NCBI GenBank assembly: GCA_963813715.1 | Contig: CAWFAK010000012.1 | Span: forward strand, 288,001 to 352,000 | Direction: 5' to 3' | From: an uncultured Planctomycetaceae bacterium | Lineage (GTDB): Bacteria; Planctomycetota; Planctomycetia; Planctomycetales; Planctomycetaceae | Length of the DNA stretch: 64,000 nt | The notes under the pieces: generated by a model | The model's database searches: none | The model's input: the letters and a program-made list of their open reading frames with translations, nothing else | Told to the model about the DNA's origin: nothing | Program-made: the position numbers and the translations under genes | Part shown: positions 1 to 64,000 of the stretch, piece after piece | Position numbering within the stretch: position 1 is the stretch's first letter | How the letters are laid out: every line of letters starts with the position of its first letter

Positions 1-3000
1 CCGAACTGGCCCAGGCCCAGCGTCGACTGCGGCACGTTGGAGTTGACGTTGAAGTTGAAGTTCACGCCGACCGACTCGAAGAAGTCGTCGTCGACCGTGA
101 TGAACCGGCATTCGACGGTCACCTGGAGGTCCTGCAGCCGCCGCAGCTGCTGCAACAGGTCGCGGATTTCGTCGTGGACCTTCTGCGTCTGACGGATGAC
201 GAGGCTCAACGTCGTGTCGACCGACTGGATGTGCCCCTGTCCGCCGCTTTCATCCCACGATTCCGGCTCGATCGTGTTGACGATCAGATGCTTGATCGCG
301 TCGAAATCGGGAGCCGAAGGCTGTCCGGCCGCGGCGCGAATTCCGGCCCCCGGAGCCATGCCCCCCGGGGACGTGGCACCGACCGGCTGACCGACCTGGA
401 ACATGGCCTGCCCGGGCGAGCCCTGCGTGGTGTCGGCCGTCGGGACGATAAATTGGGCGCCGCCCGCGCCCCGCAAGAAGGAGACCGTCGCTGGCGGCGA
501 GTTGGAAATTGGCACCACGAGGTCGGCCACCGGGTACGCCAACAGCACGGTCGTCCCCTGCTGCTTCAGGCGGCTGGTGATCAACAGCACCTCGTCCTTG
601 GTCATGTAACCCATGTTGAGCGGATCGAGGATCAGGTTCAGAGCGCTGCGAAGCGTGATCCCGTCGACCCCGATCGTGATTTCCGTCGAAGTCGGAACGT
701 GCTCCTCCTCGAGGGCCGCCGTATCCAGCACGATGTTCACGTCGGCAATCTTCTGAATGTGGCGGATGACCTCGACCAGCGGCGTCTTCTCGAAGTGCAG
801 CGAGACCTGGCGGTTCAAGCTCTGCTCGATCTGCTTTTCAGGCTCGGTCCGCTGCTTGTTGTCCGGGCTGTCGTACTTGCCCTTGCGGCGCTTCGTCAGG
901 CCGGCCCAGTCCTTGGGGAACTTGTAGGGCGAGCCGTACATCGGCGTGGCCGCCGCGTCTTCGACTTCCCACAGCTGGTTGAGGAAATTGTCTTCCTTGC
1001 GAATCTTCAGGTCGGCAATTCGGGCATTTTCGCGTCCGAGGCGGGCCTTGACGAACATCGTCTCGGCTACCGGATTTTCCTTGTCGAGCTCCTTGGCCTG
1101 CTTGGCGATCAGCTCGGCTTCGGTCCACCGATCCTGCTTCACGAGCTTGTTGTATTCGTCGACGAGGTCGGCAAATTCCTGCTCGACCCGCACGTGGTAC
1201 GCCTGCTCGTTCTCAATTTCCGTCTTGATCCGATCGTTTCGCGCCTTGACGGCGGCGACCGGGGCCTGCTGCTTCTGCTGCGCTTCGATGTCCGACTTGG
1301 AGCGGGCCAACAGCGTCATCAGCGGAGCGACGGCGTCCCGGCCCAGATCGGATTGATCGACGCTGGTAATCGCCGCGTCGAGAATCTGCAGGGCCTTCGC
1401 CGGATCGTTGTCCTTGACCCGCTCGGCCTTGAAGTGGGCGTTGAGCACCTCGGTCCGCAGCTTCTCGAACTTCAGCGCCCGTTGCTGATCGGCAATGTCG
1501 ATCCGGGAAGCGGTCGGACGCTTGGGAGGATTCGCCGCGTCGTTGGCCGTCGAGGGGAACTGACCCGCCACCTGCTGAACGTTGCGCGAACGCACCGGAG
1601 CCAGGTCGCGGAGGAAGTCGTGCAACTGTCGGTCGCGATAGCGATCCAGCTGCTGCCCGCTGCGATAGCACTGCAAGAAGGCGGCATACGCGTTGTCGCG
1701 ATGGCCCTCGCGGAGTTCATGCATGCCCAGGGCGAACAGGTCGTCCGCCGACGCGCCGCTCGGCACGATCACGGGCACTTCGGCCTGACGGGCCGGAGTC
1801 GGTGCCGGAGAATACGGATTGTCGGCCGTAAAGGCGTCGGCCGGGCTGACCGGGGCTTTCGCAGCCGGAGCAGCGGCCGGCATTTCCGGCTCGCTGGGAA
1901 TCGCGGAAGCAGTCACCGGAGCCGCCGGAAGCGCCAGGGCGCGGCCGGCAGGGCGGACACAGACTCTTCCGGCGGAGCCGCCTGGGCGACCGTCGGCGGA
2001 GCCGGAGCGTCGGTGACGACGGGCAGCGACGGCGGTGCGCTCTTGGCGACCGAGCCTTCGCTTTCCGCCCGATCGATGTCGGCCAAAACCAGTTCCGGTC
2101 GGTCGTCCATGACCGAGTAGGCCACATCGAGAGTGAGCGCTTCCTTGGCTTTACGACGAGCGTCGGCCAGGTGGCCTTTCTTCAAATCGCTCCGGGCCTC
2201 GCGGATCAGGCCGAGCGCCTGCTCCTTGGTCCACTTGCCGCTCGTCGACTGAGTGGCCTGGTGCGAAGCCTGGTTGACGCCGAACGGAGATTCATCGTTA
2301 GCGACGGCCTGCCGGACGTCCGAGGGCTGCGTGGCACTCGGAGTGGCCGGTTGACCGCCTTGCGATTCGCGAAGAGCGATCGATTCGAGGACGAGTTCCG
2401 GACGATCGTCGAACGGGCTGTAGGCGACGTTCATCTTGCCGACTTGCTGCGCCTTCTGCGCGCCGCGTCGATGCGTCCCGCTCGCAAATCCTCACGGGCC
2501 TTGAGCAACAGGTCCTGCGCCTTCTGGCCCTCGGCTGCCGGCGTCAGGTTGGTCTTATTGGAGGTCAATTCGCCCCAGTTGTCCTGGCCATTGGGCCGGG
2601 CGCCGGAGGTGAGGTCGCGGACGCGCTGAGCGCGGGCGATGTCGGCCAGCACCGTATCCGGACGGTCCTCGAACATGCCGAAGACCACGTTGAGCTGCCG
2701 AGCCTTTTGGGCTTTCTTGGTCGCGTCTTCAAAGTGTCCCGCCTGCAGATCGGTCCGAGCCTGCCGAATCAAGTCGACGGCTTGGGCACGCACGGGATCG
2801 GCCGACTCGGCCGTCTTCCGCTGCGCGGGCAAAGGTCTTGGTGCCGGTGGTCAGTTCGATCTCAGCCAGCAGAGCCTGCGGCTGATCGTCAAGAACTTCC
2901 CACTTCACCTGGAATTCATCCGCCTTGAGGGCCTTGATGCGGGCCGTCGCAAAGTCGTGCTTGTCGAAGGCCGCGCGGGCTTCGGCCAGCAGGCGCTTGG

Positions 3001-3724
3001 CCTGGGCCTTGGCGTCGACGGCCTGGGGAGCCGGCGTGACATGGGCCTTAGGCGCGTTGGCGCCGAAGTCCTGGAAATCGGCCGGTGACTCGGCCGGCGC
3101 CTGACCGCGAACGACCAGGTTCTCGTTGGTCGCTGGACCGACGACCGTCTTCGAGCCATGGCTGAGCCGATCAATCTCGGTCACCAACTGACTCGTCTTC
3201 GTATCGAAGAACTTGTAAGCGAGTTCAATTTTGTGCGCGGCGGCCGCTTTGGCGCGGGCCAGGTCGAGACGACCGGTATTGAGGTCGTCGCGGGCTGCGT
3301 CCAAGAGGGCGGCCACGTAGCGATGTTTCTTGTCGGCGGTCGCGGCCGGCGATTCGGCCTTCGGCGCGGCCTCTTTCGCGGCTGCCTTCTGCTCCAGCGA
3401 CATCAGCTGGATCAGCACCACCTCGGGCGAACGCTCGCCGGGCAGCCAGCGAACCGGCAGTGCCGCCGCGCAATGCGCCAGCACGGCCGCTTGCTTGAAC
3501 CGCTTCTCTTTGGCCAAGCGGTCGGCTTCCACCAGGATTCTTTGGGCCGTCTTCTTATAGGCCTCGTTGGCCGAAGACGGCTGGTCCGGTGCGACGGCCC
3601 GCCACGCGGCGATCGGCTCGGTGGCCGAGGCGTCGTCTGCGTGGAGTGGACGGATGACGGCGAAGGCCGCCAGCGTGCCGACTCCGGCCGCGGTCATGGC
3701 GAAGAATGCGAATCGAGTGCGCAA
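1..3724 (-). CDS. Giant planctomycete-type secretin (GspD/PilQ-like); runs off the left edge; split by ~3 apparent indels (~2830, ~2460, ~1935)
   Basis: AAGGAGG then TTG start at 3724 and signal peptide (RTRFAFFAMTAAGVG). ORFs 2729-3850, 2431-2832 and 1913-2434 chain together. The minus strand at 1-240 reads SLVIRQTQKVHDEIRDLLQQLRRLQDLQVTVECRFITVDDDFFESVGVNF, typical of the N3-to-secretin-domain junction. Confidence 0.85.
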
Positions 3725-4008
3725 GGTTCGTTCCTCCTTCACTGCGTGAAGGCCGAAGTTCCGCAGTCCCGGATCAGTTCCGTTAAGTCGGTTCATGGCA
3801 CATCCAGAAGTGTCGTGCACGGTCGCGGTTGACGGACGCCGATTAAGCAAATCCCCGCGCGCCTGGGGAGGTTCGGTCGCCTGTCCCGCGAGGGACCGCG
3901 GCCGAACCGCACACAGTCGCGACGGTCTGAAATTCTGCTATTGATCTGCTGTCGGGAGAGGGAAGGGAGATGAGTGGGCGGCTAGATACCTGATTGCCGC
4001 GAACAGGG

Positions 4009-5382
4009 TCAAGAGCGTTTGCGCCCTTTTTTCGCCGGAGCGTCCGCATTTTTCTCGGGAGCAGGAATTGCGGCAAAATCTGCCGGCGGCTGCAGGTCTT
4101 CCGGCGGCAAATAGGCCGATTCGATGCTCGCTTTCTCGTACGCTTCGACGAGCACTTTCCGCATGGCTTCCTTTTGGATCTTCTCTTCGAGAGCCTGTCG
4201 AATGACTTCTTGAACTTCGGCCAGCGGACGTTTGCCGGCCGGCTTGCGCTCCATCACGCGGACCAGGCGATAACCTTCGCGGCCCGACAACACGGGGCTC
4301 GTTTCGCCGGCCGCCAGGCCCCGCAGCGTCGTGGAGATCTTTTCGTCGACCATGCTCTCGACCCGCGTCCACGGCTGTTTGCCGCCGTCTTCCGCATGCA
4401 GTCCGTCGGAGTATTTCTTGGCGACTTTGTCGAAGCTTTCGCCCTTCGCGAGCGCGTCGACGGCCTTGGTCAACAGGTCAAGCGCCCCTTGCCGTCCGCT
4501 GTGCTTATCGAAATCGATTTCCAACAGCTGCCAGTGGACTTTTTCGGGAAAGCTGAATTTAGCGTCGTTTTGCTGGTAGTACGCGAGGATGTCTTCGCGG
4601 CCGACGATGTGCTCTTTCTTCGATTTTCCGCGGAGATATTCGTCGGCAAGCAACCGGTTGCGGAATTCGTCCTTCAGAGCGACCAGCGACGTCCCCTGCT
4701 TGTGCAGCCCTTCGTCCACTTCGTGCGCGGTCAGTACGTTGAAGTCTTTCTTGAGCTTCTCGGCGTAGTTCTCGAATTCCTTGCTGACCGCGTCTTCGAT
4801 TTTCTTCTGCTGCTCTTTCTCGAGCGCGCTGATCATGGCCTGCGCCAGCACGCGCGTCTTCACATAGTCCTTGCCGAACTTGTGGATCGCGGCCACCTGC
4901 AGCTCGGTGTATTCGTGCTCGGTCAGTTGACCGGCCGCCATCGCCCGGGCCGCGATGAGCAGACTCATGCCTTCCCGCGTCAGGGGCTCGGTCGCCGCCC
5001 GCTCGAAGATTTCCGAGGCAAACAGGGGCTGGCCGTTGATCGACGCGATGATTTCGTTGCCCGACATCTTCTTGTCGGGAATCTTGATGGCCGGATGCTT
5101 GGCGTCGGCCTCGAACGTGGCGGCCGCCTGCGTCACCGAGTTGTCGGGCGAGCTGCCGCGGGTCGTCGTCGTGGCGACGTTGTTCGTCGCTTCCGGAGCT
5201 GCCGGCGCCGCTTCCGGAGACACCACGGCCGTGTCGGCCGTTTTGCTCGGGGCATCGGTCGCTTTCACCACTTTTCGCGGCGGCGGCGGACCAAACACGG
5301 GATCGCCCACCTTGGCCGGATCGAGCAGATCGCAGCCGGCGAGGATCGCCAAAAGCGTCAACAGGGGCAGCAAATACCGCAT
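4009..5382 (-). CDS. PrsA/SurA-like peptidyl-prolyl isomerase (parvulin) lipoprotein
   Basis: Lipobox LAILAGC; SurA-like IIASINGQPL; rotamase motif GESFDKVAKKYSDG..AEDGG. Confidence 0.85.
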   Translation of the reverse strand: MRYLLPLLTLLAILAGCDLLDPAKVGDPVFGPPPPRKVVKATDAPSKTADTAVVSPEAAPAAPEATNNVATTTTRGSSPDNSVTQAAATFEADAKHPAIKIPDKKMSGNEIIASINGQPLFASEIFERAATEPLTREGMSLLIAARAMAAGQLTEHEYTELQVAAIHKFGKDYVKTRVLAQAMISALEKEQQKKIEDAVSKEFENYAEKLKKDFNVLTAHEVDEGLHKQGTSLVALKDEFRNRLLADEYLRGKSKKEHIVGREDILAYYQQNDAKFSFPEKVHWQLLEIDFDKHSGRQGALDLLTKAVDALAKGESFDKVAKKYSDGLHAEDGGKQPWTRVESMVDEKISTTLRGLAAGETSPVLSGREGYRLVRVMERKPAGKRPLAEVQEVIRQALEEKIQKEAMRKVLVEAYEKASIESAYLPPEDLQPPADFAAIPAPEKNADAPAKKGRKRS

Positions 5383-5546
5383 TCGGGCTGTGTCCCGGTG
5401 CGCAGCGACAGAGCAGCGACTTGCTCCTGGCGAACGGCTCAGTTCACCGCTCGCTCGGGCCGGTCGTGCCATGGATTGCTGCGCCTATGGAGGGGCCGGA
5501 AGCCGGGCAACGAAGGGAGGAAAGGGGGCGGATTATCGCGCTGCGT

Positions 5547-8500
5547 CTACGCTGGCTGCAACACCGATTTGAGCGTCGCCACCAGCTCGTCCGTGCTGAG
5601 TTCACGTTCCGGCAGCACGAGATACGCGCTCAGCGCGTCGACGACGCGCAATTGCCCTTCCCAACGCTTCGCCAACTGCCCTATCTTGCGCAGGATTCCG
5701 ATAACGAAAGACCGCGTACTTCGGCGCCTCGAGGTGAATGTCGTCGATCTGCCAGTGATGGGCGAACACTTGCAGTTGACGCACCTCCCGCAGTCGCTCG
5801 ACTTCCGGCGGCAGCGGGCCAAAGCGATCGCGCAGCTCGGCCTCCCACTCGGCCAGTTGCTCGACCGATTCGACCTGCGACAGCTTGCGATAGATCTCGA
5901 TCTTCTGCTTCATCGACGCCACGTACGAACCGGGCAAAAACGCGGACACCGGCAGATCGATGCCGACGTGGAACGGCTCGCGCACCGGCTCGTTTTTCAG
6001 CGACCGCACCGCGTTATCGAGCAACCGGCAATACAGCTCGTAGCCGACCGAGGTGATGTGGCCGCTCTGCTCTGTCCCCAGGATGTTGCCCGCGCCGCGG
6101 ATTTCCAGGTCGCGCATGGCGATCTTGAAGCCGGCCCCCAGCTCGCTGAATTCTTCGATCGCCTTGAGCCGCCGGGCGGCCGTCGACGTGAGCGTCTGCC
6201 CCTCCTCCAGCAGCAAGTAGCAGTACGCCCGGTGTTTGTAGCGGCCGACGCGACCGCGCAATTGGTGCATGTCGGCCAGGCCGTACTTGCCCGCCTGGTG
6301 GATGAAGATCGTGTTGGCATTGGGGATGTCGAGGCCGCTTTCGACGATCGTCGTGCAGACCAGCACGTCGGTCTTGCCGGTGACGAACTTGAACATCGCC
6401 TCTTCGAGCTGGTGTTCGCCCATCTGGCCGTGAGCCACGTCGAAGCGGGCCTCCGGCACGATCGACTGCAGCCGATCGGCAAGCGTGCGGATGTTGTAGA
6501 CCCGGTTGTGGACGAAGAAGACTTGCCCGTTGCGGTTCAGCTCGCGAATGATGGCCCTGCGGATCAACTCGGCGTCGAACCGGCAGATGCGGGTCTCGAT
6601 CGCCTGGCGGTCGCGCGGCGGCGTCGTCAGGTTCGAGATATCGCGAATGCCCAAAAGCGACAAATGCAGCGTCCGCGGGATCGGCGTGGCGCTCATCGTC
6701 AGCACGTCGACTTCCAGCCGCAGCCGCTTGAGCATCTCCTTCGCGTCGACGCCGAACCGCTGCTCTTCGTCGATGACCAACAGCCCCAGATCCTTGAAGC
6801 GGACGTCTTTCTGCACCATCCGGTGCGTGCCGACCACGATGTCGACTTCGCCCGTCTCCATGCCCAAGAGCGTTTCTTGCTGCTGGCCCTTCGTGCAAAA
6901 CCGCGAGAGCACGTGCACGTTGAACGGAAACTCGGCCAGCCGCTCGCTAAACGTTCGATAATGCTGCTCGGCGAGCACCGTCGTGGGGACGAGCACGGCC
7001 ACTTGCTTGCCCGCTTCGACCGCCTTGAAGGCGGCCCGCATCGCCACTTCGGTTTTGCCGTAGCCGACATCGCCGCAGAGCAGCCGGTCCATGGGCCGCA
7101 GCCGCTGCATGTCCTCTTTGACGTCGATGATGGCCGACGCCTGGTCCTTCGTTTCGGTGTAAGGAAAGGCCGCCTCGAACTCCTGCTGCCAGTGGCTGTC
7201 GACGGGAAAGGCGATTCCCTCGCGGGCTTCGCGGCGGGCCTGCAGTTGGATCATGTCGCTGGCCAGGTCGAGCACGGCGCTCGCCACGCGTTCCTTCTTC
7301 TTGGCCCACGTCGCGCTGCCCAGCTTGGAAAGTTGCGGCGACGACTTGCTCGCGCCGATGTACTTCTGCACCAGATAAATCAGCGAAATCGGCACATAGA
7401 CCCGCACGTTGTCGGCGAACTCCAGTATCAGGTGTTCCTCTTTCTGGTCGCCTTTATCGAGCAACTCCATGCCGCGATAGATGCCGATGCCGTTTGTGAG
7501 ATGAACGACCAGGTCTCCCTCGCTCAGCTCCAAAAACGTATCGATGGCCCGCGTTTCGTAAGTGCGGCGGCGGGCCTCGCGACGGAGTTCCGTTCGCCCG
7601 AACAGCTCCTGATCGCTGAGGACGATCAGACCTTCGGCGACGAGACGAAAGCCGTGCGTCACGTGGCCGATGCACAGCTCCACGCGGCCGCCCAGCGTGC
7701 GGCCCGGCTCCGCCAGCAACTCGGCCAGGCGGGTCCGTTCGCCGTCGTTGTGACAGGCGATCAGCACCTGTTCGTCGCGGCCGACGACCGATTCCAGCTC
7801 CGCCAAGGCTTCGGTCCGCGGCCCGCTGAATCGCTCGATCGACTCGACCCGCAGATGGCACGTCGTGTCGTAGCTGTCGCCGGCAATCGCCGCGACCGTC
7901 AGCGAGGGGAATTTCGTCAGCCGCTCCAGCGTGTGCGCGACGGTGAACAGGCCCCGCGGATTCTCCATCCGCATGAGGTACGTTTTGCCCTCTTCGACGA
8001 TGTCGGCCAGCTCGCCCAGCGCGATCCACGTGCCGGCTGGCAGCGAATCGATCAGACTCTCTTCCGCCGCACGATCGTTGGCTGTGCGATCATTGCGCGA
8101 TCCTTTGTCTTCGGTGGCGCTCTCACCCAAGTCAGCCGCCGGCTCCTTGCGGGCGCCGACGATCGTCAGTTCGACCTCGGTCAGATCTTCCAGCTTGCGC
8201 TGCGTTTCGGCGTCGAAACGGCGGATCGATTCGACCTCTTCGCCAAACAGCTCGATGCGGATCGGATCCTCGGCGTCCGCGGGGAACAGGTCGAGAATGC
8301 CGCCGTGCATACAGAATTCGCCGGCAATTTCGATCGCCGGCACGCGCTCAAACCCCTGCTCGACCAGCCAGCGCAACAGCCCGTCGATCTCCAACGTCTC
8401 GCCGACGCGAACAGTTCGCGTGCCCGCCACCCGCTCGGCCCGCGGAGGCACCGGCTGCAGCAAAGCCGAAATGCTCGTCACGATCACCCGCGGCGGCTCG

Positions 8501-8863
8501 TCACTCCCCAGCCGGCGCAGCACCCGCAGCCGCCCGCCGTAAATCGGATCGCGAACTCCCGACTCTTGCGGCAGCGATTCCCACGCGGGAAAGATCTCGG
8601 GGGCGGTGCCGAGAAAGCCCATCACGTCGGCGGCGAAATCGTCGACTTCCGACGGCCGCGGCAGCGACGACCAGCAGCGTCCCCGGGCAACGGCTCGCGA
8701 TGGCGGCGGCCGTCAGCGCGCACGACGACCCCCAGGCTCCGTCGACGGCGGCACTCTCGCCCCGGGCAAGAGCGGCCGCCACTTCGACCAGCCCCTCGCT
8801 CTGCAATAACCTGGGCACCAGGTCCGTAAGGGCCGTGGCGACGATTGGGCCCGTCGCTGCCAT
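5547..8863 (-). CDS. mfd: Transcription-repair coupling factor Mfd (apparent indels near ~8660 and ~5700)
   Basis: CarD-like GDLVVHLTNGIGIY; DRLLCGDVGYGKTEVA; DEEQRFGV; SATPIPRT; QLRGRVGR; DLEIRGAGNILG. N-terminus lies in ORF 8501-8983, C-terminus in ORF 5547-5822. Confidence 0.95.
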
Positions 8864-9206
8864 CGAGGGAATTGTAGCTTTTTGCCGCGTTTTGAAAACC
8901 CCGCAACTCCTGTTTCGCCCGATGGTTGCGTCCCTCGACCAACGACAGCCTTGCGCGGTTCGGCGAACGTTGCAGTTGTTCACCGACCCGGCGAGCCGCC
9001 TGCGTCAGCTGGCGGGTGCTTTTTATCGTTTCCTCCTTTGCTTGGTCTCTTCGCTGTCTTTCCGACGTCATCCCGCCTCGGGCACGCAATTTGCCAATCA
9101 CAGGCGCAATTCGCATACCAAGAGGATGATGCCGCCGCGGGAGTCTTCCTCGCCGATTTCTTGCCGCTCATTCCGTCCGCCACACCGCCAACCCCGGAAC
9201 ACTCCA

Positions 9207-10257
9207 ATGGAACGCCGCCACTTTTTGAAAACGGTTACCGTCGGCACGACCCTCTCGGCCGCTGCCGCGAATCTTCGGTCTACCTCGCACAACGCGGAAG
9301 CTCGCGCCGACGAGGCCGCCGTCGACAAGCCCGGCCCGCAAGAAACCGTTCGCGGCGAGATGCGCTACCGCACGCTCGGTCGCACGGGTGAGAAGGTCTC
9401 GCTCATCGGCCTGGGCGGCTTCCACATCGGCGTGCAGCCCGATGAGCAGGAAAGCTTCAAGATCATCCGCACGGCCATCGATCGCGGCATCACGTTCCTC
9501 GACAACTCGTGGGACTACCACATGGGCGGCAGCGAAGAGCGAATGGGCAAGGCGCTCCGCGACGGCTACCGCGACAAAGTCTTCCTCATGACCAAGATCG
9601 ACGGCCGCACTGCCGCCGAAGCCAACAAGCAACTCGACGACTGCCTCACGCCGCCTGCAGACCGATCACATCGACCTCGTGCAGCATCACGAAGTCATCC
9701 GCATGGAAGACCCCGACCGCATCTTCGCCCAAAACGGCGCGAACGACGCCCTGCTCGCCGCGAAGAAGGCGGGAAAGATCCGCTACATCGGCTTCACCGG
9801 CCACAAGGACCCGCTCGTTCATCTGCGGATGCTGCAGACGGCAGAAAAGCACGGCTTCCACTTCGACACCGTGCAGATGCCGATCAACGTGATGGACGCC
9901 CACTTCCGCAGCTTCAGCCGCAACGTGGTGCCCGTCGCCGTCGAACAAGGCATCGGCGTACTCGGCATGAAACCAATGGGCAGCGGTCAGATCCTCATCA
10001 GCCAAACGGTGACGCCCATCGAATGCCTGCACTACGCCATGAGCCTGCCAACGTCGGTGGTGATCACCGGCATCGACAGCCTCAAAATCCTCGACCAGGC
10101 CTTCGAGGCCGTGAAGACTTTCCAACCGCTCAACTCAGAACAAATCGCCGCCCTCTTGAAAAAGACGGCCCAAGCCGCCGAGAACGGCCGCTTCGAGCCG
10201 TTCAAAACAACAAGCGGCTTCGACGCGACGGCGAAGCATCCGGAGTGGCTGGGGTAG
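9207..10257 (+). CDS. Aldo/keto reductase with Tat-like signal (one apparent insertion at ~9650)
   Basis: MERRHFLK; YRTLGRTGEKVSLIGLGG; GITFLDNSWDY; FLMTK; GKIRYIGFTGH; continues in ORF 9679-10257. Confidence 0.9.
10068..10257 (+). repeat. AKR 3'-end repeat, copy 1 (within the intact gene)
   Basis: cggcatcgacagcctcaaaatcctcgac...gcgaagcatccggagtggctggggtag matches 13199-13388 and 16758-16868. Confidence 0.95.
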
Positions 10258-10645
10258 TTACTTCGCGCTGACGCCGTGTGCTTCGCTACATCAGCCGCGG
10301 TGCCCGGGCCGAGACGAACGAGTGACTCCGTCTGTCGCGGCGTGTCGCCCTGCCGACAATTGCCGCGAGAGAATTAATTGTTCGCTTGAGCCGACCTCGA
10401 CTTTTATACTGGGCGACGTCTAGCCCCAGCAGACTGCGGCCAAATTGGGATCGCCAATGATCCGCAGCTATCGCTTTGCCCTCTACGACGAGCCGACCGA
10501 TCTCACGGGCCAGGATCTGATCAGCCTGGCAGGCCGGTCGAGAAAAAAGGTGAAAGCGCTGATCCCAATTCTCATGGACCAGTAGAAATGCAGAGGCGGT
10601 GGTCGTTCACGAAAAAGGTCCGAGCGGCGAACGGAGACATTGCCG

Positions 10646-13157
10646 ATGAAGTGCATGAATTCGCGAATGCGAGGCAGGGGCGATTTCGGCTGCAGCAGAT
10701 TCTCTTTCGCGACGGACGAGTCATCGAGCTGCGATATCGGTGACCCCGGTAGCCGTAATCATCTGCCGTCGGTCCGGCGCCGAACGATTGCAGTTCTCGC
10801 GGGCGCGGCGCTGGTCGTGACCCTGGCTGCTGTCGTTCCGCAAGCGTCGGCCGCCGACAAGGACCGCCAGAAAGTCACGGGCACGGTCGTCAAAGCGGCC
10901 GACGGAGCGCCGGTCGCCGGGGCGACTGTCTACCTGATTACACGAACGCTGATCGTGCCGCGCCCCTCGGTGCAGACCCGCTCGGATGCCGCGGGCCGCT
11001 TCACGTTTGAAGACATCCTACCCGGGACGTATCGCCTCTTCGCCGAATCGGGAAACCAGATTTCCAGTCGCCAGTGGAGCAGTACTGCGCAGTCGCTCAG
11101 GCTCAAAGCGGAGCAGGTTACGGTCAGCAGCAACGAAGTCCCACGGCCCATGACGTTGCGGCTGGTCGAGGGATGTCGTTTCCGCGTGAGCGTAAAACGG
11201 GCGGCCGACAATCGTCCCATCGCAGATGCGAAGATCCGATTTCCCTGGGGAGAGATCGATCGCCATTACGACACCGATTCCAATGGAGTCGTGATGATCG
11301 AAGGCATCCGTTCCGAGGAGCTGGTCTTTCAAGTTCGCGCGGACGGCTACGCGCTCGGCGAAAAACGTCTCGAGCAGACCCAGCCCGGCACGACCACTGA
11401 TCTGAGCTTCTCGCTCGGTCCGGGAGGCGCAGTCGAGGGCACCGTCCACGACGTCGACGGTCGGCCGCTCTTCAACGTCCGAGTCGGTGCCACCGCGAAG
11501 AGGACCCCGGCCGAACTGCACATCGGAAATTCAAAGACCGACGGCAAAGGACGATTTAAGATCGAAAACGTGCCGACCGGCGAAACGATCGAGCTGTCGA
11601 TTTACCAAAAGGACTACTTGCGGAAAGAGCAGCCGGTCACTCTCAAGCCGGACCAAAAAGACCTGACCGTCGACCTCGTCCTCGAGCGCCGGCCCAAGGG
11701 GGGATCGGTTCTGGTGACCGTGACCGGGCCCGATGGCAAGCCGGTTGCCAACGCCAGGCTGGTGAACCCGGGGACAAACAGCTCTTGGAGGCGATACGGC
11801 AAAACCGACGATCGCGGCGAGTGCCAGCTCGACGATGTCTACGACATCTTCGGGCGTCACGAGCTCGGCGTGACGGCGAAGGGTTTTGGGCCGCGCCAAC
11901 TCACGTTTGACCCCGGTCCGCCCGGCAAACCCTCGCGCCTGCAAGTTGCCCTCGAGACGGGTCACCGCATCCGCGGCCGCGTCGCCTTGGGTCCGGGTCG
12001 CTTCGCGGCCGGCGTGCGCGTCTTCTACAACCACGGCGAGCACGGCGAAGTGACCGGGGGCGATGTCCGCACTGGCCCGGACGGCCGATTTGAAATCGAC
12101 TCGCTTCCGAAAGATTGCACGTTCACGGTCTACAGCCCCAAAGGGTATGCCCCGTTCAAGGATCAACCGCTGCCGCTTGATACCGAATCGGAAGTGCTTG
12201 TCACGTTGGAAGCCGCGTCGATCGTGAGGGGGCACGTCGTCGACACCGTCACCCGCAAGCCCGTCGTTCCCTATCGCATTCGCATCATGATCGCTCACGA
12301 TCGCCGTCCGGGCGAGCCCGCGCCCGGCATGCTCACGCAACTCATCCAAGAGGGTCTCATCATCACCAAGAGCGACGGAGAGTTCGAGTTCGGCGACTTC
12401 CCCCGCGGCACGCCGTTACGGCTCATGGTCACCGCCGAAGGCTATCAAGAACCGGGCGGTCGATCGCGTGATTGCTCTCCCGAGCGACGAATTCAAACCG
12501 ATCGAAATTCGGATCCTCAAGCGCGATCCGGCCACGGTCCGCTCGGTCTCGGGCCGGCTGACGAACGCCGACGGAAAACCCGTCGTGGGGGCGCAGGTTC
12601 GTTTGTGGACGGCCACGTCCGCGCCACACGATCTCTCGATGTTCCCCTTCAACTGGACGATGATTACCTGCGGTCAACTCGAACAGAATGAATCGTGCCG
12701 GCAATTCCTGACGACGACGACCGACGACAGCGGCCGCTTTCGATTTTCAGGCGTCCGCATCGCCTTTTACGCCGAGATCGACTACTGGGGCACGGGCATC
12801 GCCCCGGGCCGCGAGCCGATCGGATTCGCGCCTGAGGCCTCGCGGGCCAAGGATTTCGACTTCCGCGCCAAGGCCCCGGCCCGGCTGATCATCGAAGTCG
12901 ATCGTGAAGCCTGGCCGAAGGCCGCCCAAATCACGATCAGCGCCAGCCTGCCGACGCTCGACTATCAAATTCGCAACCTGCGAGCGGGCGAGTCAACGGT
13001 CACCTTCGACGACCTGCCGGCGGGCAATTTTCAGGTCTTCCTGCAAAACGCCGGACACAACATCGGCGGCGGCCGGCTCGCAATCGACACGCTCAGCCGC
13101 AGCCAAGCCGTCTTGCAATCGAGTAAGACGGCGGCGGTTCGATTTGGGAAGCCATAG
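10646..13157 (+). CDS. Secreted carboxypeptidase-regulatory-like (transthyretin/Ig-like) repeat protein, paralogue A (apparent indel ~12450)
   Basis: Hydrophobic signal/anchor ending ASAA; repeated G.V....G.PV..A.V...TD..GRF modules; ORFs 10640-12691 and 12468-13157. Confidence 0.8.
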
Positions 13158-13198
13158 CCGGGTATTTACAACACGCATCGAGGTCCGCATCAGGCGAT

Positions 13199-13388
13199 CG
13201 GCATCGACAGCCTCAAAATCCTCGACCAGGCGTTCGAGGCCGTGAAGACTTTCCAACCCCTCGACTCAGAACAAATCGCCGCTCTCTTGAAAAAGACGGC
13301 CCGAGCCGCCGAGAACGGCCGCTTCGAGCCGTTCAAAACGACGAGCGGCTTCGACGCGACGGCGAAGCATCCGGAGTGGCTGGGGTAA
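13199..13388 (+). repeat. AKR 3'-end repeat, copy 2 (190 bp gene fragment ending in a stop codon)
   Basis: Manual alignment to 10068-10257: 8 substitutions, no indels. Confidence 0.95.
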
Positions 13389-13432
13389 GCGGACGTTTGC
13401 GTGCACTGCGGCCGTAGACGAACAACCGGAGC

Positions 13433-14113
13433 CTATGAGGCCCGTTGCGTGCGTTTTCGGATTGCAATGATTTCCGCCGCGTCGACTTTCCATTGCTGAC
13501 CGACTTTTTTGACGGTGATTGGAAACGGAAAATCGGCGGTAATGAGTTTCACCTGGCCGTCGGCCGCATGGTCCGACACACGTCCGATCCGATTAGAGTT
13601 GGAAATGTGGCTCAGTTGAACGGCAACTTCCGCCGGGTAGGCCCCTTGCCAAAGGATCTCTGCGTCAGGGTGGTCCACGATCAGGGGCTCGATCTGACTG
13701 CGACTCCCGGTAAGCAACGCTGCCAGCAGTTGTCGCATGGTTTGCTCCGGTTCGGCATCCTCCGGCACCACTCGCGGTTGGATTGATTCAAGAATCTCTT
13801 CGTAGGAATGCGTTCTGGCGCTGTTGGAGAATTGCACCAGGAGGCTCAACAATCTGTCAGTCGCTTCGTCGTCGTCCCGAGAACACGACTTGAGCACATA
13901 AGGCCAGATGTAATTCTCCGGGAATCCGAAGTGCCTGGCGACGTAACGGCTGAACGCTTTCCAGCCGTCATTGCTTAACGGGCAGCTCGTCGATGCGTGG
14001 GCAAAGCCGGACAAATACGCGCTGACTTCCAAGAACGACCCGTCGCACACATACATGCTGCGGCGTTTGCAGATGCTTTCGACTAATTCGATGAATTTGT
14101 CTGTTGCATCCAT
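13433..14113 (-). CDS. Hypothetical protein (immunity-protein-like N-terminus)
   Basis: ATG at 14113 (MDATDKFIELVESICKRRSMYV..SFLEVSAYLSGF); visibly more AT-rich than flanking core genes. Confidence 0.65.
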   Translation of the reverse strand: MDATDKFIELVESICKRRSMYVCDGSFLEVSAYLSGFAHASTSCPLSNDGWKAFSRYVARHFGFPENYIWPYVLKSCSRDDDEATDRLLSLLVQFSNSARTHSYEEILESIQPRVVPEDAEPEQTMRQLLAALLTGSRSQIEPLIVDHPDAEILWQGAYPAEVAVQLSHISNSNRIGRVSDHAADGQVKLITADFPFPITVKKVGQQWKVDAAEIIAIRKRTQRAS

Positions 14114-14305
14114 TGCGGACGAGTTCCCGGATGAAAGAGCGTCGCAAAGATAAGGAGCGATTGCCCGTCTTGCCCGGCTACTCAGACACTTGACCCGCTG
14201 CCGATTGTCCGTTTTACGATCGGGAGTACAAGAAAAAAATCCCAAGCCAAACTCCGGGCTGGTTTGCCGCGGGACAGCGCCGCCGTAACCCAGAAAAGGC
14301 GCCCG

Positions 14306-14695
14306 CTAGACGCGCTCCCGCTTGCGACGGCTCTTTTTTCGGGCCTTCCAGGCGGCCCGCGCGTGCGCGCGGTCGAGCCGCGCCAGTCGGTAGCGCCGCA
14401 CGTCGAGATTGCGCTGCTGGCCGGAGGGTGCCTTCACCAGAACGAATGGGAGGCAGACGGACCGCACCCGCAGCGGCACGCCTCCGTTGTCCGGGACGAA
14501 CGGGATGCGGACCGGCTCATCCGGCCGGATTGTGCCGACTCCGCCGCACCAGAAGAAGGACGGCAGTTCGTAGACCACGTGCAGCAATGTTACATAGTCG
14601 CCGGCGCGCACATCCTCCGGGGCCAAAACCTTGGCCGTCGTTAAGTCTTTGGCGCCGGGGCGGCGCCCGGTCTTCGTCTTTCGACAACGTGGCAT
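14306..14695 (-). CDS. Small basic hypothetical protein
   Basis: LAPEDVRAGDYVTLLHVVYELPSFFW...PLRVRSVCLPFVLVK...LDVRRYRLARLD; GC3-rich codons; start uncertain. Confidence 0.65.
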   Translation of the reverse strand: MPRCRKTKTGRRPGAKDLTTAKVLAPEDVRAGDYVTLLHVVYELPSFFWCGGVGTIRPDEPVRIPFVPDNGGVPLRVRSVCLPFVLVKAPSGQQRNLDVRRYRLARLDRAHARAAWKARKKSRRKRERV

Positions 14696-14866
14696 GAGAA
14701 AGAAGACACGCATCCCACGCCGCGGTTCGCGGCGGGGGGCCCGATGATTGCCCAACGGCATGCACACCAGCCGCCCTCGAGCAGTGTTGGGTCCGCGACC
14801 GGATCGAGCGTCCAACTCAATTCCGGAGTGTGTTTTCCGGCAATGTTGAGAATCTGTTGAGAGAAG

Positions 14867-15100
14867 TTATGTGCGGCCACGGCCCACGTCGATCCTGGCG
14901 ATCTTCTGGCAGACCAGCACGAAACGGGAAAAGCGTTCCATGCCCTCGGGGCACACCCACACGTAGGCCTTCCCGCAGTGGGCCCAGTAGCAAGCGTTCT
15001 TCGGCACGTCGCGCCGCGAACAGCCCGCCAGATGTTCGGCGGCTTGCCGCGTGCCCACGTAGTGGTGCGACCACCCTGGAACGCGATGGGATCCTTTATG
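14867..15100 (-). pseudogene. Probable 5'-truncated gene fragment
   Basis: Codon-like GC3 bias over HYVGTRQAAEHLAGC...YWAHCGKAYVWVCPEGMERFSRFVLVCQKIARIDV; no convincing start. Confidence 0.3.
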
Positions 15101-15167
15101 ATTGCGGGCGAATCCCCACGATCGACCCGTCAAGCCAGCGCGGTTGCGCCAGTATACTGACTCCGCC

Positions 15168-15941
15168 ATGATTGAACTCGGGCATGTTTGCGAAATCGTG
15201 CGGTATCCTGTCAAGTCCATGGCGGGCACCCCCACGGAGTCGGCAGTTCTCGGGTGGCACGGACTTGAGGGAGATCGACGATTTGCCTTGCGGCGGCTGG
15301 GAGACGAGAGCGGCTTCCCGTGGCTGACGGCCAGTCGCCTCCCCGATCTCGTTCTCTACCACCCGGTCGGGCTGGACGATCGTGCCGGCGAGCCACTTCC
15401 GACTCATGTCCGCACGCCGGCCGGAGCCCACGTCGAACTGGGAAGCGAGGAGCTCGAGGCTGAACTCGCCGAGCGTTTCGGGGGCGGCTTGGAATTGATG
15501 AAGCTCAAACACGGAATCTTCGACGAGGCGGTACTCTCAGTCATCAGTCTGGCGACGATTGCGGGCATCGGCCGGGAGATCGGACTCGATCTCGATCGGC
15601 GGCGCTTCCGAGCCAACATCTTCGTGAAGACGGAGCGGACCGAGCCGTTTCTGGAGGACGGATGGGTCGGGCGGACGCTGGCCTTTGGCGACAGAGAGCC
15701 GCAGCCGGCCGTGAGCGTCACGCTGTGCGATCAGCGCTGCACGATGGTCAACATCGACCCGGAGACGGGAGCACAAGATCCGCGGGTCATGAAGGCGGTC
15801 GTGCGCCTCAACCAGAACAACGCGGGCGTCTACGCGACGGTGGTGCGAAGCGGGACGATCCGTGTTGGTGATCGAGTGAGCCTTGTGCCCGGCGCACTGG
15901 CCGGTCACAACGACCGACCAGAGGAGTCGATACGTCGATGA
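15168..15941 (+). CDS. MOSC domain protein
   Basis: RYPVKSMAG; GDRRFAL; RRFRANIFV; DQRCTMVNIDPETG; GTIRVGD. Confidence 0.9.
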   Translation: MIELGHVCEIVRYPVKSMAGTPTESAVLGWHGLEGDRRFALRRLGDESGFPWLTASRLPDLVLYHPVGLDDRAGEPLPTHVRTPAGAHVELGSEELEAELAERFGGGLELMKLKHGIFDEAVLSVISLATIAGIGREIGLDLDRRRFRANIFVKTERTEPFLEDGWVGRTLAFGDREPQPAVSVTLCDQRCTMVNIDPETGAQDPRVMKAVVRLNQNNAGVYATVVRSGTIRVGDRVSLVPGALAGHNDRPEESIRR

Positions 15942-16703
15942 ATGTCGCGACGTACAACATTCTGAAAGGCGGCTCGCAGCGGGTCCATTGGGTCCGGTTG
16001 ATCGAGGATTATGCCGTGGACCTCCTGCTCGTCCAGGAGTCGTACTCGCACGACGAGCATCTGCCGCCGCTTGATGTACCCGGATGCCGGAAAACGGTCG
16101 GTCTGGGAGATGGCCGAGCGGAACGGCTGGGGAAGCGCCGTCTACTCTCGCACAGGCTCGGTGAAGCGGGTCCCCGTTCCGAACTTTTCCGGCTGGGTCG
16201 TCGGCGCAGAAATCAGCGGAGCTTCATGGCGAATCGGGTTCGCCGACCCGCTGCTGGCCTTCAGCGTCCACGCTCCGTCAAAGGGAGAAGCCTACTGGAA
16301 GCAAGTGAACAAGCTGCTTGACGAGATCAAGAAACTCGCCGTAGATCGAGAGGTCGTCATCGGCGGCGACTTCAATCTCGCAGTGAGCCACTGCCCCGGA
16401 ACGGAACGACCCACATGCAAACAGGACTTGGCGATCCAGGCGAGGCTGACCGAGGAGTTCGGGCTGCTCAATTGCTGGCAGGCGGCAAATCCCAACCAGT
16501 CGCCGTGCCAGACGCTTCGGTGGACCGGCGACCGAACCATTCCTTACCACTGCGACGGCATTTTCGTGCCGAAGTCTTGGAGGCACCGGCTTCAGTCGTG
16601 CGTGGTCCTAGCAGGAGATGAGTGGAACCGCCTCAGTGACCACAACCCCGTGGTGGCGTGCTTCAGCAGCCGCCTACGTCGGGCCAAGCGTTTCCCTGAA
16701 TGA
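15938..16703 (+). CDS. Endonuclease/exonuclease/phosphatase family protein (apparent indel ~16070)
   Basis: MNVATYNI; DLLLVQE; IGGDFN; HCDGIF; LSDHNPV; start overlaps the MOSC stop. Confidence 0.85.
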
Positions 16704-16757
16704 AGCGAGGAGACCGGGGTCCCGGCGCTTGATGACTCACTCCGCGTCGCCGGTTAT

Positions 16758-16868
16758 GCCGCCCTCCTAAAGAAGCCGGCCCAAGCCGCAGAACGGCCGC
16801 TTCGAGCCGTTCAAGAACGACAAGCGGCTTCGACTCGACGGCGAAGCATCCGGAGTGGCTGGAATGAG
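16758..16868 (+). repeat. AKR 3'-end repeat, copy 3 (~110 bp, degenerate, with indels)
   Basis: gccgccctcctaaagaagccggcccaagccgcagaacggccgcttcgagccgttcaag...gcgaagcatccggagtggctggg aligns to ~10146-10254. Confidence 0.9.
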
Positions 16869-17127
16869 AGCAGCTCATAGAAGCAAACGAACTTCAGGTC
16901 GGAATGCGCACCCGTGCCGAGGCAGCCTACGCCCAGAAGTAGACCGAAACGACGCGATCAGCGTGTTGACATGCGCGCTCTGCCTGCGAGCGAGACTCTT
17001 CCTGCCCCACGCGTCGTTTCAGTTGACCCCCAAGCTTGGTGTGTTTTGGCGATCGCGGGGATAGAATTTGCGAATTGAAGGATGAAACGGCAAGAGTCAA
17101 ATAGTCGATTTCCCACGAGGACAAGCA

Positions 17128-17771
17128 ATGAGCATCGATGACCGTCTCGCACTGCTGGAAAAGAAGTTACGATTCACGCGCCTGACGCTGACAGCGCTGC
17201 TTCTTGGGCTCGCCGTGGTGTGCGCGGTTGGGGCGGGCGACCATTCACCGACCTCGTATGTCGCTCGCTGTGCGTCAAAAGCCCGGATGGTAAGACCGTG
17301 GTTGAGCTAAGTGACTCGGGAGAATTGAAGGCCAGCGGGACAATCACGGCAAACGGAGTAGACATCCTGTCCGACATCGCGAGTCAAAAGCAAGCGTTGA
17401 AGAGCCAGCAACAAGCGTTGAAGCGTCAGCAAGATGAGACTGCGAAAATGATCAATGAGGTTAAGGCCTCAGTTGCAGGTGCCACTGTGAAAGTTGGCAC
17501 GTGTGAGTGGGGGTTCGGTTTGGGGACCCAGGCGAACCGCGCGGACGTTGTGCCGCTATCCGGGAAGAGCGAGTTCATTCCGGATCGTCATTGGGGCAAG
17601 AAAGTCATTGGCGTCGTACCGATGGTCTTTGGGTGTACGAATGAGATCGTCAGCTTGAGCTACGTGGGAGCCGAGGTACACGGCGAGAATCAGATCAAGT
17701 TGACTGTTAACCCTATTCCGGGACATAGTGTCCTCATTGCCGTCCGGGCCGTTGTGTTCTATTTCGAGTAG
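17128..17771 (+). CDS. Hypothetical membrane-anchored or secreted coiled-coil protein (apparent indel ~17245)
   Basis: GAGG RBS; N-terminal TM segment in ORF 17128-17310 continues into ORF 17220-17771; 21-bp tandem duplication at 17391-17432. Confidence 0.6.
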
Positions 17772-17785
17772 GATGATGTTGCCCG

Positions 17786-17811
17786 CGCGAGGCCCGCAGT
17801 TGGGCCTCGCG
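17786..17811. terminator. GC-rich hairpin between convergent genes, possible terminator
   Basis: cgcgaggccc-gcagtt-gggcctcgcg, 10-bp stem; no clear U-tract. Confidence 0.4.
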
Positions 17812-17888
17812 GGTGATTCTCTCATAGATGGTCACGGTTGTTCTACTCGCGTGGGGAGCCGGAATCGAACCTCTGGGCGCCCTTCAAG

Positions 17889-19014
17889 TCAGGTTGAGGG
17901 GTCGACATCAATTGTAAGTCGCAGGAGGCGCGATCCTGCCTCCGTTGCTATCGTCTTGTAGCGAACCCTTACGCCTTTGAACATCGGGGCATTGCGATCG
18001 AGGGTTCTCGGTGGTTCTCCGGTTTCGACCGTGGCCTCCATCTCCCAGTCGTCCGCACCCGGAGGGAGATCGATGATCGAAGTGCCGTAAGGCAGCCGGG
18101 ACCGGGCGGTTCTGTAAATGTGCCCCTGTTGCGCTGCGATCTGATCGGGGGGGGCCCCCTTCGCTAGCATGGAATCCCTCGTCGAGCCAAGGATGAGGTC
18201 CATCGAAGGGCCGCGATCAACGGTGAGGCGACTTAGCTGGCCATTCGCCCCACGCGCGGTCAGCGTGTACGCGACGGGGAAGAGGGGCTTCAACTCAAGG
18301 CTCCCGACGAAGCGCACTTTGTTCGCCCGGCCACGCTCGACCAGCTCGATCGGGACAAATTCCCTTTGCTCCTCTCGATATCGATCCACCAAGCTTGGGG
18401 CGGTGATCTCAAAAGTTACCTTGGTTTCGACGGGATTTCTGGGAACCAACGGTCCTCGCCCGTCGATCCGAAGCCCAAGCTCCGCCGCGTCTCTTGCCGT
18501 GAATGATACGCGGTGAGTATCCCCTCGTGCGAAAGATGAGTTCCGTTCCTTCCGTCTCCAGAACGTTCTTGCTCAGAAAGATGCCGGGGATGAGCGGTGG
18601 GACTGCGGCCACGACCTTCAACAATTGATTGGAAACGGCCGGCGGCAGTCGATTGAGGGACTGGCTGAACTCCTCTGTGATGGGGAACATTCTCCCCTGA
18701 ATCTCGGTGCCTGACTCCCTCACCAGCCTTGAAATCTCCTGAATTGTTTGTTTCCTCTGCTCGATGAAATCGAGGACAACCTTTTCCTCGAGGCGACCGC
18801 CTGCCTTCTCGGCCTTTTCGATGAGCTCATGGACGTCCTTCTTGGCTTGGGCGAGCAGCTTCTGAAGATCGCCGTTGTCGCCCGCAGTTTGTCTGATTTG
18901 GTCGCTGAATTTGTCAATCGCGGCGGCGGTCTCGCGTAGCCCTTTGACGTCGATATCACAACCTGTAAGGCCAAGAGCCATGCAGGCCAAGAGCCAACGG
19001 AATTTAGGCAGCAT
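17889..19014 (-). CDS. Hypothetical lipoprotein (apparent indel ~18500)
   Basis: AAAGGAG RBS; MLPKFRWLLACMALGLTGC lipobox; helical N-half (ORF 18409-19074) and beta-rich C-half (ORF 17889-18449). Confidence 0.6.
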
Positions 19015-19199
19015 ACGATGCTCCTTTCGGGTCTCCCAAACGTGATATGCCCAATTCGACGTGCGTCGCTGCATTGCAAGGCCGCCCGCGGTACGGAGCC
19101 CCTAACTTGCGATTATCTTGCGGGATCTCACAAATAGAGGCTAGGCATCGCTCGTCAGTTGACCAAACTCCCCAAAGGCCAACAAGTCCTGCGGGCGGC

Positions 19200-19326
19200 G
19201 GGTGCCACGGGCGGGGCCTCGCCCGCCCGTGCTCTGGGCGTTGGAATCACGCGACGAATGGGTCGATGATTTGGGCCTAACTCCCCGCGTCTATTAAGGC
19301 ACTGGCGGGCCAAAGGAGTGGCACCC
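19200..19326. repeat. Degenerate REP-like inverted doublet
   Basis: gggtgccacgggcggggcctcgcccgcccgtgc ... gcactggcgggccaaaggagtggcaccc; terminal 9 bp are a perfect inverted repeat. Confidence 0.5.
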
Positions 19327-19355
19327 AGCCGAAGGAACCGGGTGAGTTCGAGCTT

Positions 19356-19844
19356 ATGTCTCTCCCGTCGATCCGTCAGCGGGTGCTCGCCGACTTCGCG
19401 TTGTACGCACTTCGCTTCAAACTCATCGAAGCGGCGAAAGTCGTGTCGTGGGCGGACGAGCTCATCGCGGATTCGGAGTCTCCACCTCCGTGGATGGTCG
19501 ACCTATCGCTTGTCGACAAGTCGGACCCTCATGCGACTCTAGTGCTCCTTCGCCAAGTCCCAGGCGAGCCCAATCTCGAGGAGTCGCTTGATCTCCTGAA
19601 CGGCCTGGTCTTACGCGAGTGGAGGAACGGCCGTTTAACGATCGGCGAAGTGCGAGGCATTGGATGGGTGTTGTACATGGACAACGTCGAGCGGCCCGAT
19701 TCCAGCAAATGGGGCGTCGTTGTCGAGTGCAAGGGCGAGGAAATGGACAACGGATACCTCTCGGAGGCGCAATTGCGCGACGTCATCGACAACCAACTCG
19801 CCCGTTTTGAGCCGGAACTTCGCAGGCTTCCTGACTGGGCATAA
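19356..19844 (+). CDS. Hypothetical acidic protein (immunity-protein-like)
   Basis: 162-aa ORF; KLIEAAKVVSWADELIADSESPPPWMVDLSL. Confidence 0.65.
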   Translation: MSLPSIRQRVLADFALYALRFKLIEAAKVVSWADELIADSESPPPWMVDLSLVDKSDPHATLVLLRQVPGEPNLEESLDLLNGLVLREWRNGRLTIGEVRGIGWVLYMDNVERPDSSKWGVVVECKGEEMDNGYLSEAQLRDVIDNQLARFEPELRRLPDWA

Positions 19845-20071
19845 CCAAGCGTGGCCGCGGCTAGTGCCACTCCCTGCCTTTGGCCAAATGCGACGACAAA
19901 TTTCCCAACTTGTTTCTGAGCGCGTAGAAACTCGATCTTGGCGATTTGCGTTTTGGGCTTTACGTTCGAAATCAGGGGCCGCCCTCACTCCTGGCCAAGC
20001 GGTCGGGGTGCGCGCCGGCGTGTCCCAGGTCAAATATCTGCGAACTGATGGGCAGCAATCGCGTTGGCTGT

Positions 20072-20680
20072 GGGACGGGACACTTTGTTTCAACGGAAAA
20101 GCCCGGAGAACCTCTCGCGAGGACACCGAAGCACCCGACAGCTGATCCGCCGCGGCGGATCGGCTCGCCTGGGGTCCAAGATCAGAAGCTCGCAATCTCG
20201 ACTTTGGACTTTGGACGGGCGGGACTTTGGACCAACTACGGGACGGGACTCGTTGTTTCACCGAGAAAAGCTCGAAGAATGCGGGGGTGGAAAGAGGTTG
20301 GCCGGCGGGTCGGGACACTTTGTTTCAGCTGATTCGTTTAAGTCGGGGAAGTTGACCCAGCGAAGTAGCTAAGGCCCACCGCGGGACGGGACACGTTGCT
20401 TTACCGAGAAAAGCCCGGAGGAATCGCCCTCACCCGACTCGACTGAGCTCGTCGCAGGTCGGCTCTCTCCCATCCGAAACGGACGGGCGAAGGGGGAGCG
20501 TGGGACGGGACACGTGAGCGATCGGCGACAGGCGATGATTGGACAGCCGTTGGCCGGTGGGGAACAGGATCCCCGGCGGGAATGAAATTGGATCCCCGCC
20601 GGTGGTGGGGATCCGTTTTCACTAAGGGAGAAAGAAGATCCCCGGCAAGGTCAGACAAGGAGTTGGCCGGGACCGGACAC
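20072..20680 (+). repeat. Cluster of six degenerate direct repeats, core GGGACGGGACAC, long form ...TTGTTTCACCGAGAAAAGCCCGGAGAA
   Basis: Copies start at ~20072, 20240, 20307, 20383, 20502 and 20669. Confidence 0.75.
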
Positions 20681-20711
20681 GAGACAAATATTGGCAATTC
20701 TCAGTTCTTAG

Positions 20712-20795
20712 TGGGTGGCACTGGCGGCTTGTCCGCCAGTGTGGCTTTCGCATTCAGAAGAAAACCACTGGCGGACGAGCCGCCAGTGCCACCCA
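20712..20795. repeat. REP-like doublet: 30-bp inverted repeat whose arms are themselves hairpins
   Basis: tgggtggcactggcggcttgtccgccagtg (20712-20741) / cactggcggacgagccgccagtgccaccca (20766-20795), 1 mismatch. Confidence 0.85.
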
Positions 20796-20906
20796 ATCGC
20801 GAGGTAACGGCAGAAAATAGCAGCAGGTTGACGACGGTCGCTCTTGGTAAACTGGTGTCGCCGCGTCGAGGCCAGTCAGGAGCTGTTCCGAGTCAGGGAG
20901 CTGCCG

Positions 20907-23393
20907 ATGATCCGCGCTTGTCGTCTCGTTGCTCGCGGGAATCTGGAAAACGGAACCCGGTGCCGCCGCTGGGCGCGACACGTCGACGTGGTCGCGCTCC
21001 TCGTCGCTGTCGCGCTCGTTTTCGCGCCGACAGTGGATGCTGGGCCGCCCGCGTCGTCGGGCCGGTCGAAGTCGCGGGCGTCGACGTCTGCCGAGAAGGG
21101 GCAGATGCTTCGCGGCACGGTCGTCAAAGCGGCCGATGGGTCGCCGGTGGCCGAGGCGACGGTTTACCTGGCGACCGGACGGACGTTCAATCGGGCGAAA
21201 GAGGCGCGGACGGACGCCGCCGGGCGGTTCGAGCTCGGGCCGGTCGATGCCGGGAAATATTCGCTCTTTGCCCAGGCCGGCAACTTGATCTCGCATCTGC
21301 AGCGGCTTGAGTCCGAGCCGGTCACCGTTAAGGCCGGGGAAGCGCCGCCGCCAGTCGCCTTGCGGCTGGCCGAGGGATGCCGGTTCCGGATCACGGTGAA
21401 GCGGGCGTCCGACGGTCGGCCCATCGCCGGGGCGAAAATCGATTTCCGTTGGCCCGACATCAAACGGCAATATCCAGACCGATGCCAACGGAGTCGGCGC
21501 TGCTCGAGGGCGTGCGGCCGACCGAGCAGGTGTTTCACGTCCGGGCCGAGGGTTTCGCGCTCGACGAGAAAACGGTCGCGGCCGCTCAGCCCGGCAAGAC
21601 GAGCGAGCTGACGTTCGTGCTCGGACCAGGCGGGCGGATTGACGGCACGATGCACGACACCGAAGGGCGCCCCCTCTTTGGCATCGGCATCAGCGCGACG
21701 GTCAAGCGGTCGCCCGCCCCTCTCCGTCTGGATTACGTGAAGACCGATGGCAAAGGACGCTTCACATTCGAGAATGTGCCCATCGGCGAGACGGTCGACC
21801 TTTTCTGCTCGCAGAAGAACTTTCTGCGGAAAGAGCAGACGGTCGTGCTCGGTGCCGGCCAGAAGGTGTTGGCCGTCGACGTCGTACTCCAGCCTCGACC
21901 CAAAGGGGGCCTCGGTTTTGGTCACGGTCGTCGGGCCCGATGGCAAGCCGGTGCCGAACGCGCGGCTCGTCAATCCGGGTGACAGTAGCGCGTTCAGGCA
22001 TTACGGCCGCACGGACGACAACGGGCAATGCCAGCTCGACGATGTCTACGACATTTTCGGCCGCCACGAATTGGCTGTCACGGCGAAGGGTTTTGCGCCG
22101 CAGCAGCTCTCGTTCGATCCGGGCCCGCCCGGCAAGCCGTCACAATTAAAAGTGACGCTCGAGCCCGGACATCGCATTCGCGGACGCGTCGTGCTGGGCC
22201 CGAATCGCTACGGGGCCGGCTTGCGCGTCTTCTACGCGCGGGGCGAGCACGGCGAACTGATCGGCGGCGACGTCACGACTGATGCCGACGGGCGATTTGC
22301 CATCGACTCCTTGCCGAAAGCCTGCACGTTTACGGTCTATAGTCCGCCCGGTTACGCCCCCTTCCACGAGCAGGCGCTTCCCCTCGATGGCCCGGACGAA
22401 GTGCTGGTGCGGCTGGATGCGGCGGCCCTCGTGCGGGGACGCGTGATCGACGCGCTGAGCCGACAGCCGGCCGTGCCCTATCGCATTCGAATCATGATTT
22501 CGCGCGATCGCCGTCCGGGCGAGCCGGCTCCGGGGATGTGGAGTTCGCTGGTCGAAGAAGGACGGGTCATCACCAAGAGCGACGGAGAGTTCGAATTCGG
22601 CGACTTGCCCCGCGGCACGCCGTTACGACTGATGGTGGCGGCCGACGGCTACCAGGCGAATGCCGTCGATCGCGTCGTCGCGCTGCCGCGAGGCGAGTTC
22701 AAACCGATCGAGATTCGGCTGCTCAAGCTCGATCCGGGAGCGCTCTGCGCTTTTGCCGGGCGACTGGTGGATGCCGAAGGAAAGCCCGTTGCCGGGGCGT
22801 CGGTGCGGTTGTGGACGGCGACGAGCACTCCGGACAACCCGTCACAATTTCCGTTCAACTGGTCGATGATCAAGTCGGGCCAGCTCGAGCAGAACGATTT
22901 ATGCCGGCAGTTTCTGGCGACGACGACCGACGCGGACGGCCATTTCCATTTCGCGGGCGTCCGCGTGGCCTTCTACGCGGAGGTCGGCTACTGGGGCAAA
23001 GGCATCGCCGCCGATCGCCAGCCGGTTCATTTCGCCCCTGACGCGTCACAGCCGATGGAATTGCGTCTGCAAGCCCGCGCGGCGGCCCGGGTGATCGTCG
23101 AGGTCGATCGCGGCGTCTGGCCGAAGGCCGGCCAGGTTCAGCTCAGTGGCGACCAGGGCACTTCCGATTGGCAACTGAGCACGCTCCGCCCGGGTGAATC
23201 GAAGGTCACTTTCGAGGACCTGCCGCCCGGCACCTTTCGGTTGATTCTCGAGGGCCCGTTTCGCAACTTGGGCGGTGGCCGCCTCACCAGCGACGCCCTC
23301 AGCCACGCCACCGCCACGGTGAAAGCGGGCGAAACCGTGACCGTGCGATTCGAGAAAGACGCCGCGCGGCTTCTTCGGCTCGCGCCAGAATGA
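20907..23393 (+). CDS. Secreted carboxypeptidase-regulatory-like repeat protein, paralogue B (apparent indels ~21475, ~21905)
   Basis: ORFs 20844-21611, 21377-21982 and 21747-23393 are colinear with paralogue A (shared CQLDDVYDIFGRHEL, ITKSDGEFEFGD, FPFNW). Confidence 0.8.
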
Positions 23394-23419
23394 AACAGAG
23401 CGAATGCGACGGCGCTCGA

Positions 23420-25747
23420 TCAGTGCGCCCCGCCGAGCTGTTCCAAAAAGTACGTGGCGATCCGCGTGTATAGCTCGCGAACCTCGATCGGTTGGCTGAC
23501 CATGTGGGTCTGGCCGGCTAGCGGCAGGAACTCGAAGTCGCGGCCCGAGCGGAACAGCGCGTCGGCCAGTCGGATGCTGTGGAGGAAGTAGACGTTGTCG
23601 TCGGCCGTGCCATGAATCAGCAAGAGCGGCCTGCGGAGCTCGTGGGCGACTTCCAGCACGGAGCTGACTTTGTAGGGGAGTGAATTGGTCGTCGGCACGC
23701 CGAGGTAACGCTCGGTGTAGTGCGTGTCGTAGTCGAGCCAGTCGGTGACGGGAGCGCCGGCCACGCCCGCGTGATAGACGTCGGGCCGCCGCGTCACGGC
23801 GCTTGCCGTGAAATAGCCGCCGAAGGACCAGCCGAAAACGCCGACCTTCGAGAGATCGAGCTCCGGATATTTGGCGCCGAGCGCCTGCAGTCCGCTCACC
23901 TGGTCGGCTAGCGGCACTTCGATGAGATTGTTTTTGATCGCCCGTTCCCAGGCGCGGCCGCGGGCAGGCGTGCCGCGACCGTCGAGCGAGACGACGATGA
24001 AACCCTGCTCGGCAAACCAGCCGTCGAGCAAGTAACGCGAACGCGCCGTGGTGACCATTTGCGAGTGCGGCCCGGCATAGACGCTGACAAAGACGGGATA
24101 ACGCTTGCCCACCTGGAAATCGTGCGGGCGAATGACGGCCGCGTGGAAGCTCGGGTTCGTGCCGACCGTCGTCAGCTCGACCGTCGGGAGCAAACCGGGC
24201 GTGCGGGCCAGGCTCTTGAGCTCGCCGGCCACACTGCCGTCGCGGCGATAGACGACTTGCTTCGAGTTGGACGTCAGCGACTGGGAGCCGCGGACGCTGA
24301 CTCCGCTCTCTTCCGCGACAATGGCGCTGTGCTCGCCCGGTTCGTGCGTCAGTTGCTCGGCCGCGGGGATGGCGTCGCCCGGTTGGTCCAGGGGGACGCG
24401 ATAGACGTGCGTCTGCGTCGGATCTTCGCCGCCGGCCACCCAGGCCGTGCCCGTCGATTCGTCGACGCCGATCAGGTGCCGAAGGTTGAGTTCGGGCGCG
24501 GTGAGGATGCGAGCCAGGCTGCCGTCGCGATGGTGCGATTCCAATTGCCAGGTGCCGCGACGCTCGGTCGCCCAGAGGAACGATTGGCCGTCGCGTCGCC
24601 ACTTCGGCAGATGGCCGTTGAGGTTGATCCAGGCCTCGTCAGTTTCGCGGAGCAGCTCCTTCGTTTGGCCGTTGGCCGGATCGATTTCGTAGAGAATCTC
24701 CAGCGTCTGCTCACGGTTCTGCACCAGGATCACGAGCGGAGCGTTCTTCTCCCAGATGACGCGGGCGAGATACGGCAGCTTGACGTTGTCCCAGGCGACC
24801 CACGTCGTTTGGCCACCCGCAACGGGAATCACGCCCACGCGGACGATGGCGTTGTTCTTGCCGGGCCGCGGATAGCGGAACGTTTGAGCCGGCCGCTCCG
24901 GGTGAGCCGGATCGGGGATCGACAGCTCTTCGACGGACGCGGTGTTCGTCTCCTGGTAGACGAGCTGCTGGCTGTCGGGCGACCACCAGTAGCCGTGCAT
25001 GCGATCCATTTCTTCCTGCGCGACGAACTCTGCCAGTCCGTGCGACAGCGTGGCGGTGGCTCCGGTGGTCAGCCGTCGCTCGCTGCCGGTGGCGACATCG
25101 GTGACGTAAAGGTCGCCGTCGCGGACGCAGGCGATGAGCTTGCCGTCCGGCGAGAACTGGGCGTCGATCGGAGAGCCGGCCGTGCTCGTCAGCTTGTGGA
25201 TCGCACCCGTCGATCGCTCGAGCACGTAGAGTTTTTCGGAGAGCGGCACGAGCACGCGGCTGCCGTCATCGGAGAGGTCGAACGTGGCGATCCCGCCGGC
25301 CGACAGTCGCATCCGTTCCCGCCGCGCCTTCTCGGCGGCCGAGAGCGTCTCCTTGGCGCCGCCGAGCAGTTGGGCGGCCGTCGCCAGCACCCGCTCGTTG
25401 CCGGTGGCGACGTCGAATTCGTAGAGGTTCCGCTGGAAACTGCCCGCGGCCGCACGGAGGAACAAGACGGCATCGCCCGCACGTGTGATGTGGGCGCCGG
25501 TCGGAAGCCCGTTGGAAAATCGCCGCGTCGCCGCGTATTGCTCGAGGAACTCGGGCTGCTTGAGCGCCGCACGGAGCCCCTTGGCCGACGATGTGGCGGC
25601 CACACCGGGGCTGGCCAGGGCGGTGCGCTCGACGACCGACGATCCCGCCGATTGGGCCCGCACGACGCCGGCCGGGCCGCAAGCGCAAGCGAAGAGCGCG
25701 ACCGTCGCGACGAACAGGCGGGGCGAAACGATCCGAGACGCGTGCAT
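23420..25747 (-). CDS. Dipeptidyl peptidase IV-like S9 peptidase
   Basis: Signal peptide; EFVAQEEM; GYWWSPD; YPRPG; nucleophile motif GWSFGG; HGTADDNV. Confidence 0.93.
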   Translation of the reverse strand: MHASRIVSPRLFVATVALFACACGPAGVVRAQSAGSSVVERTALASPGVAATSSAKGLRAALKQPEFLEQYAATRRFSNGLPTGAHITRAGDAVLFLRAAAGSFQRNLYEFDVATGNERVLATAAQLLGGAKETLSAAEKARRERMRLSAGGIATFDLSDDGSRVLVPLSEKLYVLERSTGAIHKLTSTAGSPIDAQFSPDGKLIACVRDGDLYVTDVATGSERRLTTGATATLSHGLAEFVAQEEMDRMHGYWWSPDSQQLVYQETNTASVEELSIPDPAHPERPAQTFRYPRPGKNNAIVRVGVIPVAGGQTTWVAWDNVKLPYLARVIWEKNAPLVILVQNREQTLEILYEIDPANGQTKELLRETDEAWINLNGHLPKWRRDGQSFLWATERRGTWQLESHHRDGSLARILTAPELNLRHLIGVDESTGTAWVAGGEDPTQTHVYRVPLDQPGDAIPAAEQLTHEPGEHSAIVAEESGVSVRGSQSLTSNSKQVVYRRDGSVAGELKSLARTPGLLPTVELTTVGTNPSFHAAVIRPHDFQVGKRYPVFVSVYAGPHSQMVTTARSRYLLDGWFAEQGFIVVSLDGRGTPARGRAWERAIKNNLIEVPLADQVSGLQALGAKYPELDLSKVGVFGWSFGGYFTASAVTRRPDVYHAGVAGAPVTDWLDYDTHYTERYLGVPTTNSLPYKVSSVLEVAHELRRPLLLIHGTADDNVYFLHSIRLADALFRSGRDFEFLPLAGQTHMVSQPIEVRELYTRIATYFLEQLGGAH

Positions 25748-25768
25748 GGGCAAATCACTTTCGGCGGA

Positions 25769-26440
25769 TCAGTGAACGATTTGAATTTCGGCACGCACCG
25801 GCTCTTGTGTCGGAGCGCGGCACGACGTCTGGTTGCAGGCCTGATAATGCAGCGCGCCCTCCAGACCGAGCGAACCTGCCGGAGCGTCCTTCGCCACGCG
25901 GACCGCCCGCGTGAACGCGGCGGCGCCCTCGTAGTAAAAGGCCGGCTCCTGCGGATGGGCATCGTCCAGGGTCGGCTCCGGACCGCTCCAATCACCCTCC
26001 CAAGTCATCGCTTTCGGCAGTTTGAGGTCGATGGACGTAGGAACGGACGGCCCGGTGGGACGATCGATGGCGTAGATGTGCCAGCCCGTTTCGATGTGCG
26101 CTTCGACGCGAATCGTGAACGTGTCGCCCGCGTGGACCGTGGATCGATCGACGACGGCCGAAGCCGTGACGACGCCGTCCGACCGTGCGGCGGCACCGGG
26201 CGGCTTGGGCGGGCGCGGGGCCGTCGAGACAGAGACTTTCGGCGCGGAGCCCGTCACTACAGGAGCTGGCGAAACAGGAGCAGCGGACGCCGGCGGCTGC
26301 GCGGCGCGATCGGCCGCGGCCGGCTCCGCCTTCACCGCGGCGCTGCTCCGGTCACCGGCCGGTGCGACGGGCTGGCTGCTATCCGCGCACCCGCCGAGGA
26401 GCATCGCCGCAGCCAAAGGCAGACCGACATACAGCAGCAC
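25769..26440 (-). CDS. Lipoprotein with DsbD N-terminal-like domain (start uncertain)
   Basis: LLGGC lipobox; IETGWHIYA; YYEG; YQACNQTSC. Confidence 0.75.
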   Translation of the reverse strand: MLLYVGLPLAAAMLLGGCADSSQPVAPAGDRSSAAVKAEPAAADRAAQPPASAAPVSPAPVVTGSAPKVSVSTAPRPPKPPGAAARSDGVVTASAVVDRSTVHAGDTFTIRVEAHIETGWHIYAIDRPTGPSVPTSIDLKLPKAMTWEGDWSGPEPTLDDAHPQEPAFYYEGAAAFTRAVRVAKDAPAGSLGLEGALHYQACNQTSCRAPTQEPVRAEIQIVH

Positions 26441-26471
26441 GCAAGCCGCTCGTGCCGACCGCCGTCTTTGG

Positions 26472-27881
26472 TTAGCGCTTCGCCAAGAGCTGCCGGACAA
26501 CTTCGCCGACCTCCTGTTGCAGCGTAGGCGAGTAGCCGACATGCAAGTCATGAACTTTGCCCTGCGGATCGATGATCACCAGCGTGGGATAACCGCGGAC
26601 GCCGAATTGTTGCGGCACTTTGCGATCGACGCGCAACGTGGCGTAGTCCAGTTTCATTTTGTCGACGACGAACTTCGCGTCCGCTTCGACCGGATCGATG
26701 TTCATGCCAATGATGGCGACCGGAGCCTGCTTGAACTCGGCGGCCAGTTGTTTCATTTGCGGCATCGCCCGCATGCACCAGCCGCAACCGCGATACCAAA
26801 AATCGAGGACGACGACTTTGCCCTTATAGTCCTTGAGCGAGTGCGGCTTGCCGGCGAGGTCGGTCGCCTCGAAGTCGACGGCCGGCTTGCCCACGACTTT
26901 TGCTCGCCGCTCGGCTTCCTCGGCCGTGTACTTCGCCCTTCGCTCGTGCGACTTGAGGCCTTCCGCAAGCTGTTCCTTGAACAACGGCGTGATCACGTCC
27001 TTTTCCGCTGCCGTCAAAATGGCCTTCGCCTCCTCGAGCAGCTTCTTGCTGTCTTTCTCGCTCTTGGCCGCCTGCGACACCTTGTCGTCGTAAGCGCGGT
27101 CGGCCCGGAAATAACGATCGGCATCGGCCCAGAGTTTCTGCCCCCATTCGGCGTTGTGTTTTTCGACCGAGACCAGCGACAGCGTGCCGTTCGACTTGCT
27201 CTTGCTGCCCCAGTCCTGCGTCGTCTCGGTACGGGTCTTGGTCATCAGGCCGCGATTAGCGTCGACGTCGATCGTCGTCTGGCGATTCACCAGGTAGATT
27301 TCGTCGAGCGGTGTCTTGCTGGTTTCGGCAATCGTCCATTCGCCGGCAGTCGCCTTGGGCTGCGACTCGACCTTGAACGAGCAGCGGGCGTCATCTTGAC
27401 CGTGAACGGTCTGCCAGCCGGCGGCAAGCTCTTTCGCATTCTCTGCGAGCTTGGGAAACAGACTGGTCGGATCGATCGAAAAACCGGTCGTCGGATTGGT
27501 GATCACGCGGCCGTCCGGAAAGACGTCGCAGTAACCGAACGAGTCGTGACTGCGTCCGGCCGATTTGCCGTCGAACTTATAGGATTGCGCGGAGCGAAGC
27601 AGGACCCGATAGCTTCCGTCGCTATTCTTGGCGACCACCGACGCGGTCCAGTCCGTGTGCATGCTGTAGCTGCTGCGGGCTTTGCCCTCTCCCCGTTTGC
27701 TGTCGGTGTCCTGTTTGTATTTCAGCTCTTGGCCAACCTCCAGGTGATAGGCGGGCACGGCCTGGGGCGCGTCGGCCGCGCGAGTCAAGCTACCGCCCAG
27801 GGAGAAGGCCAACGCCGCGATCGCCAGAGCCAACACATGCCGCTGCAGAACAAGATGTCGGTGCCAAGTCGTTCGAGCCAT
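26472..27881 (-). CDS. Secreted TlpA-family thiol-disulfide oxidoreductase with large N-terminal domain
   Basis: SLKDYKGKVVVLDFWYRGCGWC (CxxC); FGVRGYPTLVIIDPQG. Confidence 0.85.
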   Translation of the reverse strand: MARTTWHRHLVLQRHVLALAIAALAFSLGGSLTRAADAPQAVPAYHLEVGQELKYKQDTDSKRGEGKARSSYSMHTDWTASVVAKNSDGSYRVLLRSAQSYKFDGKSAGRSHDSFGYCDVFPDGRVITNPTTGFSIDPTSLFPKLAENAKELAAGWQTVHGQDDARCSFKVESQPKATAGEWTIAETSKTPLDEIYLVNRQTTIDVDANRGLMTKTRTETTQDWGSKSKSNGTLSLVSVEKHNAEWGQKLWADADRYFRADRAYDDKVSQAAKSEKDSKKLLEEAKAILTAAEKDVITPLFKEQLAEGLKSHERRAKYTAEEAERRAKVVGKPAVDFEATDLAGKPHSLKDYKGKVVVLDFWYRGCGWCMRAMPQMKQLAAEFKQAPVAIIGMNIDPVEADAKFVVDKMKLDYATLRVDRKVPQQFGVRGYPTLVIIDPQGKVHDLHVGYSPTLQQEVGEVVRQLLAKR

Positions 27882-28248
27882 GCTTCCCTCCCGTTGGGAG
27901 TTGAAATCCGTTCGATCCGCCGATCGGGCGAAGTCTGCGCCAAACACGTGGGGGCGCCACCGCCGGCCACGATTCTACCGCGCTCGATTTCCAACCGAAA
28001 TCGTCGATTTTTTGGCAGAGGCAGGAGCCGGTCCGATCGCCTCGCGGCGGCCGCAATCTCGACCAAATAGAACTCGCTGCGGGCCCGGTGTTTGACATCC
28101 GGCTCGGGAATCGGATCATAAAGGTGAGCATTTTCGCAAATCGGGCTGATCCGTTCGGTTCGGCCCAGCGTTTCTCGCAGTGTTCCCGGCAGTGTACCGA
28201 CGTCAGGGGAACGCCCGGCTCGGCGCCGCCCGCGTAGGAGGGAAGTCC

Positions 28249-28884
28249 ATGGAAACCCTCTATCTCTATTGTGCCGCGATCGGTGTGGCGCTCTTGGCGG
28301 GACAGCTCTTGCTCAGCCTGTTTGGCGTGGGGCACCACGATTTTGGCGCCGGCCACGACATCGATCTGGCGGGCGAGTCCGGCAATTCCCACGGCGACTT
28401 CCACGCCGCACATCCCGACCGGGGCGGGCAGTGGTTCGTGGGGATGCTCAGCTTCCGCGCGATCGTGTCGGCCGTGGCAGTGTTCGGGCTGGTCGGTCTC
28501 GGCCTCGACCGCCTGTTCGATCCGCCGGCTCCGGGCGAGGCCTTTGTGCTCGCGCTTGTAGCCGGCGTGGCGATGATGTACGCCGTCGGCTGGTTGCTGC
28601 GGGTGGCCTACAGCCTGCGGTCCGACGGCACCGTCCACATCGAGCGCACGGTCGGCCTGACGGGGCAGACCTATCTCACCATCCCGCCGCACAAGACGGG
28701 CGCGGGCAAGGTCACCGTCAAGGTGCAGGGACGCAGCATGCAATTCCTGGCCCTGACCGGCGGAGAAGAAATTCCGACCGGAACGGCCGTCGTCGTGCTG
28801 GGCGTTCTGACTCCCCAGTCGGTGGAGGTCGCCCGCGCCGAAATCACATCCCCCCTGCCCTTGGGAGGTCCGGCCCATGTTTGA
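28249..28884 (+). CDS. NfeD-like membrane protein (flotillin partner)
   Basis: AGGAGG RBS; TM helices; C-terminal OB-fold-like GLTGQTYLTIP...GKVTVKVQGR; overlaps the flotillin start. Confidence 0.8.
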   Translation: METLYLYCAAIGVALLAGQLLLSLFGVGHHDFGAGHDIDLAGESGNSHGDFHAAHPDRGGQWFVGMLSFRAIVSAVAVFGLVGLGLDRLFDPPAPGEAFVLALVAGVAMMYAVGWLLRVAYSLRSDGTVHIERTVGLTGQTYLTIPPHKTGAGKVTVKVQGRSMQFLALTGGEEIPTGTAVVVLGVLTPQSVEVARAEITSPLPLGGPAHV

Positions 28885-30544
28885 TCTCTCTCACTGCTTC
28901 CCGCTGGCTCGTACGTCGGACGCAGCCCTCTTGGCTGCGGCGTCGGAAGGTTCGATCTACTTGCTCCTGAGCGCGTGCGTGGCGTGTGCCGCGGTCTTCG
29001 GCACCCTGCTCTTCATCGCCAGGCGTTACAAGCGATGCCCCAGCAACCGCGTGCTGGTGGTGTTTGGAAAAGTGGCTGGCGGCCGCTCGGCGACGTGTAT
29101 CCATGGCGGCGGCCGCTTCGTGCTGCCGATCATCCAGGACTACGCGTTCATGAGCCTGGAGCCGATCCAGATTGAGGTGCCGCTGCACGACGCGCTGTCG
29201 AGTGAGAACATTCGCGTCAACGTGCCGAGCGTGTTTACCGTGGCGATCGGCATCGAGCCGTCCACGATGCAGAACGCGGCCATCCGTTTGCTGGGCCTCG
29301 ACCTGCCCCACATCAAGAAGCAGGCCGAAGACATCATCTTTGGCCAGTTGCGGCAAGTGATCGCCTCGATGCGGATCGAGGACATCAATCGTGACCGCGA
29401 AGGTTTTCTGCACAACATCCAAAGCTCGGTCGAACCCGAGCTGGAAAAGATCGGCCTGGTGCTGATCAACGTCAACATCACCGACCTGACCGACGGCTCG
29501 GGCTACATCGAAGCCATCGGCCGCAAGGCAGCGTCCGAAGCCATTCAAAAAGCCCGCGGCGACGTGGCCGAGCAGGAGAAGCTGGGCGAGGTCCGCGTGG
29601 CCGAGGCCGAGCGGGACAAGCAGATTCAGGTGGCCGAAGCGAGCAAGCTCCGCGAGATCGGCCTGCGGGCCGCCAAGCGCGAGCAAGCTGTGCGCGTCGC
29701 CGACCTCAACAAAGAGCAGCAGGTCGGCGAGCAGCGGGCCGCATTCGGACAGAACATGGAAGTGGCCGAGGCCGATCGCGAAAAACGAATCGCCGTCGCC
29801 AACGCGAACGCAATCGCCTTCGCGGGCGAGGCCGAGTCGCAGGCCAAGGTCGCGGAGGCCGAGGCTCGCCTCGCTGTGAAGAAGGCCGAGGCGTTCCAGC
29901 TCGGCGAAACGCGGCGGCGCGAAGCCGAAGCGGCCGTGCAGGAAGCCCAGAACCGGGCGATGGCCAAGGCCGCACTCGCCGAGGCGGAGAAAGTCGAAGC
30001 CGAACGCCGGGCCGCCGTCGAGGCGCCGGCCAAGGCCGAGAAAGCCAAGATTATCGTCGCCGCCCAGGCCGAGGCAGAAAAACGCAAGTTGGAAGCGGAA
30101 GGCGAGGCGAGCGCCATCTTCGCCCGGCTCGAAGCCGAGGCCCGCGGCCAGTACGAAATTCTCGCCAAGAAGGGCGAAGGCTTCCGCGCGATGATCGAAG
30201 CCTGCGGCGGAGCCAATCAGGCCTTCCAGATGCTGATGATCGAGCACCTCGACAAGCTGGCCGAAACGTCGGCCAAGGCCATCTCGAACATCAAGTTCGA
30301 CAAGGTCGTGGTTTGGGAAAACGGTGGCAAACAGGACGGCCAGACGTCGACGGCCAACTTTCTCCACGGGATGACGCGCACGCTGCCGCCCATGCTGCAG
30401 GTGCTGCGCGACATTGCGGGCGTCGAGGTGCCGGAGACACTCGTCAAGCTCTCGCCGGAGGCGCTGAATGGCGCTTCGAGCCGGCTCGCGCCCACCAACG
30501 GCGATCCGGCCGCCGGCACTGCCACGTTGCCGGAGAGCCGGTAG
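28877..30544 (+). CDS. Flotillin / SPFH domain protein
   Basis: RYKRCPSNRVLVVFG; FGQLRQVIASMRIEDINRDR; LINVNITD; AEA-rich coiled coil. Confidence 0.93.
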   Translation: MFDLSHCFPLARTSDAALLAAASEGSIYLLLSACVACAAVFGTLLFIARRYKRCPSNRVLVVFGKVAGGRSATCIHGGGRFVLPIIQDYAFMSLEPIQIEVPLHDALSSENIRVNVPSVFTVAIGIEPSTMQNAAIRLLGLDLPHIKKQAEDIIFGQLRQVIASMRIEDINRDREGFLHNIQSSVEPELEKIGLVLINVNITDLTDGSGYIEAIGRKAASEAIQKARGDVAEQEKLGEVRVAEAERDKQIQVAEASKLREIGLRAAKREQAVRVADLNKEQQVGEQRAAFGQNMEVAEADREKRIAVANANAIAFAGEAESQAKVAEAEARLAVKKAEAFQLGETRRREAEAAVQEAQNRAMAKAALAEAEKVEAERRAAVEAPAKAEKAKIIVAAQAEAEKRKLEAEGEASAIFARLEAEARGQYEILAKKGEGFRAMIEACGGANQAFQMLMIEHLDKLAETSAKAISNIKFDKVVVWENGGKQDGQTSTANFLHGMTRTLPPMLQVLRDIAGVEVPETLVKLSPEALNGASSRLAPTNGDPAAGTATLPESR

Positions 30545-30925
30545 CACTCAGCTCGGAGAGTCGGTTCGTGGGCACTGGTGTGTCTCTTGCGCCGGGCGCG
30601 CCGTCAGACCGAACACACTCCCGGCGGCTCAGCGCCGCTTCGCATGGTCGCCTCAGCGAGTGACCGCGGTGGGGAAGCGATCGCCTGAAAGCGGAGATGG
30701 CGGCTCAGACCTCTGCACGTAAGAGTTGGGGGCTTCGAGCGCGAATTTTCAGAAAAACCGCGCGGTTCGGGAACGGTCCGTGCTTATCCCAAAGAGCTGG
30801 CGCTCCTTCGCCTCAACAACTGCTTGATTGGGTCAAACCGTTCGAGTAGCTTCGGAACCATTCGGCTCGGCGAGCGTCGAAGCGGGTGCGGGAGAGGCGC
30901 GCAACAGGATTCAGGAGGACGTGAC

Positions 30926-32245
30926 ATGACTCGTTCCCGTCCCATGGCAGTTGTGCTGGTCGCGCTCGTGATGTTGATGAGCGCGGGCCATCTGAGCGCG
31001 AAAGGCGGCAAAGGCGGCGGTGGCGGCCATAAGGGTGGTGGCGGAGGCCACAAGGCAGCCCCCCATCGCGCCGCTCCGAAAGTTCGTCCCGCCCATCATG
31101 CCGCGGCCAAGCCCAACCGCGTGAACCGCAAGCCGCCGCCCCATAAGGCCAGCCACCCTCAGACGCACAAGCAGGCCGCACATCCCAGCAAACCGAAGGG
31201 ACCGGTGAAAGTCGCCAAGCCTGAAGACAAACACAAAGAACCACCCAAGCACGACGCGGGCAAGAAAGAACCCGGGAAGAAAGAGCCGCCCAAACCGACG
31301 AACAAGCCGAAGACGCCGCCGAAACATCCCGAGGTGAAGCCCAAGCAGCCGATCAAAACCAAGCAACCGGACAACAAGGCGAAGGATCTTGCCAAAGCGA
31401 AAGATCTCGCCAAGAAACAACTGGCGGATCGACATCGCACGCGCGACCTCCATTTCATCGGCCGCAGGCACGCCGCCGTCCATCACTTCGCCCACTACGA
31501 TCACAACCATCATCGGTACTGGTTCGATCGCCACTGGTGGTGGAACTTCGTCGACTACCCTGCCTCGTGCGACGACGGCCAGGATGTGCCGGGGGATTAT
31601 TGTGCCGACGGCGATCCCGGTTCGTGGGTGAATTACGAGGCCGCCGTGCCGCCGGAGAACGTATTGACGGAGTCGCCTCCAGCAATCCAAGAAGGCCAGG
31701 GGCTGCCGATCTCTCGCACGGGCGCCCTCTTGGCCGAGCGGCTCGATGGTCTGGACGTTGAGAACCACTGGCTGCCAGGCCAGGACGTCAGTTGGAAGAC
31801 GGGCAATCCCACCGACGACAACCCGGGGCCCGCCAGCAATGGCGGCCAGTTTGTCGCGGCAGTCTGCGCCCGGATGAAGGTCGTGATGGCCGAGCCGGTC
31901 CCCGAAGACTTCTTCCCCGAAATGCAATACGACTGGCTCGTCGATGAGGGAACAGCGAGCGGCTGGGTCGCCGTCGGCGGCGATGTCGAGGCGCAGCTGT
32001 TGGCGAATCAAGGTTGGGTCGTGGTGGCCGCGTGGAAAGCGCCGACGCAGGCCGGCGACCGCAGCTTAGACGGTCAGATGGCCATCGTTCATCCCGATAG
32101 CAGACCCGTGGAAGCGGTGGCCGACCGGGGACCGACGATCACGGTGGCGGGGCAGCAAAATCACGCCAACATCGCGCTCAAGGACAGCTTCCCTCAGCCG
32201 GCCTGGGATCAGGTGATCTACATGGCGTGCCGGCCGCGCTGGTGA
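30926..32245 (+). CDS. Secreted protein: Gly/Lys/Pro/His-rich disordered N-half plus C-terminal globular domain
   Basis: AGGAGG RBS; signal peptide; KGGKGGGGGHKGGGGGHK and PKKP-type low complexity; C-terminal LDVENHWLPG...EAQLLANQG...GPTITVAG. Confidence 0.75.
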   Translation: MTRSRPMAVVLVALVMLMSAGHLSAKGGKGGGGGHKGGGGGHKAAPHRAAPKVRPAHHAAAKPNRVNRKPPPHKASHPQTHKQAAHPSKPKGPVKVAKPEDKHKEPPKHDAGKKEPGKKEPPKPTNKPKTPPKHPEVKPKQPIKTKQPDNKAKDLAKAKDLAKKQLADRHRTRDLHFIGRRHAAVHHFAHYDHNHHRYWFDRHWWWNFVDYPASCDDGQDVPGDYCADGDPGSWVNYEAAVPPENVLTESPPAIQEGQGLPISRTGALLAERLDGLDVENHWLPGQDVSWKTGNPTDDNPGPASNGGQFVAAVCARMKVVMAEPVPEDFFPEMQYDWLVDEGTASGWVAVGGDVEAQLLANQGWVVVAAWKAPTQAGDRSLDGQMAIVHPDSRPVEAVADRGPTITVAGQQNHANIALKDSFPQPAWDQVIYMACRPRW

Positions 32246-32312
32246 CCGCGTTTGCTACGAGCGGCGTTGACGAACCAACATTCCGGGAATCTTGCTCAGC
32301 GAGGACTTCGCC

Positions 32313-33342
32313 GTGCAGCCGAACAGAACACACGGGGCGGCATTTCTTGAGCGCCGGCGGTTATTGGGAGCTCTCGGATTGGCGGGGCTGGGGCTGATTT
32401 CCGGAACCGTCGCCGAACAGTCGGCTCCCCGCGCTCGAGCCGACCAAGACAAGAAACGGCGGCCCAAGTACGACGTCAGTCCTCCGCCAGACGACCTGAA
32501 CGACCTCAGCATGGAGGTTGCCGCTCTTCGCACGATGTACCTGCTCAAAGCCTCGCCCGATCAGGCCCCCGAGCTTCCCGACCGCAACCAGTTCAATGCC
32601 ATTGCGCACCTGGCCACAGCGCCGAAACCGACTGCCGAGCCGCCGCGCGATCGGAATGAGGCCAAGGTCAGCAAGAACTATCGGAAGGTGCTGACCGACC
32701 TGCGTGCGGCCTTCATCGTCAACCACGACGCGCGAATCCGCGAGCTCTCCGACCAGCTCGAGGAGCTCACCAAGGACGAGAAACCCGAGCTGGACGACGC
32801 GGTCGAGATTACCGAACCGGCCCGCAACAATACGCATCGGCTGTTGTTGTACTACGACGCCAACCGCACCGTTCCCTACCTCGCGGCTTATGGTAAGGAG
32901 TTTCCGGACCCCTTCTTCCTGATTCTGTCGTCGCTCGGGGCCGTGCCCAAGGGCAAGAAGCCGTCCGAGGACGAGTGGCCCGGAGTGCGGGAATTCGTCA
33001 TCAAAGAGGTCAGCTGGCAGGTGGGCGGCCTCAATCTCAAAAAGCAGCAACAAATCGCCGCGCAGGTGGCCGAATTCCTGGATGGCGCCTACAAGCTGAG
33101 CGAACCCGAACTGAAAAAAGGCGGCGCTGCCAGGGGGACGACTCAAAGGCCCCATCGGCAAGATCGTCAACGTCGCCGACTGCACCGACATTATCCGCAA
33201 CGTGCTACAGCAGGACCTGGCCGAGCTTCTCTCCAATCCGCAGGTGTTGCCGGCCTGGACCGCGCGCCGGGACTATCTGAGCACGATCGGTCATTGGAGC
33301 GACAACAAGAACGAAACTGGACGCGTCTGGTCACCGCAGTAG
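32313..33342 (+). CDS. Hypothetical exported protein (Tat-like; apparent indel ~33130)
   Basis: LERRRLLG signal; helical body; shifted frame continues ...LQQDLAELLSNPQ to a stop at 33342. Confidence 0.6.
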
Positions 33343-33366
33343 CAACGCACAAGTGTGGAGACAACC

Positions 33367-33750
33367 ATGATTCGCGGCGTGCACACCATGTTCTATTCGT
33401 CGCAGCCCGACGAGTTCCGGGCGTTCCTGCGAGACAAGCTGGGCTTCACATCCTACACCGACGTGGGAGGCGGCTGGCTGATCTTCGACCTGCCCGAGGC
33501 CGACATGGGCTGCCACCCCGCCGAGCCGGAAAAGGGGGCACCCTCCGGCACGCCGAGCGTCTCCTTCTATTGCGACGACGTCCAGAAGACCGTCGCCGAG
33601 CTGACGGCGCGCGGCGTCGAGTTTGTCGACGCGGTGCAGGACATGGGCTACGGACTGGTCACGCACTTCCGCGCCCCGGGTGATTTCTTGATGCAGCTCT
33701 ACCAGCCCAAGTACGCCAAGGGGCCCGCCGCGCGGACCGCAAACCGCTGA
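33367..33750 (+). CDS. VOC/glyoxalase family protein
   Basis: MIRGVHTMFYS; RAFLRDKLGF; VSFYCDDVQKTVAELTARGVEF. Confidence 0.85.
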   Translation: MIRGVHTMFYSSQPDEFRAFLRDKLGFTSYTDVGGGWLIFDLPEADMGCHPAEPEKGAPSGTPSVSFYCDDVQKTVAELTARGVEFVDAVQDMGYGLVTHFRAPGDFLMQLYQPKYAKGPAARTANR

Positions 33751-33786
33751 AGCGCCACACCCAACAAGAAAGGTGCCCTGCGTCCC

Positions 33787-34350
33787 ATGGTCCAGAGCAA
33801 AGCGACAAACGTCAAAGACTATCTTGCCGAGTTGCCCGAGGATCGGCGGGCCGCCATCCAGGCCGTGCGCGACGTGATCCTCAAGAATCTCGATACCGAC
33901 TTCGAGGAGGGCATCACCTACGGCATGATCGGCTATTACGTGCCGCACAGCCTCTATCCGCCCGGCTACCACTGCGATCCGCGTCAACCGCTGCCCTTCG
34001 CCAATTTGGCGTCGCAGAAGAACCACATGGCGCTGTATCTGATGTGCGTCTACGGCGATCAGGCTCAGCGGAAGCGCTTTGAGGCCGATTGGAAAAAAGC
34101 CGGCAAGAAGCTCGACATGGGAAAGTCATGCGTCCGCTTCAAAAAGGTCGACGATCTGGCTCTCGACGTGATCGGGGAGACGATTCGTCGCGTGAGCGCC
34201 CGCAAGTACATCGAGATCTGCGAGCGGGCCGTCACGTCGCGGCAGAAAGCCCCGGCCAAGAAGCCGGCCGCGGTTCGCAAAGCGGCCAAAGCTCCGAAGT
34301 CGACGAAAAAGTCAGCGCCAAAAAGATCGCCGCGGATGGCAAAGCGGTAA
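33787..34350 (+). CDS. DUF1801 domain protein with Lys/Ala-rich tail
   Basis: YLAELPEDRR; YGMIGYYVP; LASQKNHMALY; LDMGKSCVRFKK. Confidence 0.85.
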   Translation: MVQSKATNVKDYLAELPEDRRAAIQAVRDVILKNLDTDFEEGITYGMIGYYVPHSLYPPGYHCDPRQPLPFANLASQKNHMALYLMCVYGDQAQRKRFEADWKKAGKKLDMGKSCVRFKKVDDLALDVIGETIRRVSARKYIEICERAVTSRQKAPAKKPAAVRKAAKAPKSTKKSAPKRSPRMAKR

Positions 34351-34452
34351 GGCTCTCCCAGCGATCGTAACTCGCACGCAGTCCCGTCGGCTGGATCAAG
34401 GGAATGCCCGCATGGCAAAATAGTCGCGGCACCCTAAGATCCCGGAACACTG

Positions 34453-34969
34453 ATGGGCGAACTGCTGATTAACTGGTCGGCCCGCGTGGTGGTCTTGTTC
34501 TACCTCTTGCGGGTGGCGGCCGACGTTTTGATTGCCGATCCGGTTCGGCGCGACCGCTGGGCGAGGTGGGCCTGGACGGTAGGCTGCGCCGTTTATCTCG
34601 TGCACGTCGCGTTTGCGTTCCAGTTTCTGCATCACTGGAGCCACGCGGCCGCCGTCGAGCATGCGGCCCGCCGCACGCAGGAGGTCGTCGGCTTCGAGTT
34701 CGGGGCCGGCATCTATGTGAATTACGTGTTCACCGTGCTCTGGCTCGCCGACGTCGTTTGGTGGTGGCAGCGCGGGCGGGTGGGACGGTCGACGTCGCCC
34801 GCGTACTATTGGACGGTGCAGGCGATCTTCGCTTTCATGATGTTCAACGCGACGGTCGTGTTCGGCCCGACGTTCTGGAAATGGGTGGCGGCCGCAGCGA
34901 TCGCCGCGCATCATCACGCTGCGGCTCGTGCTGCCGCGAACTCCCGCACTGCAAATTCGCGAGTCCTAG
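34453..34969 (+). CDS. Hypothetical integral membrane protein (apparent indel ~34910)
   Basis: Multiple TM segments; HVAFAFQFLHHWSH; alternative frame ends IITLRLVLPRTPALQIRES with a stop at 34969. Confidence 0.65.
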
Positions 34970-34986
34970 CTCTTTCAAAACCCGTC

Positions 34987-35750
34987 ATGGAACTCGTCGA
35001 CGCCTACGCACACTGCGGCTTGTCGAAGTACGAGCCGATCGAACGGGTGCGTGCGACGATGGCGGCGGCCGGCGTGTCGCGAGCCGTCCTCGTCCAACAC
35101 CTGGGCGAGTTCGACAACTCCTACATCGGCTCGGTCGCCGCCAGTGATCCGGAACATTTTGCCGGCGTGCTGCTGGTTGACCACCAGAATGCTCAAGCCG
35201 CCGACGCGCTGAGTCACTGGGCCGCCTCGGAGCAGTTCCGCGGCTTGAGATTGCCGGCCGACGCCCTGCTCGACCGGCCGGTTCTGTTTTCGCTCGCGGG
35301 CGAACTGGGTCTGGTGATCGTGCTGTTTACCCCGCTGGGAATTCGCTCCGAGTCTGGCTCCACTCGTTCAGCAGCTCGAAAACGCTCCCTTCACTCGCGT
35401 CGTCGTCAGCCACTTGGGCAATCCGCGCGTGCACGGTGCGACAAGTGGACGAGGCAGCCGCGGACGTGCTTGAGCTGGCGCGATTTGCCAATGTCTACGT
35501 GCAGCTTTCCGGGATGAAGATGTCCTGTCCGCCTCCGCACGCCCCGCTCCATCCCCTGATCGAGCGAGTCGTCGCTGCCTTCGGCGCGAGCCGCATCGTG
35601 TGGGGCTCGAACTATCCCGTGGTCGGATCGCAGGACGACTACATTGCCGACCTCCGATTGCTGCTGGATGGCCGATTGCCGGTGCCGCGCGAGGCGATCC
35701 CGCAAATCGCCGGAGAGAATGCGCGGCGGCTTTGGTTTAACCGCGCCTGA
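34987..35750 (+). CDS. Amidohydrolase_2 family protein (apparent indel ~35350)
   Basis: VDAYAH; GVSRAVLVQH; FGASRIVWGSNYP; GENARRLW. Confidence 0.8.
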
Positions 35751-35893
35751 AAGCGACGGCACACCGCTCAGGCTTGACAGTTGCGGCGGGAACTCGGACT
35801 TTGAGTTTGCACACCGCAGGTTTCCCGCCATCGTAGAACACGCGCCGATGCAGAACCCGCCGGCTGACACCGGCGGCTCGCCTGGTCTGCTGC

Positions 35894-38800
35894 ATGTCGA
35901 TGCTCTTCTCCCTGAACCTCAGCCGCAGGATTGGAGGTCGCGTGATTGTCGCGATTTTCAGCCTATTCATCGGCAATTCCTTCGTTGCCGCGCAAGGGTA
36001 CGCGCCCGAGGTCGCCGCTTCGAAGATGACTCCCGCGCCCGGGTTCGCCGTTGACCTGGTGGCCGCTGAGCCGCACGTGCGGCAGCCCGTCTGCATCGAG
36101 TTCGACGATCGCGGCCGGCTGTGGGTCGTGCAGTATCTGCAGTATCCGAACCCGGCCGGACTGAAGCGGGTGAAGGTCGACCGCTATTCGCGGACCGTTT
36201 ACGACCGCGTCCCCGAGCCGCCGCCGCGGGGACCGAAAGGCGCCGACCGCATCACGATTCTCGAAGACACGAACGGCGACGGCCGCATTGACCGCTCGCG
36301 CGACTTCGTCAGCGGCCTCAATCTCACGACGGGCATCGCCTTCGGTTACGGCGGCGTGTTCGTGCTCAACGTCCCCTATCTCCTCTTCTATCCCGATCGG
36401 AATCACGACGACGTGCCCGACGGCGATCCGGAAGTCCTGCTCTCCGGCTTCGGCATGGAAGACACCAGCTCGCTGGCCAACTCGCTCACCTGGGGGCCGG
36501 ACGGCTGGCTCTATGGCACGCAGGGGACGAACATTACCGCGCACATTCGCGGCATCGACTTCGAGCAGGGCGTGTGGCGCTATCATCCCGTCACGCACGA
36601 GTTCGAGCTGTTTTGCGAAGGCGGCGGCAACTCCTGGGGACTCGACTTCGACGAGAATGGCCAGCTCTTCTTCAGCACCAACTATGGCGGCTACGTGATG
36701 GTGCACGGCCTTCAGGGAGCCTACTACGTCAAACAGTTTCAGAAGCACGGCGAATTGCATAATCCGTACGCCTTCGGATTTTTCGAGCACGTGCCGCATC
36801 AGAATTTTCAGGGCGGCCACGTCACCGTCGGCGGGATCGTCTATCAAGAAGGGCTGTTCCCGTCCCAATTTCGCGGCACGTACATCGGGGCCGATCTGTT
36901 GGGTCACGGAGTCAACTGGCACACGATCAGCCGCGACGGCTCGACTGTGCGGACGGCCCACGGCGGAAAACTGCTGACGGCCAACGATGCGTGGTTTGCC
37001 CCCAGCGACGTCACGACCGGGCCGGACGGCGCGGTCTATGTCGCCGACTGGTTCGACAAGCGCACAGCCCACCCCGATCCGGACGCCGATTGGGATAAGT
37101 CGAACGGCCGCATCTATCGCATTCGCCCCGCCGATCGCCCGATCAGCTCCCTGCGACGCGAAACGGAATTTGGCGTCGCCGCACGCGAGCCCTCTCGCGA
37201 AACGTTGATCGACAGCTTGTTGCACGGCGACGGCTGGCATTCGCGGCGGGCCTTGCGGATGCTGGCCGAGCGGCGCGACGCCCGGGCCGGCGACGCGCTC
37301 CGCCCACACCTGATCGCCGGCGGCGATGCCAACAATTCGCTCGTCGCGCTGCGGAGCCTGTGGGGAATTTACGCCAGCGGCACGTTCGATGAATCGCTGG
37401 CGTTGCGGCTCCTCGACCATCCCGCGGAAGCCGTTCGCGCGTGGACCGTGCGCTTCCTGGGCGATCAACACAACGTCAGCGACCGCGTCGACCAGGGATT
37501 GCGGCGATTGGCGGAGAGCGAGAGAAGTCCCGTCGTGCTCGCGCAGCTGGCCTGCTCGGTCAAGCGTCTGCCGGCGGAATGCTGCCTGAGGATCGCCCGT
37601 CAGATCGCCGAGAATCCGGTAAGCGCGAACGACCACTGCATTCCCCTGCTCGTGTGGTGGGCAGTCGAGAATCAGGCGACCGTCGTCCGCGAATCGGTTC
37701 TCCAAACCTTCGCCTCGCGGTCCGCCTGGAGTGTGCCGCTGATTCGCGACGTGGTCGTCGGCCGGCTGCTCAAACGGTACGCCGCCGAGGGGACGCCGGC
37801 AGGATTTCGCGCCGCGGCGCAGATCTTCGCCTCGGCCCCTACCGCGGCCGACCGCACAAAACTGCTCGCGGATCTCGACGAAGGCCTGGAGCTAATCGGC
37901 ACTCCGACCGCCAAGCATGCGTCGCTCGGCGCCTACTACGACCGCTTCGCCGTGGTCGCTCGCGAAGGTAAGCACGAGGCTCGCCGCTTTGGGAGTTGTC
38001 CGCCAGAGCTAGAACCCGTTCTAGCCGCGCTTACGAGTGACCGCTCAACCGACCCGCTCGTGCTCCGCGTGGCCTGTCGCCTGGGAAGCCGCGAGGCCTA
38101 CGAACGGGTCATGACGCTGCTCGGAAGTTCGAGCACGCCCTCAGCCACACGGAAAGAACTGCTGGCGATCGTCGGCGAGTTTGGCGAGGCGAAGAACGTT
38201 GGGACAGTGTTGGCAATCGTCCGCGATGCTCACGATGACGGGTTGCGACTGGCGGCCCTCGCGACGCTCTCGCATTTTGACTTGCCACAGATTGCCGACG
38301 CAGTCCTGGCCGAATACCCGCGGATGACGCCCGCGTTGCGGACGGCCGCCCGCAGCCTGCTCTTCGGCCGTCGCGAGTGGGCTAGGAAGCTGTTGGCTCA
38401 GATTGAGGGCGGCACGATTCGCCCCGCGGACGTGCCCACCGAAGAACTCCGGCCCGTCGCGCTCTATCACGATGAACAGCTCGATGACCAGGTGCAGAAG
38501 CTGTGGGGCAGCGTTCGGGCGGGCACCACTGAGGAAAAGCTGGCTGACATCCGCCGCCTGTCGAACGATCTGCGGGCCGCCCCCGGCAAACCGAGTGCGG
38601 GGCACGAGCTGTTTAAGAAGCACTGCGCCACCTGCCACATGCTATTCGGCGAGGGGACGAAACTTGGACCTGACCTCACCACGGCCAATCGCCACGACCG
38701 CGAATTTCTGCTGGTGAGTGTCGTCGACCCCTCGGTGCAGGTGCGGAAGGAATACTTGGTCTACGCCGTCGAAACGCACGACGGCCGGGTCGTCACCGGC

Positions 38801-38983
38801 TGCATCGCCGAGCAGAATGCATCGAACCTCACGCTGGTCGGTCCCAAGAACGACCGCACGACGATCCGCCGCAGCGAGATCCTCGAGATGAAAGCCATGG
38901 CGAACTCGCTGATGCCGGAGAAGCTGCTCGACCCTCTCAAACCGCAAGAAGTCCGCGACCTGTTCGCGTATTTGCAGCAATAG
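35894..38983 (+). CDS. PVC-type membrane-bound dehydrogenase-like protein: beta-propeller, HEAT repeats and cytochrome c
   Basis: LVAAEPHVRQPVCIEFDDRGRLWV; ILEDTNGDGRID; WGPDGWLYG; CATCH heme motif; GPDLT; SLMPE. Confidence 0.9.
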   Translation: MSMLFSLNLSRRIGGRVIVAIFSLFIGNSFVAAQGYAPEVAASKMTPAPGFAVDLVAAEPHVRQPVCIEFDDRGRLWVVQYLQYPNPAGLKRVKVDRYSRTVYDRVPEPPPRGPKGADRITILEDTNGDGRIDRSRDFVSGLNLTTGIAFGYGGVFVLNVPYLLFYPDRNHDDVPDGDPEVLLSGFGMEDTSSLANSLTWGPDGWLYGTQGTNITAHIRGIDFEQGVWRYHPVTHEFELFCEGGGNSWGLDFDENGQLFFSTNYGGYVMVHGLQGAYYVKQFQKHGELHNPYAFGFFEHVPHQNFQGGHVTVGGIVYQEGLFPSQFRGTYIGADLLGHGVNWHTISRDGSTVRTAHGGKLLTANDAWFAPSDVTTGPDGAVYVADWFDKRTAHPDPDADWDKSNGRIYRIRPADRPISSLRRETEFGVAAREPSRETLIDSLLHGDGWHSRRALRMLAERRDARAGDALRPHLIAGGDANNSLVALRSLWGIYASGTFDESLALRLLDHPAEAVRAWTVRFLGDQHNVSDRVDQGLRRLAESERSPVVLAQLACSVKRLPAECCLRIARQIAENPVSANDHCIPLLVWWAVENQATVVRESVLQTFASRSAWSVPLIRDVVVGRLLKRYAAEGTPAGFRAAAQIFASAPTAADRTKLLADLDEGLELIGTPTAKHASLGAYYDRFAVVAREGKHEARRFGSCPPELEPVLAALTSDRSTDPLVLRVACRLGSREAYERVMTLLGSSSTPSATRKELLAIVGEFGEAKNVGTVLAIVRDAHDDGLRLAALATLSHFDLPQIADAVLAEYPRMTPALRTAARSLLFGRREWARKLLAQIEGGTIRPADVPTEELRPVALYHDEQLDDQVQKLWGSVRAGTTEEKLADIRRLSNDLRAAPGKPSAGHELFKKHCATCHMLFGEGTKLGPDLTTANRHDREFLLVSVVDPSVQVRKEYLVYAVETHDGRVVTGCIAEQNASNLTLVGPKNDRTTIRRSEILEMKAMANSLMPEKLLDPLKPQEVRDLFAYLQQ

Positions 38984-39143
38984 TCGAGTGCCCGCCCCGC
39001 CTGCACGGAGCGATCGGCCGACGGGCTGCGTGCCGGGACCGTGCGTCCCTTGTCGCGTTCGCTAGAATTGCATCGCGAGATGTAGGCCCGCGGGGCGAAC
39101 TCCGCATCTCTGCAGCATCGACAGCTTCACAGGGACGCTAACC

Positions 39144-40688
39144 ATGCACGAAGCGATTCTCGAGCGTTTGGGAGTGGTCTCTTCCGCGACCAAAGCACAG
39201 GGCATTTTGTCGGGCGTCAAGGCGAGCGGTGCTCGCATCGAAGCCACCGGGCCGGAGCTGGTCTCGCTCAACCCGTCGACGGGCGAACCGCTCGCGCGCA
39301 TCCGCACCGCCTCGCGCGGCGAATACGAGGCGGTCGTGGCCGCCGCGCAGGAAACCTTTATCCGTTGGCGGACTGTTCCCGCGCCCAAGCGGGGCGAGCT
39401 GGTCCGCGCGATCGGTGAGCGGCTGCGAGCCCACAAAGCCGATCTCGGTCTGCTCGTCACGCTCGAGATGGGCAAGATTCGCGCGGAAGGCGAAGGCGAA
39501 GTCCAGGAAATGATCGACATGTGCGACTTCGCCGTCGGCCTGTCGCGGCAGCTGTACGGACTGACGATGCCCAGCGAACGGCCGCAGCACCGGCTGTTCG
39601 AGCAGTGGCATCCGCTCGGGCCGGTCGGCGTGATCACTGCGTTCAACTTTCCGGTCGCCGTCTGGGCCTGGAACGCCATGCTGGCCGCCGTTTGCGGCGA
39701 CACGGTCATCTGGAAACCGTCGCCGCATACGCCGCTCTGCGCGCTGGCCGTGCAGAAGATCGTGACGGAAGTTGCCAAGGAGGCCGGCTTCGAGGGGCTC
39801 TTTTCACTCTGCACGACGGCCGGCGTTGAAGGGGGACAGTGGATGGCCGACGATCGCCGCCTGCCGCTCGTCTCGGCCACTGGCAGCTGCGCGATGGGCC
39901 GCGCACTCGGTCCGCGGATCGCCGCCCGCTTGGGCCGCTCACTGTTGGAGTTGGGGGGCAACAACGGCATCATCGTCGCCCCGAGCGCGAACCTGGACCT
40001 GGCCTTGCGGGCCGCGGCTTTTGCGTCGCTGGGCACCACCGGCCAACGGTGCACGTCGCTGCGACGGTTATTCGTGCACGAGTCGGTCGTTGAGAAACTG
40101 CTCGCGCGACTGGTCCCCGTGTTCAAGAGCGTCCGCATCGGCAATCCCTGGGAAGACGGCGTGTTGATGGGCCCGCTCGTCAGCGAGGCGGCCGTGGACA
40201 TGATGCAGCGGGCTCTCGAAGCGGCCCGCGCTCAGGGGGGCGAAATCGTGTGCGGCGGCAAACGGGTCAATCGTCCGGGCTTCTTTGTCGAGCCGGCCCT
40301 CGTCCGCGCCCGACCCGAGATGCCCATCGTTGCGGAAGAGACGTTCGCCCCGATTCTGTACGTGATGACCTACACCGACTTCGACCAGGTCGTCGCCGCC
40401 CACAACGGCGTTTCGCAAGGCCTCTCGTCGGCCGTCTTCACCGATCGGCTGACCGAGGCCGAACAATTCCTCTCGGCAGCCGGCAGCGATTGCGGCATCG
40501 CCAACGTCAACATTGGCACTTCGGGGGCCGAAATCGGCGGAGCCTTCGGCGGCGAAAAGGACACCGGCGGCGGACGCGAGTCGGGCTCCGACTCCTGGAA
40601 AGCTTACATGCGGCGGCAAACGTGCACTGTGAACTGGGGCAAGGATCTGCCGCTGGCGCAAGGGATCGAGTTCCCGGTGGGCGAGTAG
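39144..40688 (+). CDS. Aldehyde dehydrogenase, ALDH7/antiquitin-like
   Basis: [55 protein letters not shown]. Confidence 0.93.
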
Positions 40689-40722
40689 CGAGCCGCGCGA
40701 CGCGTCCTTAGAATCGCCGCCT

Positions 40723-41706
40723 ATGAAGTACGACGTCTATGGCGTGGGCAATTCGCTCGTTGACATTCAGGCCCAGGTGAGCGAGGCGACGGTCGCCGCG
40801 CTCGGCTTCCCCAAGGGGTCGATGACGCTCGTCGACGAGGCGGCGCAGACCAAGGTCCTGGGCAGCGTGGCCGGCGTGCCCTTTCATCGCTGCGCCGGCG
40901 GCTCGGCGGCCAATACGATCCTGGGGATCGCCGATTTCGGGGGGAAGACAGCGTACGCCGGCAAGACGGCCGACGACGAACTGGGCCGGTTCTTCCTCGA
41001 GGACATGCGGCGGATGGGCGTGTCGATCGAGGTGCCGCCAGCCGCCGGGCAGACGGGAACCTGCGTCATCTTGATTACGCCCAACGCGCAGCGAACGATG
41101 CTCACGCACCTGGGCGTGTCGGCCACGCTCGGGCCCGACGATATCGACGGCAACCAGATCGCCCAGTCGAAGTACGTTTATGTCGAGGGCTACCTCTTCG
41201 CCGGCCCGAGCACGCGGGATGCGGCCCTCTTGGCGATCGCCCAGGCCAAGGCGGCCGGCGTGAAAGTGGCCTTCACGATCTCCGATCCCTTCCTGATTGC
41301 CGGCTATCGGGACGAATTCTGGGAGTTGATCCGCGGCCCCGTCGACTTGCTGTTTTGCAATCTGGACGAGGCCCGCAGCCTCACCGGGCTGACCGACGCG
41401 GTCGACTGTGCCCGAGAAATCCATCGCCACGCGGAAAATGTGGCCCTCACGCTGGGCGCCAATGGCTCGATCGTGATGCATCAGGGCGACGTGTTGCCGA
41501 TCGAAGGGGTGGAAGTCGAAGCCATCGACACGACCGGGGCCGGCGACATGTACGCCGCCGGGCTGCTCTATGGCATCACCAACGGGCTGACGTGGCGTTC
41601 GGCGGGTCGGCTGGCCTCCCACGCCGCCGCCCGCATCGTCGCGCAGCTCGGCGCCCGCTTGAAGCGGCCGTTCACCGCCGCCGAAATCGCCGACCTGGTG
41701 ATGTAA
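40723..41706 (+). CDS. PfkB-family carbohydrate/adenosine kinase
   Basis: [24 protein letters not shown]. Confidence 0.92.
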
Positions 41707-41856
41707 ACGCGTTCCCGCCGGCTTTCCGCGGCTGCCAACACTTTGCTTGAGCCAGCGAACCTTCAGCGACGAGTTCAAAGTCGGCCGGTTGGAGGGATCC
41801 GCGAGCGCCCGATAGAATCAGAGCGTCCCTTTTGCCCAGCCTTCAGGAGGAAAGCG

Positions 41857-42822
41857 TTGCCAGCCACTCGTTCCATCGCAGGCGGCGTTTCGCGCGGACG
41901 CTGGCTGATCGTCGGCATGGTGTTGGCCGTCGCGTCCAGTGTTGAGAGTGCGTCGGCCGCAGGACCGGGGCTCGATGCGGCACGCGCCTACGGCTACTTG
42001 CAGAAGATTTGTCGGATCGGACCACGGCCCAGCGGCAGCCGCGGGATGGCGGAACAACAGTCGTTGATTGCCGAACACTTCAGTCGGCTCGGCGCGCAGG
42101 TGAGTTATCAGCCGTTCGACGCGGCCGATCCGGTCAGCGGCCAGCCCGTGCGGATGTCGAACCTGATCGTCACCTGGAACCCCAAAGCGACCGAGCGGGT
42201 CTTCATCGCTTGCCATTACGACACGCGGCCGTTTCCCGATCGCGATCGGCGCAATCCGCGCGGCGTATTCCTCGGGGCCAACGACGGAGCCAGCGGTGTC
42301 GCCCTGTTGATGGAACTCGGCAACCACATGCAGGACCTGCATCCGTCCCGCGGCGTCGATTTCATCTTTTTCGACGGCGAGGAACTGGTCTACCAGACTA
42401 CGGGGCGATACTTTCTCGGCTCGACTTACTTCGCCACGCAATATCGGGACGCTCCGCCTCCCCATCGTTACGCGGCCGGCGTGTTGATCGACATGATCGG
42501 CGACAAAGACCTCGACATCTTTCCGGAAAAGACGAGCGTGCGCCTGGCTCCTGGAGTGACCCGAAGCGTGTGGGCGGCGGCCAAAAGCCTGAAACAGCGC
42601 GAGTTTCATCCGACGCCCCGGCACGAGATTAGCGACGATCACGTGCCGCTCAACGAAATCGCCCACATCCCCACGTGCGACGTGATCGACTTCGACTATC
42701 CGTACTGGCACACGGCGCAGGACGTGGCGAGCCGTTGCTCGGGCGAAAGTCTCGTGAAAGTGGGCCGGGTGCTCGCCCGCTGGCTGACGTTGCCTCCGGA
42801 AGAACAGTCTCCGATTCAGTAG
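41857..42822 (+). CDS. M28-family metallopeptidase (glutaminyl cyclase-like)
   Basis: AGGAGG then TTG; ACHYDTRP; GANDGASG; FDGEE; DMIGD; DDH; YWHT. Confidence 0.88.
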   Translation: MPATRSIAGGVSRGRWLIVGMVLAVASSVESASAAGPGLDAARAYGYLQKICRIGPRPSGSRGMAEQQSLIAEHFSRLGAQVSYQPFDAADPVSGQPVRMSNLIVTWNPKATERVFIACHYDTRPFPDRDRRNPRGVFLGANDGASGVALLMELGNHMQDLHPSRGVDFIFFDGEELVYQTTGRYFLGSTYFATQYRDAPPPHRYAAGVLIDMIGDKDLDIFPEKTSVRLAPGVTRSVWAAAKSLKQREFHPTPRHEISDDHVPLNEIAHIPTCDVIDFDYPYWHTAQDVASRCSGESLVKVGRVLARWLTLPPEEQSPIQ

Positions 42823-42879
42823 CAGTCTCCGCTGCGGTCATGGGCACAGCTTGCGGGCACAGGCGTTTGGCAGGGAAAT

Positions 42880-43329
42880 ATGGTTGAAAATCGTTGGCCC
42901 GCCCTGATCGTCGCCGTCGTGCTGGTGGTGTTCGGCATCACGCTGATCGTGTCGCACCGCCGCACACGACGCCGCCAATTGGGCAGCCTGCATCTCGAAG
43001 AAGGCGAAAGCCTGTTCCTGGAAAAGCGCTACCGGCGCCGGATGCGGATCGCGGTGACGTTCACGATCTTGGGCGTGTTGATCGGCGTGGGGGACGCGGT
43101 GCTGCCGATCCAGAAAAAGCAGCCGCTGGCCGTCACGCTCTATTGGATCGGCGTGCTCTTGTTGACCGGCTGGGTCATGCTGCAAGGGTTCTGGGATTTG
43201 TGGTCGACGGCCGCCTATACGGGGGCTGAACTGTCGCGCATCCGCCAAAAGCGCCGCGAACTCGAGCAGCAGCTGGTCGAATTCAAGCACCGCAACCTGG
43301 GCGAGCGGGACTTCGACGGGCAGTCTTGA
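42880..43329 (+). CDS. Hypothetical membrane protein
   Basis: Three hydrophobic segments and a C-terminal coiled coil. Confidence 0.7.
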   Translation: MVENRWPALIVAVVLVVFGITLIVSHRRTRRRQLGSLHLEEGESLFLEKRYRRRMRIAVTFTILGVLIGVGDAVLPIQKKQPLAVTLYWIGVLLLTGWVMLQGFWDLWSTAAYTGAELSRIRQKRRELEQQLVEFKHRNLGERDFDGQS

Positions 43330-43356
43330 GCCGTCCGAACGATCCCGCTCGCGGCG

Positions 43357-45345
43357 TCACTCGCTGCCGCCGGCTTCGTTCATCCCCAGCTGTCGCATCT
43401 TGCGATAGAGATTCGAGCGATGCACGCCCAGGAGCCGGGCCGCCTCGCTCATGTTTCCCTGCACGCGCTTGATCGAGCGGCGGATGAACTCTTGCTGGAA
43501 TTTGCGGCTGGCCATTTCGAGCGACATATCGCCCGACGGTTCCAGCGCCGCATCGCGGCCCGGATTGAGGATGAACTCCAGGTCCTCCGCTTCGACCTTG
43601 TCGCCGCTGCCCAAGTAAACGACCCGCTCCATCAGGTTCCGCAACTCGCGGACGTTGCCCGGCCAGGCATGCGATTGCAGCCGCCGCCGGGCGTCGGCCG
43701 AGAACTTCAGCGACGGCCGCCGCGCGCGAGCGCAAAACTGCTTCAAGAAGTATTCGGCCAACGGAATGACGTCTTCGGGCCGGTCCCGCAGCGGAGGCAG
43801 CACCTGCGTGACGACGCTCAGGCGATAGTAGAGGTCTTCCCGGAATTTTCGCAGTCGCACCGACTCGGCCAGGTTGGCGTTGGTCGCGGCAATCACACGC
43901 ACATTGATCGGGATACTCTGCGAGCCACCGACCCGGGTGATGACTTTTTGCTCGAGCACGCGGAGCAATTTCGCCTGCCCGGCCAGGCTCATATCGCCGA
44001 TCTCGTCGAGGAAGAGCGTGCCTTCTTCGGCCAGCTCGAACTTGCCGCGGCGCATTTCGCGGGCGTCGGTAAAGGCCCCCTTTTCGTGGCCAAAGAGCTC
44101 GCTTTCCAGCAGTGTTTCGGCGAGGGCCGCGCAGTTGACGGCGATGAACGGCAGCGCGGCGCGCGTCCCCTGAAAATGCAGCGATTGGGCCACAACTTCT
44201 TTGCCGGTGCCACTCTCGCCCAGAATCAACACGGGCAGGTCGGTCGCGGCGAGCCGCACGACTGTCGCCCGCAGCGCCACGATCGCCGGACTCTCGCCGA
44301 TGATCTGCACGCCCTGGGTCACTTGCTCGGTCAATTGTTCGATGCTGCGAGTCATCTGCTCGCGCTCTTGCGCGTTTTGCAGCGCGATGGCGGCGGGCAC
44401 GCCGAGCTGAGCCAGGGTCTCTTCGTCGTCGTCGCCAAACGGTCCGTCGATGCGGTTGATCACCTCGAAGGCGCCGATCAAGTTGCCCTCCACGTCGCGG
44501 AGCGCCTGGCAGAGCAGGTTGCGGGTGGTGAACCCGCTGGCCACGTCGACGCTCTTGTCGAAGCGCGGATCGCGATACGCATCGTCGACGCGAATCGACT
44601 TGCCCGTCTGCACCACCTGCCCGACGATGCCGGCCGTATCGGGCAGCCGCAGATTTCGCCCGTTCATGCCGAGGGCAGGCCGGGCGACGAGCTCGTGGTG
44701 ATAGCGGTCCCACAGAAAAATGCTGGCCCGCTCGCAGCCCAGGATTCGCGTGGCGGCCGTCGCCACCAGCTCGAGTAGCGGCTGCGACTCGCGCGTTCGC
44801 GAGAACGACGTCGCCACTTCGAGGGTGCTGGTCAATCGCTCGACGCGCTTGAGCCCCTGGGCGTGCCGCTCGACGATCGCCAAACAGATCCCCAGCACGC
44901 GACTGATGGCGACAACGGCCGGCAGCAATCCGTCCGACAGATTGCGACCAGCCATCAGCAGAACGTCGCCGGTGGTCGAATGCGCGGCGCCCAGGGGCGC
45001 GGCCAGGAATCGCCAGCCGTCCGCCGAGCCGTCCGCGTGAAACGCGCCCGCGTCGCGGTCGAGCACCTCTTCCAGCACGCGGTGCGGAATCTCCTCGAAG
45101 CCGCGGCGGCCGGTCTCGGCAACGCGCGTCCACTGGGGCGTTCGCTTGTAAACGGAACACCACTGGGCCGAAAACTCGGTGGTGATTTCGGGCAAACGCC
45201 GGTTCAGGAAGGACGTGGAAGTCGTGGCTTCCAGGGACGCCTCGAGCAGCCGCTCAGCCAGCTGGACGATGCCGCCCCCGGCCTCCGAGCGGGACAGCCA
45301 GGGCAAGTCTCCCCAACTCAGCCAACGAGCCTTGAGCGCGGTCAC
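43357..45345 (-). CDS. Sigma-54-dependent transcriptional activator (GAF, AAA+, Fis HTH)
   Basis: GESGTGKE; ESELFGHEKGAFTDA; LFLDEIG; WPGNVRELRN; AARLLGVHRSNLYRK. Confidence 0.95.
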   Translation of the reverse strand: MTALKARWLSWGDLPWLSRSEAGGGIVQLAERLLEASLEATTSTSFLNRRLPEITTEFSAQWCSVYKRTPQWTRVAETGRRGFEEIPHRVLEEVLDRDAGAFHADGSADGWRFLAAPLGAAHSTTGDVLLMAGRNLSDGLLPAVVAISRVLGICLAIVERHAQGLKRVERLTSTLEVATSFSRTRESQPLLELVATAATRILGCERASIFLWDRYHHELVARPALGMNGRNLRLPDTAGIVGQVVQTGKSIRVDDAYRDPRFDKSVDVASGFTTRNLLCQALRDVEGNLIGAFEVINRIDGPFGDDDEETLAQLGVPAAIALQNAQEREQMTRSIEQLTEQVTQGVQIIGESPAIVALRATVVRLAATDLPVLILGESGTGKEVVAQSLHFQGTRAALPFIAVNCAALAETLLESELFGHEKGAFTDAREMRRGKFELAEEGTLFLDEIGDMSLAGQAKLLRVLEQKVITRVGGSQSIPINVRVIAATNANLAESVRLRKFREDLYYRLSVVTQVLPPLRDRPEDVIPLAEYFLKQFCARARRPSLKFSADARRRLQSHAWPGNVRELRNLMERVVYLGSGDKVEAEDLEFILNPGRDAALEPSGDMSLEMASRKFQQEFIRRSIKRVQGNMSEAARLLGVHRSNLYRKMRQLGMNEAGGSE

Positions 45346-45636
45346 TTACATCCCTCCGAGGCCGTAGGGCGCAATCAGTTTGATCGGCATGTATCGCTTT
45401 GCGCCTCATCCGCGGGACGACGTCCTTGCCCCGCTGCGATCACAATGATTCACATAATATCAGTCACGGGACGGTTCGCCACTCTGACTCAATCTGGCCT
45501 CGCGTCAGCAGTTTGGTCGTAAGATCCTGCTTGCAGCCACGAAGAGCGGCCTGATAATTGGGGAAGCTCCGCGCGAAGAGTCGCGGATAGCCACCGCGAC
45601 ACGGGCCGACCGGCACCGGCAAGAGGAGGCGAAGAG

Positions 45637-45879
45637 ATGATCCCGCAATTCTCTGAGACGAGTTGGATCGTGACGATTTCCATCTTGGGCGGCGTGGCCG
45701 TCGCCTGGGCGATCGTCGTCTGCGTGATCACCGTCGCCAAGATCGTGGTGCAGCACCGCGAACGGATGGCCCGCATCGGCATGGACATCAGCGCACAACG
45801 CGCGGCCGAAACGATCCCGCACCCGGGGGCCGAATCGTCGCATCCCAATGAGTGGCCGCGCAAATCTGTCGTCGGCTGA
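45637..45879 (+). CDS. Small single-TM hypothetical protein
   Basis: GAGGAGG RBS; TM segment then HRERMARIGM. Confidence 0.55.
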   Translation: MIPQFSETSWIVTISILGGVAVAWAIVVCVITVAKIVVQHRERMARIGMDISAQRAAETIPHPGAESSHPNEWPRKSVVG

Positions 45880-45942
45880 AACGTGGGCGACCTGCCGGCC
45901 TCAAGTCCGGCTTTCAGGGCATCCCTTTAGCGTCTGGAGCGG

Positions 45943-46754
45943 CTAGCGCCAGGGATTGTAGTCCGGCTCGACGCGATCCAATTGGCGGATCATCGCCGCC
46001 CAGAGGAACGGATAGCGCCGCGGCTGCGTGAGCACGGCCCGCGATTGCCGGGCGACCTCCGGCGGAGCGGCTTTCAGCGGCAGACCCGTCGACAGGGCGG
46101 ACAGGTTGATTTTGCAGGTCCGCTCCAAGTCGAGCATGTCGATCAGCGCCTGCTCCACCGTGCCGGCGCAGGTCAAGAGGCCGTGATTCGCGAGGATCAG
46201 GGCCCGCTTGTCGCCGAGCGACTCCACGATCCCGTTGGTCTGTTCGCCGTCGAGCACGATGCCCGTGTACTCGTCGTACACAGCGTGGTCTTCGAAGAAC
46301 GAACAGCCGGTCTGATCGAGCGGCTCCAGCGGAATGCCGAGCGTGCTGTAAGCCGTCCCTGCGGGCGGATGCGTGTGGCAGGCGCAGTTCACGTCGGGTC
46401 GCGCGTGATGAATGGCCGAATGAATGCAGAAGCCGGCCTGGTTGATGAGCGGATGCCCGTCCAGGATTTCGCCGGCCGAATTGACCAACACGAGGTTGTC
46501 GGCCCGCACTTCGTTAAAGAAGAGGCCGAACGGATTGACCCAAAAATACTCCGGCGCCCCGGCACGCGCAGACTGATGTGACCGGCCACGCCGTCATCGA
46601 GACCGGCCCGCGCCAAAAACCGATAGGCGGCCGCCAGCTTTACGCGCTCGGCTCGCGCCTCGGGTGAACTCGCCAGCTTCAGGACACGATCTTTCTCAGC
46701 CGAAGGTGCGGCCACCCGTTCCACGGCAATCGATTCGGGATTGATGGTCGTCAT
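45943..46754 (-). CDS. Class II aldolase/adducin family protein (apparent indel ~46560)
   Basis: LAAAYRFL; GHISLRVP; IHSAIHHARPDV; HTH; LILANHG. Confidence 0.9.
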
Positions 46755-46949
46755 AGCGCCTGACTCCGGTGAAATGCGGGAATAAGTTTCGTCCGTCAGC
46801 CTGCACCAACGTTGAAGAAGCCTCGATCCTACTGTGACCGCGCCAGCCGAGCAATCTGCCGTTTTTGCCGACCAATTTCCACACAACAGATTCAACCGGC
46901 GAGACAATCGTTCGCGTCCGACGGATCGCGGAAAGCCCAAAACCGCTGC

Positions 46950-46979
46950 TTGTCGCGGGCTTTCACCCACTCCTATAAT
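46950..46979 (+). promoter_or_regulatory. Candidate sigma-70 promoter upstream of yqgE
   Basis: TTGTCG-N18-TATAAT in the intergenic region. Confidence 0.45.
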
Positions 46980-47083
46980 GCCCTGCGCTTCGGCCTGCTC
47001 GCATCGGCCTCCGCACTTTGGGAGCTCGCGCCAGCGGTCGAGCCGAAGACAGTTCCGACTTACTCACCTTAGTTGGATCCCAG

Positions 47084-47649
47084 ATGGCCGAGTCACTTCG
47101 CGGGCACTGTCTGATCGCCGCCAAACGGCTTCGCGACCGCAATTTCTATAAAACGGTCGTCCTGATGGTGGAACACGGATCGGACGGGGCGATGGGGCTG
47201 GTCATCAACCGCCCGTCCTCGGTCACCGTAGCCCACGCTCTCTCGGAGCACTTCAAGCTCCCCGAGACCGACGACTTGGTTTACGTCGGCGGGCCAGTCG
47301 AACCCTCGGCCCTGTTCATCGTGCACAACTCGCTCGAGTTCGATACGGACGAGTCGCCGGTGATTCCGGGCGTTTACGTCGGCAGCAGCGCGGAGGTTTT
47401 CGAGCAAATCGTGCGGTCGTCGGCCGAAGGAAATCCCGACCTGCGGTTCCGCATTTATTCGGGTTGCGCCGGCTGGGCGCGGGACAGCTCGAAGGTGAGT
47501 TGGCACGCGGCGACTGGTACACGCTGCCTGCCCACGACTCGGCAATCTTCAGCGACGACCCATATTTGGTGTGGGACGAATTGATGGCCAAGGTGCAGGA
47601 CTCCAACCGCATCCTGCCTCAGTTGTCGGGCAACCCCGAGTGGAACTGA
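47084..47649 (+). CDS. yqgE: YqgE/AlgH family protein (apparent indel ~47480)
   Basis: LRDRNFYKTVVLMVEH; GAMGLVINRP; YVGGPV; GCAGW then GQLEGEL..GDW. Confidence 0.88.
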
Positions 47650-47739
47650 CGGCGCTCTCCGAACTCGGCGGCGCCTCGTTCGACCCGCTTGTCGCACTTC
47701 GCCAACAGGATTCTCTTCGTCAAGTAGTGAGGAGCCGAC

Positions 47740-48696
47740 ATGGACGTGATCTCCCTCTCCGACGGCCACGGTTCAACGGCGAAGGTCACGCCGGCGTTGG
47801 GCTTTAATTGTTTTGACTTTCAGGCCCGTGTCGGCAACGAGACGATTCCCGTGCTCGACGCTTCGCCCCAGTTCGCACGGGGCGGCGACAAGCCGAGCGG
47901 CCACGGCATCCCGATTCTTTTCCCCTTTCCCAACCGCATCCGCACCGGCCGCTTCGCCTGGAACGGAAAGCACTACGAGATCCCCGAGTCGAACGCGTCG
48001 TACAACTCGGGCAACGCCATTCATGGCTTCTGTCTCGACCGGCCCTGGCGCGTTGCCAACCGCGGACCCGACTTTGTGGCTGGCGTGTTTCAGCTCAGCC
48101 GCGACGCGCCGGACCGCGCGAGCTATTGGCCGGCGGACTTCCGCCTCGAGGTTCGCTATACCGTTCGCGCCGCCAGTCTGCGGGCCGACTTCTTGATCGT
48201 CAATCCGTCCGCTGACCCGCTTCCCTGGGGCTTGGGAACGCATCCCTATTTCAAATTGCCCCTGAGCACGAAAAGCCAGGCGGCGCGCTGCCTGGTCTCT
48301 GCCCCGGCCAGCCAGGAATGGGAATTGATCGATTGCCTGCCCACAGGGAAGCGGCTGCCGATCACTGAGCCGAAGGATTTGCGCGAGGGCGCGTACTTCG
48401 ATACGCTCAAGCTGGACGACGTGCTGACAGATCTGGGAGACACGCGAACGATCGAATGCGGCATCACCGACGAGCACGCCGGCCTGCAAATCACGCAGCG
48501 ATTTCCCTCCGAGTTTCGCGAGCTGGTCGTCTACACGCCTCATAATCGGGACGCGATGTGCCTCGAGCCATACACGTGTGTCACCGACGCGATCAACCTC
48601 GCGCCCCGGGGCATCGAAACCGGCTGGCGCGTGCTCGAGCCGGGCAGCGAATTCCGCACCTGGATCGAGATCAAGGCCGGCCAGGTCATTGCCTGA
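47740..48696 (+). CDS. Aldose 1-epimerase family protein
   Basis: ILFPFPNRI; AIHGF; GTHPYF; CLEP. Confidence 0.9.
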   Translation: MDVISLSDGHGSTAKVTPALGFNCFDFQARVGNETIPVLDASPQFARGGDKPSGHGIPILFPFPNRIRTGRFAWNGKHYEIPESNASYNSGNAIHGFCLDRPWRVANRGPDFVAGVFQLSRDAPDRASYWPADFRLEVRYTVRAASLRADFLIVNPSADPLPWGLGTHPYFKLPLSTKSQAARCLVSAPASQEWELIDCLPTGKRLPITEPKDLREGAYFDTLKLDDVLTDLGDTRTIECGITDEHAGLQITQRFPSEFRELVVYTPHNRDAMCLEPYTCVTDAINLAPRGIETGWRVLEPGSEFRTWIEIKAGQVIA

Positions 48697-48885
48697 CGAT
48701 CGACGGCTCGCCCTCGCCCCTTGCTAGTCCGAGCAGTCCGAGAATGTCGGCCGGGTCGTTTGACCGGCTAGCGGTGGGGTTGTTTTCGGCCGCCGGACGG
48801 GTTTCGGTCCGAGCCGCCGTGCTGGCCGCATGATAGAATGAAAGGGGCCGACGGCGCTGCGCGGCATTAACGAACGCTTGCGCGA

Positions 48886-51768
48886 TTGGGGACGTCCGTG
48901 ATCTCGAACTGCAAACTCGTCTCGAAGGCGGCTTCGCAAAGCCCCTGGCCCGGTCTCTTCTGTTGCCTGATCGGCCTCGCTTGCCTCTTGGCAACGTCCA
49001 CCGTCTCTGCTGCCCAAAATTCTGCCGGGGCTGCCGCATCGTTGGGGCCGACGGTCGAGATCGAATCGCTCCATTTGGGATCGATCTATTCCTATTACAA
49101 CCCGCCCGCCGGCACCCGGTTTCTCGCTGTTCAGATCAAGGTCACCAATCACGATTCCAAGCCGCTCGCCATTCGCACTCAGGACGTGCTGCTGCACTGC
49201 GACGGCACGGATTACAAGCAGCGCGACACGGTCGGCGCACTGCGCAACAGCGCGTTCCAGGTCCGCGGACGTAGCGTGAACGTCAACAAGATGCAGCCGA
49301 CCGCCGAGCTGCAAGTGGCGCCGGATGCCGCGGCAGAGAAGTGGCTGGTTTTCGGCGGGCTGCCTCCGGGCAATCAAGTGCCGACACTCGTGCTGCGAAT
49401 CGCGGCCGCCGGCGCCCCGCACGAAATCGACCTGAACGAAGCGGCGCGGCGTCAGATGAAGCTGACGGTCGAGCGGATCGGCCCCCGAGGCTGTCTCGCT
49501 CTGTTGACCGTTGCCGGCGAGCTCAACACGGTGAACATCGGCAGCCTCGTCGGCACCTTGGAATCGCTGGTCGCGCAGAAGGTCGTGCGGGCTGTGATCC
49601 GCTTCGATCGGTCGGTGCCTCAGCTCGACGGTCAGATTCTCAGCTGGCTGCAGCAGGGGGCGTTTCTCGCCGGTCGCGGCGAAAACAACAATATGCAGCT
49701 GCCGCTCTTCCCCGCCGCCCTGCGGGAGTTGCACTTGGCGCGGCTGCCTAATCACTCGGCCGAAAACCTCGAGGGGGCCGCAGGTGACGAGCCGCGGATT
49801 CACCAGCGTGACGCGGTCGCCGTGCGGGCCGCGCTCAAGTCGGCCATCGAGTCCCTGCCCCGGGCCGAGTTGCTCGCCGAAATTGAAAAAGGCCATCCGC
49901 TGGTCCGGCCGGTCGCGCTCGCAGACGGCGGCAGCCGCCTGACGTCCGAGGACCTGCCACTCGTGCTGCGATTTGCCGACGGCGACGACGTGAAGATGCA
50001 GCTGGCCGCGATCACGGCGCTACGGCACTTCGGCGAGCCGGCCGCCATCGACAAGCTGCTCTTCTACGCGCGGCGGAATGTCGAGCCGACCGTCTCGGCG
50101 GCGATCGAAAGCCTGGCCGCCTCGCGTTATGCGGTGGCCCACCAGGCGCTGTTGGACGTGTTGAAGAAGGAGCATCCGGCTTCGCGACGGATCATCGTGC
50201 GCGTGCTGGCCAAGTATCCGCGGCCGCTCTGGTCGGACACGATCTACTCGTTCATCAGCGATCCGGATCCGAGCGTGGCCGTCGAAGCTCTGCGGGCCCT
50301 CGTGGAAACGGGTCATCCGCGGCTGTTGGATTTGCTCAAGGACGCTCTCGCCCGCGGCACACCGCCGGTGAGGGAGGAGGCCTTTCAGCTGTTGTCGAAG
50401 CGGAGCGACCCGCAGAGCGAAGAGCTGGCTCTCGAATATGCGCTGCAAGCCATGAAGTCGGGCGCTCCCAACACGAACGTTTACGAGCTTTTGACCCGGA
50501 CGAAGGATCCGCGGGCGATTCCGCTGCTGCTGCACGAACTCGATCGGGTGTCCGGCAGCCGTTCGCAAGTCATCAACGTGTTGGCGCAAATTGGCGACCA
50601 GTCGGCAGCGGAGGCGCTGGCGGCCAAATACCCGACGCTTTCGGATCGCGACAAAGCGTCCACCTTGAACGCGCTGCAGACGCTCAAATCGCCGCACTTC
50701 CGTCGCTTTGCCGGCGAGGCGCTGATGCGGGGGGACACGTCGCTCGTGAGCACGGCCATCATCGGTCTGCAAAACGACGGCGGTCCGCAGGCCGTGCAAT
50801 TGCTGGTGAACGCCTTGGAATCGTCCAAAAATCTTACGATCTGGTCCTATATTACGAATGCCCTGGCCAACTTCGGCACAACCGAAGCCAAGGTGGCCTT
50901 GCAGCGAGCCCGCGACTCGGACAATCCGCGAAAGCGCAAGCTGGCGCTGGAAGCGCTGCGTCAAATGAGCCAGCGGTCCCCCGGCTATCCGGCATTTCTC
51001 ACCGCCCGACAGTCGGCCCAGAGCGAACGCTGGGACGAGGCGATCTCGCGCTACGCTGCGGCCATCGAGCTCGATCCCGAATTGTCCGACGCCTATTCCG
51101 GTCGCGGTCACGCGCTCTTGCAGGTCAAAAAGCTGGCCGAGGCACACAAGGATTTCACCAAGGCGGTGGAGCTCGACCCGTATAGCGCGGAAGGCGTCAG
51201 CGGATTGGGCATCTGCCTGGTGATGGAGGGCGACGTTGCGGGGGGCACGAAGACCATCGAAGACTCCCGCGCGAAGCTCAGCGACGATTTCGTGTTCACG
51301 TACAACGCGGCCTGTGTCTACGGGCGGGCAGTCGAGCAAACGTCGAAGCTTCCCCCTTCGCCCGAACGGGAAAAGAAGACCACGAGGTTTCGCAAGCAGG
51401 CGCTCACCGATCTGCAGCTCTCCGTGAAGCTCGGCTTTCCCGACATCGATTGGATGAAGAAGGACGCCGACCTCGAGTCGCTGCACGGCCTCACGGAATT
51501 CAAGCGGATCGTGTCGCCCGACGAGAAGCACGGCCCCGACGAGAATTCGGGCGACGACAATAACGGCGACCCGAAAACCCCGGCCGCCGACTCCGCCGGC
51601 AAGGGCGCGGCGGCCAAAACGCCAGCCGGAAAACACGCCTCCCCCAAGCCCGCAGCGCAAAAGACGGCTTCGCGAAAACCCGAAGAGGGCGCCGAAAATC
51701 GTGGCGGGCGATCGACGACCGACGACGCGATCCGGGCCGACCTGATGTTCGAGGACGCGCGGCCTTAG
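48886..51768 (+). CDS. Secreted multidomain protein with HEAT and TPR repeats
   Basis: Signal peptide; HEAT-like helical repeats; TPRs (AIELDPELSDAYSGRG); YNAACVYG...KDADLESL terminal motif. Confidence 0.8.
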   Translation: MGTSVISNCKLVSKAASQSPWPGLFCCLIGLACLLATSTVSAAQNSAGAAASLGPTVEIESLHLGSIYSYYNPPAGTRFLAVQIKVTNHDSKPLAIRTQDVLLHCDGTDYKQRDTVGALRNSAFQVRGRSVNVNKMQPTAELQVAPDAAAEKWLVFGGLPPGNQVPTLVLRIAAAGAPHEIDLNEAARRQMKLTVERIGPRGCLALLTVAGELNTVNIGSLVGTLESLVAQKVVRAVIRFDRSVPQLDGQILSWLQQGAFLAGRGENNNMQLPLFPAALRELHLARLPNHSAENLEGAAGDEPRIHQRDAVAVRAALKSAIESLPRAELLAEIEKGHPLVRPVALADGGSRLTSEDLPLVLRFADGDDVKMQLAAITALRHFGEPAAIDKLLFYARRNVEPTVSAAIESLAASRYAVAHQALLDVLKKEHPASRRIIVRVLAKYPRPLWSDTIYSFISDPDPSVAVEALRALVETGHPRLLDLLKDALARGTPPVREEAFQLLSKRSDPQSEELALEYALQAMKSGAPNTNVYELLTRTKDPRAIPLLLHELDRVSGSRSQVINVLAQIGDQSAAEALAAKYPTLSDRDKASTLNALQTLKSPHFRRFAGEALMRGDTSLVSTAIIGLQNDGGPQAVQLLVNALESSKNLTIWSYITNALANFGTTEAKVALQRARDSDNPRKRKLALEALRQMSQRSPGYPAFLTARQSAQSERWDEAISRYAAAIELDPELSDAYSGRGHALLQVKKLAEAHKDFTKAVELDPYSAEGVSGLGICLVMEGDVAGGTKTIEDSRAKLSDDFVFTYNAACVYGRAVEQTSKLPPSPEREKKTTRFRKQALTDLQLSVKLGFPDIDWMKKDADLESLHGLTEFKRIVSPDEKHGPDENSGDDNNGDPKTPAADSAGKGAAAKTPAGKHASPKPAAQKTASRKPEEGAENRGGRSTTDDAIRADLMFEDARP

Positions 51769-51834
51769 TCCGGCCGCTTAGAACGTCAACCGCAGCAGGC
51801 CTTGGCCGGGAGCCGGAGCGAAGGGATTGTGCCG

Positions 51835-52416
51835 ATGGTTTATCTCGACCGCATCTACACCAAGAGCGGCGACAAGGGACAGACATCGCTCGGCGACGGC
51901 TCGCGCGTTCCCAAGACCGACAGCCGCATCGTGGCGTACGGCACCGTCGACGAGCTCAACTCGCTGATCGGCGTCGTCGTCGCCGCCGGAACTCCAGAGC
52001 CCGTGGCTTCGGGGCTCAAGCACATTCAAAACGACCTGTTCGACGTGGGAGCCGATCTCTGCGTTCCGGTCGCTTCCGGAACCGAGGCCGAGGGGCATTT
52101 GCGGGTGACCCCGGAGCAAGTGACTCAATTGGAACGGTGGATCGACGGAGCGACGGACCAGCTCCAACCGCTGAAAAGTTTTGTGCTGCCGGGAGGCACC
52201 ACCGCGTCGGCACATCTGCACTTGGCGCGCACCGTGTGTCGCCGCGCCGAGATCAAGATTTTGCTGCTGGCTGAGTCAACTCCCATCAATCCGCAGGTGA
52301 CGATCTATCTCAATCGCCTCTCCGATTTGCTCTTTGTCTGGGCGCGGCTTTGCAACGACGCGGGCCAGAGCGACGTCCTCTGGGTGCCGGGCAAATTCCG
52401 CACGCCCCCGCCCTAA
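51835..52416 (+). CDS. pduO: PduO-type ATP:cob(I)alamin adenosyltransferase
   Basis: IYTKSGDKGQTSL; YGTVDELNS; FVLPGG; ARTVCRRAE; YLNRLSDLLF. Confidence 0.93.
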   Translation: MVYLDRIYTKSGDKGQTSLGDGSRVPKTDSRIVAYGTVDELNSLIGVVVAAGTPEPVASGLKHIQNDLFDVGADLCVPVASGTEAEGHLRVTPEQVTQLERWIDGATDQLQPLKSFVLPGGTTASAHLHLARTVCRRAEIKILLLAESTPINPQVTIYLNRLSDLLFVWARLCNDAGQSDVLWVPGKFRTPPP

Positions 52417-52586
52417 GAGCCGCGCACGCAGTCAGCGGTGCCCTTTGGTCCTTCGTGTCTTCCGCCACGCAGGCCGCGTCGCGCGGCTTGCGAGCGACCG
52501 GCGCAGCAGCTAGTTTTGAGGGTCCCACGCCGCCTTTCGTTCGCCTCCCCCGGATCCCATTCCGCAGGATTTAGAGCAGGATTTGC

Positions 52587-54012
52587 ATGCAACGACTCGT
52601 TTTGCGCGGGAAACACCACGGACGCTTGGCCGTCGCCCCGCCTAGCTTGTTAGCCCTCGCCCTCTGTGCTGCTTTCACTATCGCCGGATGCGGACCCCCG
52701 CAGCCAAAGACGGCGTGCGCCGACGGCAACCTCCGACGCGCCTCCGGGACACGCGGGCGGCGACGGCAAGGGGGACGCCGCTACCGCAACGACCAGCGCC
52801 CCGGCCGCCGCCGAAACAGCCGATGAGAGCCCGGCAAAAGCCGACAATCCGGCCGACATCGCCGCGCTCAAGGCGGCCGGCGCCCAACTGCGCTCCTCCG
52901 GCGGCTCGGTGGTCGCAGTCGATCTCTCCGAACAGAACGGCACGGACGAGATCCTGCTCCATCTGAAGGGCCTGCCCGCTCTGCGGCAATTGATCCTCGC
53001 CGGGCCGTCCTATTCACCCGAGGGCCTGGCACACCTGGGCGAGGTCGTGCAGCTCAAGCGGCTGGAGCTGGAGGCGACGCAGACCAACGATGCTGTATTG
53101 GCCGCGCTCAAACCGCTCGTGAACCTCGAATTGATCAAACTTTTCAAGACCGACGTCCGCGACGAGGGCCTCAAAAACCTGGTCGCGCTCGCGCGGCTCA
53201 AGGACATCGATTTGCGCCGCACGCTCACTGGCGATCCGGGTGTCGCCAACTTGAAAGGCCTCGACAACCTCAAAGCGCTCAAGCTGCAGGACACCCGCGT
53301 GACCGAAGCGTGTCTCGATGACGTCAGCAGCCTGCCGCGACTCGAGGGGCTCGGCCTCTCGGGCACGAACTTCGGCGATTCGGCTCTCAAAAAGATCGGC
53401 AAGCTGACGAAGCTTCGCAGCCTACAGCTCGACGACACGCTGATCACCGATGCGGGCCTCGCCAATCTGGAAGGGCTCACCAAGCTCGACGTTCTGCATC
53501 TGCGGCGGACGCACGTCGGCGACGCGGGGCTGGCGCACATCGCTGGGCTGTCCAAGATGCGCGTGCTGATGCTGCGCGACACGCTCGTCGGCGACGCCGG
53601 CATTGCTCACCTGGCCGGCATGTCCAATCTCGATACGCTGGAAATCAGCGAAACGCAGGTGGGCAACAAGGGGCTAGCCACGCTGGGCGGTCTGAAAAAA
53701 CTGGCCCGCCTCGAGATTTGGAAAACGCAAATCACGGCAGCCGGCATGGGTTCGTTCAAAGATCTGACGAACCTCGTCGAGCTCAACCTCGACAGCTGCG
53801 AAATTTCCGACGACAGCTTGAAAAACCTCGAAGGGCTCAAGCGGCTGGAAAACCTCAATCTGTCGAGCACGCCGATCAGCGATGCGGGCCTTGACCACCT
53901 CAAGGGGCTGACGGCATTGCGGTCCCTCGATCTGAGCAACGCCGGCGACATCACCGAAGAGGGGATCGAGAAGCTCAAGAAATCGCTCCCTGAGTGCCAC
54001 ATCAAACACTGA
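52587..54012 (+). CDS. Leucine-rich-repeat lipoprotein (apparent indel ~52715)
   Basis: FTIAGC lipobox; ~14 24-aa LRRs of pattern L..L.L..T.I.DAGL..L.GL; LKKSLPECHI terminus. Confidence 0.88.
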
Positions 54013-54040
54013 TCGCGCCCGACAACGGAAGGCGTTTCCC

Positions 54041-55475
54041 GTGCGGCGACTTTGCTTGTTGACTATCGGAGCGTTGGCCGCCGCAATTGGGGCGATAGCC
54101 GGCGCGGCGCGTGCCGACTCGTGGCCGCAGTTTCGCGGTCCCAACGGTTCGGGCCGGCCGACCGTCGACGCGCCGCTGCCAGCGGAAATCGGTCCGAACA
54201 AGAACGTGGTGTGGGCGACCGAGCTTCCCGGCGGGCACTCGTCTCCCGTCGTCGTGGCCGATCGCATCTTTCTGACGGCCGAGCGCGACAAGCACCTGCT
54301 GACGCTGGCCCTCGAGCGCGCCACCGGCAAGGTTCTTTGGGAGCGTGACGCAAACAACGAGCGATTGGAGGAAATTCACCACATCGGCAGCCATGCGCAG
54401 GCGTCGCCAGCGGCCGACAGCGAACGGGTGGTGACCTTCTTCGGCTCGTCGGGGCTCTGCTGCTACGACCATTGTGGCAAGCTGCTCTGGAAGGTGCCGC
54501 TGGGCCCGTTCAAGAATAACTACGGTGCGGCTAGCTCACCCATTCTGGTGGGCAACCTGGTGATTCTGAACCAGGACCATGACATCGATTCATTTTTGCT
54601 GGCCGTCGACAAGCAAAGCGGAAAGGTCGTGTGGAAAACCGACCGGTCCGAGTTTCCCCGCGGCTTCTCCACGCCCATCGTCTGGAGCAACGAAGGCCAA
54701 CGCCAGATCGTGGTGTCCGGCGGACTCCGCGTGTGCGGCTACGATTCCGCGCGGGCGCGAGCTCTGGACCGTTCGCGGCTCCGCGCGAACGTGCAGCATG
54801 ACGCCGGTCGTCGGCAGTGACGGTACGCTCTTCGTCACCGAGTGGACGCCCGGCGGCGACGAATCCGATCACATCGTCGCCGATTCATTTGAGGAAATGA
54901 CCGCCCGCTACGACGCCAACAAGAACAACCAGCTCGAGCGGAGCGAGATGCCCGCCGGTCCGCTGGCGAGCCGCTTCGACCAGATCGACCGCAACAAAGA
55001 CGGGCACATCACGGCCCGCGAGTACGAGTGGGCCCGCAACATCTTCAATTCCGCGCAAAACGCCACGCTGGCAATCAGCCCCGGCGCTCGCGGCGAGGCC
55101 ACCGATTCGCACGTTCGTCTGGCGCTACGCGAAGAACCTGCCCTACATCCCCTCGCCCGTCTTCGACGGCGGCCGGCTCTACATGGTCAAGAGCGGCGGG
55201 ATCGTGTCTTGCGTCGACGCGACCAGCGGACGGCTGCTCAAGCAAAAGCGGGCGCCGGCGCGCACGACTATTACAGTTCGCCCGTGGTCGGCGACGGCAA
55301 GCTGCTCGTCGTGGACGTCGAGGGCGGCGCGACGATGTTTTCCGCCACGCCCGAGCTCAAGGTGATCTCGACGGCCGACTTCGACGAGCCGACGTACGCC
55401 ACGCCCGCTCTGGTCGACGGCCGGATTTATCTCCGCACGAGCAAACGGCTCTACTGCTTCGGCAATTCACGCTGA
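54041..55475 (+). CDS. PQQ-like/BamB-like beta-propeller protein with EF-hand insert (~3 apparent indels)
   Basis: WPQFRGPNGSG; GHSSPVV; ASSPILV; YATPALVDGRIYLRT. Confidence 0.85.
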
Positions 55476-56365
55476 GCCGTTCCGCGTAGCTCGGCGGGAA
55501 ATGAAAAGTCCCCGACGATCTGCGGCACATAGCGGGCCAGCGCGTTTTGCCAGGTCGGCAATGCGGATCCGATGGTCGCTGACAGCCTCGAGCAGTCGAG
55601 CACGCTATACGCCGGGCGTTTGGCTTTTTGCGGAAAGTCTCGCGAGGGAATCGCGGCCACGGCCACGTCGAGTCCGGCCGCCCGAAAGATTTCGCGGGCA
55701 AAGCCGTGCCAGGTCGTCTCGCCGGAGTTGGTCGCGTGGTACAGGCCGAAACGACGGCTCTCGAGCAGCCTCCAAATTGCCACGGCAATGTCGGCGGCGT
55801 AGCTGGGCGTGCAGTGCTGATCGTCGACCACCTTGAGCGGCCGCCCCTCGGCCGCCATCCGCAGCATCGTCCGCACAAAGTTTCCCTTTCCGGCCGATTG
55901 GGCACGACCGTAAAGGCCGCAGGTGCGGACGACAAAATGCGCCGAACACTCCGCTTGCACAAGCTCCTCGCCTGCCAGCTTGCTCGTGGCGTAGACGCTG
56001 GCTGGCGCAGGCGACTCGGTTTCGACGTGCGGCGTGCGACCTGGAGAATCAGTGAAGACGTAGTCGGTGCTCACGTGCACGAGCGTAGCATTTTGGGCCG
56101 CGCACCAACGTGCGAGGTTCTGTGGTCCTAGCGCGTTGACGGCGTGCGCAAGTTCGGGTTCGTCCTCCGCCCGATCGACAAAATTGTACGCGGCCGCATT
56201 GATGACCCAATCGGCCCCGGCCTTCGTCAGCGCAGACTCGACACTCGCCATTTCGCGAATCTCGATGTCGGCGTGGCCCAGCGGCACGAGCGAAACCTCA
56301 GCGGGACGGCTGGCGGCAACCGCCGTTCCCAATTGGCCGGCTGCGCCGACGAGGGCAACTTTCAT
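55451..56365 (-). CDS. rfbD: dTDP-4-dehydrorhamnose reductase
   Basis: GAAGQLG; NAAAYNFVDRAE; HVSTDYVF; YATSKLAGE; VDDQHCTPS; RPAYSVL. Confidence 0.93.
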   Translation of the reverse strand: MKVALVGAAGQLGTAVAASRPAEVSLVPLGHADIEIREMASVESALTKAGADWVINAAAYNFVDRAEDEPELAHAVNALGPQNLARWCAAQNATLVHVSTDYVFTDSPGRTPHVETESPAPASVYATSKLAGEELVQAECSAHFVVRTCGLYGRAQSAGKGNFVRTMLRMAAEGRPLKVVDDQHCTPSYAADIAVAIWRLLESRRFGLYHATNSGETTWHGFAREIFRAAGLDVAVAAIPSRDFPQKAKRPAYSVLDCSRLSATIGSALPTWQNALARYVPQIVGDFSFPAELRGTAQRELPKQ

Positions 56366-56666
56366 GGAACTCTCTTTCCCCCGCGCGGCAATTGCTTCGC
56401 AGGCCAAGTGTCAGCGGATTCAGCGTCGATTCAGTTAAGAGCACAGTCGATGACAAAAGTGCACAAGCGCGCCCTCTTCTCACCACGCCAGGAAGATTTT
56501 TGACCTCAAAATCGCGGAAACACGGAGCACTTCTCACCAATCCGTCATCTTGCGCCGTGTTGATTCGGAACCTTTGGTTCTGGGATCGGTTTAAAGAGTA
56601 TAGAATCGCTTAGCGGCCACATGAGCAAGCGACCGATTTTGAAACGTTTGTTCACTGGAGCATTTC

Positions 56667-58732
56667 ATGGCTCGGACGCAAACGCAAGCCGCCAAAATGA
56701 CCCGCAGTCTGGCGCGATTTTGGTCGGCGCGAGTTGGCTTGAGCGTGATGGTGGTCGTGGCTTTGAGCGCCGCGACGGCTTTCGCTCAGGATGACAAGCA
56801 GCGCCGAAGTCGGCCACGGGCGACGCGAGTCACTCCGCGACCAAGGGCGACGCGAGTGATGCCGCGACCAAAGGCGAAAAGGGCTCGGCCAAGGGCGAGC
56901 ACTCATCCAAAGGTGAGAAGTCGTGGGGCACTGACTCCTACACGCCGAAACCGGCCACGCATCGCCCGCGTCCGAATGTCGACCTCAAGGATTCTGCCGC
57001 GGTCGCCGCGGCCGTCGATAAGCTGATCCTCGCCAACCTGACCGAGTCGGGAACGCAGCCGGCGCCACGCACCTCGGACGAGGACTTCTTGCGGCGGATC
57101 CACTTCGACCTGGTGGGAACGGTGCCAAGCGCTCGTGAAGTGACGTTGTTCGGCCTCGATCCCGATCCCCAGAAGCGGGACAAGCTCATTGATCGCCTGC
57201 TCAAGAGCGATGAATACTCTCACAACTGGGCCGAATACTGGCGCGACACGATCTTTCTCCGCGCGACCGACATGAAATCTCGCATCGTCGAGGGCGCATT
57301 CGAGAAATGGATGTCCGATCAAATCCGCGAGAACCAGGGCTGGGACAAGATCGTGACGACGCTGCTCACCGCCTCGGGGCCCGTCGCCGATCACGGCGAG
57401 ACGGGGTTGATCTTCGCGCATGGTGGCCAGGCCGATGAGTTGGCGGCCGAAAGCTCGCGAATTTTCCTGGGCATCCAGATTCAGTGCGCCAACTGTCACG
57501 ACCATCCGTCGGACAAATGGAAGCGACAGCAGTTCCACGCATTGGCGGCGTTCTTCCCCCGGGTGAGCGTCCGGCGGATGAAGGGAAGCACCGATCCGCG
57601 AGCCTTCGAGGTTGCGTCCTACGAAGTGCCGGCCGGAGCCAAAGGTAAAGGCAAGGGCGGCAATTTGCAGGAACATCCGGAGCGGCTCTTCGCACGCTTC
57701 GATCGCAATCACGATGGCCGGATCACACGGGCCGAGGTCAAAAACACCAACTTTGAAAAGCCGTTCGAGCGATTGCTGACCCAGGCCGGCAAAAAGGACG
57801 GCTCGCTGACATTAAAGGAAATCAAAGACATTCCCCCGGCCAATCAGAAGGGGCCGCAGGCCGAGCACTACATGCCCGACCTCAAGAATCCGTCGTCCAA
57901 GGGAACCAAGATGGAGCCCGTCTTCTTCGTCAACGGCAAGCGGCCGAAGGCCGGCCTGCCCGACGAAGAACGGCGTCACGCGCTGGCGAAATACCTCACC
58001 GCCGACTCGGATCCCTGGTTCTCCCGCGCCTACGTGAACCGGATGTGGAACGAGATGGTCGGCGAAGGGTTTTACATGCCGGTCGACGATATGGGTCCGC
58101 AGCGGCAAGCGCGGATGCCCGAGGTGCTCGACCTGCTGGCCGATGCCTGGACGGCCAACCACTACGACATGCAGTGGCTGTTCCGCACGATTTCCCACAC
58201 CGAAGCGTATCAGCGCGAGATTCGCCCCAAGGATCCGTCGGTCGAGTCGCCGCCCGTCTTTGCGGCGAGCACCCCCAAGCGTTTGCGGGCCGATCAGCTG
58301 TTCAACGCGATCTGCAAGGTGCTGGGCATCGAGGGCGTCGATGCGAAAGAATCGGAAGGGCCGGGCAAAGGCAAGCGGCCGCTGCGCAATCCGCGGGCTC
58401 AGTTCGCGTTTCTGTTCGGCTACGATCCGTCGACGAGCCAGGACGACCTGACGGGCAACGTGCCGCAGGCCCTGTTCATGATGAACTCACGGCTGATCAA
58501 CAGCCTGATCCACGCTCAAGGCAAGACCCGCCTGGCGACGATCCTGGAAAAATACCCGGAGAACAAGGACGCCGTCCGCGAGGTCTACGTGCTGACTTTG
58601 GCCCGCGAACCGTCCGAAAAGGAAGAGAAGGTCTGCCTCAATTACGTCAAGGACGTCGGCAACCGCCACGAGGGTTTTGAAGACGTCATGTGGAGCCTGA
58701 TGAACTCCAGCGAGTTCCTCTCGAAGCGCTAA
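56667..58732 (+). CDS. DUF1549/DUF1553 planctomycete protein (apparent indel ~56800)
   Basis: Signal peptide; DEDFLRRIHFDLVGTVP; FLGIQIQCANCHDHP; YVNRMW; QALFMMNS; WSLMNSSEF. Confidence 0.9.
56817..56876 (+). repeat. 27-bp coding tandem repeat (~2 copies) in a linker
   Basis: gggcgacgcgagtcactccgcgaccaa / gggcgacgcgagtgatgccgcgaccaa. Confidence 0.7.
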
Positions 58733-58840
58733 CGTTCCCTTGAACTGCGCTCGGAAATACGCTCCGCGTCACGGGAAGAATACGGCTAATCGCTCGCGCG
58801 GCGTCCGAGTGCCTCGCGTCCGCCTATCAAGGATTTGGCC

Positions 58841-60124
58841 ATGAGCCTCTTTCATCACCAACACGTGCAATTCCTCAACCGATACGACTTGTCGCGCCGC
58901 AGCTTCCTGCAGTTCGTTTCGGCCGGCGCTGTCGCCGCCGGGACGCTCAACTTCCGCCAGCTGATGAGCCTGCAGGCGGCCGAGCTGCGGAAGCAGGACC
59001 GGGCGATGATCCTCTTGTGGATGCAAGGCGGACCAAGCCAGTTCGAGACATTCGATCCCAAGCCCCGCACCGAAAACGGCGGCCAGACGCAGGCGATCGC
59101 CACGGCCGTCTCGGGAATTCAAATTGCCAACGGCTGGGAGCAAACCGCCAAAGTGATGAAGGATGTCGCCCTGCTCCGCTCCGTCACGAATAAAGAGGGA
59201 CAACACCAGCGGGCCACCTACCAGTTGCACACGGGCTATCTGCCGACGGGCAGCGTGCGTCACCCCAGCCTGGCGGCCAACATCGCCAAGCAAATCGCCG
59301 ATCTCACCCGCGACCTGCCGGCCGTCGTTTCGGTCGGCCAGACGATCGGCTCGGGCTACTTGGGCGTCGATTACGAACCGTTCGTCGTCGACAATCCGAG
59401 CCAGTTGCCGCGGAATCTCGAGGCGCCGGTGTCCGCGACCCGCTATTCGCGGCGGCTCGGCCTGCTCGACAAGCTCGAGGATGATTTTGGCGGCCGCGGC
59501 GGCCAGACGGTCGTCGACAACCACCGTCGGCTGTATACCAAGGCCTCCAAGATGGCACTGAGTTCGAGCGTCAAAGCCTTCGACATCAACCAGGAGCCGG
59601 AAAACGTCCGCGCCAAATACGGCGACAGCGATTTCGGCCGCGGTTGCCTGCTGGCTCGCCGCCTGGTCGAAGCGGGCGTGACCTTCGTCGAAGTGCAGAG
59701 CCGCGGCTGGGACACGCACGACGACGTCTTTAATCGCGTCTCGAAGCTGACCTCGGACGTCGATCCGGGCTTTGCCGCCCTGGTGAGCGACCTCAAGGAG
59801 CGCGGCAGGCTCGACAAAACGCTCATCGTGTGGATGGGCGAATTCGGTCGCACGCCCAAGATCAACCCGCGCGGCGGACGCGACCACTATCCGCGGGTCT
59901 TTAACGCGGCCATCGCCGGCGGCGGAATCAAGGGCGGACAAGTGATCGGTTCGTCGTCGTCCGACGGCACGACCGTGCAGGACCGGCCCGTGACGATTCC
60001 CGATCTCTTCTGCTCGGTCTGCAAGTCGCTGGAGATCAACCCGCGCGTCGAGTCGATCAGCCCACTCGGCCGTCCGCTCAAGATCGTCGATGGCGGCAAG
60101 CCGGTCGGCGAGCTGTTCGCCTGA
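58841..60124 (+). CDS. DUF1501 domain protein (Tat signal)
   Basis: LSRRSFLQ; WMQGGPSQFETFDPKP; CLLARRLVEAGVTFVEV; GWDTH; GEFGRTP; GRDHYP. Confidence 0.93.
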   Translation: MSLFHHQHVQFLNRYDLSRRSFLQFVSAGAVAAGTLNFRQLMSLQAAELRKQDRAMILLWMQGGPSQFETFDPKPRTENGGQTQAIATAVSGIQIANGWEQTAKVMKDVALLRSVTNKEGQHQRATYQLHTGYLPTGSVRHPSLAANIAKQIADLTRDLPAVVSVGQTIGSGYLGVDYEPFVVDNPSQLPRNLEAPVSATRYSRRLGLLDKLEDDFGGRGGQTVVDNHRRLYTKASKMALSSSVKAFDINQEPENVRAKYGDSDFGRGCLLARRLVEAGVTFVEVQSRGWDTHDDVFNRVSKLTSDVDPGFAALVSDLKERGRLDKTLIVWMGEFGRTPKINPRGGRDHYPRVFNAAIAGGGIKGGQVIGSSSSDGTTVQDRPVTIPDLFCSVCKSLEINPRVESISPLGRPLKIVDGGKPVGELFA

Positions 60125-60778
60125 CCGACGTCGCGAGCAAACGTCCTCTGGTTCGAGCGTTTAAGCGCGCTGTGTCGCCGGCTCGAAACGGATTGCCGGA
60201 CGCCGACGGGCGAGCGGGCTCCGTCGGGCAAAGCGAAGCACGCGTGCAACCACGGGGACGAGGATCCGCTCGCGAGCCCACGCCTGCCATCGGCCCTCGT
60301 TTTGTCGCAGCGCCATGCGAAGCCACATCAGCGCGAACAGGGCGTACGCGATCCACAGCCCGGCCGTGATTAGATCGGGAGATAGTTCCCACGGGCGAAA
60401 CTCGGCCCGCTGGAGCGCGAGCAGGTTCTGCGCTTGTTGCTCTGGGGTGAGGCCCACTTGATTGTCGAGCATCGCACGAGTCCTTGTTCCGGGCAGCCTT
60501 GGCAAAATCGCCCGACCGCTCCCAGTTGAGGCGTCAGAAAGCTGGCGAGCGGACGCCAGTTCGGTCCGAAACGCACGATTGACCGGCAGAATTCCGGCGA
60601 GCCAGTCGAATTCCGGGATTTTTCGGCAATTGGAAAAATTGCGCGTCCGGTGGGCCGCGTGTTCGTCGCCTTAATTCAATAAGGGAAATGGAGCGGCGAC
60701 TCGGACACACGATTTCCGTGATTGGCGATGATTCACCCCCCGGGGTGTTTAGAATCGGGCGGGGGTTCATTTCAGATC

Positions 60779-61393
60779 ATGGCCCGGTCCGTCATGCCGG
60801 ATAGCCCGGCTCAACCACTACCAGAAGGCGAGCTGCCCGCTCTGCTCGACGAAGCGAAGCAGGGCTCGCAGGAGGCAATCGGTGCGCTCCTGGAGCGGCA
60901 CCGCGCCTATCTGTGGGCGCTCGCCCACGAAGAAATCGCCGGCGAATCCCACCTGACGCACACCGTGGCGGACATCGTGCAATCGGCCCAATTGGAGGCC
61001 CTGCGCGATCTGGCCTCGTTTCGCGGGTCGTCGGAAGGGGAGTTTCGATCGTGGCTGCGTCACATCCTTCGCAACAATGTGCTCGACTTGAAACGGGCTC
61101 GCGAGCGACGTCTGCCGCGGGCCGGCCCCGAGGCGGCGCCGGTCGAAGAGCAATGCGATCTCGACGATCGCAGTCCCAGCAGCCAGGTTTCGGCCGGCGA
61201 GCTGGGAGACAAGCTCCGCTCGACGATCGGCGAGCTGCCGCCCGATGAGCGAATGGTGATCGAAATGCACTACTTTCAGGGCAAGACGTACGCGGAAATC
61301 GGCGAATGCATCGGCCGCACTCCCGAGGCAGTCCGCAAACTGTGGGGGCGGGCGCTCGTTCGGCTGCAGTCGATAACAAGGAAGCTCCAATGA
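60779..61393 (+). CDS. ECF sigma factor (planctomycete type)
   Basis: ADIVQ; FRGSSEGEFRSWLRHILRNN; region 4 LPPDERMVI...TYAEIG...AVRKLWGRAL. Confidence 0.9.
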   Translation: MARSVMPDSPAQPLPEGELPALLDEAKQGSQEAIGALLERHRAYLWALAHEEIAGESHLTHTVADIVQSAQLEALRDLASFRGSSEGEFRSWLRHILRNNVLDLKRARERRLPRAGPEAAPVEEQCDLDDRSPSSQVSAGELGDKLRSTIGELPPDERMVIEMHYFQGKTYAEIGECIGRTPEAVRKLWGRALVRLQSITRKLQ

Positions 61394-64000
61394 CCCCCCC
61401 GGAGCCCGTACAAGCCGATCTGGATCCGGCGCTGGAACATCTGATGTCGGAGTTGGACGACGCGCTCTTCGACGGGCGGCCGACCGGGGACTTCGAACAT
61501 CAGATCGCCGAGCAATTCGGTGCAGCCTCCGCGGAGATCGTGGCCACGCTCAAGGCCCTGCATTCCGTGCGTCCTGGTGGCACGGCGTACGCCGAGCAGA
61601 CGCGGGGCACAGCGGACGGCACCACGTGGGTCCGCGCGACAAGCGGCCTGGAAAAGACCGTCTTCGGCCGCTTCGAGATCCTCGAACGGCTGGGCTCCGG
61701 CGGCGCGGGGACCGTGTTTCGGGCCCGAGATTCCCGGCTCGCGCGGTTGATCGCCCTCAAGGTCGCCCGGGCCGAGGCTCTCTTTTCGAGCGAAGCCAAG
61801 CAACGCTTCGTGCGCGAGGCCCAAACGCTGGCCGCGCTACGGCATCCGAACATCATTCCGATCTACGAATTCGGCGAGTCCGGCGGACTTCCCTACATCG
61901 TCGAAGAACTGTGCGACGGGCCTAACCTGGCGATCTGGCTGCGGGACAACGCCGCGACCGGCAAACCCGTCTCCGTCCGATCCGCCGTCGAGTGGATTCT
62001 GCTCCTGGCCGAGGCGGTCGCCCACGCGCACCGCTCCGGCATTGTGCATCGCGATCTCAAACCGTCGAATGTGTTGCTGTCGCGGCCGGCCGAGCATGCT
62101 TCGGGAACTGTTCCTCGGGTCAAGAGCGAAAAACTCGTACCGCGCGTGTCCGACTTCGGCATCGCCAAGCTGTTCGAGACTGAGGAGTCGGTCACGGCGA
62201 GCCAGGCCGTGCTGGGGACCGCCGCTTATATGGCCCCCGAACAGGCCGAGGGACGTTCTCGGGAAGTCGGTCCGCCGGCCGACGTCTACTCGTTGGGAGT
62301 GATCCTCTACGAGCTGCTCACCGGCCAGCGACCGATCGAGGGCCGTAGCGACGTGGACACGCTGCGACGCGTGTTGACCGACGAACCGCTACCGCTCACT
62401 CAGGTACGGCGCGATGTGCCGATCGACTTGGAAGCGATCTGTCTAAAGTGCTTGGACAAGGAATCGGGCGAGCGTTACCCGTCTGCAGCCGAACTTGCGG
62501 AAGACTTGGCGCATTTCCTCAAGGGCGAGCCCGTTTCGGCCCGGCGTCTGCGTCCGGTCGCCCGGCTCTTCCGGCAGATGCGACGGCGTCAGTTGCCACC
62601 GGCGCTGGCGGTCGCCGCGTTTTTCGCCCTGTCGATTGCCGCCGTCCTGGGGATACTCATAATCCGCACTCGCAACGGCGACGTCATTATCTGGCAGTCG
62701 AAGAGCCCGGACAAGCCGCAACGGACCCTCGCCAACAGTCAGACGTATCCCGAAGACATTCATCGCGTTGATCTTCTGCTCCACCGCGCCGAGCCGGACA
62801 TCACGGTTCGGCGTGCGACCGCGAACGAGGCCAGGCGGATTCTTGCCAAATATATTCCGGCGTCGGAGGAAAAAGATCTGCGCGGTTTCGAGTGGCGCTA
62901 TTTGTGGAAAACCGCCGACCCTCAGGCGTTTGCGCCGACCTTCGCAGCGCAGCGCACGGTTTCCGCACATGGCGGCATCGCGTACTTTGTCGCCTTTTCG
63001 GCCAATGGCCGCTTCGTCGCGACCGGTTCTGACGACAAAACGGCCCGCGTCTGGGACGTCGCGACCGGAAAACTGAAGGTCATCCTCTCGGGGCACACGG
63101 GCGATGTGAACTGCGTGGCGTTTTCGCCGGACGGAAAAACTTTGGCGACCGCGAGCGACGACGGGACCGTTCGATTGTGGAACGTCGAGACGGGCACGTT
63201 CCGCGAAGTCATCTGGAAACTTGCCGGTGCGACTATCGGGGTGGCCTTCAATCCGGCAAATGGCCAGCTCGCCTGCGCCGCCTCGAACGGCACCCTGGCG
63301 ATTTTTGACTGCGCCTCTTCCAAGCTGGTCGCCACCATTCAGGCGCACCCAGGCCAGAAGATCGACGACCTGTGCTTCTCTTCCGACGGGAAGATGCTCG
63401 CGACAGCCGGGAGGGATGCAACGGCGCGATTGTGGGATCCTTCCGCCAACTATCGTCAGGTTGCCGCGTTTCAAGTTCCCGACGCGAGATCCGTCGGATT
63501 CAGTCACGACCGGCAGCAGCTGGCCGTCGGCTCCTCCTTCGCAGCTCGCGTCTATCGCATTCGTACCGGCGAACTTCTCTCGCAGATCCCCATCGAGGGC
63601 CAGAAAGTCCGTTGCGTGCGATTCAGCGAGGACGATTCCTCGTTGCTCACCGCCGGAGACCGATCAACCGCGTGCCTGGTGGATCTGACGACGGGCGAGA
63701 TCTGGGATCCGTTCGGCACTTCCGAGGTGCTCTGGTGCGCTGCGTTCTCGCCGAACGGCAAATTGGTTGCAACTACCGACGCGACCGGAAAGCTCGTCCT
63801 CTGGGATTGTTCCGCCCGGCTGGGTTTTCGTGGGACCGAGCTCGATGTTCCGGCCGGGTCGCCCGCTGCGCGCCTGGCAATCTCTTCCGATGGTGGACGA
63901 ATCGCGGTTGCCGCTGACGCCGTCGCGGTCAAAAACCAGAACGGCGCCGGTGAACTCGCAGTTTGGGACGTCGCGCTTCCACAGCCCAAACGCTTGCTAC
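61390..64000 (+). CDS. Ser/Thr protein kinase with TM helix and WD40 repeats (runs off the right edge; absent from the ORF track)
   Basis: Translated by hand from ATG 61390, overlapping the sigma stop: LGSGGAGTVF, HRDLKPSNVLL, DFGIAK, YMAPEQ, DVYSLG; LRGFEWRYLW; GHTGDVNCVAFSPDG. Confidence 0.93.
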   Translation, partial: MTPPEPVQADLDPALEHLMSELDDALFDGRPTGDFEHQIAEQFGAASAEIVATLKALHSVRPGGTAYAEQTRGTADGTTWVRATSGLEKTVFGRFEILERLGSGGAGTVFRARDSRLARLIALKVARAEALFSSEAKQRFVREAQTLAALRHPNIIPIYEFGESGGLPYIVEELCDGPNLAIWLRDNAATGKPVSVRSAVEWILLLAEAVAHAHRSGIVHRDLKPSNVLLSRPAEHASGTVPRVKSEKLVPRVSDFGIAKLFETEESVTASQAVLGTAAYMAPEQAEGRSREVGPPADVYSLGVILYELLTGQRPIEGRSDVDTLRRVLTDEPLPLTQVRRDVPIDLEAICLKCLDKESGERYPSAAELAEDLAHFLKGEPVSARRLRPVARLFRQMRRRQLPPALAVAAFFALSIAAVLGILIIRTRNGDVIIWQSKSPDKPQRTLANSQTYPEDIHRVDLLLHRAEPDITVRRATANEARRILAKYIPASEEKDLRGFEWRYLWKTADPQAFAPTFAAQRTVSAHGGIAYFVAFSANGRFVATGSDDKTARVWDVATGKLKVILSGHTGDVNCVAFSPDGKTLATASDDGTVRLWNVETGTFREVIWKLAGATIGVAFNPANGQLACAASNGTLAIFDCASSKLVATIQAHPGQKIDDLCFSSDGKMLATAGRDATARLWDPSANYRQVAAFQVPDARSVGFSHDRQQLAVGSSFAARVYRIRTGELLSQIPIEGQKVRCVRFSEDDSSLLTAGDRSTACLVDLTTGEIWDPFGTSEVLWCAAFSPNGKLVATTDATGKLVLWDCSARLGFRGTELDVPAGSPAARLAISSDGGRIAVAADAVAVKNQNGAGELAVWDVALPQPKRLL

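Follow-up and report, generated by a model that had tools for sequence, protein, structure and literature searches.

Repeated integrase-free insertions at the 3' end of an aldo-keto reductase gene in a soil planctomycete: a probable homologous-recombination hotspot

Introduction

In the genome of a soil planctomycete, an uncultured member of the Planctomycetaceae (assembly GCA_963813715.1, contig CAWFAK010000012.1), small gene blocks stand directly behind an aldo-keto reductase (AKR) gene and are punctuated by further copies of that gene's last codons. How do genes come to be added behind a protein-coding gene, and does their addition call for a recombination system of its own? A preliminary description of the window (the whole stretch of 64,000 nucleotides analysed here, contig positions 288,001 to 352,000) had proposed an undescribed, polarised, integron-like array anchored on the tail of a housekeeping gene. 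Here we compare the tract with its relatives, with the rest of its genome and with known systems.

Results

The repeat comparison confirmed that the tract holds three AKR gene ends in direct orientation. One repeat pairs window positions 10068-10256 with 13199-13387 (189 nt, 96.3% identity, E 2e-84; tail 2), and another pairs 10147-10252 with 16758-16862 (107 nt, 91.6% identity, E 2e-35; tail 3); besides the intact gene, the copies starting at 13199 and 16758 are the only close ones in the 7.49-Mb assembly. Tail 2 shows five synonymous and two non-synonymous differences from the intact end, as well as a different stop codon, and is nearest to the AKR gene of its own genome (7 mismatches, against 12-26 for other alleles). 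Tail 3 is degenerate: it has three gapped bases, the alignment stops 5 nt short of the stop codon's end, and its terminus is GAA TGA where GGG TAG is expected. Judging from the genus relatives G003 and G009, its left edge was probably eroded from the junction between the EEP-family gene and an AKR tail that both of them retain. Assembly error is the probable source of the frameshifts at 9647 (in the AKR gene), 12450 and 16074, since contigs from public sequencing runs do not carry the extra base. Contrary to its earlier labelling as a housekeeping gene, AKR is not universal, with any match at all in 17 of 36 family genomes and a close orthologue in nine of 11 other genus genomes.

Table 1. Features of the tract and its right flank (window positions).
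Feature	Position	Strand	Basis or remark
Aldo-keto reductase (AKR) gene, anchor	9207..10257	+	PF00248 in both frames; open orthologue in G002
3' end of the intact AKR gene, template for the tails	10068..10257	+	Repeat comparison
Block 1, 2.94 kb: spacer and repeat-protein gene A	10258..13198		Absent from G002; junction dq -189, ds 2942
Gene A, CarboxypepD_reg repeat protein	10640..13157	+	Pfam; frameshift at about 12450
Displaced AKR tail 2, 189 nt, 96%	13199..13388	+	Repeat comparison; left junction bridged by public contigs
Hypothetical protein, 226 aa	13433..14113	-	Follows intact AKR in G002
Hypothetical gene	14306..14730	-	Sequence comparison with genus genomes
MOSC-domain gene	15168..15941	+	PF03473, PF03476
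EEP-family nuclease/phosphatase gene	15938..16703	+	Pfam; relatives
Displaced AKR tail 3, 107 nt, 92%, frame broken	16758..16862	+	Repeat comparison
Strain-specific hypothetical genes, GC 0.58	16863..19900		No closing tail
Genome-wide dispersed repeat cluster and palindrome	20064..20795		Unrelated to AKR tails
Gene B, paralogue of A (72%)	20907..23393	+	Pfam, repeat comparison
Peptidase S9 / DPP IV gene	23420..25753	-	Pfam; right flank in G002, G003, G006, G007, G009

Pfam agreed with the cargo as first named (a secreted repeat protein, MOSC and EEP, with the S9 peptidase beyond; Table 1), and the product of gene A is probably secreted. The label 'immunity-like' found no backing, the 226-aa protein having no Pfam match and a best Atlas score of 0.81, which is uninformative. 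The neighbouring hypothetical gene at 14306 occurs at 74-84% identity in different contexts in other genus genomes, and the Pfam and frame scans of the blocks revealed no restriction-modification families. A third accessory stretch had been drawn as far as about 23.4 kb. It does include a strain-specific part, which has no match in other genus genomes and almost no coverage in four public runs, but its right part (the repeat array and paralogue B) is common to G002, the stretch has no closing tail, and comparison with relatives extends the variable interval to about 34.4 kb. Genes A and B lie 10.2 kb apart, and the G002 copy of gene B is an A/B mosaic.

Rather than being fixed, the content of the interval differs among six genus genomes (the source genome G000 and G002, G003, G006, G007 and G009), between conserved flanks and without mobility proteins; cargo specific to G002 includes two IS transposases. 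G002 presents a clean empty site for block 1 with a 189-nt overlap, and what follows its intact AKR gene is tail 2 together with the DNA downstream of tail 2. A tail of G003 plus about 140 nt likewise equals what follows the intact AKR gene of G009. These two comparisons bear out the proposal that additions are made beside the intact gene and push the old end outward. The empty site in G002 may alternatively represent a loss of block 1, because gene B of that genome is partly A-like. Both G003 and G009 have AKR tails of their own with reshuffled cargo. One and the same EEP-tail junction is present in these two genomes and eroded in G000, and it leads into three different downstream sequences in the three species. 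In the corresponding interval of G006, where no AKR sequence was found, cargo from the same pool is again reshuffled.

Cargo is closer across species than its flanks: gene A shares 94.4% identity with the gene that follows AKR in G003, and the EEP gene is 94.5-95.3% identical in G003 and G009 (where an AKR tail follows it too), compared with 83-85% for mfd, 77-78% for S9 and 89-90% for AKR. Within AKR, the last 150 nt differ at two sites between G003 and G009, against 53/741 upstream (P 0.001; post hoc, one of ten pairs), and the G009 tail is nearer to the G002/G000 allele than to the AKR gene of G009 itself. Junctions of three types begin near 10068, 10121 and 10131, with erosion visible alongside, and the differing left edges could alternatively stem from erosion of one fixed att site. 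Among the joints listed for four public runs there was no circle or empty-site joint, and the short contigs of these runs cannot show them.

The absence of recombinases and transposases from the tract and its surroundings, and of mobility genes from the blocks themselves, held up. Of the 132 listed frames of at least 48 aa between 10258 and 21000, 125 were scanned and contained neither a match to such a family nor a degraded integrase; six of the remaining seven overlap genes covered by the Pfam scan of the main genes. Profiles PF00589, PF07508 and PF00239 had no match on the 463-kb contig. Across 12 genus genomes, none of the PF00589 matches listed lies within 30 kb of AKR or marks a cognate integrase-bearing element at the AKR site, where the only element is an IS3-like one in G003; the search for serine recombinases covered the source genome. 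Integrases are present elsewhere in that genome, none of these matches falling within other tail loci, and it carries many IS110-family copies and other recombinases. The tRNA genes of the contig are located away from the tract, and the repeat is not a tRNA. Both comEC and dprA are encoded in the genome, a presence that is no proof of competence.

Genome-wide, downstream displaced 3' tails made up 12 of 53 repeat pairs compared with three upstream, and random placement yielded a mean of 3.05 downstream tails and reached 12 in none of 300 placements. Omitting two doubtful pairs leaves 10 downstream against three upstream (P 0.046), and a cruder scan gave 26 downstream against 17 upstream pairs. 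The same scar is found at about ten unrelated genes. Relatives have empty sites for the DUF1501, metH and comEC tail loci; no clean empty site was found in relatives for the cysE-like and kinase loci, and at the aminotransferase locus G002 keeps a 77-nt tail with the cargo absent. The DUF1501 search in five relatives returned mostly paralogues, and the cargo there, a 5'-truncated ParA-like gene with a GC content of 0.52, looks like a mobile-element remnant. In 13 tail pairs pS is 0.163 and pN 0.050, and the synonymous share is 55/109 against 38.5% expected (P 0.008), an excess that is inflated by transition bias and does not separate homologous recombination from integrase islands. The left edges of 16 tails share no motif (P 0.33-0.98); three of the longest tails start near GGCATC, which is not significant (P 0.33).

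A 193-nt repeat beside a broken resolvase (C18) was rejected as a gene tail. A genus-specific excess of tails is unsupported, the crude scan counting 26 pairs downstream over 7.48 Mb here and eight over 1.80 Mb of unrelated bacteria; the five control loci inspected comprised one true tail (L231) and four repeats outside a gene's coding end, with three pairs in L241 lying outside the inspected set. Among distant AKR loci, no downstream direct copy of the AKR end was found at 80 from metagenomes, 30 of them with 3 kb or more of sequence beyond the gene, or at 79 from genomes, 71 of them with as much. With tails at 0/159 distant AKR loci, AKR was rejected as a widespread att site.

Discussion

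The AKR tract is a genuine integrase-free insertion scar whose junction type has been described before. The insertions at the AKR end are most likely the work of ordinary homologous recombination and not of a new integron-like system. We consider it probable that the tract is a homologous-recombination hotspot, a single gene end having repeatedly received insertions with long target duplication. Behind this reading stand the observed repeats, empty sites, polarity, sharing of cargo across species, many anchors and absent recombinase. Incoming DNA from a relative would, in the account we favour, use the AKR end as a homology anchor and an existing tail as a second arm, with no need of an integrase; RecA dependence, the uptake route and the order of events are what we infer.

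In a first step, DNA of a relative carrying an AKR end and other genes would pair through AKR homology, and its free end would be joined inside the resident AKR end; alternatively, a single crossover might bring in the donor DNA in the form of a small circle. AKR would thereby stay whole and be followed by the cargo, and its former final 100-190 nt would be carried downstream along with their old neighbours. Additions would be polar because the AKR gene survives only when an event takes in its stop codon. A tail at its end would then give a block another homology arm matching that target, and an ordinary double crossover, through the AKR body on the left and the tail on the right, could add the block to any AKR-bearing relative, the recipient's downstream DNA being irrelevant. 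The same repeats would permit precise pop-out. As the comparisons among relatives show, deletions erode tails and cargo, and replacements reshuffle the interval. Arms of 100-190 nt at 80-96% identity are expected to recombine inefficiently.

More tentatively, the tails may be working parts as well as scars, a single chance insertion supplying a block with its second arm and turning it into a portable cassette that RecA alone would add gene-proximally, across species. The EEP-tail junction with its three different continuations would be a direct trace of such additions. If this were true, each anchor gene of this kind would serve as a polarised landing pad that perpetuates itself, in effect an 'integron without integrase or att site', and tails acting as second arms could explain part of the hotspots of horizontal gene transfer (HGT) without mobility genes. 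The empty sites and cross-species junctions make the idea testable.

A CIME-like tandem accretion, in which integrase elements bearing a replacement AKR end inserted serially and later had their integrases deleted, is an unlikely alternative. The polarity and the repeats ending at the stop codon resemble the ICE/IME/CIME tandems described in PMC5704250, junction deletions are visible, truncated ParA cargo like that of a mobile element lies at one other locus, and the genome does have integrases. Yet about ten target genes would call for a separate integrase specificity each, all of them since lost, whereas the frames scanned in the tract hold no integrase remnant, the integrase matches listed fall beyond 30 kb of AKR throughout the genus and outside all other tail loci, and distant AKR loci are devoid of tails. 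Improbable in our view is a local tandem duplication over the gene end, with the interior then deleted or replaced and no gene end imported. The proximity of paralogues A and B and the closeness of tail 2 to its own AKR gene would suit it, but A and B are 72% identical where the tail is 96%, gene A and EEP are nearly identical between species, the synonymous share exceeds expectation and the G009 tail resembles a foreign allele.

Still less probable is a dedicated integron-like system in which a recombinase encoded elsewhere would act in trans, recognising gene ends and adding cassettes to them. Blocks that are polar, repeated and integrase-free invite the comparison, as do the many IS110-family copies and other recombinases and the GGCATC coincidence, which falls short of significance; against it, edges are variable, anchors are unrelated, blocks are multi-gene mosaics without attC-like ends, and the cargo pool is shuffled in G006 without AKR. 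We therefore do not retain the integron-like array anchored on AKR: the system is not AKR-specific, because tails lie at about ten unrelated genes, no motif marks their edges and distant AKR loci have none. An artefact of long-read metagenome assembly is highly improbable, and refuted for tail 2, given that indel errors do occur but the copies of the AKR end differ at at least 7 sites, contigs from three of four runs of other soil studies bridge the junction of gene A and tail 2, and junctions are common to G002, G003 and G009.

Integrons share with the tract polarised addition at the proximal site. Their hallmarks are IntI, attI, attC and single-gene cassettes with a common end; the AKR tract has no IntI (no PF00589 on its contig), no attI or attC and no single-gene cassettes, and in repeat and motif comparison its only common boundary is the AKR tail, with no edge motif. 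In homology-facilitated illegitimate recombination, DNA homologous on one side can give rise to insertions through host enzymes; the process is known from one-sided insertions, not from gene-end tails. Pneumococcal alternative repeat pairing likewise shows that partly repeated transforming DNA can yield duplications with host enzymes alone, as described for IS-bounded duplications of 100-900 kb rather than for gene-end tails (PMC3784515). Additive flexible genomic islands of Alteromonas also gain cassettes at one site, have part of the target gene repeated downstream and hold near-identical cassettes in different species, but as presented there they mostly target tRNA or tmRNA genes, and site-directed recombination is the mechanism assigned to them (PMC4898812). 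CIMEs and ICE-IME tandems likewise have blocks that lack an integrase and lie between att-like repeats, with the latest arrival adjoining the target gene end and older ones displaced outward; by that account CIMEs need an element with the cognate integrase and fixed att sites, whereas none was found at AKR, and edges and targets vary (PMC5704250).

Closest of all is insertion with long target duplication, integrase-free and with duplications that span stop codons (Furuta, Abe and Kobayashi 2010, PMC2853133); with this class in print, the system is not undescribed. Common to both are an insert below 20 kb, a direct repeat above 30 bp, no other mobile element and an empty site in a relative, here a 2.94-kb insert, a 189-nt repeat and the G002 site. 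In their cases the repeats often span a start or stop codon and leave the gene intact, mostly in competent species, and the cargo is restriction-modification genes, whose enzymes are suggested to break the DNA. The AKR tract differs in its cargo, which is not of the restriction-modification type, its repeated polar events at one gene end and its cargo-tail junction shared between species; restriction-modification cargo was a search criterion of that study and not a junction type, and we file the tract by junction class. Because this class is already described, what makes the tract worthwhile is the test of mechanism that it offers rather than the locus itself. A literature search, mostly outside subscription journals, found among the hits listed no planctomycete transformation report, and no described arrays of repeated long target duplications at one protein gene, although examples of repetition may be included in Supplementary Figure 7 of PMC2853133. 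HGT hotspots free of mobile elements have been explained by double homologous recombination at flanking genes, 27% of transfer hotspots being without integrase or transposase (Oliveira et al. 2017, PMC5635113). They share with our interval high turnover between conserved flanks and the absence of mobility proteins. As outlined there, that model is one of replacement between two flanks and would by itself give neither duplicated gene ends nor additive growth, whereas the AKR locus shows additive, ordered growth without integrase or transposase.

The AKR gene end and its displaced copies

The 3' end of the aldo-keto reductase (AKR) gene occurs three times in direct orientation, as the preliminary description had stated, once at the intact gene and twice as displaced copies, or tails (see table). 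The window covers positions 288001-352000 of contig C12 in the source genome (G000; 7.49 Mb in 18 contigs), and a search of that whole genome returned no further close copies of this end. Pfam searches confirmed AKR, MOSC, EEP and peptidase S9, as well as both CarboxypepD_reg repeat proteins, A and B, which are 72% alike; the label "immunity-like", earlier attached to one cargo gene, found no support in Pfam or Atlas searches.

The G000 assembly contains single-base indel errors, and extra bases at 9647, 12450 and 16074 are absent from contigs of public soil runs, so intact reading frames are probable for AKR, gene A and the EEP gene. Contigs from three of four runs, drawn from different studies, cross from gene A into tail 2 and reach 30, 30 and 141 bases into the tail; an assembly artefact is therefore very unlikely. 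Record 28 of soil run X4 is a contig of 5.1 kb that is 98% alike over the hypothetical-MOSC-EEP module and extends 2.7 kb leftward with different DNA; this module therefore also occurs in another context.

Features of the AKR tract and of comparable loci (window coordinates unless a contig or locus is named)
Feature	Position	Description	Empty site
AKR gene	9207..10257 (+)		
Block 1, with gene A	10258..13198		G002 (dq -189, ds 2942)
AKR end, copy 2	13199-13387 (= 10068-10256)	189 nt, 96.3%	
Hypothetical-MOSC-EEP module	14306-16690		
AKR end, copy 3	16758-16862 (= 10147 onward)	107 nt, 91.6%	
Clustered dispersed repeats	20064-20795	GGGACGGGACAC core; palindrome with 30-nt arms	
Gene B	20907..23393		
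Further block	30544-33355	2.8 kb, no long flanking repeat	missing from G002
DUF1501 tail			G002 (199-nt overlap)
metH tail			G003, G009, G007 (92-94 nt)
comEC 3' end (L151)	G000:C9:680463-684238	3.5-kb BlaR1/M56 cargo and tail	G007, G009
tRNA gene array	G000:C7:914718-919431	32 genes, dense	
Non-coding direct repeat	G000:C18:89715-99525	193 nt, 94%	
Sole G002 repeat-protein gene	L021:7290-9760	mosaic	
Regulator gene tail, Calothrix	L231:8522-9915	213 nt, 93%	

The interval in related genomes

An AKR orthologue is present in nine of the 11 other genomes of the genus. As AKR adjoins the gene of window position 34452 in four of them (G004, G005, G008 and G011), the interval has grown by ~24 kb in the G000 clade. 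A clean empty site for block 1 is found in G002, the closest relative (~92% identical), where intact AKR is directly followed by the sequence that stands behind tail 2 in G000; the earlier proposal of polarised addition next to the intact gene was thus right. In G003, AKR is followed by A, a further gene X and EEP; then come a tail of 62 nt, a fragment of A and a second tail, of 135 nt. In G009, X and EEP stand between AKR and a tail of 115 nt, and in G007, AKR is followed by 11.5 kb of other cargo with no tail. The AKR contig of G006 is too short for its downstream content to be judged; on another contig, its mfd-S9 interval contains the tract's hypothetical gene, a portion of A, a G007-type gene and X, and has no match to AKR. 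The fragment of A between the two G003 tails (L027) is 205 nt of that gene's 3' end (84%), placed after the full-length gene.

G003 and G009 share an identical EEP-tail junction, which is eroded in G000, and three different sequences follow the tail in the three genomes; in G003 the tail precedes ~140 nt of DNA that in G009 follows intact AKR. Since the X-EEP-tail-spacer block that separates full-length A from its fragment in G003 is a circular permutation of the G009 block, a circle or tandem array offers an alternative history for it.

Between G000 and G003/G009, A (94.4%) and EEP (94.5-95.3%) are more alike than mfd (83-85%), S9 (77-78%) and AKR (89-90%), which indicates that cargo has passed from species to species at this one site. 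The AKR genes of G003 and G009 differ at 2 sites in the last 150 nt against 53/741 upstream, a post hoc hint from 1 of 10 pairs. The ends of the G002 repeat-protein gene (its gene B) are like B, and its central 1.4 kb is 80-89% identical to gene A; given this A-like middle, the empty site in G002 could reflect loss by pop-out instead of the ancestral state.

Displaced tails at unrelated genes

G000 has 53 low-copy direct repeat pairs of 60-400 nt with at least 78% identity and a spacing of 0.3-15 kb; in 12 of them the copy lay downstream of a gene end and in 3 upstream. Random placement gave ~3 in each direction and never reached 12 in 300 trials (maximum 10); with AKR counted once and one dispersed-repeat pair removed, the counts were 10 and 3 (P 0.046). 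Anchor genes include those for a class III aminotransferase, a Ser/Thr kinase, DUF1501, metH, a hexapeptide (cysE-like) transferase, DUF1080, comEC and MoxR, and their cargo spans 0.3-4.7 kb. The comEC end is a hotspot in its own right, with different inserts in G002 and G003. Tails of their own stand at other genes in G002 (122 nt) and G007 (106 nt). Of 33 clean G002 indels, three had a repeat of at least 100 nt, all at gene ends, and the next largest overlap was 23 nt, in a sample (1.45 Mb, ~19% of the genome) biased upward by being partly picked around known candidates. No 5-7-mer was significantly common at the left edges of tails.

Across 13 tail pairs, including the DUF1501 case added by hand from outside the 53, pS was 0.163 and pN 0.050; the synonymous share (55/109) was above the 38.5% that neutral decay after a local duplication would predict (P 0.008), a test weakened by transition bias. 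A cruder scan gave 26 downstream and 17 upstream pairs in G000, and 8 and 2 in 1.80 Mb of unrelated bacteria (one true tail among five loci inspected); with these controls it counts against our own reading, and the counts do not show the genus to be special. That true tail, in a Calothrix record, is the same type of scar in a cyanobacterium: a NarL-type regulator gene and its displaced end bracket one SnoaL-like gene. An AKR-specific system was rejected, given the tails at unrelated genes; nor is AKR a general target, as none of 159 distant AKR loci has a tail.

Recombinases and other repeats

The claim that no recombinase lies in or beside the tract held in both searches. No recombinase or transposase family was found among 125 of 132 listed frames of 10258-21000, a scan of frames that extend outside gene A and lie before 21000. 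A six-frame search of the whole G000 genome gave 11 PF00589, 3 PF07508 and 8 PF00239 matches, none of them on the AKR contig (C12) and none inside tail-locus cargo; of the tyrosine recombinase matches listed across the genus, none comes within 30 kb of AKR. The G003 interval contains an IS3-like element. Counting against our reading, the DUF1501 cargo resembles a truncated mobile-element fragment, and IS transposases occur within G002-specific cargo.

The dispersed repeats clustered before gene B occur genome-wide, and elsewhere a 1.24-kb element of the IS110 family (PF01548, PF02371), which is abundant, appears to adjoin them; this element could supply a recombinase that acts in trans on modules bounded by such repeats. 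The tRNA gene array belongs to a 41-kb stretch that has tRNA-Arg repeats on both sides, and an integrase fragment lies at 939094 of the same contig. The C18 repeat has a broken resolvase-family gene just inside, and the contig end coincides with the end of its second copy.

Homology-anchored addition as the proposed mechanism

A model of the tract has five things to account for: the repeats finish at stop codons, the anchor genes are numerous and unrelated, the tail edges vary, the cargo is small and lacks an integrase, and a single cargo-tail junction stands before three different downstream sequences. Homology-anchored addition, the explanation that we favour, accommodates each of them. The resident gene would pair with a donor gene end and the far end of the donor would join within the resident gene end, or a small circle would enter by a single crossover, with selection retaining those insertions that preserve an intact gene. 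Once it ends in a tail, a block could later enter other genomes by double crossover through gene body and tail, always landing next to the gene, and might pop out again. That tails act as portable second homology arms is a tentative, rather doubtful extension. Both comEC and dprA are present in G000; DNA uptake and a dependence on RecA are inferred parts of the model. Islands whose integrases have decayed would explain the geometry equally well, but would require about ten specificities, every one lost without remnant, and we consider this origin quite unlikely.

Relation to known systems

With unrelated anchors, no shared edge motif and a junction class already described, the tract is not the dedicated integron-like system first proposed; it is a real feature, a recurring instance of that class at a recombination hotspot. 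Within the main texts of a limited selection of papers, we found no account of repeated polar tail arrays at one protein gene. Judged on excerpts of the papers, part of the picture is covered by CIME accretion (PMC5704250), additive islands (PMC4898812), MGE-free hotspots (PMC5635113) and alternative pairing in transformation (PMC3784515). Furuta et al. (PMC2853133) define insertion with long target duplication by an insert of <20 kb, a repeat of >30 bp and no other mobile element; according to them a start or stop codon often lies within the repeats, and most cases come from competent species. Block 1 has a junction of this kind but differs in carrying non-RM cargo.
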